A stretch of DNA of 64,000 nt from an uncultured Actinomycetes bacterium (GTDB lineage Bacteria; Actinomycetota; Thermoleophilia; Solirubrobacterales; 70-9): NCBI GenBank assembly GCA_963740625.1, contig CAVUEV010000006.1, positions 30,957 to 94,956 of the forward strand, written 5' to 3'. Position 1 is the stretch's first letter, and every line of letters begins with the position of its first letter. Below the pieces are notes generated by a model. The model did no database searches. It had not been told where the DNA came from and was given only the letters and a program-made list of their open reading frames with translations. The translations under genes and the position numbers were made by a program. Of the stretch, positions 1-64,000 are shown one piece after another.

Positions 1-2
1 AG

Positions 3-629
3 GTCCTGGCGCTGGAGGATTGGCTGCACGCTCCGCTGGGGACCCGGACCCAGCTGACCCTGACCTTCGACGATGGATACGCCTCGTGGCACGAGGCGGT
101 CGCGCCCCTGCTCGAAGAGCGCAACCTCCCAGCCGTCTTCTTCGTGACCTCGGGTCTCGTCGGCCTGCGTGGCGCGGAAGCCCGGAGCTTCGCCCAGGAT
201 CGCCTGCTCCGCAGCCAGGAGCTGGAGTTCATCAGCCGTCGCCAGCTCGAGGAGCTGGCGCGCCAGCCGCTGTTCGAGATTGGGGGCCACACCTCGACCC
301 ATCCCGACCTCGGGCGAATCGGCGACCGCAGCACGATCCGCGAGGAGGTGGCGAGTGGTCGGGCCATGCTGGAGCACTGGCTGGGAACCGAAGTTCGATG
401 GTTTGCCTACCCGTTCGGTACGCCCGACAGCGTGCCCGCGGCCGCGCGAGATGTTGTCGAGGCCGAGGGGATGTCGGCTGCGTTCACGCTGATTCCGGGA
501 TGGTGGAAGCCCGGCGCCGGCGACCGGTTCATGATCGGCAGGGACGGCCCGGATGCAGCAATGCCGTTTGCGACTTGGAAGGCCTGGTTGCGCGGCGGCT
601 ACGACCGGCTTTACTCGCTGCGCTCGTAG
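3..629 (+). CDS. polysaccharide deacetylase (NodB/CE4 family), 5' end outside window
   Basis: Frame is open from the window edge. TLTFDDGY (NodB motif 1) and GGHTSTHPDL His motif are present. Listed ORF 144..629 is its 3' part. Confidence 0.8.
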   Translation, partial: VLALEDWLHAPLGTRTQLTLTFDDGYASWHEAVAPLLEERNLPAVFFVTSGLVGLRGAEARSFAQDRLLRSQELEFISRRQLEELARQPLFEIGGHTSTHPDLGRIGDRSTIREEVASGRAMLEHWLGTEVRWFAYPFGTPDSVPAAARDVVEAEGMSAAFTLIPGWWKPGAGDRFMIGRDGPDAAMPFATWKAWLRGGYDRLYSLRS

Positions 630-1540
630 CCGAGCTCCGCGAGGAGATCGCCGGCGGCCTCGTCGAAGAGGCCGACCTCGGCGGGGCTGAGCTCCTCGCG
701 CCAGCGGCGGTTCATGTCCCGAAGCTCGAACCGCAGGTCGAGGAAGTCGTGCGGGGCGGAGCTCTCGCGCAGTTCGCAGAACGAGAGCAGCCGGTCGAGC
801 ACCGTGTGAGGATCGGCAACGAAGTCCTCGTATCTGACCTCTCGATAGCGGCCGGCGCCGAGAGGCGACGCCTCCTGGCGCGCCGACCGGATCACCGCCC
901 GCCACTCGAGCGCCGCCAGAGCGACGACCGAGTGGCCGTGACGCTCCCAGAGCTCGAGGTCCGCGTCAGTCAAGCCGTCGCGCCAGGCCGGCTCATGCAG
1001 ACGCGCCGTGTCCCTCCAGAACGGAACCCGCAACAGCGATTGCACGACGGCTCGGGGATCGCGAATGATGTGAACGAAGAGCGCATCGTCGAAAACGCTC
1101 GTCAGGTAATCCATGCGTGGCGGCCCTGTGACCTTTGCGGCGAACCGGGGCTTCCCCTGATAGCGCAGGACCTTCGACACGGTTGCCTGGAGCCGATCGC
1201 GTTCTTCGACACTCGCGCTCGTCCCGCTCAGAAAGTCGTTCGTGAACTTCTCGCCCGCATATCTCCTCCAGGCGAAGTAGGCCTCGGACGGGCCAACGCG
1301 CACGTAGTTGGAGAGCCGCCGCGACTGATCGGAGCGCTCGATGCGCCGGCGCATGCGGGGGTCGAGATCGGCGAGCCTGGAGAGCAGGGCAACGGATGGA
1401 AAACGGGAGAGCCGGTTGAAGTACTGGGAGAACCAGGCGAGGTCGGGATGAGCCGCGAAAACCTCGAACATCACCGTGGTGCCGCTGCGCGGCATCCCGA
1501 CGAAGAAGATCGGCTTCTCGATGGCCGGCGCGCGGGCCAC
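611..1540 (-). CDS. sulfotransferase
   Basis: FFVGMPRSGTT (5'-PSB loop) and IIRDPRAVVQS (3'-PB-like motif). Listed ORF runs to 1651, but an in-frame GTG at 1540 overlaps the TAG stop of the upstream gene (TAGTG), so I take 1540 as the start. Confidence 0.75.
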   Translation of the reverse strand: MARAPAIEKPIFFVGMPRSGTTVMFEVFAAHPDLAWFSQYFNRLSRFPSVALLSRLADLDPRMRRRIERSDQSRRLSNYVRVGPSEAYFAWRRYAGEKFTNDFLSGTSASVEERDRLQATVSKVLRYQGKPRFAAKVTGPPRMDYLTSVFDDALFVHIIRDPRAVVQSLLRVPFWRDTARLHEPAWRDGLTDADLELWERHGHSVVALAALEWRAVIRSARQEASPLGAGRYREVRYEDFVADPHTVLDRLLSFCELRESSAPHDFLDLRFELRDMNRRWREELSPAEVGLFDEAAGDLLAELGYERSE

Positions 1541-3024
1541 TAACCGGTCACTCGGATGGTGGCCGGGGCCGAGCTCGTCCCCTTGATGTCCGAGGCCACG
1601 ATCGTCACCCTGGTGGCGCGAGGCGCAAGGGCGGCGACGCGGAGCGACCAAGTCACCCTCAGGTTCCCGGCAGACTCATCGTCCGCCCCGGCCGGAGCGG
1701 AACCGAGGCGCGCGGTTCCGGAGCGACCGCGGTCGTCGTGCCACCGGACCACCCAGACGGCCAGGTTGTCACTGGCCGTTCCCGTGATCATCGAGTGGCT
1801 CGAGTGGCTCACCTTCCGGTTGGCAGCGACCGTCGGGACCACCGAATCCACCATCGCGGGCCTGCTGGCCCGCTTCATGGCGGCGGCGTAGGGCCCGTAG
1901 TCGAAGCTGTGGAGGTTGCCGTAGACGTAGTTGGCGAACTCACCGCCCATGCCCCACTTCCTGAAGGCGAGGAGCTGCCGCTTGACATACCCGGGCGAGC
2001 GGGCGTCGTCGAAGGGCCCCGGGTTTGGGCCGGGATCGATCCAGCTCGATGGGGAGACGGAGACACGAGGTGCCGCGTACTTCCAGTCCGGGATCCGGCG
2101 CGAGAGGAGGCCGGCGAGGCTGCTCGCGTTGTACTGCAGCGCGTGGCCCCAGGATCCGAAATGAGCGCTCTTGTAGAAAGTCGCGTCGAAGAGGCGGGCC
2201 GCGCTGTAGCCCCTCGTGCCGAGCAGCCCTTCCCAGAAGTCGATGTCGAGACGCGACCCGAAGGCGTTCTGGATCCCGTTGACGTGGGCCTGGACCAGGT
2301 CGGACCAGGCCCCCGGAAACTCGACACCGTGGGCAACCACCTCGGCCCGCGGAAAGCCGGCGAGGATCGCGCTCATCAGCTGGTGGCCGCGCTGCCTGGC
2401 CTTGGCCCGGACCTTGGCCTCGGAGTGGGTGTTGCCGGGATAGTCCCAGTCCCACGTGGCGGTGGTCGCCCCCCCTTGCTGGGGGTACAGCTCCTGGTCG
2501 AAGGCAACTCCGGCGAACCCAAGCCGTCTCGCCGCGGCCGCCATGCGTCGGATATCAGGCAGGACGAGCCGCGCCCAGCCGGCACCGTTGAACCAGCCGC
2601 AGAGCGGCGTGGCCGAGTTCCAGTAGTTGGAGAGGTCGGCGCCGAGGTACATCTTCATGCCCCGGGCCTTGGCGCGCCGGACGATCTTCGAGGTACGGAG
2701 AGTCCTTTGGAACCTGTACTTGCCGGCGCTGAGGCTCTTGCGGGTGTTGCCTGTGAAGTCCTGCTTTCCGCCCATCCCTCGAAGGTGCCGTGCCATGCAC
2801 ACGAACCCGTCGACGCCGCGATGCTTCCACCTGTCGAGCTGCGCGTTCGACAGTCTGTCGACCTTGTCGCAGCGAATCCAGAAGAGGAGGGCATCGGCAC
2901 TGTCGTCCCTGGCCCTCGTGGCCGCCGCCGAGCTTGGCGGCGCGGCGGCCGCCAGCAGCGCCATCGCCGCCGCGACGACCAGAACCGTAATTGGCGTGTC
3001 CCTGCCCGGTTTGATCTGGATCAT
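1540..3024 (-). CDS. secreted hypothetical protein (possibly glycan-active; fold not recognised)
   Basis: 494-aa ORF with N-terminal signal peptide (VLVVAAAMALLAAAAPPSSAAA). Its ATG overlaps the stop of the GT4 gene (ATGA at 3021-3024). No diagnostic catalytic motif recognised. Confidence 0.6.
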   Translation of the reverse strand: MIQIKPGRDTPITVLVVAAAMALLAAAAPPSSAAATRARDDSADALLFWIRCDKVDRLSNAQLDRWKHRGVDGFVCMARHLRGMGGKQDFTGNTRKSLSAGKYRFQRTLRTSKIVRRAKARGMKMYLGADLSNYWNSATPLCGWFNGAGWARLVLPDIRRMAAAARRLGFAGVAFDQELYPQQGGATTATWDWDYPGNTHSEAKVRAKARQRGHQLMSAILAGFPRAEVVAHGVEFPGAWSDLVQAHVNGIQNAFGSRLDIDFWEGLLGTRGYSAARLFDATFYKSAHFGSWGHALQYNASSLAGLLSRRIPDWKYAAPRVSVSPSSWIDPGPNPGPFDDARSPGYVKRQLLAFRKWGMGGEFANYVYGNLHSFDYGPYAAAMKRASRPAMVDSVVPTVAANRKVSHSSHSMITGTASDNLAVWVVRWHDDRGRSGTARLGSAPAGADDESAGNLRVTWSLRVAALAPRATRVTIVASDIKGTSSAPATIRVTG

Positions 3025-4148
3025 TGTGAACGGTTGGTCTCTGATACCTCCCCATAGGCCGCGACCGTACGGTCAATCATCGCTTCGAGGGAAAACCTCG
3101 CAATTGCTCGCGCTCGGCCGCGCTCGCCAAGTTGCTTGCGTAGCTGCGGGCTTGTCGCCAGCCTGATCAGGGCCGCCGCGAGCTCATCGACGTCCGCCGG
3201 ATCGACCAGCAGACCGGCCTCATCATCGCCCACGACCTCCGGAAGCGACGCGACAGCCGTCGCGACAACCGGACACGAGGAGGCCATCGCCTCCAGTGCC
3301 GCCAGGCCAAAGCCCTCGCCGAACTCGGGCTGGGTGGGGAAGGCGAGAATGTCGCATGCATTCAGGAAGCTCCTGATATCGGGGACGAATCCCAGGAACC
3401 GGGCGTCCGCGCCGAGGCCCCTCGCTTCGCGCTCGAGACCGGGTCGGAGAGGGCCGTCTCCGGCGATCAGAAGCCGCAGCCGCGGCACCCTGCCCGACGC
3501 CTCCGCATGACCACGGAGGAGAAAGGAGTGGCCCTTGTGCGGCACGAGCCTGGAGGCGACCCCCAGAGCGATGTCGCCGGGCTCGAGCCCCAGCTCCGCC
3601 CGCGCTGAGGCGCGTTCGGAGTCGGACGCCAGCCATTTCGACGCATCGATGCCGTACGGGATAACCCGGATCGACTCGGGCCGGCTCAAACGCACATGCT
3701 CGAGGAATCTCCCCACGTGCTCCGAGATCGCAATCGTCAACGCCGGCCAGCGGCCCGCGATCCGGGCGACGCTTCGGTACGGCTCGCGCTCGTAGAAACC
3801 GTGTGTGCCGTGAACCGAGGAAACGGCGGGCACGCCGGCCAGTCGAGCCGCGAGCTGACCGTGCAGATCGGCGTGAATGAGGTGGGTATGGACGATGTCA
3901 GGTCGGTAAGCCCGAATTTCGCGGCGCACGGCCGCGACGAGGCGCGGATTGAGGTCGAAGCCGGCCGGGGTCGTCGAGTAGGAAACCCCGAGCGCATCCA
4001 AACCGTCGGTGAAGTCCGCCGCCCGGTCGGCGGTGGCAACGCACATCCGCACATCGATACCTGCGTCGGCGAGCCCTGGGAGCAGAGAGAGCAGGTGGCG
4101 CTCCGAGCCACCGATTCCGGCCACCTTCTGAATGTGGAGCACCCTCAT
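3021..4148 (-). CDS. glycosyltransferase family 4 (GT-B)
   Basis: MRVLHIQKVAGIGGSERH N-terminus, C-terminal EGFGLAALEAMASSCPVVAT motif. ATG at 4148 chosen from the homologous N-terminus; the listed ORF extends to 4484. Confidence 0.85.
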   Translation of the reverse strand: MRVLHIQKVAGIGGSERHLLSLLPGLADAGIDVRMCVATADRAADFTDGLDALGVSYSTTPAGFDLNPRLVAAVRREIRAYRPDIVHTHLIHADLHGQLAARLAGVPAVSSVHGTHGFYEREPYRSVARIAGRWPALTIAISEHVGRFLEHVRLSRPESIRVIPYGIDASKWLASDSERASARAELGLEPGDIALGVASRLVPHKGHSFLLRGHAEASGRVPRLRLLIAGDGPLRPGLEREARGLGADARFLGFVPDIRSFLNACDILAFPTQPEFGEGFGLAALEAMASSCPVVATAVASLPEVVGDDEAGLLVDPADVDELAAALIRLATSPQLRKQLGERGRARAIARFSLEAMIDRTVAAYGEVSETNRSQ

Positions 4149-5364
4149 AGGCGTCCAAGTACGATTGCAGGAGGGTTGGGAAGTCCGCTTTGACCACTGT
4201 TCCGCGTGGTCTGACGAGGAATCGACACTGTCACAGAACGAGAGATCCGCGCGTCTGCGAGCCCTTGACGGGAAGATCGATCGCTGGGACCCGGGAGCCA
4301 CTCGGAAGGGGAACGCGGCTACCGGCTCAGCTAGCAAGACACCGAAATCGCCGGCGAAGGACTTGGAGCTGACTGGGCGCCTGTTGGAGCTCCAGACGCT
4401 GGTGCGGGGTTCCGAGGCAGCTTTGAATCGGCGTCTCGTCAAGATCGAGGCGCGGCTGGAAGCGCTGGACGAGTCTCGTGTCAAAGAGGCCGAGGCGGCT
4501 CGCCTCGCCGCCGATGACGCGCGCGCGCGGGGCGAAGAGTTTGAGATCTCGATTCACGACTCGCTCCGCGCGCACGAGGAGAAAACCGAGAAGCGGCTCA
4601 GCGAGGAGGGCGACAAACTCCGCGAGAGCCTGCAAGCGCAGCGCGAGGAGGCCGAGAAGCGCGAGCACGAGGCTACGAAGGCACTGCGTTCGGCCCTCGA
4701 CAAGCGGCTTTCCGAAGCAACCGCAGAGTCCCGAGCGAAGCTCGACGAACGTTTCGCGGAAGGTCTGAAGAAGGAGATCGCCGGGCTGCACGAGGCCGCC
4801 GCCCAGCGGGCCGAGGAGGCCGAGAGGCACCTCGCCGAGGAAGCCGGCAAGCTCCGCGAAAGGCTGCGTGAGGAGCAAGAGAAAGCCGAGGAGCGCGAGC
4901 GCGGGGAGATGGAGAAACTCCGCTCGGCGCTCGAGAAGCGTCTTTCCGAAGCGACCGCACAGTGGCAAGCCAGCCTGACGGACAGCCTCTTGGAAAGCCT
5001 CCAGAAGCAGATCGTCGAGCTGCAAGCGACCGCCGCCGCGGCCGAGGAACACCAGCGCGAAGAACTCGAGACACTCCGTTCGGCGCTTGAGAAGCGGCTT
5101 TCCGAAGCGACCGCACAGTCGCAAGCCAGCCTGAAGGAAGGTCTCTCGGAGGGCCTCGAGGAGCAGATCGCCGAGCTGCAAGTGGCTGCGGCGCAGCAAG
5201 CCGACGAGGCCGAACAGCGCCTCGCCGACGAAGCCAGCAAGCTCCGCGAAAGGCTGCGTGGGGAGCAGGAGAAGGGTCTAGTGAACGCGGAGAGGCAGCT
5301 TTCCGACCGCGCGCGCCGACGGTTCCCCCGGCCAGGGCGCCGGACACCTGGAGAACGGGACTGA
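4132..5364 (+). CDS. coiled-coil repeat protein (shorter paralog of 5543..7738)
   Basis: E/A/R/L/K-rich heptad-like sequence with internal repeats (LRSALEKRLSEATAQ x3). N-terminus LSQNERSARLRALDGKIDRW matches LSQYERAARLRALDGKISRW of the next gene. Start uncertain: ATG 4132 would overlap the divergent GT4 start, and TTG 4165 is an alternative. Confidence 0.6.
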   Translation: MWSTLIGVQVRLQEGWEVRFDHCSAWSDEESTLSQNERSARLRALDGKIDRWDPGATRKGNAATGSASKTPKSPAKDLELTGRLLELQTLVRGSEAALNRRLVKIEARLEALDESRVKEAEAARLAADDARARGEEFEISIHDSLRAHEEKTEKRLSEEGDKLRESLQAQREEAEKREHEATKALRSALDKRLSEATAESRAKLDERFAEGLKKEIAGLHEAAAQRAEEAERHLAEEAGKLRERLREEQEKAEERERGEMEKLRSALEKRLSEATAQWQASLTDSLLESLQKQIVELQATAAAAEEHQREELETLRSALEKRLSEATAQSQASLKEGLSEGLEEQIAELQVAAAQQADEAEQRLADEASKLRERLRGEQEKGLVNAERQLSDRARRRFPRPGRRTPGERD

Positions 5365-5402
5365 AAGGCCCTTCCCGGCGTGGCCCCAAGCCGAGCGACG
5401 GA

Positions 5403-5495
5403 CTAACCGGCATCGCCGAGCGCCGGGAGAGTGACAAGAGGTGTCGTTCCGGAGCCGCAGATGCCGGCGACCTTCTGAATGTGCAGCACTCTAAA
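5403..5495 (-). pseudogene. relic of the 5' end of a GT4 glycosyltransferase gene
   Basis: Translates FRVLHIQKVAGICGSG..LPALGDAG* versus MRVLHIQKVAGIGGSE..LPGLADAG of the gene at 3021..4148. The ATG position reads TTT and a stop follows after about 30 codons. Flanking DNA is also homologous. Confidence 0.6.
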
Positions 5496-5542
5496 AGCGT
5501 GCCGAGTACGATTCCAGGACGGTTGAGAAGCCCGCTTGGACG

Positions 5543-7738
5543 ATGCTCCCAAGCGGTTCCCGAAGGTGGTCTCCACTGTCACAGTACGAGAGAGCCGCAC
5601 GCCTCCGCGCCCTTGACGGAAAGATCAGTCGCTGGAACCCGCCGGTCGCCCCTGGAGCAGATCCGGAGGGAAATGATGTGCGCCCGTCAACAGCCGGGGC
5701 GGAAGTTGAAGCGTCGACGACGGACGAGTCGGATCTCGCCGAGGGTTTCCAGGCGCTAGAGGCGCGCGTTGAGGCGTCCAAAGCGACACTGAATCGGCGC
5801 CTTGTCAAGGTGGAGGCGCGTCTGGAGGCTCTGGGCGAAGCGAGCGCGGCGCAAGTCGAAGCATCCCGGCTCGCAGCCGAAGAATCACATGAGCGGCTCG
5901 AAAGCACGGAGGCTGCGATTCGCGACGCGCTCCGCACACAGCAGGAAGAAGCCGAGCAGGCCAGGGCAAGGCTCGAGGAAGAGGCTGGAAAGGCCAGGGA
6001 ACGGCTGGAGCAGGACCTTTCAGAAGGGCTCGAGCGACAGATGGCCAAGCTTCAGAGCGCCGCCGCGGAGCATGCGGAAGAGGCCGGGAAGCGAAAGCTC
6101 GAGGGACTCGAGGCGCAACGGGCGAAGATCGAGCGCCAGCTCTCCGACGCGGCCGAGAAGGCCAAGCGAGGAATCGACCAGAGCCTCTCAGAACGGCTCG
6201 AGCGCCAGATCGCCCAGCTTCAGAGCGCCGCCGAAGAGCAAGTCGAGGAGGCCGAGAAGCGCCTCGCCGAGGCGGAGAGCAAGGCGGAAGAGGGGATTCG
6301 TGCGAAGCGCGAAGAGGCCGAGAAGCGGAGGCTCGAGCAACTCGAGGCGCAACGGTTGGAGATCGAGCGACAGCTCTCCGAGGCGACCGAGAAGGGCAAG
6401 CAGGGACTCGACCAGAGCTTCGCGGAAGGGCTCGAGCGGCAGATGGCCCAGCTTCAGAGCGCCGCCGCCGAGCACGCGGAAGAGGCCGGGCAGCAGAGGC
6501 TCGAGGGACTCGAGGCGCAACGGGCGGAGATCGAGCGCCAGCTCTCCGAGGCGGCCGAGAAGGCCAAGCAAGGACTCGACCAGAGCTTCTCGGAAGGGCT
6601 CGAGCGGCAGATCGCCCAGCTTCAGAGCGCCGCCGAGGAGCAAGTCGAAGAGGCGGAGAAGCGGAGGCTCGAGCAACTCGAGGCGCAACGGTTGGAGATC
6701 GAGCGACAGCTCTCCGAGGCGACCGAGAAGGGCAAGCAGGGACTCGACCAGAGCTTCGCGGAAGGGCTCGAGCGCCAGATCGCCCAGCTTCAGAGCGCCG
6801 CCGCCGAGCACGCGGAAGAGGCCGGGCAGCAGAGGCTCGAGCAACTCGAGGCGCAACGGGCGGAGATCGAGCGCCAGCTTGCCGAGGCCAAGCGAGGAAT
6901 CGACCAGAGCCTCTCAGAACGGCTCGAGCGCCAGATCGCCCAGCTTCAGAGCGCCGCCGAAGAGCAAGTCGAGGAGGCCGAGAAGCGCCTCGCCGAGGCG
7001 GAGAGCAAGGCGGAAGAGGGGATTCGTGCGAAGCGCGACGAGGCCGAGAGGCGAAAGCTCGAGGGACTCGAGGCGCAACGGGCGGAGATCGAGCGCCAGC
7101 TCGCCGAGGCGGCCGAGAAGGCCAAGCAGGGACTCGACCAGAGCTTCTCGGAAGGGCTCGAGCGGCAGTTGGCCCAGCTTCAGAGCGCCGCCGAAGAGCA
7201 AGTCGAGGAGGCCGAGAAGCGCCTCGCCGAGGCCAGTGACCGAGCAGCCGAGCAACTTCTCGCCGCAGCCGGCCCAGGTCGTTTGGCCGAGCTTGAGCAG
7301 CGCTTCGGCGAGGAATCGAAGCGGCTCCTACAGGCGACCGAGGCGCGCATGGATCGCGCGATTGAATTCGAGAAAGCCGCCGCCCGGCGCGCCGACGAGG
7401 CGGAGGAGAGTCTTACCGAGGTGGAGAAGCGGCTCTCCGACCTGGCCGACCGCGACGCTTTACCGGCAGCGACCGAGCAGTACAGGCCGGCAAAGCCGCG
7501 GGCGGCAGCGGCGCCGAAGCCTGGGGTCATCGTGGAGCTCAACCAGGCGACCTTCGAGCAGCTTCGTGGGCTGGGGCTTTCGCGAACGCAGGCCAGGCGT
7601 TTGATCGGCGAGCGGAACGCTCGCGGCGGTTTTGCGTCCCTGGAGGACCTCGACCCCCTTCCGGGCTTTCCGAAGGATCAGCTTGCGGACCTGAAGCGGA
7701 GCACTCGGGTCGAGCCTCGAGAGGGCGCCGAGGACTAG
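5543..7738 (+). CDS. long coiled-coil repeat protein with C-terminal helix-hairpin-helix (ComEA-like) domain
   Basis: 731-aa ORF with about seven tandem 56-aa units. C-terminus LNQATFEQLRGLGLSRTQARRLIGERNARGGFASLEDLDPLPGF matches the HhH pattern of ComEA-type DNA-binding domains. Confidence 0.75.
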   Translation: MLPSGSRRWSPLSQYERAARLRALDGKISRWNPPVAPGADPEGNDVRPSTAGAEVEASTTDESDLAEGFQALEARVEASKATLNRRLVKVEARLEALGEASAAQVEASRLAAEESHERLESTEAAIRDALRTQQEEAEQARARLEEEAGKARERLEQDLSEGLERQMAKLQSAAAEHAEEAGKRKLEGLEAQRAKIERQLSDAAEKAKRGIDQSLSERLERQIAQLQSAAEEQVEEAEKRLAEAESKAEEGIRAKREEAEKRRLEQLEAQRLEIERQLSEATEKGKQGLDQSFAEGLERQMAQLQSAAAEHAEEAGQQRLEGLEAQRAEIERQLSEAAEKAKQGLDQSFSEGLERQIAQLQSAAEEQVEEAEKRRLEQLEAQRLEIERQLSEATEKGKQGLDQSFAEGLERQIAQLQSAAAEHAEEAGQQRLEQLEAQRAEIERQLAEAKRGIDQSLSERLERQIAQLQSAAEEQVEEAEKRLAEAESKAEEGIRAKRDEAERRKLEGLEAQRAEIERQLAEAAEKAKQGLDQSFSEGLERQLAQLQSAAEEQVEEAEKRLAEASDRAAEQLLAAAGPGRLAELEQRFGEESKRLLQATEARMDRAIEFEKAAARRADEAEESLTEVEKRLSDLADRDALPAATEQYRPAKPRAAAAPKPGVIVELNQATFEQLRGLGLSRTQARRLIGERNARGGFASLEDLDPLPGFPKDQLADLKRSTRVEPREGAED
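6026..7235 (+). repeat. in-frame tandem repeat, 168-nt unit, about 7 copies
   Basis: Unit GLERQ(I/M)AQLQSAA(A/E)E..EEA....LE.LEAQR.EIERQLSEA.EK.KQGLDQSF.E recurs at the nucleotide level. Two copies carry a 22-aa insertion (KRLAEAESKAEEGIRAKR.EAE). Confidence 0.8.
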
Positions 7739-8859
7739 CGCCGAAGCGCCCGCAGGTGGTCACGTAGGCCGACGCCGTAGTTGGTCGGCTTGCCTCCGTA
7801 GTTCTCGATCAGGGCCGGGCCGCCGTCGCAGGTCCAGGATCCGGGCCGCACCGCGTCCCACGTCCAGCCGAGGTAGGAGACGCCGTGGCGGTCGGCCCAG
7901 CTCATGTAGGCGTCGGAGTAGTCGTGGTTGCAGTCGGTGTCGCCGAACTCGCCGGTGACGATCGGGACCTTGCGGGCGAGCGGGGCGAGGACCTGCCGTC
8001 GGCAGGCGGGGTCGCAGCCGCCGAGCGGCGCCTCGTAGGTGTGCAGGGAGGCCGCCAGGCGGTGCAAGGGGTCGCGCGGGCGGTAGCGCATCCACTTCGA
8101 GAGGTTGGAGGTGAAGTCGAGCCCGGGAGCCATGATCACGTTGCGGGCGCCCGCCCCGCGGATGACGTGGACGAGCTGCTGGGTCCCGGCCGAGCGGTAG
8201 TGGGGGACGTCGGAGCTGTAGCCGTCGTGGGTGATCTCGCAGCCGTCGCGAAGGCATTTCCAGCCGACGTCGTTGGGCTCGTTGTAGAGATCGAAGAGGA
8301 CCGCGCGGTCGTGGCCGAAGCGGCGCGCGACGGAGCGCCAGAAGTCCGGGGCGTGGCCGGCGTCGGGCACGGGGCGCAGGCCGTTGGTGGCGCTGGACGC
8401 CGGGTAGTGGCCAGGGTCGGCGACGTGCAGGTCGAGGATCGGGTGGATGCCGGCGCGCTTGAGGCGGCGGACGAAGGTCGCGACCTTGCGCCGGTAGGCG
8501 CGCCCGCCCCACTGGCGAGTGACGCCGTTGATGCGCAACCAGCATGCCTCGTTGAGGGGGAGGCGGACGGCGTTGACGCGCCAGGCGCGGATCGCGGCGA
8601 TCAGCCTTGCCGAGTCGGGATGGGTGTAGTCGGGTGAGTCGGTGAAGCCGTAGCCGCCCGAGCACGCGTACTCGGTGCCGGAGCGGTCGACGCCGCGAAG
8701 GACGACGCGGTGGCCGCTCGGAGAGGCGAGGTGGTTGCCGCGGACGGTGACCGGGCCGGCGGCCGCGGACCGCGCAGGCGCTGTGGCGCCGACCGTAAGG
8801 GCGACGACGCCCAAGACACACGCTTTCCCCACCCGCGACCCGATTTGTCCCACAACCAA
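7735..8859 (-). CDS. glycoside hydrolase family 5 (cellulase-like), secreted
   Basis: Signal peptide, NAVRLPLNE, LFDLYNEPN (acid/base Glu) and TGEFGD (nucleophile Glu) motifs. GTG at 8853 or 8832 are alternative starts. Paralog at 44748..45965. Confidence 0.85.
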   Translation of the reverse strand: MVVGQIGSRVGKACVLGVVALTVGATAPARSAAAGPVTVRGNHLASPSGHRVVLRGVDRSGTEYACSGGYGFTDSPDYTHPDSARLIAAIRAWRVNAVRLPLNEACWLRINGVTRQWGGRAYRRKVATFVRRLKRAGIHPILDLHVADPGHYPASSATNGLRPVPDAGHAPDFWRSVARRFGHDRAVLFDLYNEPNDVGWKCLRDGCEITHDGYSSDVPHYRSAGTQQLVHVIRGAGARNVIMAPGLDFTSNLSKWMRYRPRDPLHRLAASLHTYEAPLGGCDPACRRQVLAPLARKVPIVTGEFGDTDCNHDYSDAYMSWADRHGVSYLGWTWDAVRPGSWTCDGGPALIENYGGKPTNYGVGLRDHLRALRR

Positions 8860-8911
8860 GCGGATTCCGCGAGTCTACAACCCGGTTTCCCGCCGCTACG
8901 TCTGCGAACAT

Positions 8912-9515
8912 GTGTTCGTGACCGAGAGGCTGATCAACCGCCGCCAACAGGGGGACCTCGGCGAGACCTCCGCGATCGAGTGGCTGACGCGGCTGGGAGC
9001 CACCGTGTTCATTCCGCTTGGCCACAGTCCCGATGTCGATCTCGTCGCCGAGGTGAACGGCCGCCTCCTTCGGGTACAGGTGAAGACGTCGACGCAAGCT
9101 CACCAGGACCCCAGACGGGCATCTCCGATTCCTCGTCACACTGGCGACCAACGGCGGCAACCAGAGCTGGAACCGGGAGACGAAGAAGCTCGATCCCACG
9201 CGCGTCGACTACCTCTTCGCCCTCACTTCGGAGGGACGGCGATGGATGATCCCCTCCTCCGCGCTCGAAGCGCGCAACGCGCTGACCCTGGGGGGCCCGA
9301 AGTACTCGGAGTACGAGGTCGACGCGACTCGGCCGATCCGCCCGCTCGTTTACGCAGTCGAGTCGCCTCTAGACTCCGCGCCGACCGAGGGGGAGTATCC
9401 AAGCGGTCAACGGATGGCGACTGTAAATCGTCCGGCTCAGCCTTCGCAGGTTCGAATCCTGCCTCCCCCATCAGCGACGGCCGGCTGCGAGGCTCAACTC
9501 CGGCTGGCCGGATAA
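8912..9515 (+). pseudogene. PD-(D/E)XK endonuclease-like protein (PDDEXK_5-like), reading frame interrupted
   Basis: QQGDLGETSAIEWLTRLGATVFIPLGHSPDVDLVAEVNGRLLRVQVKTST matches the D..D/E.K core. After about 9105 the homologous continuation (TPDGHLRFLVTLATNGGNQSWN..VDYLFALTSEGRRWMIPSSAL) lies in the next frame. That frame has no stop until 9515 and runs across the tRNA. Confidence 0.55.
9389..9470 (+). tRNA. tRNA-Tyr (anticodon GTA), class II with long variable arm
   Basis: Hand-folded. Acceptor GGGGGAG/CTCCCCC, 3-bp D stem, anticodon loop CTGTAAA, T arm GCAGG-TTCGAAT-CCTGC, discriminator A. No encoded CCA. Confidence 0.9.
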
Positions 9516-9713
9516 CCAAACCGAGTCTCAGGCCCAACGGCGCTGCTCCCTACGGGCAGCGCCGCCGGCCCAAGAAGCGGGGCCGCCCATCACGCCGCAA
9601 AGGGCGCGCTGGTGGGCTGGGCCCCTGCCGACCCCGCGCAAACCAACTACCCGCACCGTTCGATCGACTAAACAGCCGTCGTCCGATCGCGTGAGGGTTT
9701 CCAGGTACGCCAG

Positions 9714-9729
9714 CCGGCGCGCGCGCCGG
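9714..9729 (-). terminator. candidate terminator hairpin after rpoD
   Basis: Perfect 16-nt palindrome CCGGCGCGCGCGCCGG 7 nt downstream of the rpoD stop. No U-tract, so weak. Confidence 0.25.
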
Positions 9730-9736
9730 TGGGCGC

Positions 9737-10912
9737 CTAGACGCGCTCGCGCAGACGCTGCGCCTCGGGGAGCTGCTTCAGCTTCTTCAGCGTGGTCGTC
9801 TCGATCTGGCGCACCCGCTCGCGCGTCACCCCGAACGCCCGGCCGACCTCCTCGAGCGTCAGCGGCTCGTGCCCGCGCAGCCCGTAGCGCAGCTCGATCA
9901 CCTGGCGCTCGCGCTCCGGAAGCGCGTCGAGCACCCGCTGCACGTCCTCGCGCTGCAGGTTCTCGCTCGCCGCGTCGTACGGCTCCTCCACCGACTCGTC
10001 CGCGACGAAGTCCCCAAGCTCCGACTCGTCCTCGTCCCCGACCGGCTTCTCCAGCGACACGGGCATCTGCGCCACGCGCAGCACGTCCCGGACCTCGCGC
10101 ACGGTGCACTCCAGCTCCGCGGCGATCTCCCTCGGCTCCGGCTCGCGCCCCAGCCGCTGGACGAGCTGGCGCTCCACGTGCGTCACCCGGTTCAGCTTCT
10201 CGACCATGTGCACCGGGATGCGGATCGTCCGCGCCTTGTCGGCGATCGCCCGGGTCACCGCCTGGCGGATCCACCACGTCGCGTAGGTGGAGAACTTGAA
10301 GCCGCGGCGGTAGTCGAACTTCTCCACGGCCCGGATCAGCCCCAGCGAGCCCTCCTGGATCAGATCGAGGAACGTCAGCCCGCGCCCCAGATACCCCTTC
10401 GCGATCGAGACGACGAGCCGCAGGTTCGCCTCGACCATGTGGCGCTTCGCGTTGATGTCGCCGCGCTCGATCCGCTTGGCGAGCTCGACCTCCTGATCGG
10501 CCGTCAGCAGGTCGACCCGCCCGATCGACCGCAGATAGAGGCGCAGCGAGTCCAAACTCGGCTCCACGGTCAGGTCGAGCTCGGGCTTCTTCTTCTCGTC
10601 CTCTCCGTCCCCCTTCGCCTCCTTGTACGCCGTCAGCCCGTCTTCGGCGATCACGTCGACCCCGTGCTCGATCAGGTAAGCGTGGAGGTGCTGCACCTGC
10701 TCCTTGGAGACCTCGACCTCCTCGAGCGTCGCGGCGATCTGCTCGAAGGTCAGGTAACCGCGCTCGTGGCCCTGGGCCATCAGCTCGCGGAGCTCCTCGA
10801 ACTCGAAGAGCGGCGCCGTTTGGTCGTCCGTCGCGGGCGCTTCCGCACCCTGACGGTCTGCGGACTCCCCCGCCTCGATCAGCATTCCGTGCCCATCTTC
10901 AGCCACTGCCAC
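9737..10912 (-). CDS. rpoD: primary RNA polymerase sigma factor (sigma-70 / SigA type)
   Basis: Regions 1.2-4 recognisable: [59 protein letters not shown], and C-terminal [21 protein letters not shown]. Confidence 0.95.
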
Positions 10913-11027
10913 CGTTCCTTCATGACGGTCCCCTCGAAAGCGCGCGGATTATATGGCTTTGTAGCCCCTGCAACGTGCGGGAAACCCGCAGTCCTCTAGC
11001 CTCTGCGTCGAGCCCTGAAGGAACGCC

Positions 11028-12035
11028 ATGCTCGAGACCAGCCAGATCGTCGCCCCCGCCACTCCCGACGTCCAATCCGGGCGCCCCGCCACGCAGGTCA
11101 GCCTGACGCGCGTCGGCATCCGGGGCGTCGAGAAGGTGATCTCCGTCGCCGACGGCCACGGCCTCTACTTCGCCGAGCTCGAGTGCTTCGTCGACCTCGA
11201 CCTCGCCCAGGCGGGCGTCCACATGTCCCGCTTCGAGGAGGTCGTGAACGAGGCGATCGACTCCGTCGTTCTCGGCGAGACGCTCCGCGCCGAGCTGCTC
11301 GCCGGCCACATCGCCGAGCAGGTCCGCAAGGCGCAGGGCGGGCTTCGCGCCGAGGTCCACATCGCCGCCCGCTACCCGGAGACCGTCCCGGCGCCCGCCT
11401 CGGGCGTGCCGACCCAGGAGATCTACACGCTGCACGGCACCGCCGTCGCCTCCGAGCGCGGCACCCGCACCCTCACCGGGGTCGAGGCCCAGGGCATGAC
11501 CGCCTGCCCGTGCGCGCAGGAGCTCGTCGCCGGGCGCTCGCGCGAGCGGCTCGCCGCCGACGGCTTCTCGGAGGAGGAGATCGAACGCATCTTCGCCGCG
11601 GTGCCCGTCGCCACGCACAACCAGCGCGGCATCGGCTCGCTTCACCTCGGTCGCCCCGAGGGGCTCGACCTCGAGATCGACGCCCGCGACCTCCTGCACA
11701 TCGTCGAGCAGTCGATGAGCTCGGAGATCTACGAGCTGATGAAGCGCTCCGACGAGGTCACCGTCGTCGAGAAGGCGCACCTCCAGCCGCGCTTCGTCGA
11801 GGACTGCGTGCGGGAGATGGTTCGCCGCGTCGTCGCTGCCTATCCACAGCTTCGCGAGCGGGGCTTCCTCCACGCCCGCCAGGAGAACCTCGAGACCATC
11901 CACCGCCACTCCGTCGTCGCCGAGCGCTCCGGCCTCCTCGCCGAGATCAGCACCGAGCTGGAATCCGGAACCGGCTCCGTGGCGCACCACACGACCGTGC
12001 GCGAGTGGCTCGAGGCGCCCTGCGCCGACGGCTGA
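11028..12035 (+). CDS. folE2: GTP cyclohydrolase I type 2 (FolE2/MptA family)
   Basis: N-terminal DVQ..., VGIRGVEK, the GMTACPCAQE Cys motif, and VATHNQRG, as recalled for the FolE2 family. Confidence 0.8.
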   Translation: MLETSQIVAPATPDVQSGRPATQVSLTRVGIRGVEKVISVADGHGLYFAELECFVDLDLAQAGVHMSRFEEVVNEAIDSVVLGETLRAELLAGHIAEQVRKAQGGLRAEVHIAARYPETVPAPASGVPTQEIYTLHGTAVASERGTRTLTGVEAQGMTACPCAQELVAGRSRERLAADGFSEEEIERIFAAVPVATHNQRGIGSLHLGRPEGLDLEIDARDLLHIVEQSMSSEIYELMKRSDEVTVVEKAHLQPRFVEDCVREMVRRVVAAYPQLRERGFLHARQENLETIHRHSVVAERSGLLAEISTELESGTGSVAHHTTVREWLEAPCADG

Positions 12036-12041
12036 CCGCGC

Positions 12042-12617
12042 TCAGGATTCCGAGTTCGCCCGCAGGCTGACGCCCCGCAGCGACTCGGCCTCCGCGATCC
12101 GCCGTCGCAGCCCGAAGAAGTAGTCCGCCCCCGAGACGACGGTCGCAAGCACGGCGGCGTAGAGCGTGAGATCGACCCAGAGCGGCGTCGGCTTCACCGC
12201 GATCAGCCCGAAGACGGCAACGACCTGAAGCGCGGTCTTCAGCTTCCCCAGCCAGCTTGCCGCGATCACGACGCCGCGCTCCGCTGCGACCGACCGCAGC
12301 CCGGTGACCGCGAACTCGCGGGCGATGATCACCATCGCCACCCACGGCTGGATCCTGTTGAGCGACACCAGTGAGACGAGCGCGGCGGTGATCAGAAGCT
12401 TGTCGGCGAGCGGGTCCATGAGCTTGCCGAACGTGGTGATCGCGCCGCGGCGGCGGGCGATGTAGCCGTCGAGCCCGTCGGTCAGCGCGGCCAGCGCGAA
12501 CACCGCGGCGGCGATCACGTCTCCCGACGGCGTCTCCTCGAGCAGCGCGACAACGACGACCGGAACCGCGACGATCCGCAGCAGCGTGAGCACGTTGGGA
12601 ACGTTCAACGGGAACAT
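12042..12617 (-). CDS. pgsA: CDP-diacylglycerol--glycerol-3-phosphate 3-phosphatidyltransferase
   Basis: CDP-alcohol phosphatidyltransferase motif DGLDGYIARRRGAITTFGKLMDPLADK. Multi-TM, 191 aa. Confidence 0.9.
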   Translation of the reverse strand: MFPLNVPNVLTLLRIVAVPVVVVALLEETPSGDVIAAAVFALAALTDGLDGYIARRRGAITTFGKLMDPLADKLLITAALVSLVSLNRIQPWVAMVIIAREFAVTGLRSVAAERGVVIAASWLGKLKTALQVVAVFGLIAVKPTPLWVDLTLYAAVLATVVSGADYFFGLRRRIAEAESLRGVSLRANSES

Positions 12618-12644
12618 GGCGCGCTCGTTAGGTTAGAACGCGAG

Positions 12645-13979
12645 ATGGCGGTCGACTACGTCTACCGGGTGTCGGTCCCCCACCTGCCGGGGCAGCTCAC
12701 GAGGGTCTGCGGCGAGATCGCCACCGGCCACGGGCTGATCGGCGACATCGTGACCATCAGCCTCGGACGCGAGCGCTCGCTCCGCGAGATCTCGATCGAG
12801 GTCTCCGACCACGGCCAGGCCAAGCGCATCGCCGGGATGCTCGCCGCGCTCGACGGCGTCGACGTCCTCTCCTTCTACGACCGCGCCCTGCGCGCGCACG
12901 AGGGCGGCAAGCTGACCGTCGAACTCGTCCGCCGCATGGATTCCTGGCAGGACATGCGCGACGCCTACACGCCCGGCGTCGCTCGCATCTGCACGATGCT
13001 CGCCGAGCAGCCCGAGCTCGCCGGCCGGTTCACGATGATCGGCCGAACCGTCGCCATCGCGACCAACGGCACCCGGGTCCTCGGGCTCGGGAACATCGGG
13101 CCCGTCGCCTCGATGCCGGTGATGGAGGGCAAGGCCATGTTCTACAAGCAGATGGCCGGCATCTCGGCGATCCCGATCCTGATCGACACCGAGGACCCGG
13201 ACGAGTTCGTCGACACCGTCGTTCGCATCGCCCCGGGCTTCGGCGCGATCCACCTCGAGGACATCAAGGTCCCCGACTGCTTCGAGATCGAGGCGCGGCT
13301 GATCGCGGCCCTCGACGTCCCCGTGATGCACGACGACGTCCACGGGACCGCGGTCGCCACCCTCGCGGCGGCCTTCGTCGCCTGCGAGCAGGCCGGGCTC
13401 GAGCTCGAAGCCTCCGTCGTCGGACAGGTCGGCCTGGGCGCAGCCGGGCTCGGGATCGCGACGCTGATGGTCGAGGCGGGCGCCAGCGCGGTCGTCGCCT
13501 CGGACCCCAACGAGGGCTCGCACGCCCGGGCCCGGGAGCGCGGCATCGAGGTGACCTCATTCGACGACGTCATGGCGAGGGCGGACCTCGTCGTCGCGAC
13601 GACCGGGGTCCCCGGGCTGATCAAGCCGGAGCAGATACACGAGGGCCAGGTCATCTTCGCCCTCACCAACCCGGATCCGGAAATCGGCCCGCGCGAGGCG
13701 CTCGCCGCCGGCGCCGGGTTCGCCGCCGACGGCTCGATGGTCAACAACGTGCTCGGCTTTCCGGGGATCTTCCGCGGAGCGCTCTCGACCGGCGCTTGCG
13801 ACATCACCACATCGATGAAGCTGGCCGCCGCTCGCGCGATCGCCAGCCTCACCAAGCGCTCCGAGCTCGTCCCCGACGCGCTCGATCCCGACGTCCACGC
13901 CGAGGTGGCGCGCGCCGTGGCCGCGGCCGCAGTCGCCGAGGGCCAGGCGCGCCCCGAGCGCGTCCCCGCGGGTCTTTAG
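12645..13979 (+). CDS. NAD(P)-dependent malic enzyme (short MaeB type, no PTA domain)
   Basis: YTPGVARIC, GTRVLGLGNIGP.ASMPVMEGKAMFYK, and the NAD-binding block VVGQVGLGAAGLGI. Confidence 0.9.
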   Translation: MAVDYVYRVSVPHLPGQLTRVCGEIATGHGLIGDIVTISLGRERSLREISIEVSDHGQAKRIAGMLAALDGVDVLSFYDRALRAHEGGKLTVELVRRMDSWQDMRDAYTPGVARICTMLAEQPELAGRFTMIGRTVAIATNGTRVLGLGNIGPVASMPVMEGKAMFYKQMAGISAIPILIDTEDPDEFVDTVVRIAPGFGAIHLEDIKVPDCFEIEARLIAALDVPVMHDDVHGTAVATLAAAFVACEQAGLELEASVVGQVGLGAAGLGIATLMVEAGASAVVASDPNEGSHARARERGIEVTSFDDVMARADLVVATTGVPGLIKPEQIHEGQVIFALTNPDPEIGPREALAAGAGFAADGSMVNNVLGFPGIFRGALSTGACDITTSMKLAAARAIASLTKRSELVPDALDPDVHAEVARAVAAAAVAEGQARPERVPAGL

Positions 13980-14599
13980 CCGCCTGCCACCGCCGCGGCG
14001 ACGGCGACTCCGAGCCCATCCATCACGGCCGCCGGCGACGGCGTCTCGGCCGGGTCGAGCAGCCACTGGAGCATCATCCCGTCGCAGATCGCCATCCCGA
14101 CCGCGGCCAGCGCCTGCGCCTGGACGTCCGTCACCTCGATCCCCGCGCCCTCCACGGCCCTACGGACCATCGCGGCGCTCGCTGCCCGGGACTCCGTGTA
14201 GGCCGTGGCGAAGCGCTCGCGCAGGCTCTCGGTGCGGATGGCCTGAGGCAGCGCCTCCACGAACGAGACGAGGAACGGCCGCAGCTCCTCGAAGCGCCCG
14301 ATCATCGCTTCGAGCGAGGCCTGAAAACGCTCCGCAGCGCTGGCGCCCTCGGCGGCGAACATCGCCGACTCGACCGCAGCGGTCCAGTCAGCAAAGCCCT
14401 GGGCAATCGCCTCGTCGAGCAGGGCCTCCTTGCTGCCGAAGTGGTAGCCGATCGAGGCCAGGTTCGTGTCCGACGCGGCGACGAGATCGCGGGCCGTGGT
14501 GCGCGCGTAGCCCTTCTCCCGCAGGCACACCATCGCCCCGTCGAGCAGGCGCTCGCGATGCGAGCCTCGCGAACGGGGCGGCGCGACAGCAGGATTCAT
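13976..14599 (-). CDS. TetR family transcriptional regulator
   Basis: N-terminal HTH RERLLDGAMVCLREKGYARTTARDLVAASDTNLASIGYHFGSKEALL. Divergent from the P450 gene. Confidence 0.9.
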   Translation of the reverse strand: MNPAVAPPRSRGSHRERLLDGAMVCLREKGYARTTARDLVAASDTNLASIGYHFGSKEALLDEAIAQGFADWTAAVESAMFAAEGASAAERFQASLEAMIGRFEELRPFLVSFVEALPQAIRTESLRERFATAYTESRAASAAMVRRAVEGAGIEVTDVQAQALAAVGMAICDGMMLQWLLDPAETPSPAAVMDGLGVAVAAAVAGG

Positions 14600-14609
14600 A
14601 CATTTGTAT

Positions 14610-14623
14610 TATACGCGCGTATA
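14610..14623. promoter_or_regulatory. candidate TetR operator (perfect 14-bp palindrome TATACGCGCGTATA)
   Basis: AT-rich palindrome in the 55-bp gap between the divergent TetR and P450 genes. Confidence 0.4.
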
Positions 14624-14654
14624 GGACGGATCACGACACGAGGAGGTCCTTGAC

Positions 14655-16049
14655 GTGAGCAAGACGACGACACCCCCGGGCTGGCGCGCCCCCGCCCTCG
14701 TCCAGACGACGCAGCTCGTCGCCGACCCCGTCGCCTTCATGAAGCGCTCGCGCGAGCGCTTCGGCCCGGTCTTCCGCGCCAAGCTCCTCGGCTACCCGCG
14801 CTTCGTCTACGTGGCGGAGCCCGCCCTGGCGCGCCAGGTCTTCGCGACGGACCGCGACGTGGGCCGGGCGGGCGAGGTGCGGCGCGAGTTCCTCGAGCCG
14901 CTCGTCGGCAAGAACTCGTTGCTCTGCCTGGAGGACGAGGCCTGGACCCGGGAGCGAAAGCTCGTCGGCCCGCCGTTCCACGGCGCCGCCGTCGAGCGCT
15001 ATGCCGACGAGATCAAGCGCATCGCCCGGCAGGAGGTGGCGAGCTGGCCGGCCGAGGCGGAGCTCGCGCTGCGGCCGCGGATGCAGGCGATCACGCTCGA
15101 GGTGATCCTCCAGCTCGTCCTCGGCGTCCGCGACTCGGAGCGGCGCGCGCGACTTCGCAACCTGCTGCCGAAGCTGATCGACGTCGGCGGCTCGATCTTC
15201 GTCTTCGGCCTGCTTCCGGGCACCCCGGAGCAGCACCTCAACTCCCGCATCCTCAACCACTTCCCCGGCAGCCCCCTGCCCCGCTTCTGGAAGCTCCGCG
15301 AGGAGGCGGACGCGCTCATCTACGAGGAGGTCGCTGAGCGCCGTCGCACCGGTGAGAGCGGCGAGGACGTGCTCTCGATGCTGCTCGCCGCCACGGACGA
15401 AGACGGCACCCCGATGACCGACGCTGAGCTTCGCGACGAGCTCATCACGCTCCTCGAGGCCGGCCATGAGACCACCGCGACCGCGCTTGCCTGGACCTTC
15501 GAGCGGCTCGTGCGAAGCCCGGAGGCGTTGGAGCGCCTGGTGGACGAAGTCGATTCCGAGGGCGGCGACGATTATCTCGGCGCGGTCGTCAAGGAGGCGC
15601 TTCGGGTTCGTCCGGTGGTGATCGACGCCCCCCGCCTGCTGCGGGGAACCCTGCGGCTCGGCGACTACGAGCTCGACGCGGGCTGGTACGTCTCGCCCGC
15701 AATCCCGCTCGTCAATACGGATCCCGCTGTTTACGACGAGCCGCTGCGCTTCAAGCCGGAGCGGTTCCTGGGCGAGAAGGTCCAGCCCGACGCCTGGATC
15801 CCGTTCGGGGGCGGCCGAAGGCGCTGCCTCGGTTCGCACCTCGCGATGCTCGAGCTGCGCTCCGTCGTCGCCGAGGTCATTCGCAACTTCGAGCTGCGGG
15901 CCGTCGACGAGCGCGACGAGCGCGCTCGCCTGCGCCACGTGACCCTGGTCCCCGCACGCGGTGGCCTGGTGGGGGCGCGCCGCAGGACGCGCGATGCTCA
16001 GCCGGCCAGCGCCGTCGCGCGCTCGAGGACCGCGGCGGTCATCGGCTGA
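14655..16049 (+). CDS. cytochrome P450
   Basis: Heme-binding loop [15 protein letters not shown]-helix [10 protein letters not shown], ExxR (EALR). Confidence 0.9.
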
Positions 16050-16678
16050 GTGAGCTTGCCGGTGAAGGTGTTCTGCTGGCTCGGGTGAAAGCAGCCGAGC
16101 ATTCCGAAGCGGCCGACCTCCGCCTCGGCGGCGTGCCCGAACCGGGGCCGGGGGCGCGGGATCTCCTCGCCGAGCTCGGCGAGCGCCCGTAGCGCCCCGT
16201 CCCAGGCGTAGGCCCCGAGGGCGAGCAGGACCCGCGCGTTCGGCAGCAGCTCGAGCTCGCGCGCCAGGTAGGGCAGGCAGTTGTCGCGCTCTCCGGGCGT
16301 CGGCTTGTTGGCGGGCGGCGCGCAGCGGTTCACGGCGGTGATCCACACGTCGCGAAGCCGCAGGCCGTCGTCGGCAGCGCTCGAGGTCGGCTGGCTTGCG
16401 AGCCCGGCGCGGTGTAGGGCCGCGTAGAGCCAGTCGCCCGAGCGGTCGCCGGTGAACATCCGGCCCGTCCGGTTGGCGCCGTGGGCCGCCGGCGCCAGCC
16501 CGACGAGGACGATGCGGGCATTGGGGTCGCCGAACGCCGGAACCGGCCGCGCCCAGTAGCGCTGCCCTGCGTAGCGACGAGGCGGATCCGCGGCGGCCTG
16601 CTCGCGCCAGGCGACCAGGCGCGGGCAGCGCCGGCAGCTCGTGATCTCGCGCTCCAGCGCTTCGAGGCGCCTCGTCAT
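15998..16678 (-). CDS. uracil-DNA glycosylase superfamily protein (family 4/5 type, Fe-S)
   Basis: [39 protein letters not shown] at 16678 preferred over the listed 16711. 3' end overlaps the P450 3' end convergently. Confidence 0.8.
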
Positions 16679-16764
16679 CGCCGATCCAGTATCCCCGGGG
16701 CAGCCCAGCACCGGCAGACCCAGCTACGTTCGGGCGGGTCTGTGCGCTCGCATAGAGTGCCCTC

Positions 16765-17253
16765 GTGGAGCCGAAGCCGGCACGCGAGTCGCACTCGATC
16801 CTCGTGCGGTGGATGGGCATCGTGGACGCGAACTCGGCGGGGTTCGTCCACGGCGGGATCGTCATGAAGATGTGCGATGAGGCCGCGGGCATCGCGGCAG
16901 TTCGCCACAGCGGCTCGCGCGTTGTCACCGCCGCGATGGACCGGATGACTTTCATCGACCCCGTCAACATCGGCTGCCTTCTCACCTGCCGGGCGAGCGT
17001 CAACGCGGTCTGGAGGACCTCGATGGAGGTCGGCGTGCGGGTCGAGGCGGAGCACCCGCGCAGCGGCGACGTGAAGCACACCTCGACCGCGTATCTGACG
17101 ATGGTCGCGCTCGACGAGAACGGGCGCCCGGCGCCCGCACCGCCGCTGCTCGCCGAGAGCGAGGACGAGCTGCGCCGCGAGCGCGAGGCGGCGCTGCGGC
17201 GGCGCAACAGGCTGGCCGAGCGCGAGGAATTGCTGGCGCACAGAGACGTGTGA
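16765..17253 (+). CDS. acyl-CoA thioesterase (hotdog fold)
   Basis: MGIVDANSAGFVHGGIVMKMCDEAAGIAA and RVVTAAMDRMTFIDPV are typical of YciA/4HBT-type thioesterases. Confidence 0.75.
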   Translation: MEPKPARESHSILVRWMGIVDANSAGFVHGGIVMKMCDEAAGIAAVRHSGSRVVTAAMDRMTFIDPVNIGCLLTCRASVNAVWRTSMEVGVRVEAEHPRSGDVKHTSTAYLTMVALDENGRPAPAPPLLAESEDELRREREAALRRRNRLAEREELLAHRDV

Positions 17254-17266
17254 GATCTCGCGACTA

Positions 17267-18037
17267 TTGCCGCTAACCTCAGCGGCGCGAGTCCAGGCCG
17301 CACGCCACGTGTCCGCAGCTACGTCACAGCTCCGCAAGCTCGCGATCGTCCCAGCCTTCAACGAGGGCGGGATGGTCGGTCGCGTCGTGCGCGACATCAA
17401 GCGCGAGGCCCCCGACTTCGACGTCGTGGTGATCGACGACGGCTCCACGGACGCAACCGCGAATGAGGCCGAGGCCGAGGGCGCGGTTGTCATCCGGCAC
17501 CCGTTCAACCTCGGGATCGGCGGCGCGGTGCAGTCGGGCTACAAGTACGCGCTCCGCGAGGGCTACGACGTCGCGGTTCAGGTCGACGGCGACGGCCAGC
17601 ACAAGCCGCACTACCTGCCGGAGCTGCTCCAGGCGCTCCACACGCATGGCAAGGCGGACATGGTCTGCGGCAGCCGCTTCCGCGGCAATCCCGGCTACCG
17701 GGTGCCGATCGGCCGCCGCGCGGGCAACCTGATCTTCTCCGTCGTCCTCACGATCATCACGCGCCAGCGGATCACCGATCCCACCTCCGGCTTCCGGATG
17801 ACGAACCGGCGGGGCATCGAGCTCTTCGCCCGCGACTACCCGCACGACTACCCGGAGGTCGAGGCGATCCTGATGCTGAACGCGCATCGCCTGCGCCTCC
17901 ACGAGGTGCCGGTGCGCATGAACGCGCGCGGCTACGGGCGCAGCTCGATCGACTACCCCCGCAGCGCCTACTACATGGCGAAGGTGCTGCTGGCGATATT
18001 CGTCGGGCTCTTCCGGCGCCGCCCGGTCCCGAGGTGA
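17267..18037 (+). CDS. glycosyltransferase family 2 (polyprenol-phosphate sugar transferase-like)
   Basis: AIVPAFNE, VVVIDDGSTDAT, QVDGDGQH (DxD region). Confidence 0.85.
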   Translation: MPLTSAARVQAARHVSAATSQLRKLAIVPAFNEGGMVGRVVRDIKREAPDFDVVVIDDGSTDATANEAEAEGAVVIRHPFNLGIGGAVQSGYKYALREGYDVAVQVDGDGQHKPHYLPELLQALHTHGKADMVCGSRFRGNPGYRVPIGRRAGNLIFSVVLTIITRQRITDPTSGFRMTNRRGIELFARDYPHDYPEVEAILMLNAHRLRLHEVPVRMNARGYGRSSIDYPRSAYYMAKVLLAIFVGLFRRRPVPR

Positions 18038-18041
18038 GCCG

Positions 18042-18506
18042 GTGATTCCCACCGCGGCCGACTCGCTGCACCTCTCGTCCACCACGCGCATCATCGCCGT
18101 GGTCGTGACCGGGCTCGCCTTCGGGCTGGTGCTCGAGCTCGTCCGCAGGCGGCGGCTGGTCGAGCGCTACGCGCTCCTCTGGATGGTTCTGTCCCTGGCC
18201 CTGCTCGTGCTGGCCGTGTGGAACCAGCTCCTGAGCTGGCTCACCCACGACGTCTTCCACTTCAAGACGCCCTCGAACTTCCTCTTCGCCGCGGCCTTCG
18301 GAGTGGTCTTCATCCTGCTGCTCCACTTCTCGGTCGCGATCTCCCGCCTCTCCGAGGAGACGAAGATGCTCGCCCAGGACGTCGCCCGCCTCGACCACGA
18401 GCTGCGCCGCGCCCGCAACGGCACGGCGGCCAACGGCGACGGCACGGCGACGGACGACCCGGTCGCCGACCGCGAGCCCGCCACCGGCGAGTCCCGGCCG
18501 ATCTAG
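18042..18506 (+). CDS. small membrane protein (DUF2304-like)
   Basis: Three TM segments with LELVRRRRLVERYALLWM. 4 nt after the GT2 gene, an arrangement I recall for DUF2304. Family assignment is from memory. Confidence 0.6.
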   Translation: MIPTAADSLHLSSTTRIIAVVVTGLAFGLVLELVRRRRLVERYALLWMVLSLALLVLAVWNQLLSWLTHDVFHFKTPSNFLFAAAFGVVFILLLHFSVAISRLSEETKMLAQDVARLDHELRRARNGTAANGDGTATDDPVADREPATGESRPI

Positions 18507-18519
18507 CCCGCTCTCATCT

Positions 18520-18564
18520 CGAATTCGACATTTGCCCGCCTATTCGCGGCAAACGTCGAATTCG
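18520..18564 (+). promoter_or_regulatory. 45-nt palindromic intergenic element, copy 1
   Basis: CGAATTCGACATTTGC - 13 nt - GCAAACGTCGAATTCG, 15/16 arm complementarity. Ends 82 nt upstream of the ATG at 18647. Confidence 0.6.
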
Positions 18565-18646
18565 CGGTCGTGCCGGCGCATGCATGTATGTTCCTACGAT
18601 CGATTGGGTAGGGCCATCAATCGTCTAGTTCGATCGAAGGATTGGC

Positions 18647-19660
18647 ATGCGCAAACTGATCAGCAGGAACTGGCAAGCGCTCGCGGTGGGCGCGATCGTC
18701 GCATCGGTGTCGATCATCGCCGCGGCCGGGGCCGCAAACCTGATCACGGGCCACGACATCAAGAACGGCTCGCTCAGGGGCAAGGATTTGCACAACAAGA
18801 CGCTTCGAGCGAAGAAGCTCCGGCCCGGATTGCTGGCGAAGATCAACGACGGCGGCCCACAGGGCGCGACCGGCCCCGCGGGCGCCACCGGAGCAACGGG
18901 CCCGCAAGGCACCGGCGGCGTCTCGATCGGCGGTGGAGGCGGGGGCGATCCCGTAACCGGTACGCACTGGGGCGTCATCGAGCGCAACACGATCGGTTCG
19001 CCAGTCGCGGCGCTCCGCTCAGGCCCTTACTTCCTGAACGCAAGCGGCTCCACCGTCGGACCGCCGCGGGGCGAGGGCAGCCTGGGGCTCGAGGTGAGCC
19101 GCTTCCCAAGCCCGACCCCGGATCCAACCGCGACGACCGAGAAGGTGGATTTCGGTGACGAGGTCGACTTCGCCGGCACGCCGATCAGCAGCCTGAACCA
19201 GGTCGCATACGACGTCTACCAGACCGGCGAGGACACGCAGGGCGTGGGTGACGCGAACAACCTGCCGAACATCACATTCGAGATCAACCCGCATGTGGCA
19301 GGCAAGTCCTACACGTCGATGGTGTTCACGCCGAATGCCGCCGCCTCGGGAGTCACACCGGGGCAGTGGAGCCACATCGACGCGGCCGCCGACGCGGTGT
19401 CCCCGGGCGGGTGGTACTTCAGCAACGGCTCCGTGGCGGCGGCCACGGGCTGTACCCAGGCTCACTTCTGCACTCTCTCCGAGGCCAAGCAGGCGCTGGT
19501 CGCCAACCACGACTCGAGCACGGGCGATGCCGCGATCTCGCTGTCCGTGGGTATCTCCAAGGGCCGCGACGACCCGTTTCAGGGCGCCGTCGATGACCTG
19601 CGGATCAACAACCAGGTCTTCAACTTCGAGCCCCTCGGAGTGCAGACCGAAGCTCCGTAG
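18647..19660 (+). CDS. membrane-anchored protein with short collagen-like segment and unassigned C-terminal domain
   Basis: N-terminal TM (ALAVGAIVASVSIIAAAGA), ITGHDIKNGSLRGKDLHNKTL stalk motif, GPQGATGPAGATGATGPQG triplets, Gly run, then about 230 aa ending DDLRINNQVFNFEP. Confidence 0.75.
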   Translation: MRKLISRNWQALAVGAIVASVSIIAAAGAANLITGHDIKNGSLRGKDLHNKTLRAKKLRPGLLAKINDGGPQGATGPAGATGATGPQGTGGVSIGGGGGGDPVTGTHWGVIERNTIGSPVAALRSGPYFLNASGSTVGPPRGEGSLGLEVSRFPSPTPDPTATTEKVDFGDEVDFAGTPISSLNQVAYDVYQTGEDTQGVGDANNLPNITFEINPHVAGKSYTSMVFTPNAAASGVTPGQWSHIDAAADAVSPGGWYFSNGSVAAATGCTQAHFCTLSEAKQALVANHDSSTGDAAISLSVGISKGRDDPFQGAVDDLRINNQVFNFEPLGVQTEAP

Positions 19661-19682
19661 AGCACCCACACGCACGAGTTCC

Positions 19683-19717
19683 ACGAACGGCCCGCGACGC
19701 GGGCCGTTCGTCTTATT
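19683..19717 (+). terminator. rho-independent terminator
   Basis: ACGAACGGCCCGCG-A-CGCGGGCCGTTCGT hairpin followed by CTTATT, 23 nt after the stop at 19660. Confidence 0.8.
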
Positions 19718-19761
19718 GCACGGCATTCAAGCGGCGGCGCGCGGCTGTCGAAGAGGGGTCC

Positions 19762-20199
19762 GTGAAGCGAATTGCCGCACTCGCGGCCATCGGCGTGTCC
19801 GCGGCGCTACTCAGCGCCTCGTCGAGCGCGTCCGTCGACACCGTCAAGCGAGAGGTCAGGCGCCCCTGCTCGGGTGGCTGCAACGTGGGGATCTTCGCCT
19901 CGTCGAAGCCGAAGCACTGGGTCTCCTCCGAGCGCCTTCGCGGCGATGTTCGCGTCAGCGTCCTGAACCAGGGCCACAAGCTCGCCCCCAGCTATTACCG
20001 GCACGGCAACGAGCTGTGCGTCGCCTACTTCTCGGGATACGGCGCGACGGCGAAGGTGAACGTCTGCGGTGAGCCCTACCACGTCCGCGTCACGGCGCAG
20101 GCGTTCAAGGACCACACCCCGCTGCACATCCGCTACCGAGCGGTCTATCCGGGCGCCGCGGGTAAGCGACTCAGCAGCCCGTTCACCGCCCGCCAGTAG
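19762..20199 (+). CDS. small secreted Cys-containing hypothetical protein
   Basis: Signal peptide MKRIAALAAIGVSAALLSASSSASV. 145 aa, 4 Cys. 3' end overlaps the convergent GT2 gene by about 55 nt. Confidence 0.55.
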   Translation: MKRIAALAAIGVSAALLSASSSASVDTVKREVRRPCSGGCNVGIFASSKPKHWVSSERLRGDVRVSVLNQGHKLAPSYYRHGNELCVAYFSGYGATAKVNVCGEPYHVRVTAQAFKDHTPLHIRYRAVYPGAAGKRLSSPFTARQ

Positions 20200-21197
20200 G
20201 CGCGCAACAGCGCCCGCAGCGCCCGCGAGCGCGACGCCGCGCCGAGGTAGGCGGAGTCGAGGTCGGGAGTGAGCGCGGCGGCGAACTCGGCGGCGCCGAT
20301 CGTCCTCGTCGACTGGATCTCGCGGCGCTCCCCGAGCACTCGCGGCAACCGCCGCAGCGTGTCCCCGAGCGCCCGCAGCCGCGCGCCCGCCCAGCCGCCG
20401 GCAATCGCCACGGGCCACAGCGCGAGGTCGGTCGCGATGAGCGCCGGCATGACCAGCGCGAGCAGCGCCGCCGGGTAGGTGCGAAGGATCGTCGCCCAGC
20501 GGTTTCGCTCCAAATAGCGCCACTTGGCGGCGCCGCGGTCGAACTCGTAGTCGTGGTCGGCGCGCGCGCCATCCGCGACTCCGAGCCGGCCTCCCGCCAG
20601 GCGGACCCGCAGCGAGAGGTCGACGTCCTCCTGGTAGAGGAAGAAGTTCTCGGCGAACCCGCCGAGCCCCGCGAAACGCTCGCGGGGGATCGCGAGGCAC
20701 GCTCCCGACACGAAGCCCGGCTCGGTCGCGCCGGCATCGCGGGCGGCGGCGACCGGCTCGCCGGCCCCCCCGGCCCAGGCGATGCCGGTGAAGTGGACGA
20801 CGCCGCCGCGGGTGTTGACCACGCGGCCCTCCTCCGCGGTCACGAGGCCCTGCCAGGCGGCCCACCGCCCGTCGCGAAGCGGCGCCGCGATCGCATCGCG
20901 AAACCCGGGCTGGACGACGGCGTCGGGGTTGAGGAAGACGAGGAGGTCGCCGCGGGCAGCGGCCGCGCCCCGGTTGTTGCCGGCCCCGTAGCCGAGGTTC
21001 GCCCCGGCCTCGATCACCGTCGCCTCGGGCGCCAGCTCGCGGGCGCGGTCCGCGGAGCCGTCCGTCGAGGCGTTGTCGACGACGATCAGCTCGTCATCGG
21101 GGGCGAGCTCGCGGACCAGTGCCGGGAGCGCGTGATCGAGGGCGTCGGCGCTCTCGTGGGCGACGACGACGACGGAGACCCGAATGCGTTGGGTCAG
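20145..21197 (-). CDS. glycosyltransferase family 2; start codon unresolved
   Basis: Listed ORF begins at a GTG (21017). The same open frame upstream encodes the GT-A N-terminus (RVSVVVVAHESADAL...LIVVDNASTDGS), followed by LGYGAGNN and NPD. No ATG/GTG/TTG lies upstream in frame; CTG at 21197 overlaps the upstream stop. Confidence 0.75.
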   Translation of the reverse strand: MTQRIRVSVVVVAHESADALDHALPALVRELAPDDELIVVDNASTDGSADRARELAPEATVIEAGANLGYGAGNNRGAAAARGDLLVFLNPDAVVQPGFRDAIAAPLRDGRWAAWQGLVTAEEGRVVNTRGGVVHFTGIAWAGGAGEPVAAARDAGATEPGFVSGACLAIPRERFAGLGGFAENFFLYQEDVDLSLRVRLAGGRLGVADGARADHDYEFDRGAAKWRYLERNRWATILRTYPAALLALVMPALIATDLALWPVAIAGGWAGARLRALGDTLRRLPRVLGERREIQSTRTIGAAEFAAALTPDLDSAYLGAASRSRALRALLRAYWRAVNGLLSRLPAAPG

Positions 21198-21580
21198 TCG
21201 AGCGCCTCGAGGATCGTCGCGGTGTCGGTGTAGGCGTGCGCCGACGTGACCCGCCCATCCCGCAGCTGGTAGAGCCAGAGGACATCGACCTCGAGCGGCT
21301 TGCCCGCCTGCGTCTTCCCGCTCGCGTGCGCGAGGACCGTCACGTGGTTGTCGTCGGAACCGAGGATCTTGGCCGGGCGAACCTTCAGGTCCTTGAACGA
21401 CCCGTTGAGGAGATCCGCGAAGTCACGAAAGCCGTCCGGGCCAACGTGCGTCCCGCCCCAGGGAAGAGGGTCGGGCGCCATCACCTCCGCGTCGTCGGCG
21501 AAGTGGTTCGCCGCCTTATCGACATCCCCGTTGCCGAAGGCGTCCCAGATCCCCTGGATCACATCCACGTTGTCGGCCAT
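21194..21580 (-). CDS. SnoaL-like / NTF2-fold protein
   Basis: MADNVDVIQGIWDAFGNGDVDKAANHFADDAEV is a typical SnoaL_2 N-terminus. ATG at 21580 chosen because the listed ORF start would run into the tRNA. Confidence 0.75.
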   Translation of the reverse strand: MADNVDVIQGIWDAFGNGDVDKAANHFADDAEVMAPDPLPWGGTHVGPDGFRDFADLLNGSFKDLKVRPAKILGSDDNHVTVLAHASGKTQAGKPLEVDVLWLYQLRDGRVTSAHAYTDTATILEALD

Positions 21581-21625
21581 ACCGGTCCCCCGATCCCTAT
21601 CAGTTCCTGGGCGCCTGAGGCGCAA

Positions 21626-21698
21626 AGCCGGCGAGCGGACTTGAACCGCTGACCCCTTCATTACGAGTGAAGTGCTCTACCAGCTGAGCTACGCCGGC
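21626..21698 (-). tRNA. tRNA-Thr (anticodon CGT)
   Basis: Hand-folded on the minus strand: GCCGGCG-TA-GCTC-AGCTGGTA-GAGC-A-CTTCA-CTCGTAA-TGAAG-GGGTC-AGCGG-TTCAAGT-CCGCT-CGCCGGC-T (73 nt). Confidence 0.9.
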
Positions 21699-21721
21699 AC
21701 GTCGGCGGGAGTGTAAGTCGA

Positions 21722-21741
21722 GGAGCTTTAGCTCCGAAACC
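21722..21741 (+). repeat. 20-nt hairpin motif GGAGCTTTAGCTCCGAAACC
   Basis: Two related copies lie in the opposite orientation at 22512-22530 and 22547-22566, so the motif brackets the response-regulator gene. Confidence 0.4.
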
Positions 21742-21743
21742 AC

Positions 21744-22451
21744 CTACTCGCCCTCCGCGAGGCGGTAGCCGACGCCCCGCACCGTGAGGACGAGCTCGGG
21801 GTCCTGAGGATCGCGCTCGATCTTCTGGCGCAGGTTGGAGATGTGGACGTCGCAGGCGCGGACGTCGCCCGAGAACTCGGACTGCCACAGCTCCTCCATG
21901 ATCTCCCGGCGGCTGAAGACCTGGCCGGGACGCTCGGCGAGCAGCCGCAGCACCTGGAACTCCGAGCGCGTGAGGTTCACGGGCTCGCCACGGACCGTGA
22001 CCAGGTGACGGGCGAGGTCGATGCGCACGGCGCCGGCATCGAGGCTCTTGGCGTCGCGGTCGGAGACGCCGCGGTCGAGCTCGCGGCGCCGCAGCTGGGC
22101 ACGGACGCGCCCGAGGAGCTCGCGGACCGAGAACGGCTTGGTGACGTAGTCGTCGGCGCCGACCTCGAGCCCCACCACCTTGTCCACCTCCGCGTCCTTC
22201 GCGGTGAGGAGGATGATCGGAACCGGGCTGCGCGCGCGCACGTCGCGGCAGAGGTCGAGGCCGCTGCGGCCCGGCATCATGATGTCGAGGATCAGCAGGT
22301 CGAAACCGAGCCCGCTCTCGGTGAGCTTGCCGTCGGCGTCGTCGCCGTCGACGGCGACGGTGACGTCGAAGCCCTCCTGCTGGAGCGCGTAGCCGACGGC
22401 GTCGCGGACCGAGGGCTCGTCGTCGGCGACCAGTATGCGGCCGGAGCTCAT
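21744..22451 (-). CDS. OmpR-family response regulator
   Basis: Receiver domain (ILVADDEPSVRDAV, LLILDIMMPG, KPF) plus winged-helix output (LTRSEFQVLRLL, RGVGYRL). ATG at 22451. Confidence 0.9.
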   Translation of the reverse strand: MSSGRILVADDEPSVRDAVGYALQQEGFDVTVAVDGDDADGKLTESGLGFDLLILDIMMPGRSGLDLCRDVRARSPVPIILLTAKDAEVDKVVGLEVGADDYVTKPFSVRELLGRVRAQLRRRELDRGVSDRDAKSLDAGAVRIDLARHLVTVRGEPVNLTRSEFQVLRLLAERPGQVFSRREIMEELWQSEFSGDVRACDVHISNLRQKIERDPQDPELVLTVRGVGYRLAEGE

Positions 22452-22569
22452 CACGAATGACCTGCGGCGGCTTCGCCGCCGAACCATCTGCGGGCTGCGC
22501 CCTTACATGCTGCTTTCGGGGCAAAGCCCCTCAACCCAAACCTGCCGGTTTCGGTGCTAAAGCACCTCA

Positions 22570-24394
22570 TCACGCCACCGGAGTGGGAGCCGGTTGCGCC
22601 GCTGGCAGCCGCACCCAGAAGGTGCTGCCGACGCCCACCTCGGAGCGGACGCCGATCTCCCCGCCCATGACGTCGACCATCCGCTTCGCGATCGAAAGCC
22701 CGAGGCCGAATCCCTCCTGCTCGAGGGACCCGGATCCGCGGTAGAAGCGCTCGAACACGCGTCCGACCTCGTCGGGGGATATGCCCTTGCCGGTGTCGGA
22801 GACTTCGATCAAGACCTGCTCTTCCTGCTCTTCGGCTTCCCTGCGGGCGCCAAGCGTAACCGTGCCCGGCGGTGACGTGTTCTTGAAGGCGTTGGTGAGG
22901 AGGCCGATGAGGATCTGGCGAAGCAGGAGCGAGTCGCCCGCGGCCACGAGGTCGTCCTCGACGTCGATGACCAGGTCGACCCCTTCTTCCCCCGTGACGA
23001 CCTGAGCCGCCTCGGTGGCGGCGAGGTGGACATCGAGCGGCTCGGAGGCGCCCTCGCTCACCGCCTCCATGCGGGCCAGGGTGAGCAGCGACTGCGTCAG
23101 GCGGGTGATCCGCTCGGCGTCGGCGGCAAGCCGCGTGAGGAAGTGCTCCCGCGCCTCGGGATCGTCCTTGGCGCCGCCGCGCAGCACCTCAATCGCACCG
23201 GAGATCCCGGCGATCGGGTTGCGGAGCTCGTGAGCGGCGTTGGAGACGAAGTCGCGCTCGGCGATACCGCGGCGAAGCTCCTCGGTGCGGTCGCGGACGA
23301 CCGCGAGGACCGCCCCCTCGGCGGGCAGCTTGGTCATCGCGAGCGCGTACACCTTGTCGCCGATGCGGATGCCGTCGCTCTCCGCGGAGCCGCGGCTGAG
23401 CGCCCGCCGCACCCACGGCATGAGCGCCTCGATGACCTTGTCGTCGGCGAGGACGAGGTCTTCCGCCGCGGGGTTTCGAAAGCGCGACTCGCCGTCCGCC
23501 CCGGCCACGATCACCGCCTCGTCGAGAGCGTCGAAGATCGCGGTGAGACGGTCGCGCTCCGAGCGCAGGGCCCCGAACGTCTCGCGAAGGGCGGCCCGCA
23601 TGGTCTCGAGCGCCCGTCCGAGGTCGGTGATCTCGTCGCGGCCGCCGGCCCCCTCGAGCGGCTCGTCGAGCCGGCCCTCGCTGATCCGCGCCGCGCTGTC
23701 GGCAAGGCGCTTGACCCTGGTGGTGATGGCGTTGGCGATCAGCGCGCCGAGCACGACCGCCACGAGCACCGCAACGACCGCCGCCGTCAGCTGATCGCCG
23801 CGCAGGGCGTTGAGCGCCTTGGTGACGGTGTCGGCGCGCTCGGCGCGCACCAGGACCGCCCCCGAGGGCTGGCCGTTGTGGAAGAGCGGAAGCGAGACGA
23901 TCGTGACCGACCCCGGCAGGTCGACCACGGACCGGGTTCCCGAAAGTCCCGCCCGGATCGCGACGGAGCGGCTCGGCAGCTCGTGAAAGTTCAAGCCGTT
24001 GACGATCGCCGGCGTCTCCAGGTGACCGAGCGCATCCACCGCCCACGCCGAGAAGGCTGGGGTCGATGGCCGACGCGATGACCCGCTTCACGCCGCTCGG
24101 GTCCTGGCGGCCGATCCGGTCGGCGAGCTTGATGGTCCGCCCGACGGCAATCGCGGACGAGCTCGACCGGGCTGCGTCGCTGGAGGAGCCGCTGGCGAGC
24201 ACGTACGTGAGGCCCGCGGCGATCAGCGCGACCGCCGCGAACGCGAGCGCGAGGTAGAGCCGGACTCCGCCGAAGCGGCGGGTGGCGCGCCGCCGGGTCG
24301 CCCGCTCTCCGATCGGGTGCGGGTGGTCGAGCGTCAGGCGGTCCGTGCGGCGCCGAAGGCGTGATTGCCGGGTGGGCCCTTCGGGGGGAATCAT
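22570..24394 (-). pseudogene. sensor histidine kinase (TM1-sensor-TM2-HAMP-HisKA-HATPase), one frame interruption
   Basis: H-box FVSNAAHELRNP, N/G boxes (LLTNAFKNT, DTGKGI, GFGLGLSI). TM1 and the start of the sensor domain are encoded from ATG 24394 in a different frame from the rest. The frames meet at a C4/G4 run at 24059-24062. Confidence 0.8.
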
Positions 24395-25509
24395 CTTGCG
24401 CTCAGCAGAGCCTCGAGGCGGAAGGCGAGCGTCTCAAGGGCAAGTTCCTCGCCTACGTTAACCCGCAACCGGCGCCTTGTGTCCATCACCACCTCCCCGG
24501 CACGTCGCGCCCGCCGCGCGTCGATGCCGTCCGCTCCGGCACGCAGCTCGTCCAGGCGGTCGCAGTTCTGGATGAGCTCCTCGGCTCCGCTCGCGACCGC
24601 GACGAGGTCGCGCAGCCAGGCGCCCGCCAGGGCGAGGGACGTGTCCAGAGCCGCCGTTCGTGCCTGGCGCGCGGCGCGCCGGACCGCCTCCTCGGCCGCC
24701 CGCTGCCCGCGGCTCTCCCCGGCCGCGTCGGCGGCCGCCGCAAGCTCCTCGCGCGCTCGCTCCGCCGCCTGCGCGCCGGCGTCGTCGGCAATCGCGAGGA
24801 GCCGCGCCCACGGCGTCCCGCTCAGGTCCCCGTCGCGCGCGGCGGTGACCAGCGCCGGCGCCGCGTCGCGAAGCTCGCTTCCCGGCGCCACGAGGAGCTC
24901 CGCCGCCAGCCTCGGGTCGTTGCCCGCCAGCCGCGCCGCCGCGCGGCGGGAGTCCACGGCGGCGTCCGGGGCGAGCTCGGCGAGGCGCGCCTCGACCGCG
25001 GCCAGGGGCAGGGCGTTGAAGCGAACGGGCTGGCAGCGCGAGCGAACCGTCTCGAGGATCGCCGCCGGCTCGGAGCTCAGGAGCAGGAGATGGGCGAACG
25101 GAGCCGGCTCCTCGAGCGTCTTCAGCAGCGCGTTCTGACTCTCCTCCGCCATCGCCTCGGCGTCTTCGATCACGAACACGCGCCGCTCCGCCTCGAACGG
25201 CCGATACGCCGCGGCCGCGATCACCCGCGAGCGGATCTCGTCGACCAGGTGCTGCATCCCCGGTGGCCGCACCCAGGTCAGGTCCGGGTGGGGCGATGGG
25301 TCGGCAAGGGCCCGGCGTCGCGCGTCGGCGGGGTCCCCGGCGCCCGCCGCGAGGATCTCGGCCGCGAATGCCCTTGCGGCCATGCCCTTGCCGGCGCCGC
25401 GAGGGCCGCTGAACAGGTAGGCGTGCGAGGGCGCCGAGACGGCGGCGCGCAGGGCAACCCGCGCGCCGGGCTGGTGCTCGGTTGCCGCCGCGAGCGGCTC
25501 GTGGCTCAT
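24391..25509 (-). CDS. holB: DNA polymerase III subunit delta'
   Basis: HAYLFSGPRGAGKGMAARAFA, QNALLKTLEEP, SRCQ motif. Stop overlaps the kinase ATG (ATGA). Confidence 0.85.
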   Translation of the reverse strand: MSHEPLAAATEHQPGARVALRAAVSAPSHAYLFSGPRGAGKGMAARAFAAEILAAGAGDPADARRRALADPSPHPDLTWVRPPGMQHLVDEIRSRVIAAAAYRPFEAERRVFVIEDAEAMAEESQNALLKTLEEPAPFAHLLLLSSEPAAILETVRSRCQPVRFNALPLAAVEARLAELAPDAAVDSRRAAARLAGNDPRLAAELLVAPGSELRDAAPALVTAARDGDLSGTPWARLLAIADDAGAQAAERAREELAAAADAAGESRGQRAAEEAVRRAARQARTAALDTSLALAGAWLRDLVAVASGAEELIQNCDRLDELRAGADGIDARRARRAGEVVMDTRRRLRVNVGEELALETLAFRLEALLSAR

Positions 25510-26123
25510 CCGCGCCTCGCTCCGACCGCGGCCATCACCCGCTCGTGGACCTCCTCGGGGGCGCCCTCGGCGTCGATCACGACGATTCGCTCGGGGTGGC
25601 GGCGAGCCAGCTCGTCGTAGGCCTCGGCGACGGCGCGCTGAAAGCCGGGGCCGGCGCGCTCGAACCGGTCCGCGCCATCCACCTCGCCGGCCGCGAGCCG
25701 CTGCTGGCCCCGCGCCTCGGCGCGGTCGGGATCGATGCGCAGCAGCAGGGTGAGCTCGGGAACCTGCCCCTGCGTCACCCTCGCGTTGAACTCCTCGACG
25801 TGCTCGACGCCGAGGCCGCCGGCGGCGCCCTGGTAGGCGACGCTCGAGTCGATGAAGCGGTCGCAGATCACGTCTCGGCCCGCCTCGAGCGCCGGGACGA
25901 TGACGTCGCCCATGAGCTGGCCCCGAGCGGCCGAGAAGAGCAGGAGCTCGATGCCGGCCCCGAACTCGAGCTCGGGGTCCTTGAGGATGTCCCTGATTCG
26001 CTCCCCGAGCGGGGTGCCGCCGGGCTCGCGCAGCGCCAGCGTGTCCGGGCCCAGCGCCTCGGCCAGCAGCGCAGCCTGCGTGGTCTTGCCCGAACGGTCG
26101 ATGCCCTCGAGCGTGATGAACAC
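25506..26123 (-). CDS. tmk: thymidylate kinase
   Basis: MFITLEGIDRSGKTTQ P-loop, DRF, lid region. 4-nt overlap with holB. Confidence 0.95.
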   Translation of the reverse strand: MFITLEGIDRSGKTTQAALLAEALGPDTLALREPGGTPLGERIRDILKDPELEFGAGIELLLFSAARGQLMGDVIVPALEAGRDVICDRFIDSSVAYQGAAGGLGVEHVEEFNARVTQGQVPELTLLLRIDPDRAEARGQQRLAAGEVDGADRFERAGPGFQRAVAEAYDELARRHPERIVVIDAEGAPEEVHERVMAAVGARRG

Positions 26124-26132
26124 GGGCGGGCG

Positions 26133-28463
26133 CTACTTGGTCGAGCGGGCGCGCTTGGTGCGCGCCGTGGTCGGGCCCGGCTTCTTCGGGCGCCTCCGAC
26201 CACCGTTCCTCGCCGGCTTCGCTCCGTCGGCACCGGCGTCACTCGTCGCGTCGCCGTCCGCCGGCGCGTCGCCGTTGGCGGCCTTCGCCGCCTCGCGGGC
26301 CTCCCTTGCAGCCTGGCGCTCCGCGCGCTTTAAGCGCATCTCGACCATCGTCGGGCAGTCGTCGTTCAAACAGAGCTTCCACGGCCGGCCACGAAAGCCC
26401 TTGACAGTGAGGCGCGGCATCTGCTCGCAGACCGAGCAGCGCTCCTCCAGCCGCCACAGCTCGTAGCCGCGGCCGGGCAGCGGGCCGCTCACCGGGCACG
26501 AGTCCGGGTTCGGCGGCGGCGGCTCGCCCTCGGCGACCTCGGGCGGGCGGATCCAGCCCTCGCAGCCGTACATCCGCTTGCCGCCCTTCAGCTGGATGAT
26601 GCGCAGGCGGTTGGGGGATCCGTCCTCGCGCTTTCGCCCGGCCTCCTCGCAGACCTTGCAAGGGCCGAGGAACTTGTCCTCGTCCATCCCCGCCCAGATC
26701 TGCTTCGCGAACTCCTCGGTGTTCTCCTGGAGGTGGTTGGTCGTCGAGTGGAGCATCTCGCGGCTGATCCGAAGGACCTCGTCCTTGGAGGTCTCGCCGG
26801 CAGCGATCTGGTCCATGTCGCGCTCGAGCTCCGCGGTCATCTTGGGGGTCGCCATCTCCTCGACGTACTCGTGGAACGCCCTGTACATGGCGATCCCCGT
26901 CTCTGAGGGCTCCGGCGGGTTGGAGAAGACGTAGCCGCGGTCGTAGAGCTTCTGGATGATGTCTGCGCGCGTGGCCTTGGTGCCGAGTCCGCGCTCCTCC
27001 ATCAGCTCGATCAGCTTGCCCTGGCTGATCCGCGACGGCGGCTGGGTCTCCTTGTCGACCAGCCACGGATCGCCGTCGAGCGGCAGCTCCTGGCCCTGCT
27101 CGAGCTTGGGGATCTCCTCGTCGGCCGAGCGCGCGTAGGTGTAGATGGCGGCGTAGCCAGGATCGACGACCACCGAGCCGCGGACGAAGTAGTCCTCGCT
27201 GCCGGCGGTGATGTCGGCGCGCGTGGACTCCGTGATCATCGGCGGCGAGAAGGTCGCGAGGAAGCGTCTGGCGACCAGCTCGTAGACGCGGCGCTTCGGT
27301 CCCTCCAGCGCGCCGGGGTAAATGGCCTGGGTCGGGTAGATCGGCGGGTGGTCGGTCGTCTCCTTCTTGCCGCGGGTCGCCTGGAGCTCGCCCTCGAGCA
27401 GCGGCGCCGCCGCCTGGAACTCGGGGATACGCACCAGCGACTGGACCAGCTCGCGCGTGTTCAGCGAGCGCGGGTAGACGGTGTTGTCCGTCCGCGGATA
27501 GGAGATGAAGCCATCCATGTAGAGGTCCTCGGCCACGCGCATCGCGGCAGCCGGCGTGATTCCGAGGCGGCTGGAGGCGTCGGTCGTGAAGGCGGTGGTG
27601 TTGAGCGGAGTCGGCGGCTTTCGCGAGTTCCGCCGCGAGCTCACCTCCTTGACGACGCCCGGGCTCTTGGTCCCGGCAAGTGCCGCCTCGGCCTCGGCCT
27701 TCTCCCAGAACTTGTCCGTGGCGTGGTGCGCCTCGAACGAGCCGTCTGGATGACTGAACTTGGCGAAGAGCTCCCAGTACGGCTTGGCGACGTGGGCGCG
27801 ACGCTCCAGCTCGCGCTCGACGATGAGTGCCAGGGTCGGGCTCTGCACGCGGCCGACCGAGAGGAAGTTGGAGCCGAAGCGGCGGGTTGCGAGCGAGACG
27901 GCGCGGGTCAGGGTGGCGCCCCAGATCAGGTCGATGTCCTGGCGCGCGGCGCCCGCGTAGGCGAGGTCGTACGAAAGCTCGTCGATGTCGCCGAAGGCCC
28001 GCTCGATCTCCTCCTTGGTGAGCGCCGAGTAGCGGGCTCGCTTGACGGGAGGCTTCTCGTTGAGGCCGTTGGCGGTGACCTCCGGGTTTGCGTCGACGAT
28101 CTGCTCGAGCGCCTCGAGGCCGATCAGCTCGCCCTCGCGGTCGAAGTCGGTCGCGATCACGATCTCCGAGGCTTCCTTCGCGACCTTGCGGACGGCCTTG
28201 ACGACGTTCTTGTCGGTGGCCTCCTTGACGATCTGGGCGTCGATCAGCTCGTGCAGGTCGGTCTCCTGCCAGTTCGAGTAGCCCTCCGGGAAGGCCGGGC
28301 CCATGACGTGGCCCTTGAGGCCGATCGCCATGTGCTCGCCGTCGGCGTCCGTCCAGGTGTAGTACGGCACCTTGTAGGTGGCGTCGGCCTTGGCCGAGCC
28401 GCCGCTGAGGATGTCGGCGATCTTCTTGGCTGAGTTGTTCTTCTCGGTGACGATGAGGCGCAT
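26133..28463 (-). CDS. topA: type IA DNA topoisomerase
   Basis: TOPRIM (MRLIVTEKNNSAKKIA, ATDFDREGE), active-site ISYPRTDN, C-terminal Cys-rich zinc ribbons and a Lys/Arg tail. ATG at 28463. Confidence 0.9.
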   Translation of the reverse strand: MRLIVTEKNNSAKKIADILSGGSAKADATYKVPYYTWTDADGEHMAIGLKGHVMGPAFPEGYSNWQETDLHELIDAQIVKEATDKNVVKAVRKVAKEASEIVIATDFDREGELIGLEALEQIVDANPEVTANGLNEKPPVKRARYSALTKEEIERAFGDIDELSYDLAYAGAARQDIDLIWGATLTRAVSLATRRFGSNFLSVGRVQSPTLALIVERELERRAHVAKPYWELFAKFSHPDGSFEAHHATDKFWEKAEAEAALAGTKSPGVVKEVSSRRNSRKPPTPLNTTAFTTDASSRLGITPAAAMRVAEDLYMDGFISYPRTDNTVYPRSLNTRELVQSLVRIPEFQAAAPLLEGELQATRGKKETTDHPPIYPTQAIYPGALEGPKRRVYELVARRFLATFSPPMITESTRADITAGSEDYFVRGSVVVDPGYAAIYTYARSADEEIPKLEQGQELPLDGDPWLVDKETQPPSRISQGKLIELMEERGLGTKATRADIIQKLYDRGYVFSNPPEPSETGIAMYRAFHEYVEEMATPKMTAELERDMDQIAAGETSKDEVLRISREMLHSTTNHLQENTEEFAKQIWAGMDEDKFLGPCKVCEEAGRKREDGSPNRLRIIQLKGGKRMYGCEGWIRPPEVAEGEPPPPNPDSCPVSGPLPGRGYELWRLEERCSVCEQMPRLTVKGFRGRPWKLCLNDDCPTMVEMRLKRAERQAAREAREAAKAANGDAPADGDATSDAGADGAKPARNGGRRRPKKPGPTTARTKRARSTK

Positions 28464-28570
28464 CGGAAAGCCGCGCGAGGGTAGCAGGGGGTCTACGCGC
28501 GTCAAACGGGATTCGACGCCCGCCAGCCCACGCCTGCGCATTCCCAAGCGGGGTCAGATCCCTCTTAGAG

Positions 28571-29774
28571 TTAGCGCTTGGAAGGGATCTTCGAGTCCGC
28601 GCAGATGGCGTAGACGCGGATTTTCAGGTCGCCGCCGGCGAGGTTGTCGACCTCGGCCTCCCAGCCAGTGGCGCCGCCCTGAATGCGCGTGGCCGCGACC
28701 CGCTGGTCGAACCACCCGCCGTTGCTGAACACGCCTCCGCCGGTTACGTGCTGGCCGTTCGGGCAGTTCGCGTCGCCGGTCGTCCGCTCCTGGTGCGGAT
28801 TGCCGATCGCGTTCGACTCAACGACCGTGAGGGCGAGCGAGGGGATCGAGCCCGCCTCGCCCTGCGGTCCGGTCGGGCCCGTGGCCCCACGGGGGCCCTG
28901 GGGACCGCGCCGACCGCGGTGGTGGCGGTGCTTCGCGGCAACCTTCGCCGTGGGGGGCTTCAGCGTGCAGACCGGGTAGATCACGAGCGGCCCAGTGTCC
29001 GCCGTGACGCGGTCCTCGGCGCCAAACCAGCCGGATGTTCCGCTCGGCCCGGTGCTGTTCAGGTACGAGTGGTTGAACGGGCCGGGGGCCGACGCCCCGC
29101 CGCCGATTATCTGCTCGCCGTTCGGGCAATCCTTGAAGGCGGGCGTCTGGGTCTGCGGACCGGCGTCGAAGCTCGCAACCGGATAGTCGAGTTGAAGCGT
29201 CGAGGAGCCGGGATCCCCGCGCGGTCCCGCAGCGCCCTGCGGCCCCGGGGGGACCCGGCCGGCCGCGCTTCGAGTCCGCTACCCGAAGCGAACGCGCCTG
29301 ATGGCTTTTCGCCGGGCAAAGCTGGCCCAGGCAAACGACCGTCGATGGAGCGCAGATCGCGTGGACCGTGAAGGTGCGAACGATCGTGTCGTTGACGTTG
29401 TCAACGTAGCCGGTCCAGGAGCTGCCGTCGCGGGCAGGGAAGCTCGAGTTCACCCACTGCGTGAACTTGCCTCCGCTCGTGATCACGCCCCCGCCCGTCA
29501 CGTGCTCACCGGCAGGGCAGGTGGCAGTTGCGAAGTTCTGCTTCCCGGGAGCGTTGTTCACTGGCCCCGTCTTGACGTAATCGAGCGCGATTCCCCCGGG
29601 CTTGCCGGGAAGCCCCTTCGGGCCCGTCGCGCCCTGTGGTCCGGGCCGCCCCCGTGGGCCGCGCTTGCCGTCGCCGGCGGCCGCCAGCGCAACCCCCGCC
29701 AGCACCATCACCGCGACGAGCAGGGACGCGAGGGTCGCGCGGCCCAGGCGGCTTCGATTCGAGGTCCCGCTCAT
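28571..29774 (-). pseudogene. secreted three-module collagen-like / CPxG-TGGG domain protein, one frame interruption
   Basis: Signal peptide from ATG 29774. Modules carry CPAGEHVTGGGV, CPNGEQIIGGGA and CPNGQHVTGGGV. The frame changes inside a Gly-X-Y run at 29243-29246; removing one base gives an uninterrupted KRGRPGPPGPQGAAGPRGDPG. Confidence 0.8.
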
Positions 29775-29784
29775 CGCATTCGAC

Positions 29785-30948
29785 CTACTCGGGAAGCTCC
29801 GATGGAGCGCAGATCGCGTAGACCCGGAAGCTCCACTCCTGTTTTCCGAAGTTGTCGATGTCCACTTCCCAGCCGGTGGCACCGCCTGTGGGGCGAGAAG
29901 CGCCGACGTCCTGCTGGTCCCAGGGGCTGAAGCTCGCCACGCCGCCGCCGGTCACGTGCTGGCCGCTGGGGCAATCGACGTGCGCGGTGATGCGCGTGTT
30001 GACGGGGTTCGTGACCGTGCGGGTCTCATAGGTCAGTGGGAGCGAGGAGATCGACCCAGGCGCCCCCTGCGGGCCCGCCGGGCCGGTCGCGCCCTGAGGG
30101 CCCTTGGGCCCGCGCCGCCCATGGTGATGATGCCGCCCGTGCTTCGCCTCGATGCCCCGCGCCCGCTTGGCAGTCGGGGGCTTCGGCGTGCAGATCGGGT
30201 AGACGACAAGCGGCCCGGGGGTCTCGGCCACGCGGTCCTCCGCCCCGAACCAGCCGTCCGTGCCGCTCGGACTGGTGCTGTTCAGGAACCCCACATGGAA
30301 GTCACCGGGCGCCGAGGCGCCGCCACCGATTACCTGCTCGCCGCTATCGCAGGGGGCCGTGGAGGAGGTCTGCTGCCGACCTGCGGCGTCGACTGTCCTG
30401 AGCGGATAGTCGAGCTGCAGCGTTGACGAGCCCGGGTCCCCGGCCGGGCCCGGCGGTCCTTGGGGACCGCGCGGCCCCCGGCGCCCGCGCTTGGCCTGCC
30501 GGATCTGGCCGGCCTTGGGCGAGGCGGCCTGCGACGGCGCGCAGATCGCAAAGACCGAGAACGTCTTGGCGGTCCCGGTGTAGTTGTCCACGAAGACGCG
30601 CCAGACCTGGCCGTCGTCCGCCGGGAAGCTCGAGTTCACGCCCTGCTGTCCGAAGGCGCCGTCGGCGAGCACGCCACCGCCGGTGGCGTGCTCGCCTGCG
30701 GGGCAGGCGGCCTCCCCCAGCGTCTGCTGCGCCGGGACATTCGTGATCGGGCCGCTCTTCACGTAATCGAGCGCGATTGCGCCCGGCTCCCCGTCCGGCC
30801 CCTTCGGCCCCTGTGCGCCCGGCGGGCCCTGCGGGCCGCGGGGCCCGCGCTTCGCCTCGGCGAGCGTCGCTCCCGCCATCACCAACGCGGCGAGGATCAG
30901 CGCCAGGCCCAGACGCCAGGGAGCGATTCGCTTCGACGGACGGTCCAT
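29785..30948 (-). CDS. secreted three-module collagen-like / CPxG-TGGG domain protein
   Basis: Signal peptide. Three units of a basic linker, 5-9 Gly-X-Y triplets and a roughly 95-aa domain (CPAGEHATGGGV..FAICAP; CDSGEQVIGGGA..YPICTP; CPSGQHVTGGGV..YAICAP). His-rich linker AKHGRHHHHGRRGPKGPQG. Confidence 0.85.
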   Translation of the reverse strand: MDRPSKRIAPWRLGLALILAALVMAGATLAEAKRGPRGPQGPPGAQGPKGPDGEPGAIALDYVKSGPITNVPAQQTLGEAACPAGEHATGGGVLADGAFGQQGVNSSFPADDGQVWRVFVDNYTGTAKTFSVFAICAPSQAASPKAGQIRQAKRGRRGPRGPQGPPGPAGDPGSSTLQLDYPLRTVDAAGRQQTSSTAPCDSGEQVIGGGASAPGDFHVGFLNSTSPSGTDGWFGAEDRVAETPGPLVVYPICTPKPPTAKRARGIEAKHGRHHHHGRRGPKGPQGATGPAGPQGAPGSISSLPLTYETRTVTNPVNTRITAHVDCPSGQHVTGGGVASFSPWDQQDVGASRPTGGATGWEVDIDNFGKQEWSFRVYAICAPSELPE

Positions 30949-30964
30949 GGCTCGCGCGCCGATC

Positions 30965-33900
30965 CTAGTCGCCCTCGACCGAGTCCGACTTCACGCACAG
31001 GGCGATCACCTGGGCCGTCTGCGGGTTGCCGCTGACCGCGTCGATGAAGCCCTGCCAGCTCTCGCCATCCGGGCCCGGAAAGCTCGAGGCGACCTCCTCC
31101 TGGCGGTAGGTGCCGCCAACGCGGATGCCGCCACCGGTGACGTGCTCGCCGGCCGGACAGTCCACTCTGGCGAACACCTTCGCGCCGGGCTGCCCGATCT
31201 GGTTCGGGCCGGGATCCACGAAGACGTTCTTGAAGACCGTGTGGATCACGATCGGCGGCGTGACCCCATCCGGGCCCGTGGCGCCCTGCGGCCCGGTGGC
31301 GCCCTGCGGTCCCTGCGGTCCCGGCGGCCCCCTCCGGCCGCGATGGTGGCGGCGATGATGGCGACCGTGGTGCTTGGCCACCCGATCGCCGCCGGCTCGG
31401 CTCGGTGCGGCGTCAGGCTCGTTGGTCAGGTTCGACCGCACGCAGACCGCGTAGACGGTGAATGGGAGGTCCTTATCGGAGAAGTTGTCGACGAAGACCT
31501 GCCACTTGGTGGTTCCAAGCGCCGTGCTGCCGTTGATCCACTGCTCCTTGAGCGCTCCGGAGTTGAGGACGCCGCCCCCGGTGACGTGCTCGCCCTTCGG
31601 ACAGGCGACGGTGCCGCTCGACTGGGCCTGAGGCGCCGCCGTGAAGATCTTGCTCACATAGCGCAGGGAGACCGCGCTGGGCCCCGCTGGCCCCTGGTTG
31701 CCGCGCGGCCCGGTCGCCCCGCGCGGCCCGGCCGGCCCCTGCGGCCCGCGCTTGCCGCTCGCGGCCGTCGAGCTCGCCCTGACCTTGCTGGCCGTGCCGA
31801 TGGTGCAGATCGCCGTCACCTGAAAGCTCCCATCCGTGCCCTGGACGTTGTCGACGTCGCCGAGCCAGCCGTCTGGACCGATGGTCGAGCCGTTGATCCA
31901 TTGTTGCTCGAAGCCGCCCGAGGCGGCGACGCCGCCGCCGATCAGGACCTCGTCCTCGCCCGCGCAGCCTCGCTGGCCCTCCGACCGTGCGAGGCGTTGG
32001 GACGCGAACGTCTGCCTGTAGTAGCCGAGGGCCAGCGGCGCGCTCGCCCCGGCGGGGCCCTGCGGCCCGGGAGCGCCGGCCGGCCCCTGGGGACCCTGCG
32101 GTCCTCGCGGGCCGCGCTTGCCCGAGTCCGCGCCCGATGCCGCAGCGCCGAACGTCACCGCGAGGAGCGCCACGAGGATCCAGTGCGGCCCGACGAAGCA
32201 CGTTCCCGAGCCGCTGTTGGAGTTGTTGCCCTCGTTGCTCTCGGCGACGACGTTGGTGGCGTCCGCAACCGCGGTCGCGCTGTCGCTGCCGTCTCCGCAA
32301 CCCACAGAGACGGTCGTGCTCGCGCCCGCCGCCAGGGCCGCGGTGTCGATGAGCGTCGAGGGGCCGTTGTCCTGGCTGATCCGCGTCTTGCTCGGCCCGG
32401 CGTCACCGTCTCCGATGTTCTTCACCGTCGCCGAGATCGTCCCGCTCGCCCCGGTGCCGGTCACCGACACGTTGGTGACGGTCAGGTCCGGCCGCGTCGA
32501 GGCACAGGTGACCGGCGCGCTGGCCGCATTGTTGAACTCGTTGCTCTCGGCGACCGCGTTCGTGGCGTCGGCGCGTGCGCTGACCGTGATCTGGTTCGGG
32601 CCGGGGCACGCGAGGAACACGGTCGTCGACCCGCCGGGATTGAGCGCCGGCGTATCGGCCTGGCTCTCGGCCCCGCCGTCGAAGCTGTAGCCGAGCGCGC
32701 TCGCGCTCGCGGGCGCCCCGCCGACGTTGCGGACGACGACGGCGATCGAACCCGGGGACCCCGTGATCGAGTCGACGATTAGATCGGGGGTGGCGGGCGG
32801 CGGCGGGGCGGTGCAGTTCGCGCTCGCACGTCCGAATTCGGCGTAGCGGATGTCCTCAAAGTCGTTCGGGGTCCGTGAGCCGGGAACGCCCTTCTTGCTC
32901 GCCGAGCCGGTGCTGACGAAGCACTGCGGCTGGCTCGGATCCGATGCGAGCCCGAGGTAGTCGTTCTCGGTGCTGCCCACCAAAGATGCCCGGCCGCCCT
33001 TCGAGATCAGCGCCGTCGCCCAGTCGACCAGGAAGCCGACGGCGTAGGACGGGTAAAGGGCCGGGCCGCCGTACTCGTAGCCGACCGCGAGCTGGCCGGC
33101 CGTGTTCGCGCGAACCTGCGGCAGCGCCGCGCCGAGACCGTCGAACTCGATGCTGATGCCCGCCACCCGCTTCAGCGGCCGAATGTCGCTGTTGATGAAC
33201 ACGAAGGTCAGCGCCGGCTGGTCGTGAACGTGGACCGTCTCCGTCTTACCGTCCTTGACGACCCGCGCGTCGCGACCGGACATCCATCCGAAGACCAGCG
33301 TGTTGCCGACCTGGGCCCCGGTCTCGACAACCCCGACCTGCTTGCTGTAGCGCGACATCCAGTCGACCCCCAGCGGGTCGTTGCTGCCCTTTCCCTGGGT
33401 GGGGATCGAGGAGACGTCGACCTCGTGGATCTGGACGTCGCCGCTTCCGTCCGGCCACTCGAAGACCTGGAGGCGGCTGGTGCTCGCCGCCCCACCGAAC
33501 CACTGGGTCCGGGGCGCCTTCTTACTCGTGAACGCGCCCTGCGCGGGCCGGACCTTGCCGACGTCCGAGCTCGGGACGAGCAGCCAGTTGTAACTGAACT
33601 GTCCGGCACCGAGCTTGGTGACCGGGATCCGCCACATGGCGGTGCCCAGGAAGCCGCCCTTCTTGCATTTCTTGCTGCGGTAGCCGCTCGCGGTCACGTA
33701 CAGGTTCGCCCTGGTGAACGCGATGTGGGGCCGATCCAGAAACGGCTGGATCGTGCTCCTGCCCGCTGACGTGCCCGCGCACTTCGTGGGGAAGCGGAAA
33801 TTCGCCGGCGTCCAGTCCGAGTAGGTCCAGCGCGTGCCCCCGGAGGCGAGGAACTGGGCTGTGGTCGCGGAGGCGATTCGGACGACATTCGACTTGCGGT

Positions 33901-34649
33901 CGTTCGCCACGCCGCCAGCCCCGGCTCGGTACTGAAGGACCCAGACGAACCGGTGCACCCGCGGGATGTAGGCGACCACCTGGTCGCAGCAGAAGCCGCC
34001 CGCGGCGTTCGGGAACACCCGTCCCGGGTCGAGCGGCGTGAACGTGTTGCCGCCATCGGTCGAGTAGGCGTCCTGGAAGTTGCTGGTGACGAAGACCGTC
34101 TGGCCCGTGGTGGCGACGCTCGACTCGCCGCCGTCGGTGTCCGACCAGCCGGCGAGCCCGCTCGCCCTGAGGCTCCTGCTGCGGGCCACCCCGATGTCGC
34201 CCACCTTCGGGATGCCCGCCGACTTGCCCTCGGGCTCCTCCGAAGGCGTCGGGGTGGGAGTCTCCTGCTGCTTCGGCTGCGCGATCAACGGGCCGGCGGG
34301 AAGCTTCGGGGCGCTCTCCTCTCCGGGATCGCCCTCGTCCTCGTCGCCACCGCTCTCCGGCGGCTCCGGGTACGGCCCGTTGGCGACGTGCTGGGAGGTG
34401 TCGGCTGTGAACGTGGACGGCCACTCGGTCGGTCGTGCGGTCCCGCGGGCACCGCGCCGGACTCGGCGAGAAGCCGTGCCGCTTGCTGTTTCGGTGCCGC
34501 ACGCGCCGGCACTTGCGGTTGCCGTGATGCCGGTGGTGGTGATGATGGTGGCGATGCTTCGCGACCGGCGTGGGGCTCGCCTGCGCGGAGAACGCGGCGA
34601 CCGCGGTGATCGCCGCGACCAGCAGGCCAAGGATGAGGCGCCTCTCCAT
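30965..34649 (-). pseudogene. large secreted protein: His-rich N-terminus, Asp-box (BNR-like) region, 2x CARDB, then a three-module collagen-like / CPxG-TGGG unit; frame interrupted near the 5' end
   Basis: The signal peptide and His run (MERRLILGLLVAAITAVAAFSAQASPTPVAKHRHHHHHH) start at 34649 in a different frame from the 1308-aa ORF, joining near 34430-34470. YSTDGGNTF Asp-box. Two PDL.V...V.N.G....ESNE.NN CARDB-like domains. Modules CAGEDEVLIGGGV, CPKGEHVTGGGV, CPAGEHVTGGGI. Confidence 0.7.
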
Positions 34650-34670
34650 TGCTCGAACCCTGCACCAGGG

Positions 34671-34703
34671 GCGTTTCCGTACCGTTTCCCTTGCGTTTGC
34701 GTC
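34671..34703. promoter_or_regulatory. three direct heptamer repeats with exact 11-bp phasing (GCGTTTCCGTA / CCGTTTCCCTT / GCGTTTGCGTC)
   Basis: Located in the 90-bp divergent region between the ATG at 34649 (minus) and the ATG at 34740 (plus). CGTTT starts at 34672, 34683 and 34694. Confidence 0.4.
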
Positions 34704-34739
34704 CGACCCCGGCCGGGCTCTGGCTCTAGGATCACATCA

Positions 34740-37015
34740 ATGGCAGGCGGCCAGCCACCGCTCGACAGGGCCCAGGGGGAGCTCGGCAGCGCCCTCCCCG
34801 CGTACGAGATCGGCGCGATCCTCGGGAGTGGCGCGTTCGCCGTCGTCTTCGCGGCGCGCCACCGCAGCCTGGATCGGGAAGTGGCGATCAAGGTCCTGAC
34901 GCCTGCGCTCGTGGCGGACGAGGAGGCGCGCGAGCGCTTCGCCGTCGAGGCGCGGCTGCTCGCCTCGCTCGATCACCCGCACGTTGTGCGCGTCTACGAC
35001 TACGTGGACACGGAGTCCGCCTGCGCCCTGGTCATGGAGCGGATGCGAGGGGGCACGCTGGCGGATCGCCTCAAGCTCGGGCGGATGCCGGTGCCGCGCG
35101 CCTGCGCGATCACGGTCGCGGCGCTTCACGGCCTCGAGCACGCCCACCGCCACCGGGTGCTGCATCGCGACATCAAGCCCGAGAACCTGCATCTTCGCCG
35201 AGCGAGAATCTCCTCAAGGTCGCCGACTTCGGGATCGCCAAGATGCTCGGCGCCGGCGGCGCGCGGCTGACGGCGACGGCCGGCCGGCCCGGGACGCCCG
35301 CGTTCATGGCTCCCGAGCAGGTCTCCTCGTCGCTCGGCCCGCTCTCGTCGGCAACCGACGTGTGGGCGATGGGCGCCGTGCTCCACGAGCTGCTGGCGGG
35401 GGTGCCGCCGTTCGCGGACACCCAGGAGGTCGGCGAGGCGCTGCTGCGCCGAGTAACGAGCTCGCCGCCCGCACTCGACGGAGATCGCGCCGGACGTGCC
35501 CGCGCCGCTCGCGGCCGTCGTCTCGCGGGCGCTCCAGCTCAAGCCCGTTGACCGCTACCCGACGGCGGCCGGGTTCGCCGACGCCCTCGAGGAGGCCGCC
35601 GCCGATGCACTCGGCCCGGGAGCGATCGCGGCGACCGGGGTCCCGATTCACCGCACCGAGCCGGTCGAGGCTCCCCCGGACCGGCCGACGCTCGTCGAGA
35701 ATTCCCCCGGGGACCTGATGCCGCCCCCGAAACCCCCAGATGCCGCAGACGCACCTGGGCGCTGCTCGGCGCGGGCGTGGCGGCGGCCGTCGTCGTCCTC
35801 GTGATCCTGCTGGCTGGCGGGGGCGACGGAGGAACCCCGAGCGCACTGGCAGCGCTGCCCTCCCCTCCGCCGGGCTGGCCCACGGACATGGCGCTGAGCT
35901 ACGTCGATCCCATCGACGGGCCCGCCGGCGTGGCGAAGCGGCTTGGCCCGGGAGCCTCGACATGGGGGCTCTTCGACGGTGACGCGGCCGCGAAGACGGA
36001 CTGGAGCCATGATCCGAAGCGCGTCCCGGCCGACTTCGTGCGCAAGTCCGTGCGGGCTGGCGTGTTTCCCTACGCCATCTACTACGGCCTGCGGGCCCTG
36101 GGCCGAAGCGGCCACGCGGACGCCGAAGCCCCCCAGATGAGAAAGACGCTCGTCGACCGCGGACTCATGCGGATCTACTGGGGCAACGTCCGCAAGCTCC
36201 TGCGCTCCCTCGGCTCGACCCACGAGCCGGCGGCCGTGACGATCGAGTCGGGGATGTTCCCCGAGCTCGAGCAGCAGGTCCTCTTCAGCGGCCAGCGGCC
36301 CGAGAGCGTCCAGGCCGTGGTCGGCAGCTCGGGCCTGCCCGAGCTCAAGGGGCTGCCCGACAGCCTCCTCGGATTCGCGCAGGCGTGGCGCGCGCTTCGC
36401 GACCGCTACGCCCCGAAGGTCCTCCTCGGCGTCGAGCTCGACGACTACGGCGACAACGTCGACATCTCCCGCGACCTGCCACCGAAGCCCACGCTGCTGG
36501 CGGCGGCCGATGGCGTCGGCGCCTTCTACCTGGGCGTCGCGGCGAACGACTTCGACTACGCGGGGTTCGAGATGTCCTATTCGGAGGAGGGCGAGAACCC
36601 GAGCCGCACCGAGATCTACTCGACCGCTGAGAAACAGGGCGTGGTCAACTTCGTCCGCGAGTTCGTGCGCCGCGCCGGGATCCCGGTCGTGATCGACAGC
36701 GTGCCGACCGGCAACACCGCCTCGCGGGCGATCACCGACAAGCCCTACCACTGGCGTGACAGCTGGATCCAGTGGCTGGTCGGCGACGACCGGTTCTCGG
36801 GGCTCACCGCGTTGCGCGACGCCGGCGCCATCGGGGTCGTCTTCAGCGCCAGCACCGGGCCCGACGGCACCTGCCCGTGCGATGCCGCCCACGACGGCGT
36901 CACGAACGGCGGGAAGTTCGGCTCACCCTCGACGTCGGCCGACGACGACGGCGGCTACCTCGCCGAGCGGGACGCCGCGATGCAGAATGCGGGCGGCATG
37001 CCCTTGCGCCCATGA
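34740..37015 (+). pseudogene. receptor Ser/Thr protein kinase (Hanks type) with single TM and about 400-aa extracytoplasmic domain; at least 4 frame interruptions
   Basis: GSGAFAVVFAA..AIKVL, HRDIKPENL, LKVADFGIAK, GTPAFMAPEQ, then RCRRRTWALLGAGVAAAVVVLVILLAGG (TM) and a large C-terminal domain. The pieces lie in the frames of ORFs 34080.., 35243.., 35496.. and 35777... Confidence 0.8.
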
Positions 37016-37067
37016 CGGGCATCGCCCGAGGCTAGCCGGCCCGGCCTCGCCCGACGCCCGGTCTCGT

Positions 37068-37112
37068 CGACTTCGACGTTTGCCCCTTCCTGCGCTGTAA
37101 ATGTCGAACTCG
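37068..37112 (+). promoter_or_regulatory. 45-nt palindromic intergenic element, copy 2
   Basis: CGACTTCGACGTTTGC ... AAATGTCGAACTCG. Ends 98 nt upstream of the ATG at 37211. Confidence 0.6.
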
Positions 37113-37210
37113 CGCGGTGGCGGAATCGAAGCTGCCACGATCCGGAAACGGGATAGGGTCAAGATCGCGTGCCTGAAGGCAACCTCTGAGGGGAAAATCT
37201 GAGGGGAAAA

Positions 37211-38485
37211 ATGAACGGCTTCGGGCGGAATCCAGATCTGCGTCGGCGATTCAGCGACCGCGGAGGGCGCCTGCTCACCGCCTCACTCCTGCTTACGCTT
37301 GCGATCGCCTGCGTGGCCTGGAGTAGCGCCGGCGCGATGCCCGCAAAGCACGGCCGCCATCACCACCACCACAAGCCGAAGCCCGGACCGCGAGGGCCGC
37401 GCGGCGCAACCGGCCCTCAGGGCCCGGCGGGGCCCGCGGGCGCGGGGTCGATCGCGCTCACCTACGTGAGCGCGACGCAGCCCATTCCTGCAAACAGCGA
37501 AGCGGTCAAAGGGGTGCCCTGCCCCCCAGGGCAGTACGCGACGGGAGGCGGCGTCTCCTCAGACGGTGTCTTCAACCAGGTCTACCTGTTGGCCGGGGTG
37601 CCGACTTCCAACACCGGCGCCTGGTACGGAGCCGTGGATAACCGCGACGACGCGACGCACAACTACACGGCGTGGGGTGTCTGCACGCCCCCGTCGACCG
37701 TTACGCAGCCGCCCAAGCCGCAGGCCGCCGGGAGGAGCGTACGGGCAAAGGCCGGGCCACCCGGTCCGCAGGGACCGCGCGGAGCCACCGGGCCACAGGG
37801 CCCACCGGGGCCCAACGGGACCGGCCAGCTCTCGCTGACGTACGTGACCAAGAACGTCACCCCGCAGGCGAACGGCAACGCTTCGGGCACTGCGACCTGC
37901 CCGGCGGGCCAGCACGTCACCGGCGGCGGCGTGAGCTCACCCGCCGACTTCCAGCAGCAGTGGATCACCGACAGCGCGCCGAGCGCGGGCGGGACCGGCT
38001 GGACCGCGGCGGTAGACACGTTCGGCCCCTCCCAGCAGTTCGTCGTCCACGCGATCTGCACAACGTCGACGGTGACGACCATGAAGTTCAAGTCGCTGGC
38101 CGCCGCCCGCCGCTTCTTCGCACGCGAGCCGGCTGCGAAGCGCGGCCCGCGCGGTCCCAGGGGGCGGCGCGGCGCGACTGGGCCGCAGGGCACGCCCGGG
38201 CCATCGACGTCCCTGAGCACGATCCCGCTCACCTACGTCCTCGCCGAGGACGTCCCCGCACCGCACGGGACGCAGAGCGCCGGCGACGTGCAGTGCCCGG
38301 CGGGCCAGAACCTCACCGGCGGCGGGGTGTCCCCCGACGGACTCCACAACGAGAACGCCGTGAACTCCCTCTTCCCGAAGGACCCGGGGACCTGGTCGGC
38401 CGCCGTGGACAACTCGGGCCAGGCCAACGGTGAGAGCTTCGACGTGATCGGGGTCTGCACGCCCTCGACGGTGACCAAGCGCTAA
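37211..38485 (+). CDS. secreted three-module collagen-like / CPxG-TGGG domain protein
   Basis: Signal peptide, AKHGRHHHHHKPKPGPRGPRGATGPQGPAGPAG. Modules with CPPGQYATGGGV..WGVCTP, CPAGQHVTGGGV..HAICT, CPAGQNLTGGGV..IGVCTP. Confidence 0.85.
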   Translation: MNGFGRNPDLRRRFSDRGGRLLTASLLLTLAIACVAWSSAGAMPAKHGRHHHHHKPKPGPRGPRGATGPQGPAGPAGAGSIALTYVSATQPIPANSEAVKGVPCPPGQYATGGGVSSDGVFNQVYLLAGVPTSNTGAWYGAVDNRDDATHNYTAWGVCTPPSTVTQPPKPQAAGRSVRAKAGPPGPQGPRGATGPQGPPGPNGTGQLSLTYVTKNVTPQANGNASGTATCPAGQHVTGGGVSSPADFQQQWITDSAPSAGGTGWTAAVDTFGPSQQFVVHAICTTSTVTTMKFKSLAAARRFFAREPAAKRGPRGPRGRRGATGPQGTPGPSTSLSTIPLTYVLAEDVPAPHGTQSAGDVQCPAGQNLTGGGVSPDGLHNENAVNSLFPKDPGTWSAAVDNSGQANGESFDVIGVCTPSTVTKR

Positions 38486-38614
38486 GCCTGGGGTCGCGGC
38501 TTACCAAGGCTCGCGAAACGCCACTCTCGGCCGCGCCGCGGAATCGAAGCGGCCACGATCCAGAAACGGGATAGGGTCAAGATCGCGTGCCTGAAGGCAA
38601 CCTCTGAGGTGGGA

Positions 38615-39868
38615 ATGAACAGCACCAGGCGGAATCCAGATCTGTGGCAGCGAAGCGACCGGGGAAAGCGTCTTTTCGTCGCTGTGTTTGCGCTCTCCGT
38701 TGCGGTCGCCTGCGTCGCCTGGACGAGCGCGGGAGCGGCGCCCGCGAAGCACGGCCACCATCATCATCATCACCACCACCACAAGCCGAAGCCCGGACCG
38801 CGAGGCCCACGTGGCGCGGCCGGTCCTCAGGGCCCTGCGGGCCCGGCCGGCGCCGGCTCGCTTGCGCTCACCTATGTCAGCTTCACCTCCTCGCCGGCAG
38901 ACGACGAAGGAGTTCAGCCGAGGGACTTCGCCTTCGCGAAGGCCTTCTGCCCGAACGACAACCAGATCGCCACCGGCGGCGGAGTTACGTCGGACGGGAC
39001 CGTGAATGACCCGGTCTACCTCGAAGTGAGCGTTCCGCAGGCTGGCGGAGGCTGGTTCGGAGCGGTCGAGAACCGCGGCGATCAGCCTCACTCCTTCACC
39101 GTCTGGGCCGTGTGCACTCCTGCGACGTTGACCCAGGCAAAGGCAAGTTCCAAGACAGGACCTCCCGGGCCGCGCGGGCCCCGCGGCGCGACCGGCCCAT
39201 CCGGACCGCCGGGGGCAGCCGGTACCGGGCAGGTCTCGCTGGCCTACGTCGCGAAGCAGGTGCCGGCACAAAGCGGCAACACCACGGGGACGGCCACCTG
39301 CCCGGCGGGCCAGCACGTGACTGGAGGCGGCGTCGGGTCGGAGGCAACGGTCGGCAAGCAGTGGGTCACCGACAGCGCCCCGACGGCGGACCGGACGGGC
39401 TGGACCGTGTCAATGGACAACTTCGGCGCACAGCCGCCATTCATCGTCCACGCAATCTGTACAGCCTCGACCGTGGTCGCCGGCCCGGCCGCCAAGTCAG
39501 CCGGCGCCAAGGACGCGAAGCGTGGTCCTCGCGGACCGAGGGGAAGTCGCGGCGCGACCGGGCCTCAGGGCCCTCCGGGCTCCTCTCCCCCGGTCGCCAC
39601 GATCCCATTGACCGAGGTCGCGGCTCCTGACATCCCCGCTCCGGCTCAGGCGCAGACCGCGGGCTCGGTCGACTGCCCGGCCGGCCAGCACGTGACCGGC
39701 GGAGGTTTCATCACGAACGCCAACACGAACAACCAGATGGCTGTCAACTCCTCCTTCCCCCAGGACTCGGACACCTGGCTCGTCGCCGCCGACAACACCA
39801 GCAACGCGGCGCTGAGCTTCGAAGCCGACGCGGTCTGCACGCCATCGCTCGTGGCTGCCAAGCGATGA
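38615..39868 (+). CDS. secreted three-module collagen-like / CPxG-TGGG domain protein
   Basis: ATG 38615 aligns with the paralog start (MNSTRRNPDLW versus MNGFGRNPDLR). AKHGHHHHHHHHHKPKPGPRGPRG. Modules CPNDNQIATGGGV, CPAGQHVTGGGV, CPAGQHVTGGGF. Stop overlaps the next ATG (ATGA). Confidence 0.85.
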   Translation: MNSTRRNPDLWQRSDRGKRLFVAVFALSVAVACVAWTSAGAAPAKHGHHHHHHHHHKPKPGPRGPRGAAGPQGPAGPAGAGSLALTYVSFTSSPADDEGVQPRDFAFAKAFCPNDNQIATGGGVTSDGTVNDPVYLEVSVPQAGGGWFGAVENRGDQPHSFTVWAVCTPATLTQAKASSKTGPPGPRGPRGATGPSGPPGAAGTGQVSLAYVAKQVPAQSGNTTGTATCPAGQHVTGGGVGSEATVGKQWVTDSAPTADRTGWTVSMDNFGAQPPFIVHAICTASTVVAGPAAKSAGAKDAKRGPRGPRGSRGATGPQGPPGSSPPVATIPLTEVAAPDIPAPAQAQTAGSVDCPAGQHVTGGGFITNANTNNQMAVNSSFPQDSDTWLVAADNTSNAALSFEADAVCTPSLVAAKR

Positions 39869-40446
39869 AGCGCATCCGCCCACATCTCACGTACGCGAAC
39901 GTCATGGTGACGCTGCTGGCGTTCGTGGTCCTCGGCGGCGGAGCTTGGGCGATCAGCACCAAGGCCCCGCGGAACTCGGTCAACTCGAAGGCGATCATCG
40001 ACGGCTCGGTGAAGTCGGCCGACGTCAAGGACAACTCGCTGACCGGGGCCGACATCGACCAATCGACGCTCTCCGGCGGTGGCGGTGGCAACGGCGGGCC
40101 GCCCAGCGGCCCGGCGGGTGGCGACCTCACCGGCAACTATCCGAAGCCACAGATCGCGGCGGGGGCCGTGGGCCCGAACCAGCTTCAGGCTCACTCCGTT
40201 CACGAGACCCAGCTCGGACCGATCATCAGGGTGCAAACGGAGAACCAGGGGAAGATAGCCGCCTCTGCGAAGTGCCCGGCGGGCTCGCAGCTGATCTCGG
40301 GCGGCGCATCGACCTCGAGCTCGAACTCCCCGCTGGTCGCCAGCTTCGCGAACTTCGACACCAACCAGTGGCAGGCGTTCGCCGCCTACCAGAACACCAA
40401 CGACCCCTACCTCGACCTCTTCGTCGACGCCTACTGCCTGCAGTAG
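39865..40446 (+). CDS. N-terminally membrane-anchored stalk protein with C-terminal CPAG-SGG domain
   Basis: HLTYANVMVTLLAFVVLGGGAWA anchor, SVNSKAIIDGSVKSADVKDNSLTGADIDQSTLSGGGGGNGGPPSGPAGGDLTGNYPKPQIA stalk, CPAGSQLISGGA ... YCLQ* head. Confidence 0.8.
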   Translation: MKRIRPHLTYANVMVTLLAFVVLGGGAWAISTKAPRNSVNSKAIIDGSVKSADVKDNSLTGADIDQSTLSGGGGGNGGPPSGPAGGDLTGNYPKPQIAAGAVGPNQLQAHSVHETQLGPIIRVQTENQGKIAASAKCPAGSQLISGGASTSSSNSPLVASFANFDTNQWQAFAAYQNTNDPYLDLFVDAYCLQ

Positions 40447-40457
40447 GAGCGAGCGCA

Positions 40458-41036
40458 ATGCGAAAGCACCTCACGTTCGCCAATCTGGCCGCGGGGGCCG
40501 CGCTGTTCATCTCCCTTGGCGGCGGCGCCTACGCGATCGCCACCAAGGCGCCGCCGGACTCGGTCAACTCGAGGGCGATCGTCAACGGCTCGGTGAAGTC
40601 GGCCGATGTCAAGGACAACTCGCTGACTGGGACCGACATCGACCAGTCGACGCTGTCAGGTGGGGGAGGCAGCGGCGGGCCGCCCAGCGGCCCTGCCGGA
40701 GGCGACCTCGCCGGCAACTACCCGAAGCCGCAGATCGCCCCGGATGCGGTGGGCACGAACGCCATCCACGACGGCGCGATCTCCTCGGCGAAGCTGGGCA
40801 CGATAGTCACCGTGACCGCACACGTCGACATCCCACAGAACTCGACCCGCGACGCGTTCGCCACGTGCCCGAACGGGACGACGCTGATCAGCGGTGGGGC
40901 GAACGCCAATCCGACAAACATCGGCGTCACCCTCCAGGCGAGCTTCCCCAACGGCAAGATCTGGTACGGGAGGGCCGACAACCCCGCGACGGAGTTCAGC
41001 GGCGACCTCGACGTGTTCGCGAACTGTCTCCAGTGA
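40458..41036 (+). CDS. N-terminally membrane-anchored stalk protein with C-terminal CPNG-SGG domain
   Basis: Same conserved N-terminal roughly 95 aa as 39865..40446. Divergent head CPNGTTLISGGA ... NCLQ*. GGAG 8 nt before the ATG. Confidence 0.8.
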   Translation: MRKHLTFANLAAGAALFISLGGGAYAIATKAPPDSVNSRAIVNGSVKSADVKDNSLTGTDIDQSTLSGGGGSGGPPSGPAGGDLAGNYPKPQIAPDAVGTNAIHDGAISSAKLGTIVTVTAHVDIPQNSTRDAFATCPNGTTLISGGANANPTNIGVTLQASFPNGKIWYGRADNPATEFSGDLDVFANCLQ

Positions 41037-41049
41037 CGGGACGGTCGAG

Positions 41050-42003
41050 CTAGTTGTAAGACCCGAGCCCGTTGTTCAGCTCGGCAAGCCGAGCTGCCGG
41101 CGGTCTTCGACCGAGGGCGCCGTGGTTGCGCTTGAAGTTGTAGCGCCATAGCCAGCCCTCGAGGGCGGCGCTGCGCTCGGCGCTGTTTCGATAGATCGCG
41201 CCGTAGGCCCAGCCCGAGAGCATCGTGCGGATGAAGCGCTCAGCCTTGCCGTTGGTCTGCGGGCGGTAAGGCCGGGTGCGCAGGTGCCGCAGGCCGAGGG
41301 CTCGGCAGGCGATCGCGTGAACGGTTGAGACGTAGGCGGAGCCGTTGTCGGTCATCAGCGCCTCGACGGTGACCCCGTGACGACGGTAATGAGCCAGGCA
41401 GCGACGCAGGAAGCCGACCGCCGTCGTCGCCTTCTCGTCACCCAAGACCTCGACGTAGGCGAAGCGGGTGGCGTCGTCGACGCAGACGTGGACGAACTCC
41501 CAGCCGTGGCGGCCCTTGCCGGCGTGGCGGCCGCGCCCGCGCCCAAGAACCCGGTGACCGGGATGGTCGATGCGACCGAGCTTCTTGACGTCGATGTGGA
41601 TGAGCTCGCCGGGGCGCGAGCGCTCGTAGCGGACAGCGGGCTCCTGGCCGAGGCGGCCGAGCCTTCACATGCCGACTCGGGTGAGGATCCCCGAGACCGT
41701 GGTCTCCGCCATCGCCAGGACCTCGGCGATCTCGGCGCCGCTCATCCGCAGGCGCCGCAGCGCGCAGATCACGGCGATCCGGTCCTCGGGGGTGCGGTTG
41801 TGGACGCGGTGAGCCGCCGAGGGGCGGTCGTAAAGGCCGGCCTCACCCTCGGCGCGGTGGCGGGCGACCCACTTGCGGGCGGTCGGCTCGCTCGTCTCGG
41901 CGGCTCTCGCCGCCTCGACGAGCGAGAAGCCCTCCTCGTCGACTCGGTGGACCAGGAGCCTGCGCTTCTTCAGGCTGAGCGCAGCGTTAGCGTGGAGCTT
42001 CAT
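41050..42003 (-). pseudogene. IS481-family DDE transposase with an in-frame TGA
   Basis: N-terminal HTH (MKLHANAALSLKKRRLLV...), RYERSRPGELIHIDVKKLGRI, MTDNGSAY, and an rve C-terminus (RPYRPQTNGKAERF). One frame throughout, but a TGA at 41665-41667 splits it. The final TAG lies in the flanking CTAG. Confidence 0.8.
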
Positions 42004-42087
42004 CCGGTTGCCTCCTTGGGGCTGGGTGGGGTAGACACCCCCAGCCTTCAAGGGGGACCGGATGAAACAACGGGCTCAGGGATTACA
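41055..42087 (-). mobile_element. IS481-family insertion sequence (1033 bp) with 6-bp target duplication GCTAGT
   Basis: Terminal inverted repeats TGTAAGACCCGAGCCCGTTGTT (left) and TGTAATCCCTGAGCCCGTTGTT (right, reverse complement). Direct repeats GCTAGT at 41049-41054 and 42088-42093. CTAG is a classic IS481 target. Confidence 0.85.
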
Positions 42088-42088
42088 G

Positions 42089-43225
42089 CTAGTTCCGCAG
42101 CGTCGTTCGGAATCGGTCCGCCGGGGGACTCGCCGCTCCTGGGGCACGGAACAGCAGCTTCTCGTTGCCGAGCTCGACGACGTCGCGGTCCTGAAGCGAA
42201 ATCTCGGCCCCAGGCGCGACTGGACTGCCGTTCACGCGGGTGCCGTTGGTGCTGAGATCGACGAGCACGACTCCGCCCTCGCCGTCGCGGCGGAGCTCCA
42301 GATGCTCGCGTGAGACGGTGGGGTCGTCGAGCACCAGCCGGCGCGACGGGTCCACCCGGCCGCACTCGCGGCCGACGAGCAGCATCGGCTCGATCTGAAC
42401 CACCCACTCGCGCGGGCTCCCGGGGTCAACGACCACCCAGGCCTCTTGCCCGCCCGAGAGAGCACCGCTGCGCAGCAACCGGTCGTGCAGCTCGACGAGG
42501 CGCGGGCTCGGAGCGGTGCCGAGCTCCTCGCGCAGAAGCTGCCGGAGGTCCTCGAAGACCCGCATCGCCTCCGGAACGCTGCCCCGCCTGGCGAGCGCCG
42601 TCATCAGCAGCCGCTGGCCCGTTTCGCGAAGCGGCGAGCTCACGATGATCTCGCGGGCGGCATCGACCGCGACGCCGAGCTCGGCCTCCCCGAGCCCGAG
42701 GGACGCCTCCGCGAGGCACTCGAGGGCGCGCAGCCGATGCTCCGCGATCTGCTCGCGCCGCTCCTCCACCCACGGTCCCTCGAGCCCGACGCAGAAGCCG
42801 CCGCCGGTTACGTCGGAGGCGCGTTCCGCGGCCGAGCGCGCTGCCCGCCAGTCGGATGCGGCAAGGGCGCGTTCGGCGTCGTCGAGCTTCGCCACCGCCT
42901 CCTCCAAGTCGATGGTCGTCTTCGTCGGCAGCCGCAGCTCGAGGGAGGCCTTGCCCTCCAGGGCCTCCGGACCCAGCGCCCGGCGCAGCTTCGAGAGCTG
43001 CGTGCGAAGCGCCGCGTCGGGATCCGGGGGCCGCCGCTCGGGCCAGAGCAACTCGAGCAGCTCATCGCGGCCGACCTGGCGCTCGCGGTTGTCGACCAGG
43101 TAGGCGAGGAGCAACCGCCCCTGCCGCCCGGACGCCTCGGTGTCGACGCGCCTGCCGCCGATCTCGACGCGCAGCTCGCCGCAGAGGCGTGCGTATGAGG
43201 AAGCACCGCTGCCCGCCATCACCAT
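42089..43225 (-). CDS. EmbR-like regulator: OmpR-type winged helix + BTAD (SARP) + C-terminal FHA domain
   Basis: RLLLAYLVDNRERQVGRDELLELLW (wHTH), BTAD region (LMTALARRGSVPEAMRVFEDLRQLLREELGTAPSPRL), FHA (LLVGRE..VSREHLEL..DLSTNGTRVNG). Confidence 0.85.
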   Translation of the reverse strand: MVMAGSGASSYARLCGELRVEIGGRRVDTEASGRQGRLLLAYLVDNRERQVGRDELLELLWPERRPPDPDAALRTQLSKLRRALGPEALEGKASLELRLPTKTTIDLEEAVAKLDDAERALAASDWRAARSAAERASDVTGGGFCVGLEGPWVEERREQIAEHRLRALECLAEASLGLGEAELGVAVDAAREIIVSSPLRETGQRLLMTALARRGSVPEAMRVFEDLRQLLREELGTAPSPRLVELHDRLLRSGALSGGQEAWVVVDPGSPREWVVQIEPMLLVGRECGRVDPSRRLVLDDPTVSREHLELRRDGEGGVVLVDLSTNGTRVNGSPVAPGAEISLQDRDVVELGNEKLLFRAPGAASPPADRFRTTLRN

Positions 43226-43326
43226 CAGGTTTTACAGAAACGTTTTGGACACGTTCCTGAGAGAGGCGACCGCAAGGATTAGCCCATGCGATTCGCACGT
43301 CGGAGTTACCGTGATCATCGGCCTGA

Positions 43327-43644
43327 TTGCGTCGCTCGGTCCTGGCTCCGGCCTGGCTGCCTCTGGCAAGGCCGACGAGCACGACGATCAAGGTCGCCGC
43401 GCACACCGGCAGCGCCGTCGCGGGGAAGCTCAAGTCCTCGCGGGCGAGCTGCAAGGACGGCCGTGTCGTCAAGCTGAAGCGCAAGCAGCCCAGCAGCGCT
43501 TCCGTCGAGGGCTCGGCGGTGAGCGAGGCGAACGGGAGGTTCGAGATCGTCGGCGCCTTCGTTTCGTCGAACAAGTACTACGTCACCGTGGGACCGGAGG
43601 GAAGCTGTAGCGGCGCCCGCTCGGACTACTTCGGGATCGGTTAG
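43327..43644 (+). CDS. small hypothetical (probably secreted) protein; N-terminus unresolved
   Basis: The C-terminal part (KDGRVVKLKRKQ..EANGRFEIVGAFVSSNKYYVTVGPEGSC) looks like a real beta-rich protein. A plausible signal peptide is spread over two other frames upstream (43286-43330). Confidence 0.4.
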   Translation: MRRSVLAPAWLPLARPTSTTIKVAAHTGSAVAGKLKSSRASCKDGRVVKLKRKQPSSASVEGSAVSEANGRFEIVGAFVSSNKYYVTVGPEGSCSGARSDYFGIG

Positions 43645-43656
43645 CGAGGGAGGGAG

Positions 43657-64000: not shown

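Follow-up and report, generated by a model that had tools for sequence, protein, structure and literature searches.

We describe a gene cluster in an uncultured high-GC soil actinomycete whose products are predicted, from structural models, to be collagen-stalked head proteins with PCSK9-like heads. Their building block is a module of ~85 aa with six to seven beta-strands and two invariant Cys, features that are either observed directly or predicted with confidence, and the models predict that modules pack in threes around a threefold axis as a double-layered beta-prism of the PCSK9 V-domain/APCbeta type. This would place a bacterial three-copy unit in a rare beta-prism whose only other solved examples so far come from human PCSK9 and from malaria and Toxoplasma perforin-like proteins. 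We tentatively prefer, at somewhat short of even chances, a reading in which these are Sec-exported extracellular collagen-stalked proteins and each chain packs its three modules into a single threefold prism head, giving a lollipop.

Domain copies and gene organization

A six-frame HMM scan of the window (the whole 64,000-nucleotide stretch of DNA analyzed) finds exactly 19 copies of the two-Cys domain between 28.6 and 47.2 kb (E 2e-8 to 5e-29), with no further copy above noise anywhere in the window. Nine are on the minus strand at 28592-32044, six are on the plus strand at 37442-39847, and four are in single-domain proteins; the other 15 belong to five three-module proteins. Both Cys are invariant and spaced 52 to 55 residues apart, and the motifs CPxG..(V)TGGG, NSS.P...W..VDN, and F.V.AIC recur. 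A sequence-only reading of this DNA had arrived at the same count (15 plus 4), the two conserved Cys, and the same motifs, and all of these hold, with the domain length shortened from its ~95 aa to ~85 aa.

The five proteins are built as three repeats of a basic or His-containing linker, 7 to 9 Gly-X-Y (GXY) triplets, and a domain. Gene 1 (28571..29774, minus strand) codes for a signal peptide and three such modules, with GXY runs at 29589..29669 (GKRGPRGRPGPQGATGPKGLPGKPGGI), 29201..29264, and 28844..28915 and domain copies at 29343..29600 (E 4.6e-29), 28958..29206 (E 2.8e-21), and 28592..28846 (E 5.7e-27). Gene 2 (29785..30948, minus strand) is intact and codes for 387 aa with a signal peptide and three modules; its GXY runs are at 30775..30846, 30424..30486, and 30049..30120, and its domain copies are at 30532..30786, 30181..30429 (E 1.4e-20), and 29800..30051 (E 3.1e-27). 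Gene 3b (30965..32201, minus strand), the three-module part of a long ORF, has its own signal-peptide-like segment (ILVALLAVTFGAAASGA), GXY runs at 32042..32122, 31676..31756, and 31259..31339, and domain copies at 31796..32044 (with a degenerate motif, CAGEDEVLIGGG), 31433..31681 (E 2.4e-28), and 30986..31216 (E 2.3e-20). The upstream part of that ORF, gene 3a (32202..34649, minus strand), codes for a signal peptide, a His run, an unassigned region of ~500 aa, and two CARDB domains.

On the plus strand, gene 4 (37211..38485; 424 aa) codes for a signal peptide, His5, and three modules, with GXY runs at 37385..37447, 37754..37825, and 38144..38206 and domain copies at 37442..37693, 37820..38068, and 38213..38467. 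Gene 5 (38609..39868; 419 aa) codes for a signal peptide, His9, and three modules, with GXY runs at 38795..38857, 39158..39229, and 39524..39586 and domain copies at 38852..39124 (motif CPNDNQIATGGG), 39224..39469, and 39593..39847. The single-domain proteins are also encoded on the plus strand: a1 (39865..40446; domain at 40195..40443, E 1.9e-13), which has an N-terminal hydrophobic leader, a Gly-rich segment, and one domain; a2 (40458..41036; domain at 40785..41033, E 1.6e-17); a3 (45979..46602; domain at 46345..46599, E 2.3e-8); and a4 (46610..47200; domain at 46955..47197, E 8e-13), which has a relative, P0003, on L001.

Frameshifts and gene integrity

The minus-strand genes had been described as three, separated by only 10 and 16 nt; the spacing is right (29775-29784 and 30949-30964), but gene 1 is frame-broken and gene 3 is probably two genes, with an indel joining 3a to 3b. 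No single intact ORF covers gene 1: within the C6 run at 29247-29252, a +1 frameshift divides the second GXY run of this gene between two frames, and module 1 is read in one frame, modules 2 and 3 in another. The division of gene 3 follows from the signal-peptide-like segment of 3b, its GTG at 32201, which is off by one frame, and its orthologue P0005, a stand-alone gene of 414 aa; the signal-peptide ATG at 34649 is out of frame with the long ORF (30965-34891).

Because gene 1 and the 5' end of gene 3 are frameshifted, the cluster could consist of decaying pseudogenes or be an assembly artifact without function, which we consider extremely improbable. Intact genes include 2, 4, and 5 as well as the four small ones, and intact orthologues occur in several other assemblies, those of gene 5 on L001 and L002. 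GC3 is still 0.87 past the gene 1 frameshift, and removing one C from the C6 run restores perfect GXY register. The adjacent kinase and S8 peptidase genes are likewise split while a 90%-identical kinase on L009 is intact, which points to indel errors, and the frameshifts in gene 1, gene 3, and the neighboring genes look like assembly indels.

Predicted fold of the modules

Modeled alone with AlphaFold, module 1 of gene 2 reaches a pLDDT of 96.7. In the full-length gene 2 model the modules exceed pLDDT 95, and the pTM of 0.75 requires a fixed arrangement of the three; one third of the chain is low-confidence linker, and the GXY runs have a pLDDT of only 45 to 67. The only significant PDB structural matches of this model (Foldseek) are the PCSK9 C-terminal V-domain, which is the best (E 1.7e-8; TM 0.63 over the complete 222-aa domain of 7anq_A), and the apicomplexan APCbeta domains of PvPLP1 and TgPLP1 (E 4e-7 to 9e-6).

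The PCSK9 V-domain (Cys/His-rich; 2p4e, 7anq) similarly arranges three tandem beta-sandwich modules of ~75 to 85 aa in one chain with pseudo-threefold symmetry. It differs in being eukaryotic, fused to a subtilase, and without collagen runs, and no sequence similarity to the module is detected (no Pfam or PDB sequence match); PCSK9 modules have three disulfides each, versus one Cys pair in the bacterial module. APCbeta (TgPLP1, 5ouo/6d7a; PvPLP1, 7pln) shares three direct repeats of ~80 residues in a pseudo-threefold, double-layered beta-prism, with conserved Cys joining the two layers. In PDB sequence searches, three different profiles also rank TgPLP1 APCbeta first, with a CPxG..V.GG motif equally placed in each repeat and both Cys and the ~89-residue period in alignment, although at E 0.004 to 0.15 this match is not significant. 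APCbeta further differs in its poor global superposition (TM 0.25 to 0.39, rmsd 11 to 13 Å), two disulfides per repeat, an attached MACPF pore-forming domain, and a Trp-tipped loop that binds membranes. Guerra et al. 2018 (PMC6294395) describe PCSK9 and APCbeta as the only double-layered beta-prisms known.

Resistin/RELM proteins also carry a homotrimeric head on a fibrous N-terminal stalk, although in resistin the stalk is formed by an alpha-helical coiled coil rather than collagen, and resistin is absent among the Foldseek matches of the single-module model. According to the title of PDB entry 2qtw, structural homology links the PCSK9 C-terminal domain to resistin; this is the relationship that we propose between single-module and three-module forms, and the link is indirect.

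The sequence-only reading had likened the alternation of triple-helix-prone segments and compact heads to phage fibers and to C1q or Bcl-type trimeric fibers. Threefold assembly survives from that comparison, but a C1q/TNF- or BclA-type head is rejected, the three-copy unit being predicted as a PCSK9 V-domain/APCbeta-type prism. BclA, the C1q/TNF family, and Scl1/Scl2 share with these proteins a signal peptide, a hydroxyproline-free GXY run, and a trimer-nucleating globular domain, but they differ in head fold, with no C1q, Scl, or BclA family match above cut-off here. The GXY runs here are also very short, each chain has three runs and three heads rather than one, and the LPXTG motif is missing. 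In prokaryotic collagen-like proteins, a single collagen region typically lies between non-collagenous domains (PMC8968730).

A large unnamed domain family

Searches of Pfam-A and NCBIfam with the domain return no match, in line with the failure of the sequence-only reading to place it in a named family, although a structural placement with the PCSK9 V-domain and APCbeta is now possible. Judged by its profile matches the domain is not rare but a very large unnamed bacterial family: at E<=1e-3 the 19-copy profile collects 8,979 cluster representatives, of which 2,037 remain at E<=1e-10, and all source names seen among the relatives are 'hypothetical protein'. Exactly three copies are present in 146 of the 150 best relatives, nearly all without collagen; other copy numbers among the best relatives are six (3 proteins), five (3, of which at least one, P0013, is N-terminally truncated), two (3), and one (2). 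We can say with confidence that the number of modules in a chain of this family is one, three, or six.

Each full-length collagen variant examined carries exactly three modules, and the GXY-plus-linker segment of these variants sits exactly where the non-collagen family has its inter-module linker of 6 aa. Position-specific HMMs do not assign the collagen-variant modules to positions 1 to 3 of the three-repeat family and place them nearer the single-module forms, as does a rough NJ tree without bootstrap support. The variants may thus have arisen by triplication of a homotrimerizing [GXY-module] unit.

Collagen-like runs and linkers

The 15 GXY runs are uninterrupted, 21 to 27 aa long (118 triplets in total), and each immediately N-terminal to a domain, in agreement with the alternation of collagen-like stalks and compact two-Cys domains noted earlier. 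Pro occupies 58% of X positions, and Arg, Gln, and Pro together occupy 59% of Y positions; every module in this lineage is preceded by 7 to 9 such Pro/Arg/Gln-rich triplets abutting its first strand. Pfam Collagen matches all five proteins, exceeding its curated cut-off only in gene 2. The linkers are basic (+2 to +6) with up to 10 His, again as first described, and most modules are acidic (pI 4.1 to 5.1) while linkers and GXY runs are basic.

It is unlikely, in our estimate, that the GXY runs form no triple helix and instead link the modules of a monomeric beta-prism protein as flexible, Pro-rich, cationic loops or spacers, for example as tentacles that bind polyanions or metals. The shortness of the runs, their lack of hydroxyproline, the low AlphaFold confidence within them, and a linker geometry that is awkward in both helix models discussed below would fit such spacers. 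Gly at every third position with zero interruptions argues for a helix, however, being maintained among paralogues 33 to 37% identical and in relatives from several MAGs (on L001, L002, L007, and L009), as do X positions rich in Pro and Y positions rich in Arg/Gln, a composition typical of stable bacterial collagens, and the up to 23 triplets ahead of a single module in relatives. Gly-Pro-Arg triplets stabilize the collagen helix.

One head per chain or a fiber of beads

For the five three-module proteins we tentatively favor one head per chain. The prevalence of three-copy relatives and the compact gene 2 model suggest that the three beads of one chain may form a single head. By symmetry, the three GXY runs would meet on one face of the prism, which would nucleate a short (6 to 8 nm) hydroxyproline-free collagen triple helix and hold its register, so that the runs of one chain make, at least partly, a single stalk. 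The Lys/Arg/His-rich linkers would return to the far end of this stalk and gather there, and the protein would look like a lollipop rather than beads on a string, with the four single-domain paralogues as homotrimeric versions of the head. Such proteins could display an acidic threefold binding head on a cationic stalk able to grip anionic envelope polymers or metal ions, in which case they would be surface-coat or adhesion proteins. The single-head arrangement is further supported by GXY run lengths that vary together in each chain (permutation p 0.0004; 0.009 on five lineages), by the three modules common to the full-length collagen variants, and by the position of the GXY-plus-linker segment.

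Several observations run against this arrangement. Linker 2 is only 11 to 16 aa in about half of the proteins and spans 40 to 56 Å when fully extended, versus 60 to 77 Å for a triple helix of 21 to 27 aa, and, judged by eye, longer GXY runs do not come with longer linkers. A basic linker beside a basic helix is electrostatically unfavorable. Gene conversion between repeats could explain the GXY length covariation, and the compact gene 2 model may be inherited from 56 non-collagen sequences in its alignment.

The trimeric beads-on-a-string fiber of the sequence-only reading keeps its threefold assembly, but its beads may be one compact head. In such a fiber, three parallel chains would pair like GXY runs, with each module a homotrimeric prism, and the product, stalk-bead-stalk-bead-stalk-bead, would be an extracellular fiber or surface nap; we regard it as a serious rival, somewhat less likely than one head per chain. 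Single-module collagen-stalked relatives (L003-L006: a leader, 5 to 23 GXY triplets, and one module) show, from their layout, a [GXY-module] unit that would be self-sufficient in homotrimerizing, their module being able to serve only as a homotrimeric head. A fiber is also consistent with the grouping of collagen-variant modules with these forms, with strict periodicity along whole GXY runs even though many linker 2 segments could not reach along an in-chain helix, and with acidic beads that basic linkers could wrap. The E. coli prophage collagen-like proteins EPclA-D provide a precedent, being reported (PMC3368898) to form homotrimeric fibers in which one chain interleaves collagen runs with trimeric non-collagen domains; unlike the modules here, those domains are of different types. 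Against a fiber are the compact monomer model, the within-chain covariation of GXY lengths, and the constancy of exactly three modules in diverged lineages and dominance of 1, 3, or 6 in the family, which would be unexpected for independent beads. The face bearing the module termini is inferred from symmetry and strand parity, and the 6-aa linkers of the non-collagen family suggest that N and C termini share it; if so, a linker in the fiber must travel ~55 to 75 Å around the bead, for which 11 to 16 aa are too short.

Export, phage relationships, and genomic context

N-terminal signal peptides are present and, together with the modular build, bear out the proposal of secreted modular proteins. 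A search for LPXTG motifs in the proteins and a Pfam search for SLH find neither, consistent with the earlier report of no sortase signal and no S-layer homology motif. The four small proteins, called anchored in the sequence-only reading, have AxA motifs after the hydrophobic segment (GGGAWA|IS, GGGAYA|VS); these are possible signal-peptidase sites, and the proteins may be secreted rather than anchored.

The cluster might also be a remnant of a phage tail fiber or tailocin receptor-binding protein cluster, which we judge very improbable. PHROG tail-fiber families match at E 1e-7 to 1e-12, but nearly all of these matches sit on GXY runs; three reach partly into the module (phrog_6320 in genes 4 and 5 and phrog_34916 in gene 5, E 1.5e-3). 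In BFVD, the single-module model bears a weak resemblance to tip domains of phage fibers or baseplates (best E 1.6e-3, TM 0.5 to 0.65), and it matches the R2 pyocin fiber at E 0.9. However, tblastn of the module against 50,697 phage records finds no match, a pattern scan of IMG/VR finds no relative, and no phage structural, lysis, or integration genes are near the cluster, where an IS481 remnant is the sole mobile gene; the cluster differs from EPclA-D and from phage fibers with collagen segments in its lack of phage context and of module homologues in these phage collections, and the earlier statement that phage genes are absent is upheld. The flanking genes are housekeeping in character (topA, tmk, holB, a Ser/Thr kinase, and regulators), and the loci of relatives, between dnaK-grpE-dnaJ and clpB or beside fusA, likewise argue against a phage origin. 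Gene 5 is paired with a single-domain gene in three MAGs, a conserved arrangement.

Collagen-like proteins and domain copies in the cluster

The window has a GC content of 70%, and genes were identified by codon-position GC. Gene 1 (28571-29774), gene 2 (29785-30948), and the long open reading frame of gene 3 (ending at 30965) follow one another on the minus strand with gaps of 10 and 16 nt, both as reported in the sequence-only reading of this locus, and genes 4 (37211-38485) and 5 (38609-39868) are on the plus strand. That reading also counted 19 copies of a two-cysteine domain, and a motif scan followed by a search with an HMM built from the copies recovers exactly 19 in the whole window, with E values of 2e-8 to 5e-29; the next-best matches elsewhere in the window are all at E>0.2. 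The two cysteines described as conserved are invariant in 19/19 window copies and lie 52 to 55 residues apart, and the accompanying motifs are present, although the copies align over ~85 residues rather than the ~95 proposed. Signal peptides are present on the proteins. Those of genes 4 and 5 include a cysteine (LAIAC and VAVAC), but a lipoprotein lipobox was rejected on reading these segments, as the -3 position does not fit.

Two gene models proposed previously need amendment. Gene 1 was described as one of three consecutive genes with three modules, but a C6 run at 29247-29252 carries a +1 frameshift, and removal of one base restores the Gly-X-Y (GXY) register. Gene 3 was taken to be one gene, but its signal-peptide ATG (34649) does not share the frame of the long open reading frame, and a further signal-peptide-like segment belongs to the three-module part, where a GTG at 32201 is off by one frame. 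The orthologue of this part (P0005) is a stand-alone gene directly adjoining a kinase on a related contig, L009. The 5′ end of gene 3 (34400-34649) is also split by a frameshift, as are the S8 peptidase gene (43688-44736, plus strand) and the Ser/Thr kinase gene by the cluster (34740-37012, plus strand; frames 3/?/3/2), the L009 orthologue of which is intact (756 aa, 90% identical). Because these neighboring genes are also split, the L009 kinase is whole, and the related contigs are long-read soil metagenome-assembled genomes (MAGs; e.g., “uncultured Actinomycetes bacterium MFD04944.bin.2.133”), the frameshifts fit indels of long-read MAG assembly rather than pseudogenes or other biology. A large secreted protein is encoded at 32202-34649 (minus strand), upstream of the three-module part of gene 3 or joined to it, and comprises a signal peptide, a His6 run, ~500 unassigned residues, and a pair of CARDB domains. 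L009 lacks this protein at the corresponding site, and the three-module gene there lies directly against the kinase.

In genes 1 to 5, 15 domain copies are each directly preceded by an uninterrupted GXY run of 21 to 27 aa, with 118 triplets in total. Pro occupies 58% of the X positions, and Arg, Gln, and Pro together occupy 59% of the Y positions, such that the runs have the unbroken, Pro-rich pattern of collagen-like proteins. The collagen family model PF01391 scores 38.8 bits in gene 2 (cut-off, 27.2) and 24 to 26 bits in genes 3 to 5, below the cut-off because the runs are short. Gly-Pro-Arg triplets stabilize the collagen triple helix, and by their composition these Pro/Arg-rich runs would be compatible with a hydroxyproline-free helix. 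They have pLDDT values of 45 to 67 in an AlphaFold monomer model of gene 2, and we consider it improbable that they are simply non-helical spacers. The linker before each run is positively charged (net +2 to +6) and contains as many as ten His residues, and the modules are mostly acidic (pI 4.1 to 5.1).

A sixth collagen-like protein is encoded at 18647-19660 (plus strand). Its leader is similar, with a hydrophobic segment plus LITGHDIKNGSLRGKDL, and is followed by 8 GXY triplets (18854-18925) and a C-terminal head of ~240 aa with no Pfam match and no CPxG domain; this organism therefore puts different heads on short collagen stalks.

The domain and its predicted fold

The domain had been left without a named family, and this holds for the sequence databases: the window copies and ten more distant relatives have no Pfam-A or NCBIfam match except Collagen and CARDB, the domain itself matches nothing in Pfam even at E<=10, and all source names encountered are “hypothetical protein.” The domain can, however, now be placed structurally, as a predicted fold of the type in the PCSK9 V-domain and the APCbeta domain of apicomplexan perforin-like proteins.

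A single module modeled with AlphaFold2, using an alignment of the 19 window copies only, is all-beta with seven strands, of which the first two are short (pLDDT 96.7). Foldseek found nothing significant for it in the PDB (best E 0.86) and, in BFVD, a weak likeness (best E 1.6e-3, TM 0.5-0.65) to tip domains of phage fibers or baseplates. The full-length model of gene 2, from a 70-sequence alignment, has modules with pLDDT >95 and a pTM of 0.75; since this is reached despite ~135 of 387 residues (the linkers and GXY runs) being in the 45-67 pLDDT range, the three modules have a defined mutual arrangement in the model. It was only this three-module model, and not the single module, that was informative with Foldseek, giving 29 matches at E<=1e-3, all from two proteins: the PCSK9 C-terminal domain (E 1.7e-8; TM 0.63, normalized on the complete 222-aa domain of 7anq_A) and APCbeta of Plasmodium vivax PLP1 and Toxoplasma PLP1 (TgPLP1; E 4e-7 to 9e-6). 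In APCbeta, three repeats of ~80 residues form a beta-prism, and each repeat is a 4+2 sandwich held together by conserved disulfides (PMC5943054). This “double-layered beta-prism” is reported to resemble a single other known structure, the PCSK9 V-domain (PMC6294395), and in a limited literature search the TgPLP1 paper was the only one to mention it. The gene 2 prediction likewise has three ~80-aa beta-sandwich modules about a pseudo-threefold axis.

Comparison of sequences points to APCbeta more faintly. TgPLP1 APCbeta is the top PDB match of three domain profiles (A2, A3, and A6), at E values of 0.0044 to 0.15 only; all three of its repeats contain CPxG..V.GG, and the second cysteine and a period of ~89 residues align. 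The cysteines of the window modules align with those of the TgPLP1 repeats, with one pair here versus two in APCbeta. PCSK9 was never matched by sequence in the profile searches. The predicted head thus belongs structurally with both PCSK9-V and APCbeta; we regard the assignment to this beta-prism fold as well supported by the models, and homology of the domain to APCbeta as no more than plausible.

Relatives in other genomes and metagenomes

Word-indexed homologue searches with domain profiles yielded three fragments each, and 1.84 billion cluster representatives had to be searched exhaustively with a profile. Matches at E<=1e-3 numbered 8,979 proteins, of which 2,037 reached E<=1e-10; pattern scans found one relative in GTDB genomes and four in JGI metagenomes. 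Exactly three copies are present in 146 of the 150 best relatives, and other copy numbers among the best relatives are six (three proteins), five (three), two (three), and one (two); at least one of the five-copy proteins, P0013, is N-terminally truncated. Typical members are secreted, collagen-free proteins of 280 to 310 aa with three copies joined by ~6-residue linkers. A GXY run ahead of every copy is seen in only 9/150 best relatives, the closest kin of the window proteins, and a third architecture at four metagenome loci has a hydrophobic leader, 5 to 23 GXY triplets, and one C-terminal copy. The two cysteines are invariant in 80/80 diverse copies. A faint precomputed match to the very recent Pfam family PF27479 (YjdH), which may hint at a link to Bacillus YjdH, occurs on 8 of 100 non-collagen three-repeat relatives; those listed, all outside the window, are P0015, P0142, P0211, P0217-P0219, and P0238.

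One chain or three

Module copies per chain are one, three, or six, and we propose that the module would always assemble three at a time, from three chains if single-module and from one chain if three-module. A similar relation between PCSK9 and resistin is indicated by the title of PDB entry 2qtw. Symmetry would place the three N-termini on one face of the prism, and as the GXY runs abut strand 1, three runs would converge there; they could then form a short triple helix of 60 to 77 Å, nucleated and kept in register by the prism.

For the five proteins with three linker-GXY-module units, the reading we favor, at slightly under an even chance, is that one chain makes one head with one stalk. 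The gene 2 model is compact, every full-length collagen variant examined has exactly three modules across lineages that are ~35% identical, and GXY lengths covary within chains (e.g., 18/18/18, 27/27/27, and 33/30; p 0.0004, or 0.009 on five lineages). However, an in-chain helix predicts that linker length scales with GXY length, and no such scaling is seen by eye; moreover, linker 2 has only 11 to 16 residues in about half of the proteins, which is too short for a return along the helix.

This short linker is also an argument for the homotrimeric string of beads originally proposed, and the basic linkers would suit wrapping of acidic beads. Single-module, collagen-stalked relatives exist, and in a rough neighbor-joining tree the collagen-variant modules group near them, with position-wise grouping of modules only partial. 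Nor do the collagen-variant modules clearly map onto positions 1 to 3 of the non-collagen family: bit-score differences are only a few bits, and most modules are “position 1”-like. The short linkers are nevertheless awkward for the homotrimer too if, as implied by linkers of 6 residues in the non-collagen family, both termini share one face, and we give this model appreciable weight while thinking it will probably prove wrong. The earlier description as extracellular, modular, threefold, and non-phage stands, but the beads-on-a-string arrangement is uncertain.

Taken to its full extent, the one-chain reading would make these proteins a natural single-chain collagen, in which three GXY runs of one polypeptide would double back to form an intramolecular, hydroxyproline-free triple helix nucleated and registered by a single-chain pseudo-threefold beta-prism, the Lys/Arg/His-rich return linkers would be a polyanion- or metal-binding foot at the distal tip, and the bacterial family would represent among prokaryotes, and may even have given rise to, a fold believed to be limited to PCSK9 and the perforin-like proteins of apicomplexans. 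We offer this complete proposal tentatively, and consider it rather unlikely to hold in all its parts.

Comparison with phage and surface proteins

Phage genes had been reported as lacking, and we find none at the locus; the neighbors are cellular, and searches of phage and viral contigs were empty. A tblastn search of the module against phage records gave no match, and a pattern scan of IMG/VR found 0 relatives. PHROG matches are nearly all confined to the GXY runs, the exceptions being phrog_6320 on genes 4 and 5 and, weakly, phrog_34916 on gene 5 (E 1.5e-3), which partially overlap a module. A phage tail fiber or prophage origin was rejected, with no module homologues in the phage searches and no adjoining phage structural genes. 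Sortase and S-layer anchoring signals were likewise said to be missing, and there is indeed no LPXTG motif and no SLH match in any of the proteins, the latter leading us to reject an SLH-anchored S-layer protein.

The proteins resemble C1q, BclA, Scl, and collagen-bearing phage fibers in kind, with a collagen stalk and a threefold head, but are not members of these groups: the family models fail, the head fold differs, and LPXTG is lacking. A C1q/TNF-like or BclA-type head, a C-terminal jelly-roll of ~130 aa, was rejected for want of a Pfam or NCBIfam match; the module has 85 aa and six to seven strands, and no C1q/TNF structure is among the Foldseek matches. The Scl1/Scl2 and Legionella Lcl adhesin models (NF038329, NF038330, and NF046116) were rejected at 10 to 31 bits versus cut-offs of 325 to 500, with scores falling on the GXY runs only. 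The arrangement of three stalk-head units per chain is an architecture absent from the domain organizations listed in a review of prokaryotic collagens (PMC8968730).

Possible roles and significance

The segregation of charge between an acidic head and a cationic, His-rich stalk suggests a stalk-displayed head, and thus a surface coat or adhesin that may adhere to anionic envelope polymers or metals. The PCSK9 V-domain binds partner proteins. APCbeta binds membranes (PMC5943054), and by analogy the head could also be a binding module. The ~9,000 unnamed sequence clusters would give a bacterial home to a beta-prism architecture that, in a limited literature search, is described solely from human PCSK9 and the perforin-like proteins of apicomplexans, and would allow the origin and general role of this fold to be examined in bacterial proteins that are easier to handle. 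The known nucleators of bacterial collagen helices would gain a new, very small (85 aa), putatively disulfide-stapled head, and if the helix is intramolecular, these proteins would be a ready-made single-chain collagen scaffold for biomaterials.

Genomic neighborhood

The cluster is located between topA-tmk-holB and the receptor-type Ser/Thr kinase, and also includes a BTAD-FHA regulator, the S8 peptidase, and a GH5 glycosidase. Its nine paralogous genes adjoin the kinase, protease, and glycosidase and are predicted to specify a lineage-specific extracellular structure of uncultured soil actinomycetes. Gene 5 and a gene for a single-domain protein are syntenic on a related contig (L001), as are the regulator, S8, GH5, and additional single-domain genes. 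A neighborhood conserved between the two (window 42089-47200, L001 5438-10222), with the regulator, S8, GH5, and two or three CPxG proteins of the single-domain type, may be a functional unit together with the collagen-variant genes. On L002, too, gene 5 is paired with a single-domain gene, and adjacency to the kinase is seen again on L009. L007, a 620-kb MAG contig that belongs, like L001, to metagenome assembly ERZ25039533, carries two collagen variants in tandem (6742-7968 and 8001-9194) between dnaK-grpE-dnaJ-hspR and clpB, and tandem duplication of such genes therefore recurs in the lineage.

An IS481-family transposase in two pieces on the minus strand (41050-41445 and 41665-42051; rve/rve_3 and LZ_Tnp_IS481/HTH) is inserted between a single-domain gene, a2, and the BTAD-FHA regulator. 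Elsewhere in the window, two adjacent plus-strand genes (4132-5364 and 5543-7738) code for long Glu/Ala/Arg/Gln-rich, coiled-coil-like proteins with ~45-aa repeats, the second of which ends in what appears to be a ComEA-like helix-hairpin-helix segment; these two repeat genes account for the unusual AT skew (0.27 to 0.33) at 4 to 8 kb.

Follow-up and report, generated by a model that had tools for sequence, protein, structure and literature searches.

What are the products of four short, similar genes whose relatives are all annotated as hypothetical, where in the cell do they act, and how have their differing ends arisen? The genes, here called A1 to A4 (Table 1), lie in the window analysed, a 64,000-nucleotide stretch of DNA from an uncultured soil actinobacterium. 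A first-pass annotation read them as four paralogs, and all four open reading frames are indeed present, on the + strand. Each matches the other three at E 1e-38 to 1e-49 by tblastn within the window, where the same search finds no fifth copy. Their synteny is kept in three other MAGs and their GC3 is 0.84-0.91, and on this basis A1-A4 are genuine chromosomal genes. Scans of A1-A4 against Pfam, NCBIfam and PADLOC return zero matches (for anti-phage defence in PADLOC, at E ≤ 0.01), and no Pfam or NCBIfam model covers the relatives. A scan for promoter and terminator consensus sequences is uninformative in this genome of 70% GC.

Table 1. Positions, in the window, of the A genes, their parts and their neighbours
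Feature	Position	Strand	Description
Collagen + 2-Cys-module genes (group)	28571..34651	-	three entries below
Collagen + 2-Cys-module gene	28571-29882	-	frameshifted
Collagen + 2-Cys-module gene	29785-30948	-	3 modules
Long ORF	30965-34651	-	CARDB domains, then 3 collagen/2-Cys modules in C-terminal third
S1	37211..38485	+	S2 paralog (56% identity), same three-module layout
S2	38609..39868	+	signal peptide, His-rich tract, 3 x (7-8 GXY triplets + 2-Cys beta-sandwich module)
A1	39865..40446	+	193 aa; start overlaps S2 stop (ATGA)
A1 leader	39865-39951	+	residues 1-29
A1 shaft	39952-40218	+	residues 30-118
A1 2-Cys head	40219-40443	+	residues 119-193
A2	40458..41036	+	192 aa; AGGAG ribosome-binding site 8 nt upstream
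A2 leader	40458-40535	+	residues 1-26
A2 shaft	40536-40799	+	residues 27-114
A2 head	40800-41033	+	residues 115-192
IS481-family transposase remnant	41050..42051	-	HTH/LZ and rve parts in separate ORFs; bounds S1-S2-A1-A2 block
SARP(BTAD)-FHA regulator	42089-43225	-	conserved A3/A4 neighbour
S8 subtilase	43688-44736	+	frameshifted here; conserved A3/A4 neighbour
Secreted GH5	44655-45965	+	conserved A3/A4 neighbour
A3	45979..46602	+	207 aa; GGGAGG ribosome-binding site; downstream of GH5 gene
A3 leader	45979-46065	+	residues 1-29
A3 shaft	46066-46359	+	residues 30-127
A3 head	46360-46599	+	residues 128-207
A4	46610..47200	+	196 aa
A4 leader	46610-46705	+	residues 1-32
A4 shaft	46706-46969	+	residues 33-120
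A4 head	46970-47197	+	residues 121-196

The motifs first described for the four proteins are reproduced in their alignment: a basic residue plus (H/K)LT(Y/F)AN, LG(G/S)GA(Y/W)A and KAP.(D/N)SVNS, followed by GGPPSGPAGGDL.GNYPKPQ(I/L)A, CP(A/N)G, (S/R)GG and a terminal C-L-(Q/K)-stop. Pairwise amino acid identity is 50-69% in the leader, 85-93% in the shaft (alignment columns 36-103) and 29-38% in the head. The description of a near-identical 95-aa stalk is therefore slightly overstated: the strongly conserved block is real, but it spans about 66 aa, and the leader before it is less conserved.

The leaders have a basic N-terminus (MKRIR, MRK, MKLVRSK and ..GPRR in A1-A4), L-T-(Y/F)-A-N-(V/L), a hydrophobic core of 11-12 residues, and then GGG-A-(Y/W)-A. 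Basic residues occur only N-terminal to the hydrophobic segment, so that the predicted topology is N-in/C-out with the head outside the cell. Conserved Cys pairs like that of the head typically mark domains outside the cytoplasm, and we counted this one towards export. The contrast originally drawn between membrane-anchored A proteins and secreted S proteins is not supported, as the A leaders share their basic/hydrophobic/A-x-A layout with the leaders of S1 and S2, and A-x-A is a site of the signal peptidase I type. The uncharged span of the A leaders (25-27 residues, ending GGG-A-x-A) takes in two polar stretches, Y-A-N and GGG, and matches that of S1 and S2 (25 residues, ending AGA) in length. 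No other part of the leader is as well conserved as A-x-A: in 43 sequences, A32 is invariant and A30 nearly so. Judged by inspection, the A leaders have the basic n-region, the hydrophobic h-region and the helix-breaking c-region with small residues at -3/-1 that signal peptidase I requires, which makes cleavage appear at least as likely as retention in the membrane. Three other classes of signal were considered and rejected. At their prepilin peptidase site, type IV pilins and pseudopilins need a G (or an A) in position -1 and an E in position +5, where these leaders have H, R, K or S and N, respectively; the A1-A4 leaders contain no Cys and hence no lipobox L-(A/S)-(G/A)-C; and a Tat signal peptide is at odds with adjacent RR in A4 only and with a consensus of R-x-(H/R/K)-L-T-Y, not (S/T)-R-R-x-F-L-K.

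Generic Sec export does not explain why the LTYANV motif is conserved at 87-96%. In the consensus over 94 proteins, L reaches 96%, T 88%, Y 87%, A 93%, V 93% and F 88%, and the mature parts of these proteins are far more divergent than the leader. The full motif, R-x-[HRK]-L-T-Y-A-N-V ... F ... L-G-G-G-A-Y-A, comes from soil metagenomes, the named cases being MAGs of Thermoleophilia/Actinomycetes; neither a model in Pfam or NCBIfam nor a publication was found for it. A 27-nt DNA pattern of the leader has at least 120 metagenome matches, which give 100 unique complete proteins (≥120 aa). Among the matches listed, the passengers include collagen triplets (17 of the 100), an RLP(S/T)xxEL head (25), the GGDL motif (3) and many others. 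Many small proteins whose passengers differ widely have the LTYANV leader in common. YSIRK-G/S, ESPR and KxYKxGKxW are likewise conserved motifs within an ordinary Sec leader that precede varied passengers, although the A leader motif is unrelated to them in sequence.

The leader could accordingly be read as a dedicated sorting or assembly signal, similar in role to the YSIRK or ESPR signal peptides or to the N-terminal helix that pilins retain; A1-A4 would then be carried by a route of surface display or polymerisation that has yet to be described. The conservation above diverging mature parts, the variety of passengers and the lack of any model or paper argue for this, but no candidate processing enzyme was found, the hallmarks of pilins (G at -1, E at +5), the lipobox Cys and a consistent twin arginine are missing, and the conservation could simply mean that these genes descend from a single family that shuffles fast. 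We assign this reading a low probability. There is a small but appreciable chance that the leader defines a sorting or assembly signal of a new class, with cognate machinery for processing or display, in a very large, undescribed superfamily of small surface 'mini-fibres' of soil bacteria, of which A1-A4 would be four cargoes; such a superfamily would combine period-5 shaft repeats with interchangeable modules of collagen, tail-fibre and lectin-like type.

In the shaft, seven period-5 repeats (xSVxS / ADVKD / xSLTG ...) are followed by a Gly-rich linker, a single GPAGGDLxGxYPxP motif and some five further period-5 repeats. It is one copy of the repeat that makes up the giant proteins of Pfam DUF5907 (PF19264) and many phage tail fibres. 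With a profile of the A family, 49,781 protein clusters are found at E ≤ 1e-3, of which 20,629 also pass E ≤ 1e-10, and the best matches hold up to 35 tandem copies of the unit, with E down to 1e-227. PF19264 scores 57-129 bits in seven of nine sampled multi-repeat matches. It is matched below threshold by 15 of 43 family members (best E 4e-4), and against its gathering threshold of 27 bits A1-A4 give no match at E ≤ 1, nor A4 at E ≤ 10. We know of no structure or function for DUF5907. Our literature search returned no paper on DUF5907, GTYPNP or LTYANV; PF19264 is named once, in a giant-virus genomics paper. The DUF5907 proteins and the phage fibres (PHROG 892, 28023) share with A1-A4 the motif core and its flanking period-5 repeats, whereas the A genes encode one unit as against as many as 35, stay below the Pfam threshold, and begin with a Sec-type leader where the others have a virion-attachment or giant-protein context.

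The period of five also recalls pentapeptide-repeat proteins (PF00805), in which tandem A(D/N)LXX pentads form a quadrilateral beta-helix: in the A shaft, too, every fifth position is hydrophobic, in pentads of the ADVKD/xSLTG type, and designed pentapeptide-repeat proteins are matched weakly. The A shaft, however, has only about 7 + 5 pentads, no Pfam match and no confident beta-helix in the model. As a monomer it is modelled by AlphaFold at low confidence (pLDDT 53-67), and a PDB sequence search with the family profile and a DUF5907 protein finds nothing below E 0.2. The oligomeric state is therefore one that we infer, as the monomer model is poor and no solved structure contains the shaft. 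Phase variation at the Gly run was considered and rejected, as the window genes encode the run by mixed GGC/GGT/GGA codons and not by a homopolymer. Frameshifts at this run in L002 and L093 have the appearance of assembly errors; slippage is possible.

The proposed resemblance of the GGDL stretch to a motif of actinophage tail or fibre proteins is borne out by a Streptomyces phage minor tail protein (E 8e-3), by PHROG tail-fibre families and by more than 100 IMG/VR contigs, which encode the shaft unit in tail-fibre-like proteins. The PHROG matches of A1-A4 themselves, also to tail-fibre families, are marginal; a consensus motif query finds two weak matches in GenBank phages, and the whole shaft finds nothing there at E ≤ 1e-3 (tblastn). 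This shared motif would suit genes for prophage or tailocin tail fibres, or phage-derived exclusion proteins. We consider this reading very improbable: the neighbourhood is free of phage structural genes and comprises a kinase, the regulator, S8, GH5 and an ABC transporter, its sole mobile element being the IS481 remnant; Sec-type leaders stand where virion-attachment domains would be; the chromosomal synteny is stable; and no defence-system model is matched.

The head is a domain of about 75 aa that contains a single pair of Cys residues (CPxG ... C-L-x-stop). The same domain forms the modules encoded by the collagen-like genes, as the first-pass annotation had supposed (hhalign probability 97.6%, E 3.1e-12, 73 columns). 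AlphaFold models of the A4 head (pLDDT about 95) and an S2 module (97.1) both have six strands in identical order, with the Cys residues after strand 2 and in strand 6. The A heads are homologues of the modules in the collagen genes and, like them, are predicted to be six-stranded beta-sandwiches. This two-Cys domain has no model in Pfam or NCBIfam, and a search with the module profile returns 12 proteins and no more. The nearest analogues in the PDB are the C-terminal modules of PCSK9, at TM 0.57-0.63 and rmsd 3.2-4.4 Å, with a probability of at most 0.97 and E of at least 0.47; Foldseek matches are statistically weak throughout, at E of at least 0.07 (A4 model) and 0.47 (S2 module model) against the PDB and at least 3e-3 against viral models. 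Like the A heads as modelled, the Cys/His-rich modules of PCSK9 and the resistin head are disulfide-pinned, six-stranded beta-sandwiches of about 75-80 aa (TM about 0.6). Three PCSK9 modules pack like the resistin homotrimer, and each has three disulfides (PMC9113161); the A heads have one Cys pair instead, with an identity of 12-22% and a Foldseek E that is not significant. Similarities of the head to H-type lectins, pyocin fibres and Ig-like domains were set aside as weak analogies, with no significant Foldseek match.

The homology of heads and modules brings in the collagen-like genes themselves. S1 and S2, with three runs of 7-8 triplets each, score 24-26 bits against PF01391, just below its 27.2 cut-off, and have weak matches to SclA and Lcl. 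The coupling of A1 to S2 by an ATGA overlap of stop and start at 39865-39868 is confirmed. As a general statement, coupling to fibre genes stands for A1 (in the window, L002 and L093) but not for A3 and A4, which belong to a conserved S8-GH5-A-A block. It has been suggested that the A proteins keep an uncleaved N-terminal anchor and that their heads dock the secreted three-module collagen-like proteins head-to-module, tying the coat to the cell. Translational coupling of A1 to S2 and the recurrence of the S-then-A gene order in L002 and L093 are consistent with this; the homology of heads and modules makes mixed oligomers conceivable; and a leader conserved above the level of an ordinary signal peptide would fit a retained transmembrane segment. 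The same leaders, however, match the signal peptides of S1 and S2 in length and layout and have a near-invariant A-x-A end, and A3, A4 and most relatives are not beside collagen-like genes. Moreover, some relatives, such as L107, combine leader, repeats, collagen triplets and two-Cys head in one chain, so that the modules need no anchor of their own in order to act in cis. Anchoring with docking of this kind is, in our estimation, improbable.

The gene before A3 and A4 is GH5 and not a collagen-like gene, and the gaps between GH5 and the A genes are only 7-14 nt. The order of regulator, S8 and GH5 (42089..45965) is the same in L001 and L093, where the IS481 remnant is absent at the corresponding place. 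The S8-GH5-A-A order, kept in the window, L001 and L093, and the weak resemblance of the heads to lectins and other binding modules could mean that the A proteins are carbohydrate-binding accessories of the adjacent S8 protease and GH5 glycanase on a polymeric substrate. A1 and A2 have no such neighbours, however, nor do the distant relatives, which are solitary and outside such blocks, and the head matches no CBM or lectin family. An accessory role is distinctly improbable.

The differing rates of change along the protein bear on how the heads came to differ. Among the paralogs, the shafts have dS of 0.34-0.50, dN/dS of 0.14-0.23 and pS of 0.27-0.37. Given this dS, the conservation of the shaft reflects strong purifying selection and not fresh gene conversion, and recent conversion is ruled out by the pS values together with the absence of long exact DNA repeats. 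The paralogous heads (dS about 1, dN/dS about 0.8-1.1) are saturated, and their comparison is consequently uninterpretable for selection. Between A3 and its L093 ortholog, dN/dS is 0.06 in the shaft and 0.26 in the head (0.15 in the neighbouring GH5). The A heads are under purifying selection between orthologs, and their value of 0.26 rules out gene-wide diversifying selection on them. Orthologous heads are 81-95% identical, the A2 head being 95% identical to that of P0004. Compared with A3, P0002 and P0008 retain 91-94% identity in the leader and 86-94% in the shaft, with only 30-33% in the head, and further head classes are found on the same shaft in relatives. Relatives with the same leader and shaft but unrelated heads indicate cassette swapping. 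Of the conserved stalk with a variable tip that was initially proposed, the exchangeable tips on a conserved shaft are real; the heads, by the ortholog values, are not hypervariable.

We favour, with a probability a little above even, the explanation that A1-A4 are old paralogs encoding exported proteins of three modules (leader, shaft and head), which form short extracellular, probably trimeric binding fibres and whose repertoire arises through duplication and head replacement. The leader would insert N-in/C-out through Sec and would probably be cut after A-x-A by signal peptidase I, retention as a signal anchor being less probable. Outside the cell, the A proteins may form short fibres, probably trimers, an idea based on analogy with tail fibres, with the collagen partners and with the trimer-like manner in which the nearest structural analogues pack. 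The differing heads would be presented as putative binding surfaces, adhesin- or lectin-like, and the repertoire would expand by duplication and swapping of the head downstream of the conserved shaft. BclA, Scl1/Scl2 and Lcl have a similar logic, with a fibrous stalk and a globular, probably trimeric extracellular head. A1-A4 differ from them: they lack GXY triplets, an LPXTG signal and a head of the C1q/TNF-like or DUF1566 type, and their two-Cys head is a different, unnamed domain. The A proteins are members of a very large family, as yet undescribed, of what are probably extracellular binding proteins.

Thermoleophilia and related soil Actinomycetota are abundant and nearly unstudied, their cell surface proteins included. 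The locus presents a modular kit of conserved leader, tail-fibre-type shaft, collagen triplets and two-Cys beta-sandwich head, the parts of which are recombined across thousands of metagenomic genes. Head and leader each deserve a family definition, since no Pfam or NCBIfam model covers either, and the motif in the leader may represent a sorting signal of a new kind. The shaft unit that the A proteins have in common with phage tail fibres suggests an exchange of fibre modules between host and phage. If the heads bind, they would be candidates for adhesion, for cell-cell or cell-substrate recognition, and for phage receptors or decoys in soil.

Four short genes, A1 to A4, encode products of 192-207 aa with a leader, a shaft and a two-cysteine head. 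Their pairwise tblastn matches within the window have E values of 1e-38 to 1e-49, their GC3 of 0.84-0.91 is coding-type in a window of ~70% GC, and good ribosome-binding sites precede A2 and A3; they are four real, old paralogs of this three-part architecture. All the motifs listed in the first-pass annotation are recovered in their alignment, and the ATGA that holds both the stop codon of S2, a collagen-like gene, and the start codon of A1 is real in the sequence. No further copy was found in the window by tblastn; a fifth paralog, P0007, with a variant leader, lies outside it. The nearest relatives of the window are MAGs labelled uncultured Actinomycetes, and farther ones are Solirubrobacterales or Thermoleophilaceae.

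Features of the window, with the gene order around both A pairs listed 5' to 3'
Feature	Position	Strand	Remarks
Coiled-coil-like repeat ORFs	4132-7738	+	two ORFs, 410 and 731 aa
Cellulase-like GH5 paralog	7735-8859	-	secreted
Collagen + module genes	28571-34651	-	start of gene order
Ser/Thr kinase	34080-35718		follows the minus-strand collagen genes; split over two frames
412-aa gene	35777-37015		between kinase and S1; extracellular domain, no Pfam match
S1	37211-38485	+	collagen-like; S1, S2, A1 and A2 consecutive (37211-41036)
S2	38609-39868	+	collagen-like
A1	39865-40446	+	ORF
A2	40458-41036	+	ORF
IS481 remnant	41050-42051	-	HTH/leucine-zipper ORF and rve ORF, after A2
SARP-FHA regulator			after IS481 remnant, ahead of S8
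S8 subtilase	43688-44736		split over two frames
GH5	44655-45965	+	secreted, cellulase-like; operonic with A3/A4
A3	45979-46602	+	ORF
A4	46610-47200	+	ORF; followed by polyamine-type ABC transporter

Among the paralogs, amino acid identity is 50-69% in the leader (dN/dS 0.28-0.79, dS 0.55-1.0), 85-93% in the ~66-aa shaft (dN/dS 0.14-0.23, dS 0.34-0.50) and 29-38% in the head, where dS is ~1 and saturated and dN/dS thus uninterpretable. The conservation of the shaft is a matter of constraint at the protein level. Fresh gene conversion of the shaft was rejected, as no long exact DNA repeats join the copies. The unsaturated comparison of A3 with its ortholog at the related locus L093 gives dN/dS values of 0.06 for the shaft, 0.26 for the head and 0.15 for the adjoining GH5 gene. 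The heads thus evolve about four times faster than the shafts, yet stay constrained. Orthologous heads are 81% (A3 and P0013) and 95% (A2 and P0004) identical. Two other relatives, P0002 and P0008, are 91-94% identical to A3 in the leader and 86-94% in the shaft but only 30-33% in the head, and quite different head classes, e.g., a four-Cys domain, occur on the same leader and shaft in relatives, indicating that heads are exchanged as cassettes. The family is under purifying selection, together with head swapping.

The first half of the shaft consists of seven pentads with a hydrophobic residue at every fifth position (xSVNS xAIxD xSVKS ADVKD xSLTG xDIDQ STL), followed by a Gly-rich linker, the stretch PPSGPAGGDLxGNYPKPQ(I/L)A and about five more pentads. 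The likeness of this stretch to phage minor tail or fibre proteins, which the first-pass annotation pointed out, proved correct: the unit is found in PHROG tail-fibre families (E 1e-3 for A4, 2e-16 for the repeat-rich relative P0113), in a Streptomyces phage minor tail protein (E 8e-3) and in more than 100 IMG/VR contigs. When searched against protein clusters at 50% identity, the family HMM matched 49,781 of them at E<=1e-3 and, at the stricter cut-off of E<=1e-10, 20,629. The best matches have 1,000-5,600 aa and repeat the GGDL unit in tandem up to 35 times. Pfam PF19264 (DUF5907), a repeat model without assigned function, recognizes seven of nine sampled matches; A1-A4 fall below its threshold, and 15 of 43 relatives match it weakly. 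These profile matches identify the shaft as a homolog of the DUF5907/tail-fibre unit. A tail-fibre-like ORF at another locus (L015) carries PPSGAAGGDLTGTYPNPTLA flanked by period-5 repeats. PDB sequence searches found no solved structure holding the unit, and in the AlphaFold monomer of A4 the shaft has a pLDDT of 53-67, with only the head-proximal GGDL..YPKPQI reaching 85-89. Poor modelling as a monomer is probably common among obligate oligomeric fibres. In two other MAGs (L002 1420-1993, L093 8635-9630) the frameshift of A-type genes falls precisely on the Gly-run linker, within G/C-rich runs; assembly error is the most likely cause, and slipped-strand on/off switching a less likely one.

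Profiles of 30 A-family heads and of 14 modules of the collagen-like genes in the window align with an hhalign probability of 97.6% (E 3e-12). AlphaFold models of the A4 head (pLDDT ~95; strands 122-130, 136-141, 147-156, 162-169, 176-182, 187-195) and of the second S2 module (pLDDT 97.1; strands 6-12, 17-24, 29-38, 45-52, 58-65, 72-80) have six strands in the same order, with the conserved Cys behind strand 2 and within strand 6. The heads and the modules of the secreted genes thus have a common predicted fold, the lack of which would have told against the first-pass reading, and profiles and models together show that they are homologous. Foldseek gave no significant structural match for the head or module models. 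The S2 module finds its best PDB analogs in the modules of the PCSK9 C-terminal domain (TM 0.57-0.63 by query, rmsd 3.2-4.4 A), with a probability reaching 0.97 but a non-significant E of at least 0.47; the same target was returned for the A4 model, and viral models give weak matches of the A4 head to small fibre-tip and H-type-lectin-like sandwiches. These likenesses are analogies and give no family assignment. The three PCSK9 modules, which pack like the resistin homotrimer (PMC9113161), are paralleled by the three modules of each collagen-like gene. S1, S2 and the collagen-like genes at 28571-30948 (-) each have exactly three units of 7-8 GXY triplets and a two-Cys module. A His-rich tract, e.g., HGHHHHHHHHHKPKPG, lies directly behind the signal peptide of the collagen-like genes, with similar His runs between modules in the minus-strand genes, and could bind metal.

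The A1-A4 leader comprises a few basic residues, L-T-(Y/F)-A-N-(V/L), a hydrophobic core of 11-12 residues, G-G/S-G and A-(Y/W)-A, the layout of a Sec signal peptide that bears a site for signal peptidase I. Its uncharged span is 25-27 residues, vs. 25 in S1 and S2, which end A-G-A, and of 43 aligned family sequences all have the second Ala of A-x-A and almost all the first. The proposed contrast between anchored A proteins and secreted collagen-like proteins is thus without basis in the sequence, and A1-A4 would be cleaved after A-x-A. Since the basic residues precede the hydrophobic span, the N-terminus is predicted inside and the remainder, including the head, outside the cell; the proteins have the topology of exported ones and not the cytoplasmic head that would have refuted the first-pass reading. 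The leader lacks the signatures of pilins, lipoproteins and Tat substrates.

The leader is nevertheless conserved far beyond the needs of export alone (L 96%, T 88%, Y 87%, A 93%, V 93%, F 88% in 94 relatives). This supports its reading as a dedicated sorting or assembly signal, which we nonetheless consider unlikely. A metagenome scan with one 27-nt pattern coding LTYANVM(A/S)T gave at least 120 matches. Among the matches listed are 100 non-identical, complete proteins no shorter than 120 aa, with a median length of ~208 aa; 99 have a small-x-A site, 25 an RLP(S/T)xxEL-type head, 17 collagen triplets, five a CPxG head and only three the GGDL motif, the remainder having other tips. By this motif A1-A4 belong to a very large leader-defined family, for which no leader model was found in Pfam or NCBIfam and no paper in a literature search for LTYANV. 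In one member (L107) the leader, period-5 repeats, collagen triplets and a two-Cys head all stand on a single chain. The commonest passenger among the matches listed (L098, L100, L105, L108 and others) has ~190 aa and ends ...GRRLPTHGEL...FRCV(A/T)DP(L/I)N, an ending similar to the RLPxxxEL signature found in C-terminal domains of the DUF1566/Lcl type; two examples had no Pfam match. P0007, P0009, P0014-P0016, P0063, P0271 and P0276 carry the same shaft and two-Cys heads behind a leader of a second type, R-(R/H)-P-(S/L)-(P/A)-x-L-(V/A)-I-S...AL(F/I)(I/V)AL(G/S)G(G/T)A.A. A PHROG family of unknown function, phrog_31265, aligns with P0113 from residue 1 (1-149 vs. profile 1-150), so some phage or prophage proteins may bear leader and repeats.

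Gene order at related loci indicates two conserved pairings, S then A, and S8-GH5-A-A. L001 has collagen gene, kinase, regulator, S8, GH5, A and A, the S1-S2-A1-A2-IS block being missing; L093 has S, A, regulator, S8, GH5, A and frameshifted A copies; in L002, A immediately follows S. The suggested coupling of A genes to collagen-like genes therefore holds for S-then-A (window, L002, L093) and fails for A3/A4, which lie behind S8-GH5. Tandem A genes are common among relatives, and distant A relatives are solitary in ordinary chromosomal surroundings. No phage genes occur in the neighbourhood of the A loci, and defence models gave no match.

The IS481 copy lies at the exact border of the block that L001 is without at that position; its transposase is split into two ORFs and the copy is thus probably decayed. 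The kinase, S8 and one collagen-like gene (28571-29882) each occupy two frames here and are intact in L001/L093, probably reflecting indel errors of long-read MAG assembly rather than pseudogenes. In L001 (1640-3904) the kinase is fused to the extracellular domain that forms the separate 412-aa ORF of the window (region 34080-37015); kinase, domain and adjacent SARP-FHA regulator suggest a signalling module conserved beside the fibre genes. ORF 30965-34651 (-) comprises an N-terminal region, two CARDB domains, a hydrophobic segment (GPHWILVALLAVTFGAAASG) that resembles a signal peptide, as if a separate collagen-like gene began there, and three collagen + module units. It may be two genes that ran together when a stop codon was lost, or a genuine fusion. 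The ORFs at 4132-7738 consist of highly repetitive E/A/Q/R-rich repeats (LEAQRAEIERQLSEAAEKAKQGLDQSF), which cause the strong AT and GC skew there. Of the two GH5 paralogs, Pfam was run on 44655-45965.

The observation of the first-pass annotation thus stands, and so do the shared head domain, the phage-fibre motif and the external head in its interpretation; the division into anchored and secreted proteins does not. The A-family leader and two-Cys head are so far undescribed. We infer that A1-A4 form trimeric fibres whose heads would have an adhesin- or lectin-like binding role. The family is of a familiar kind, a fibre on the surface or secreted, which has a variable tip and shares modules with phage fibres and with collagen-like proteins.
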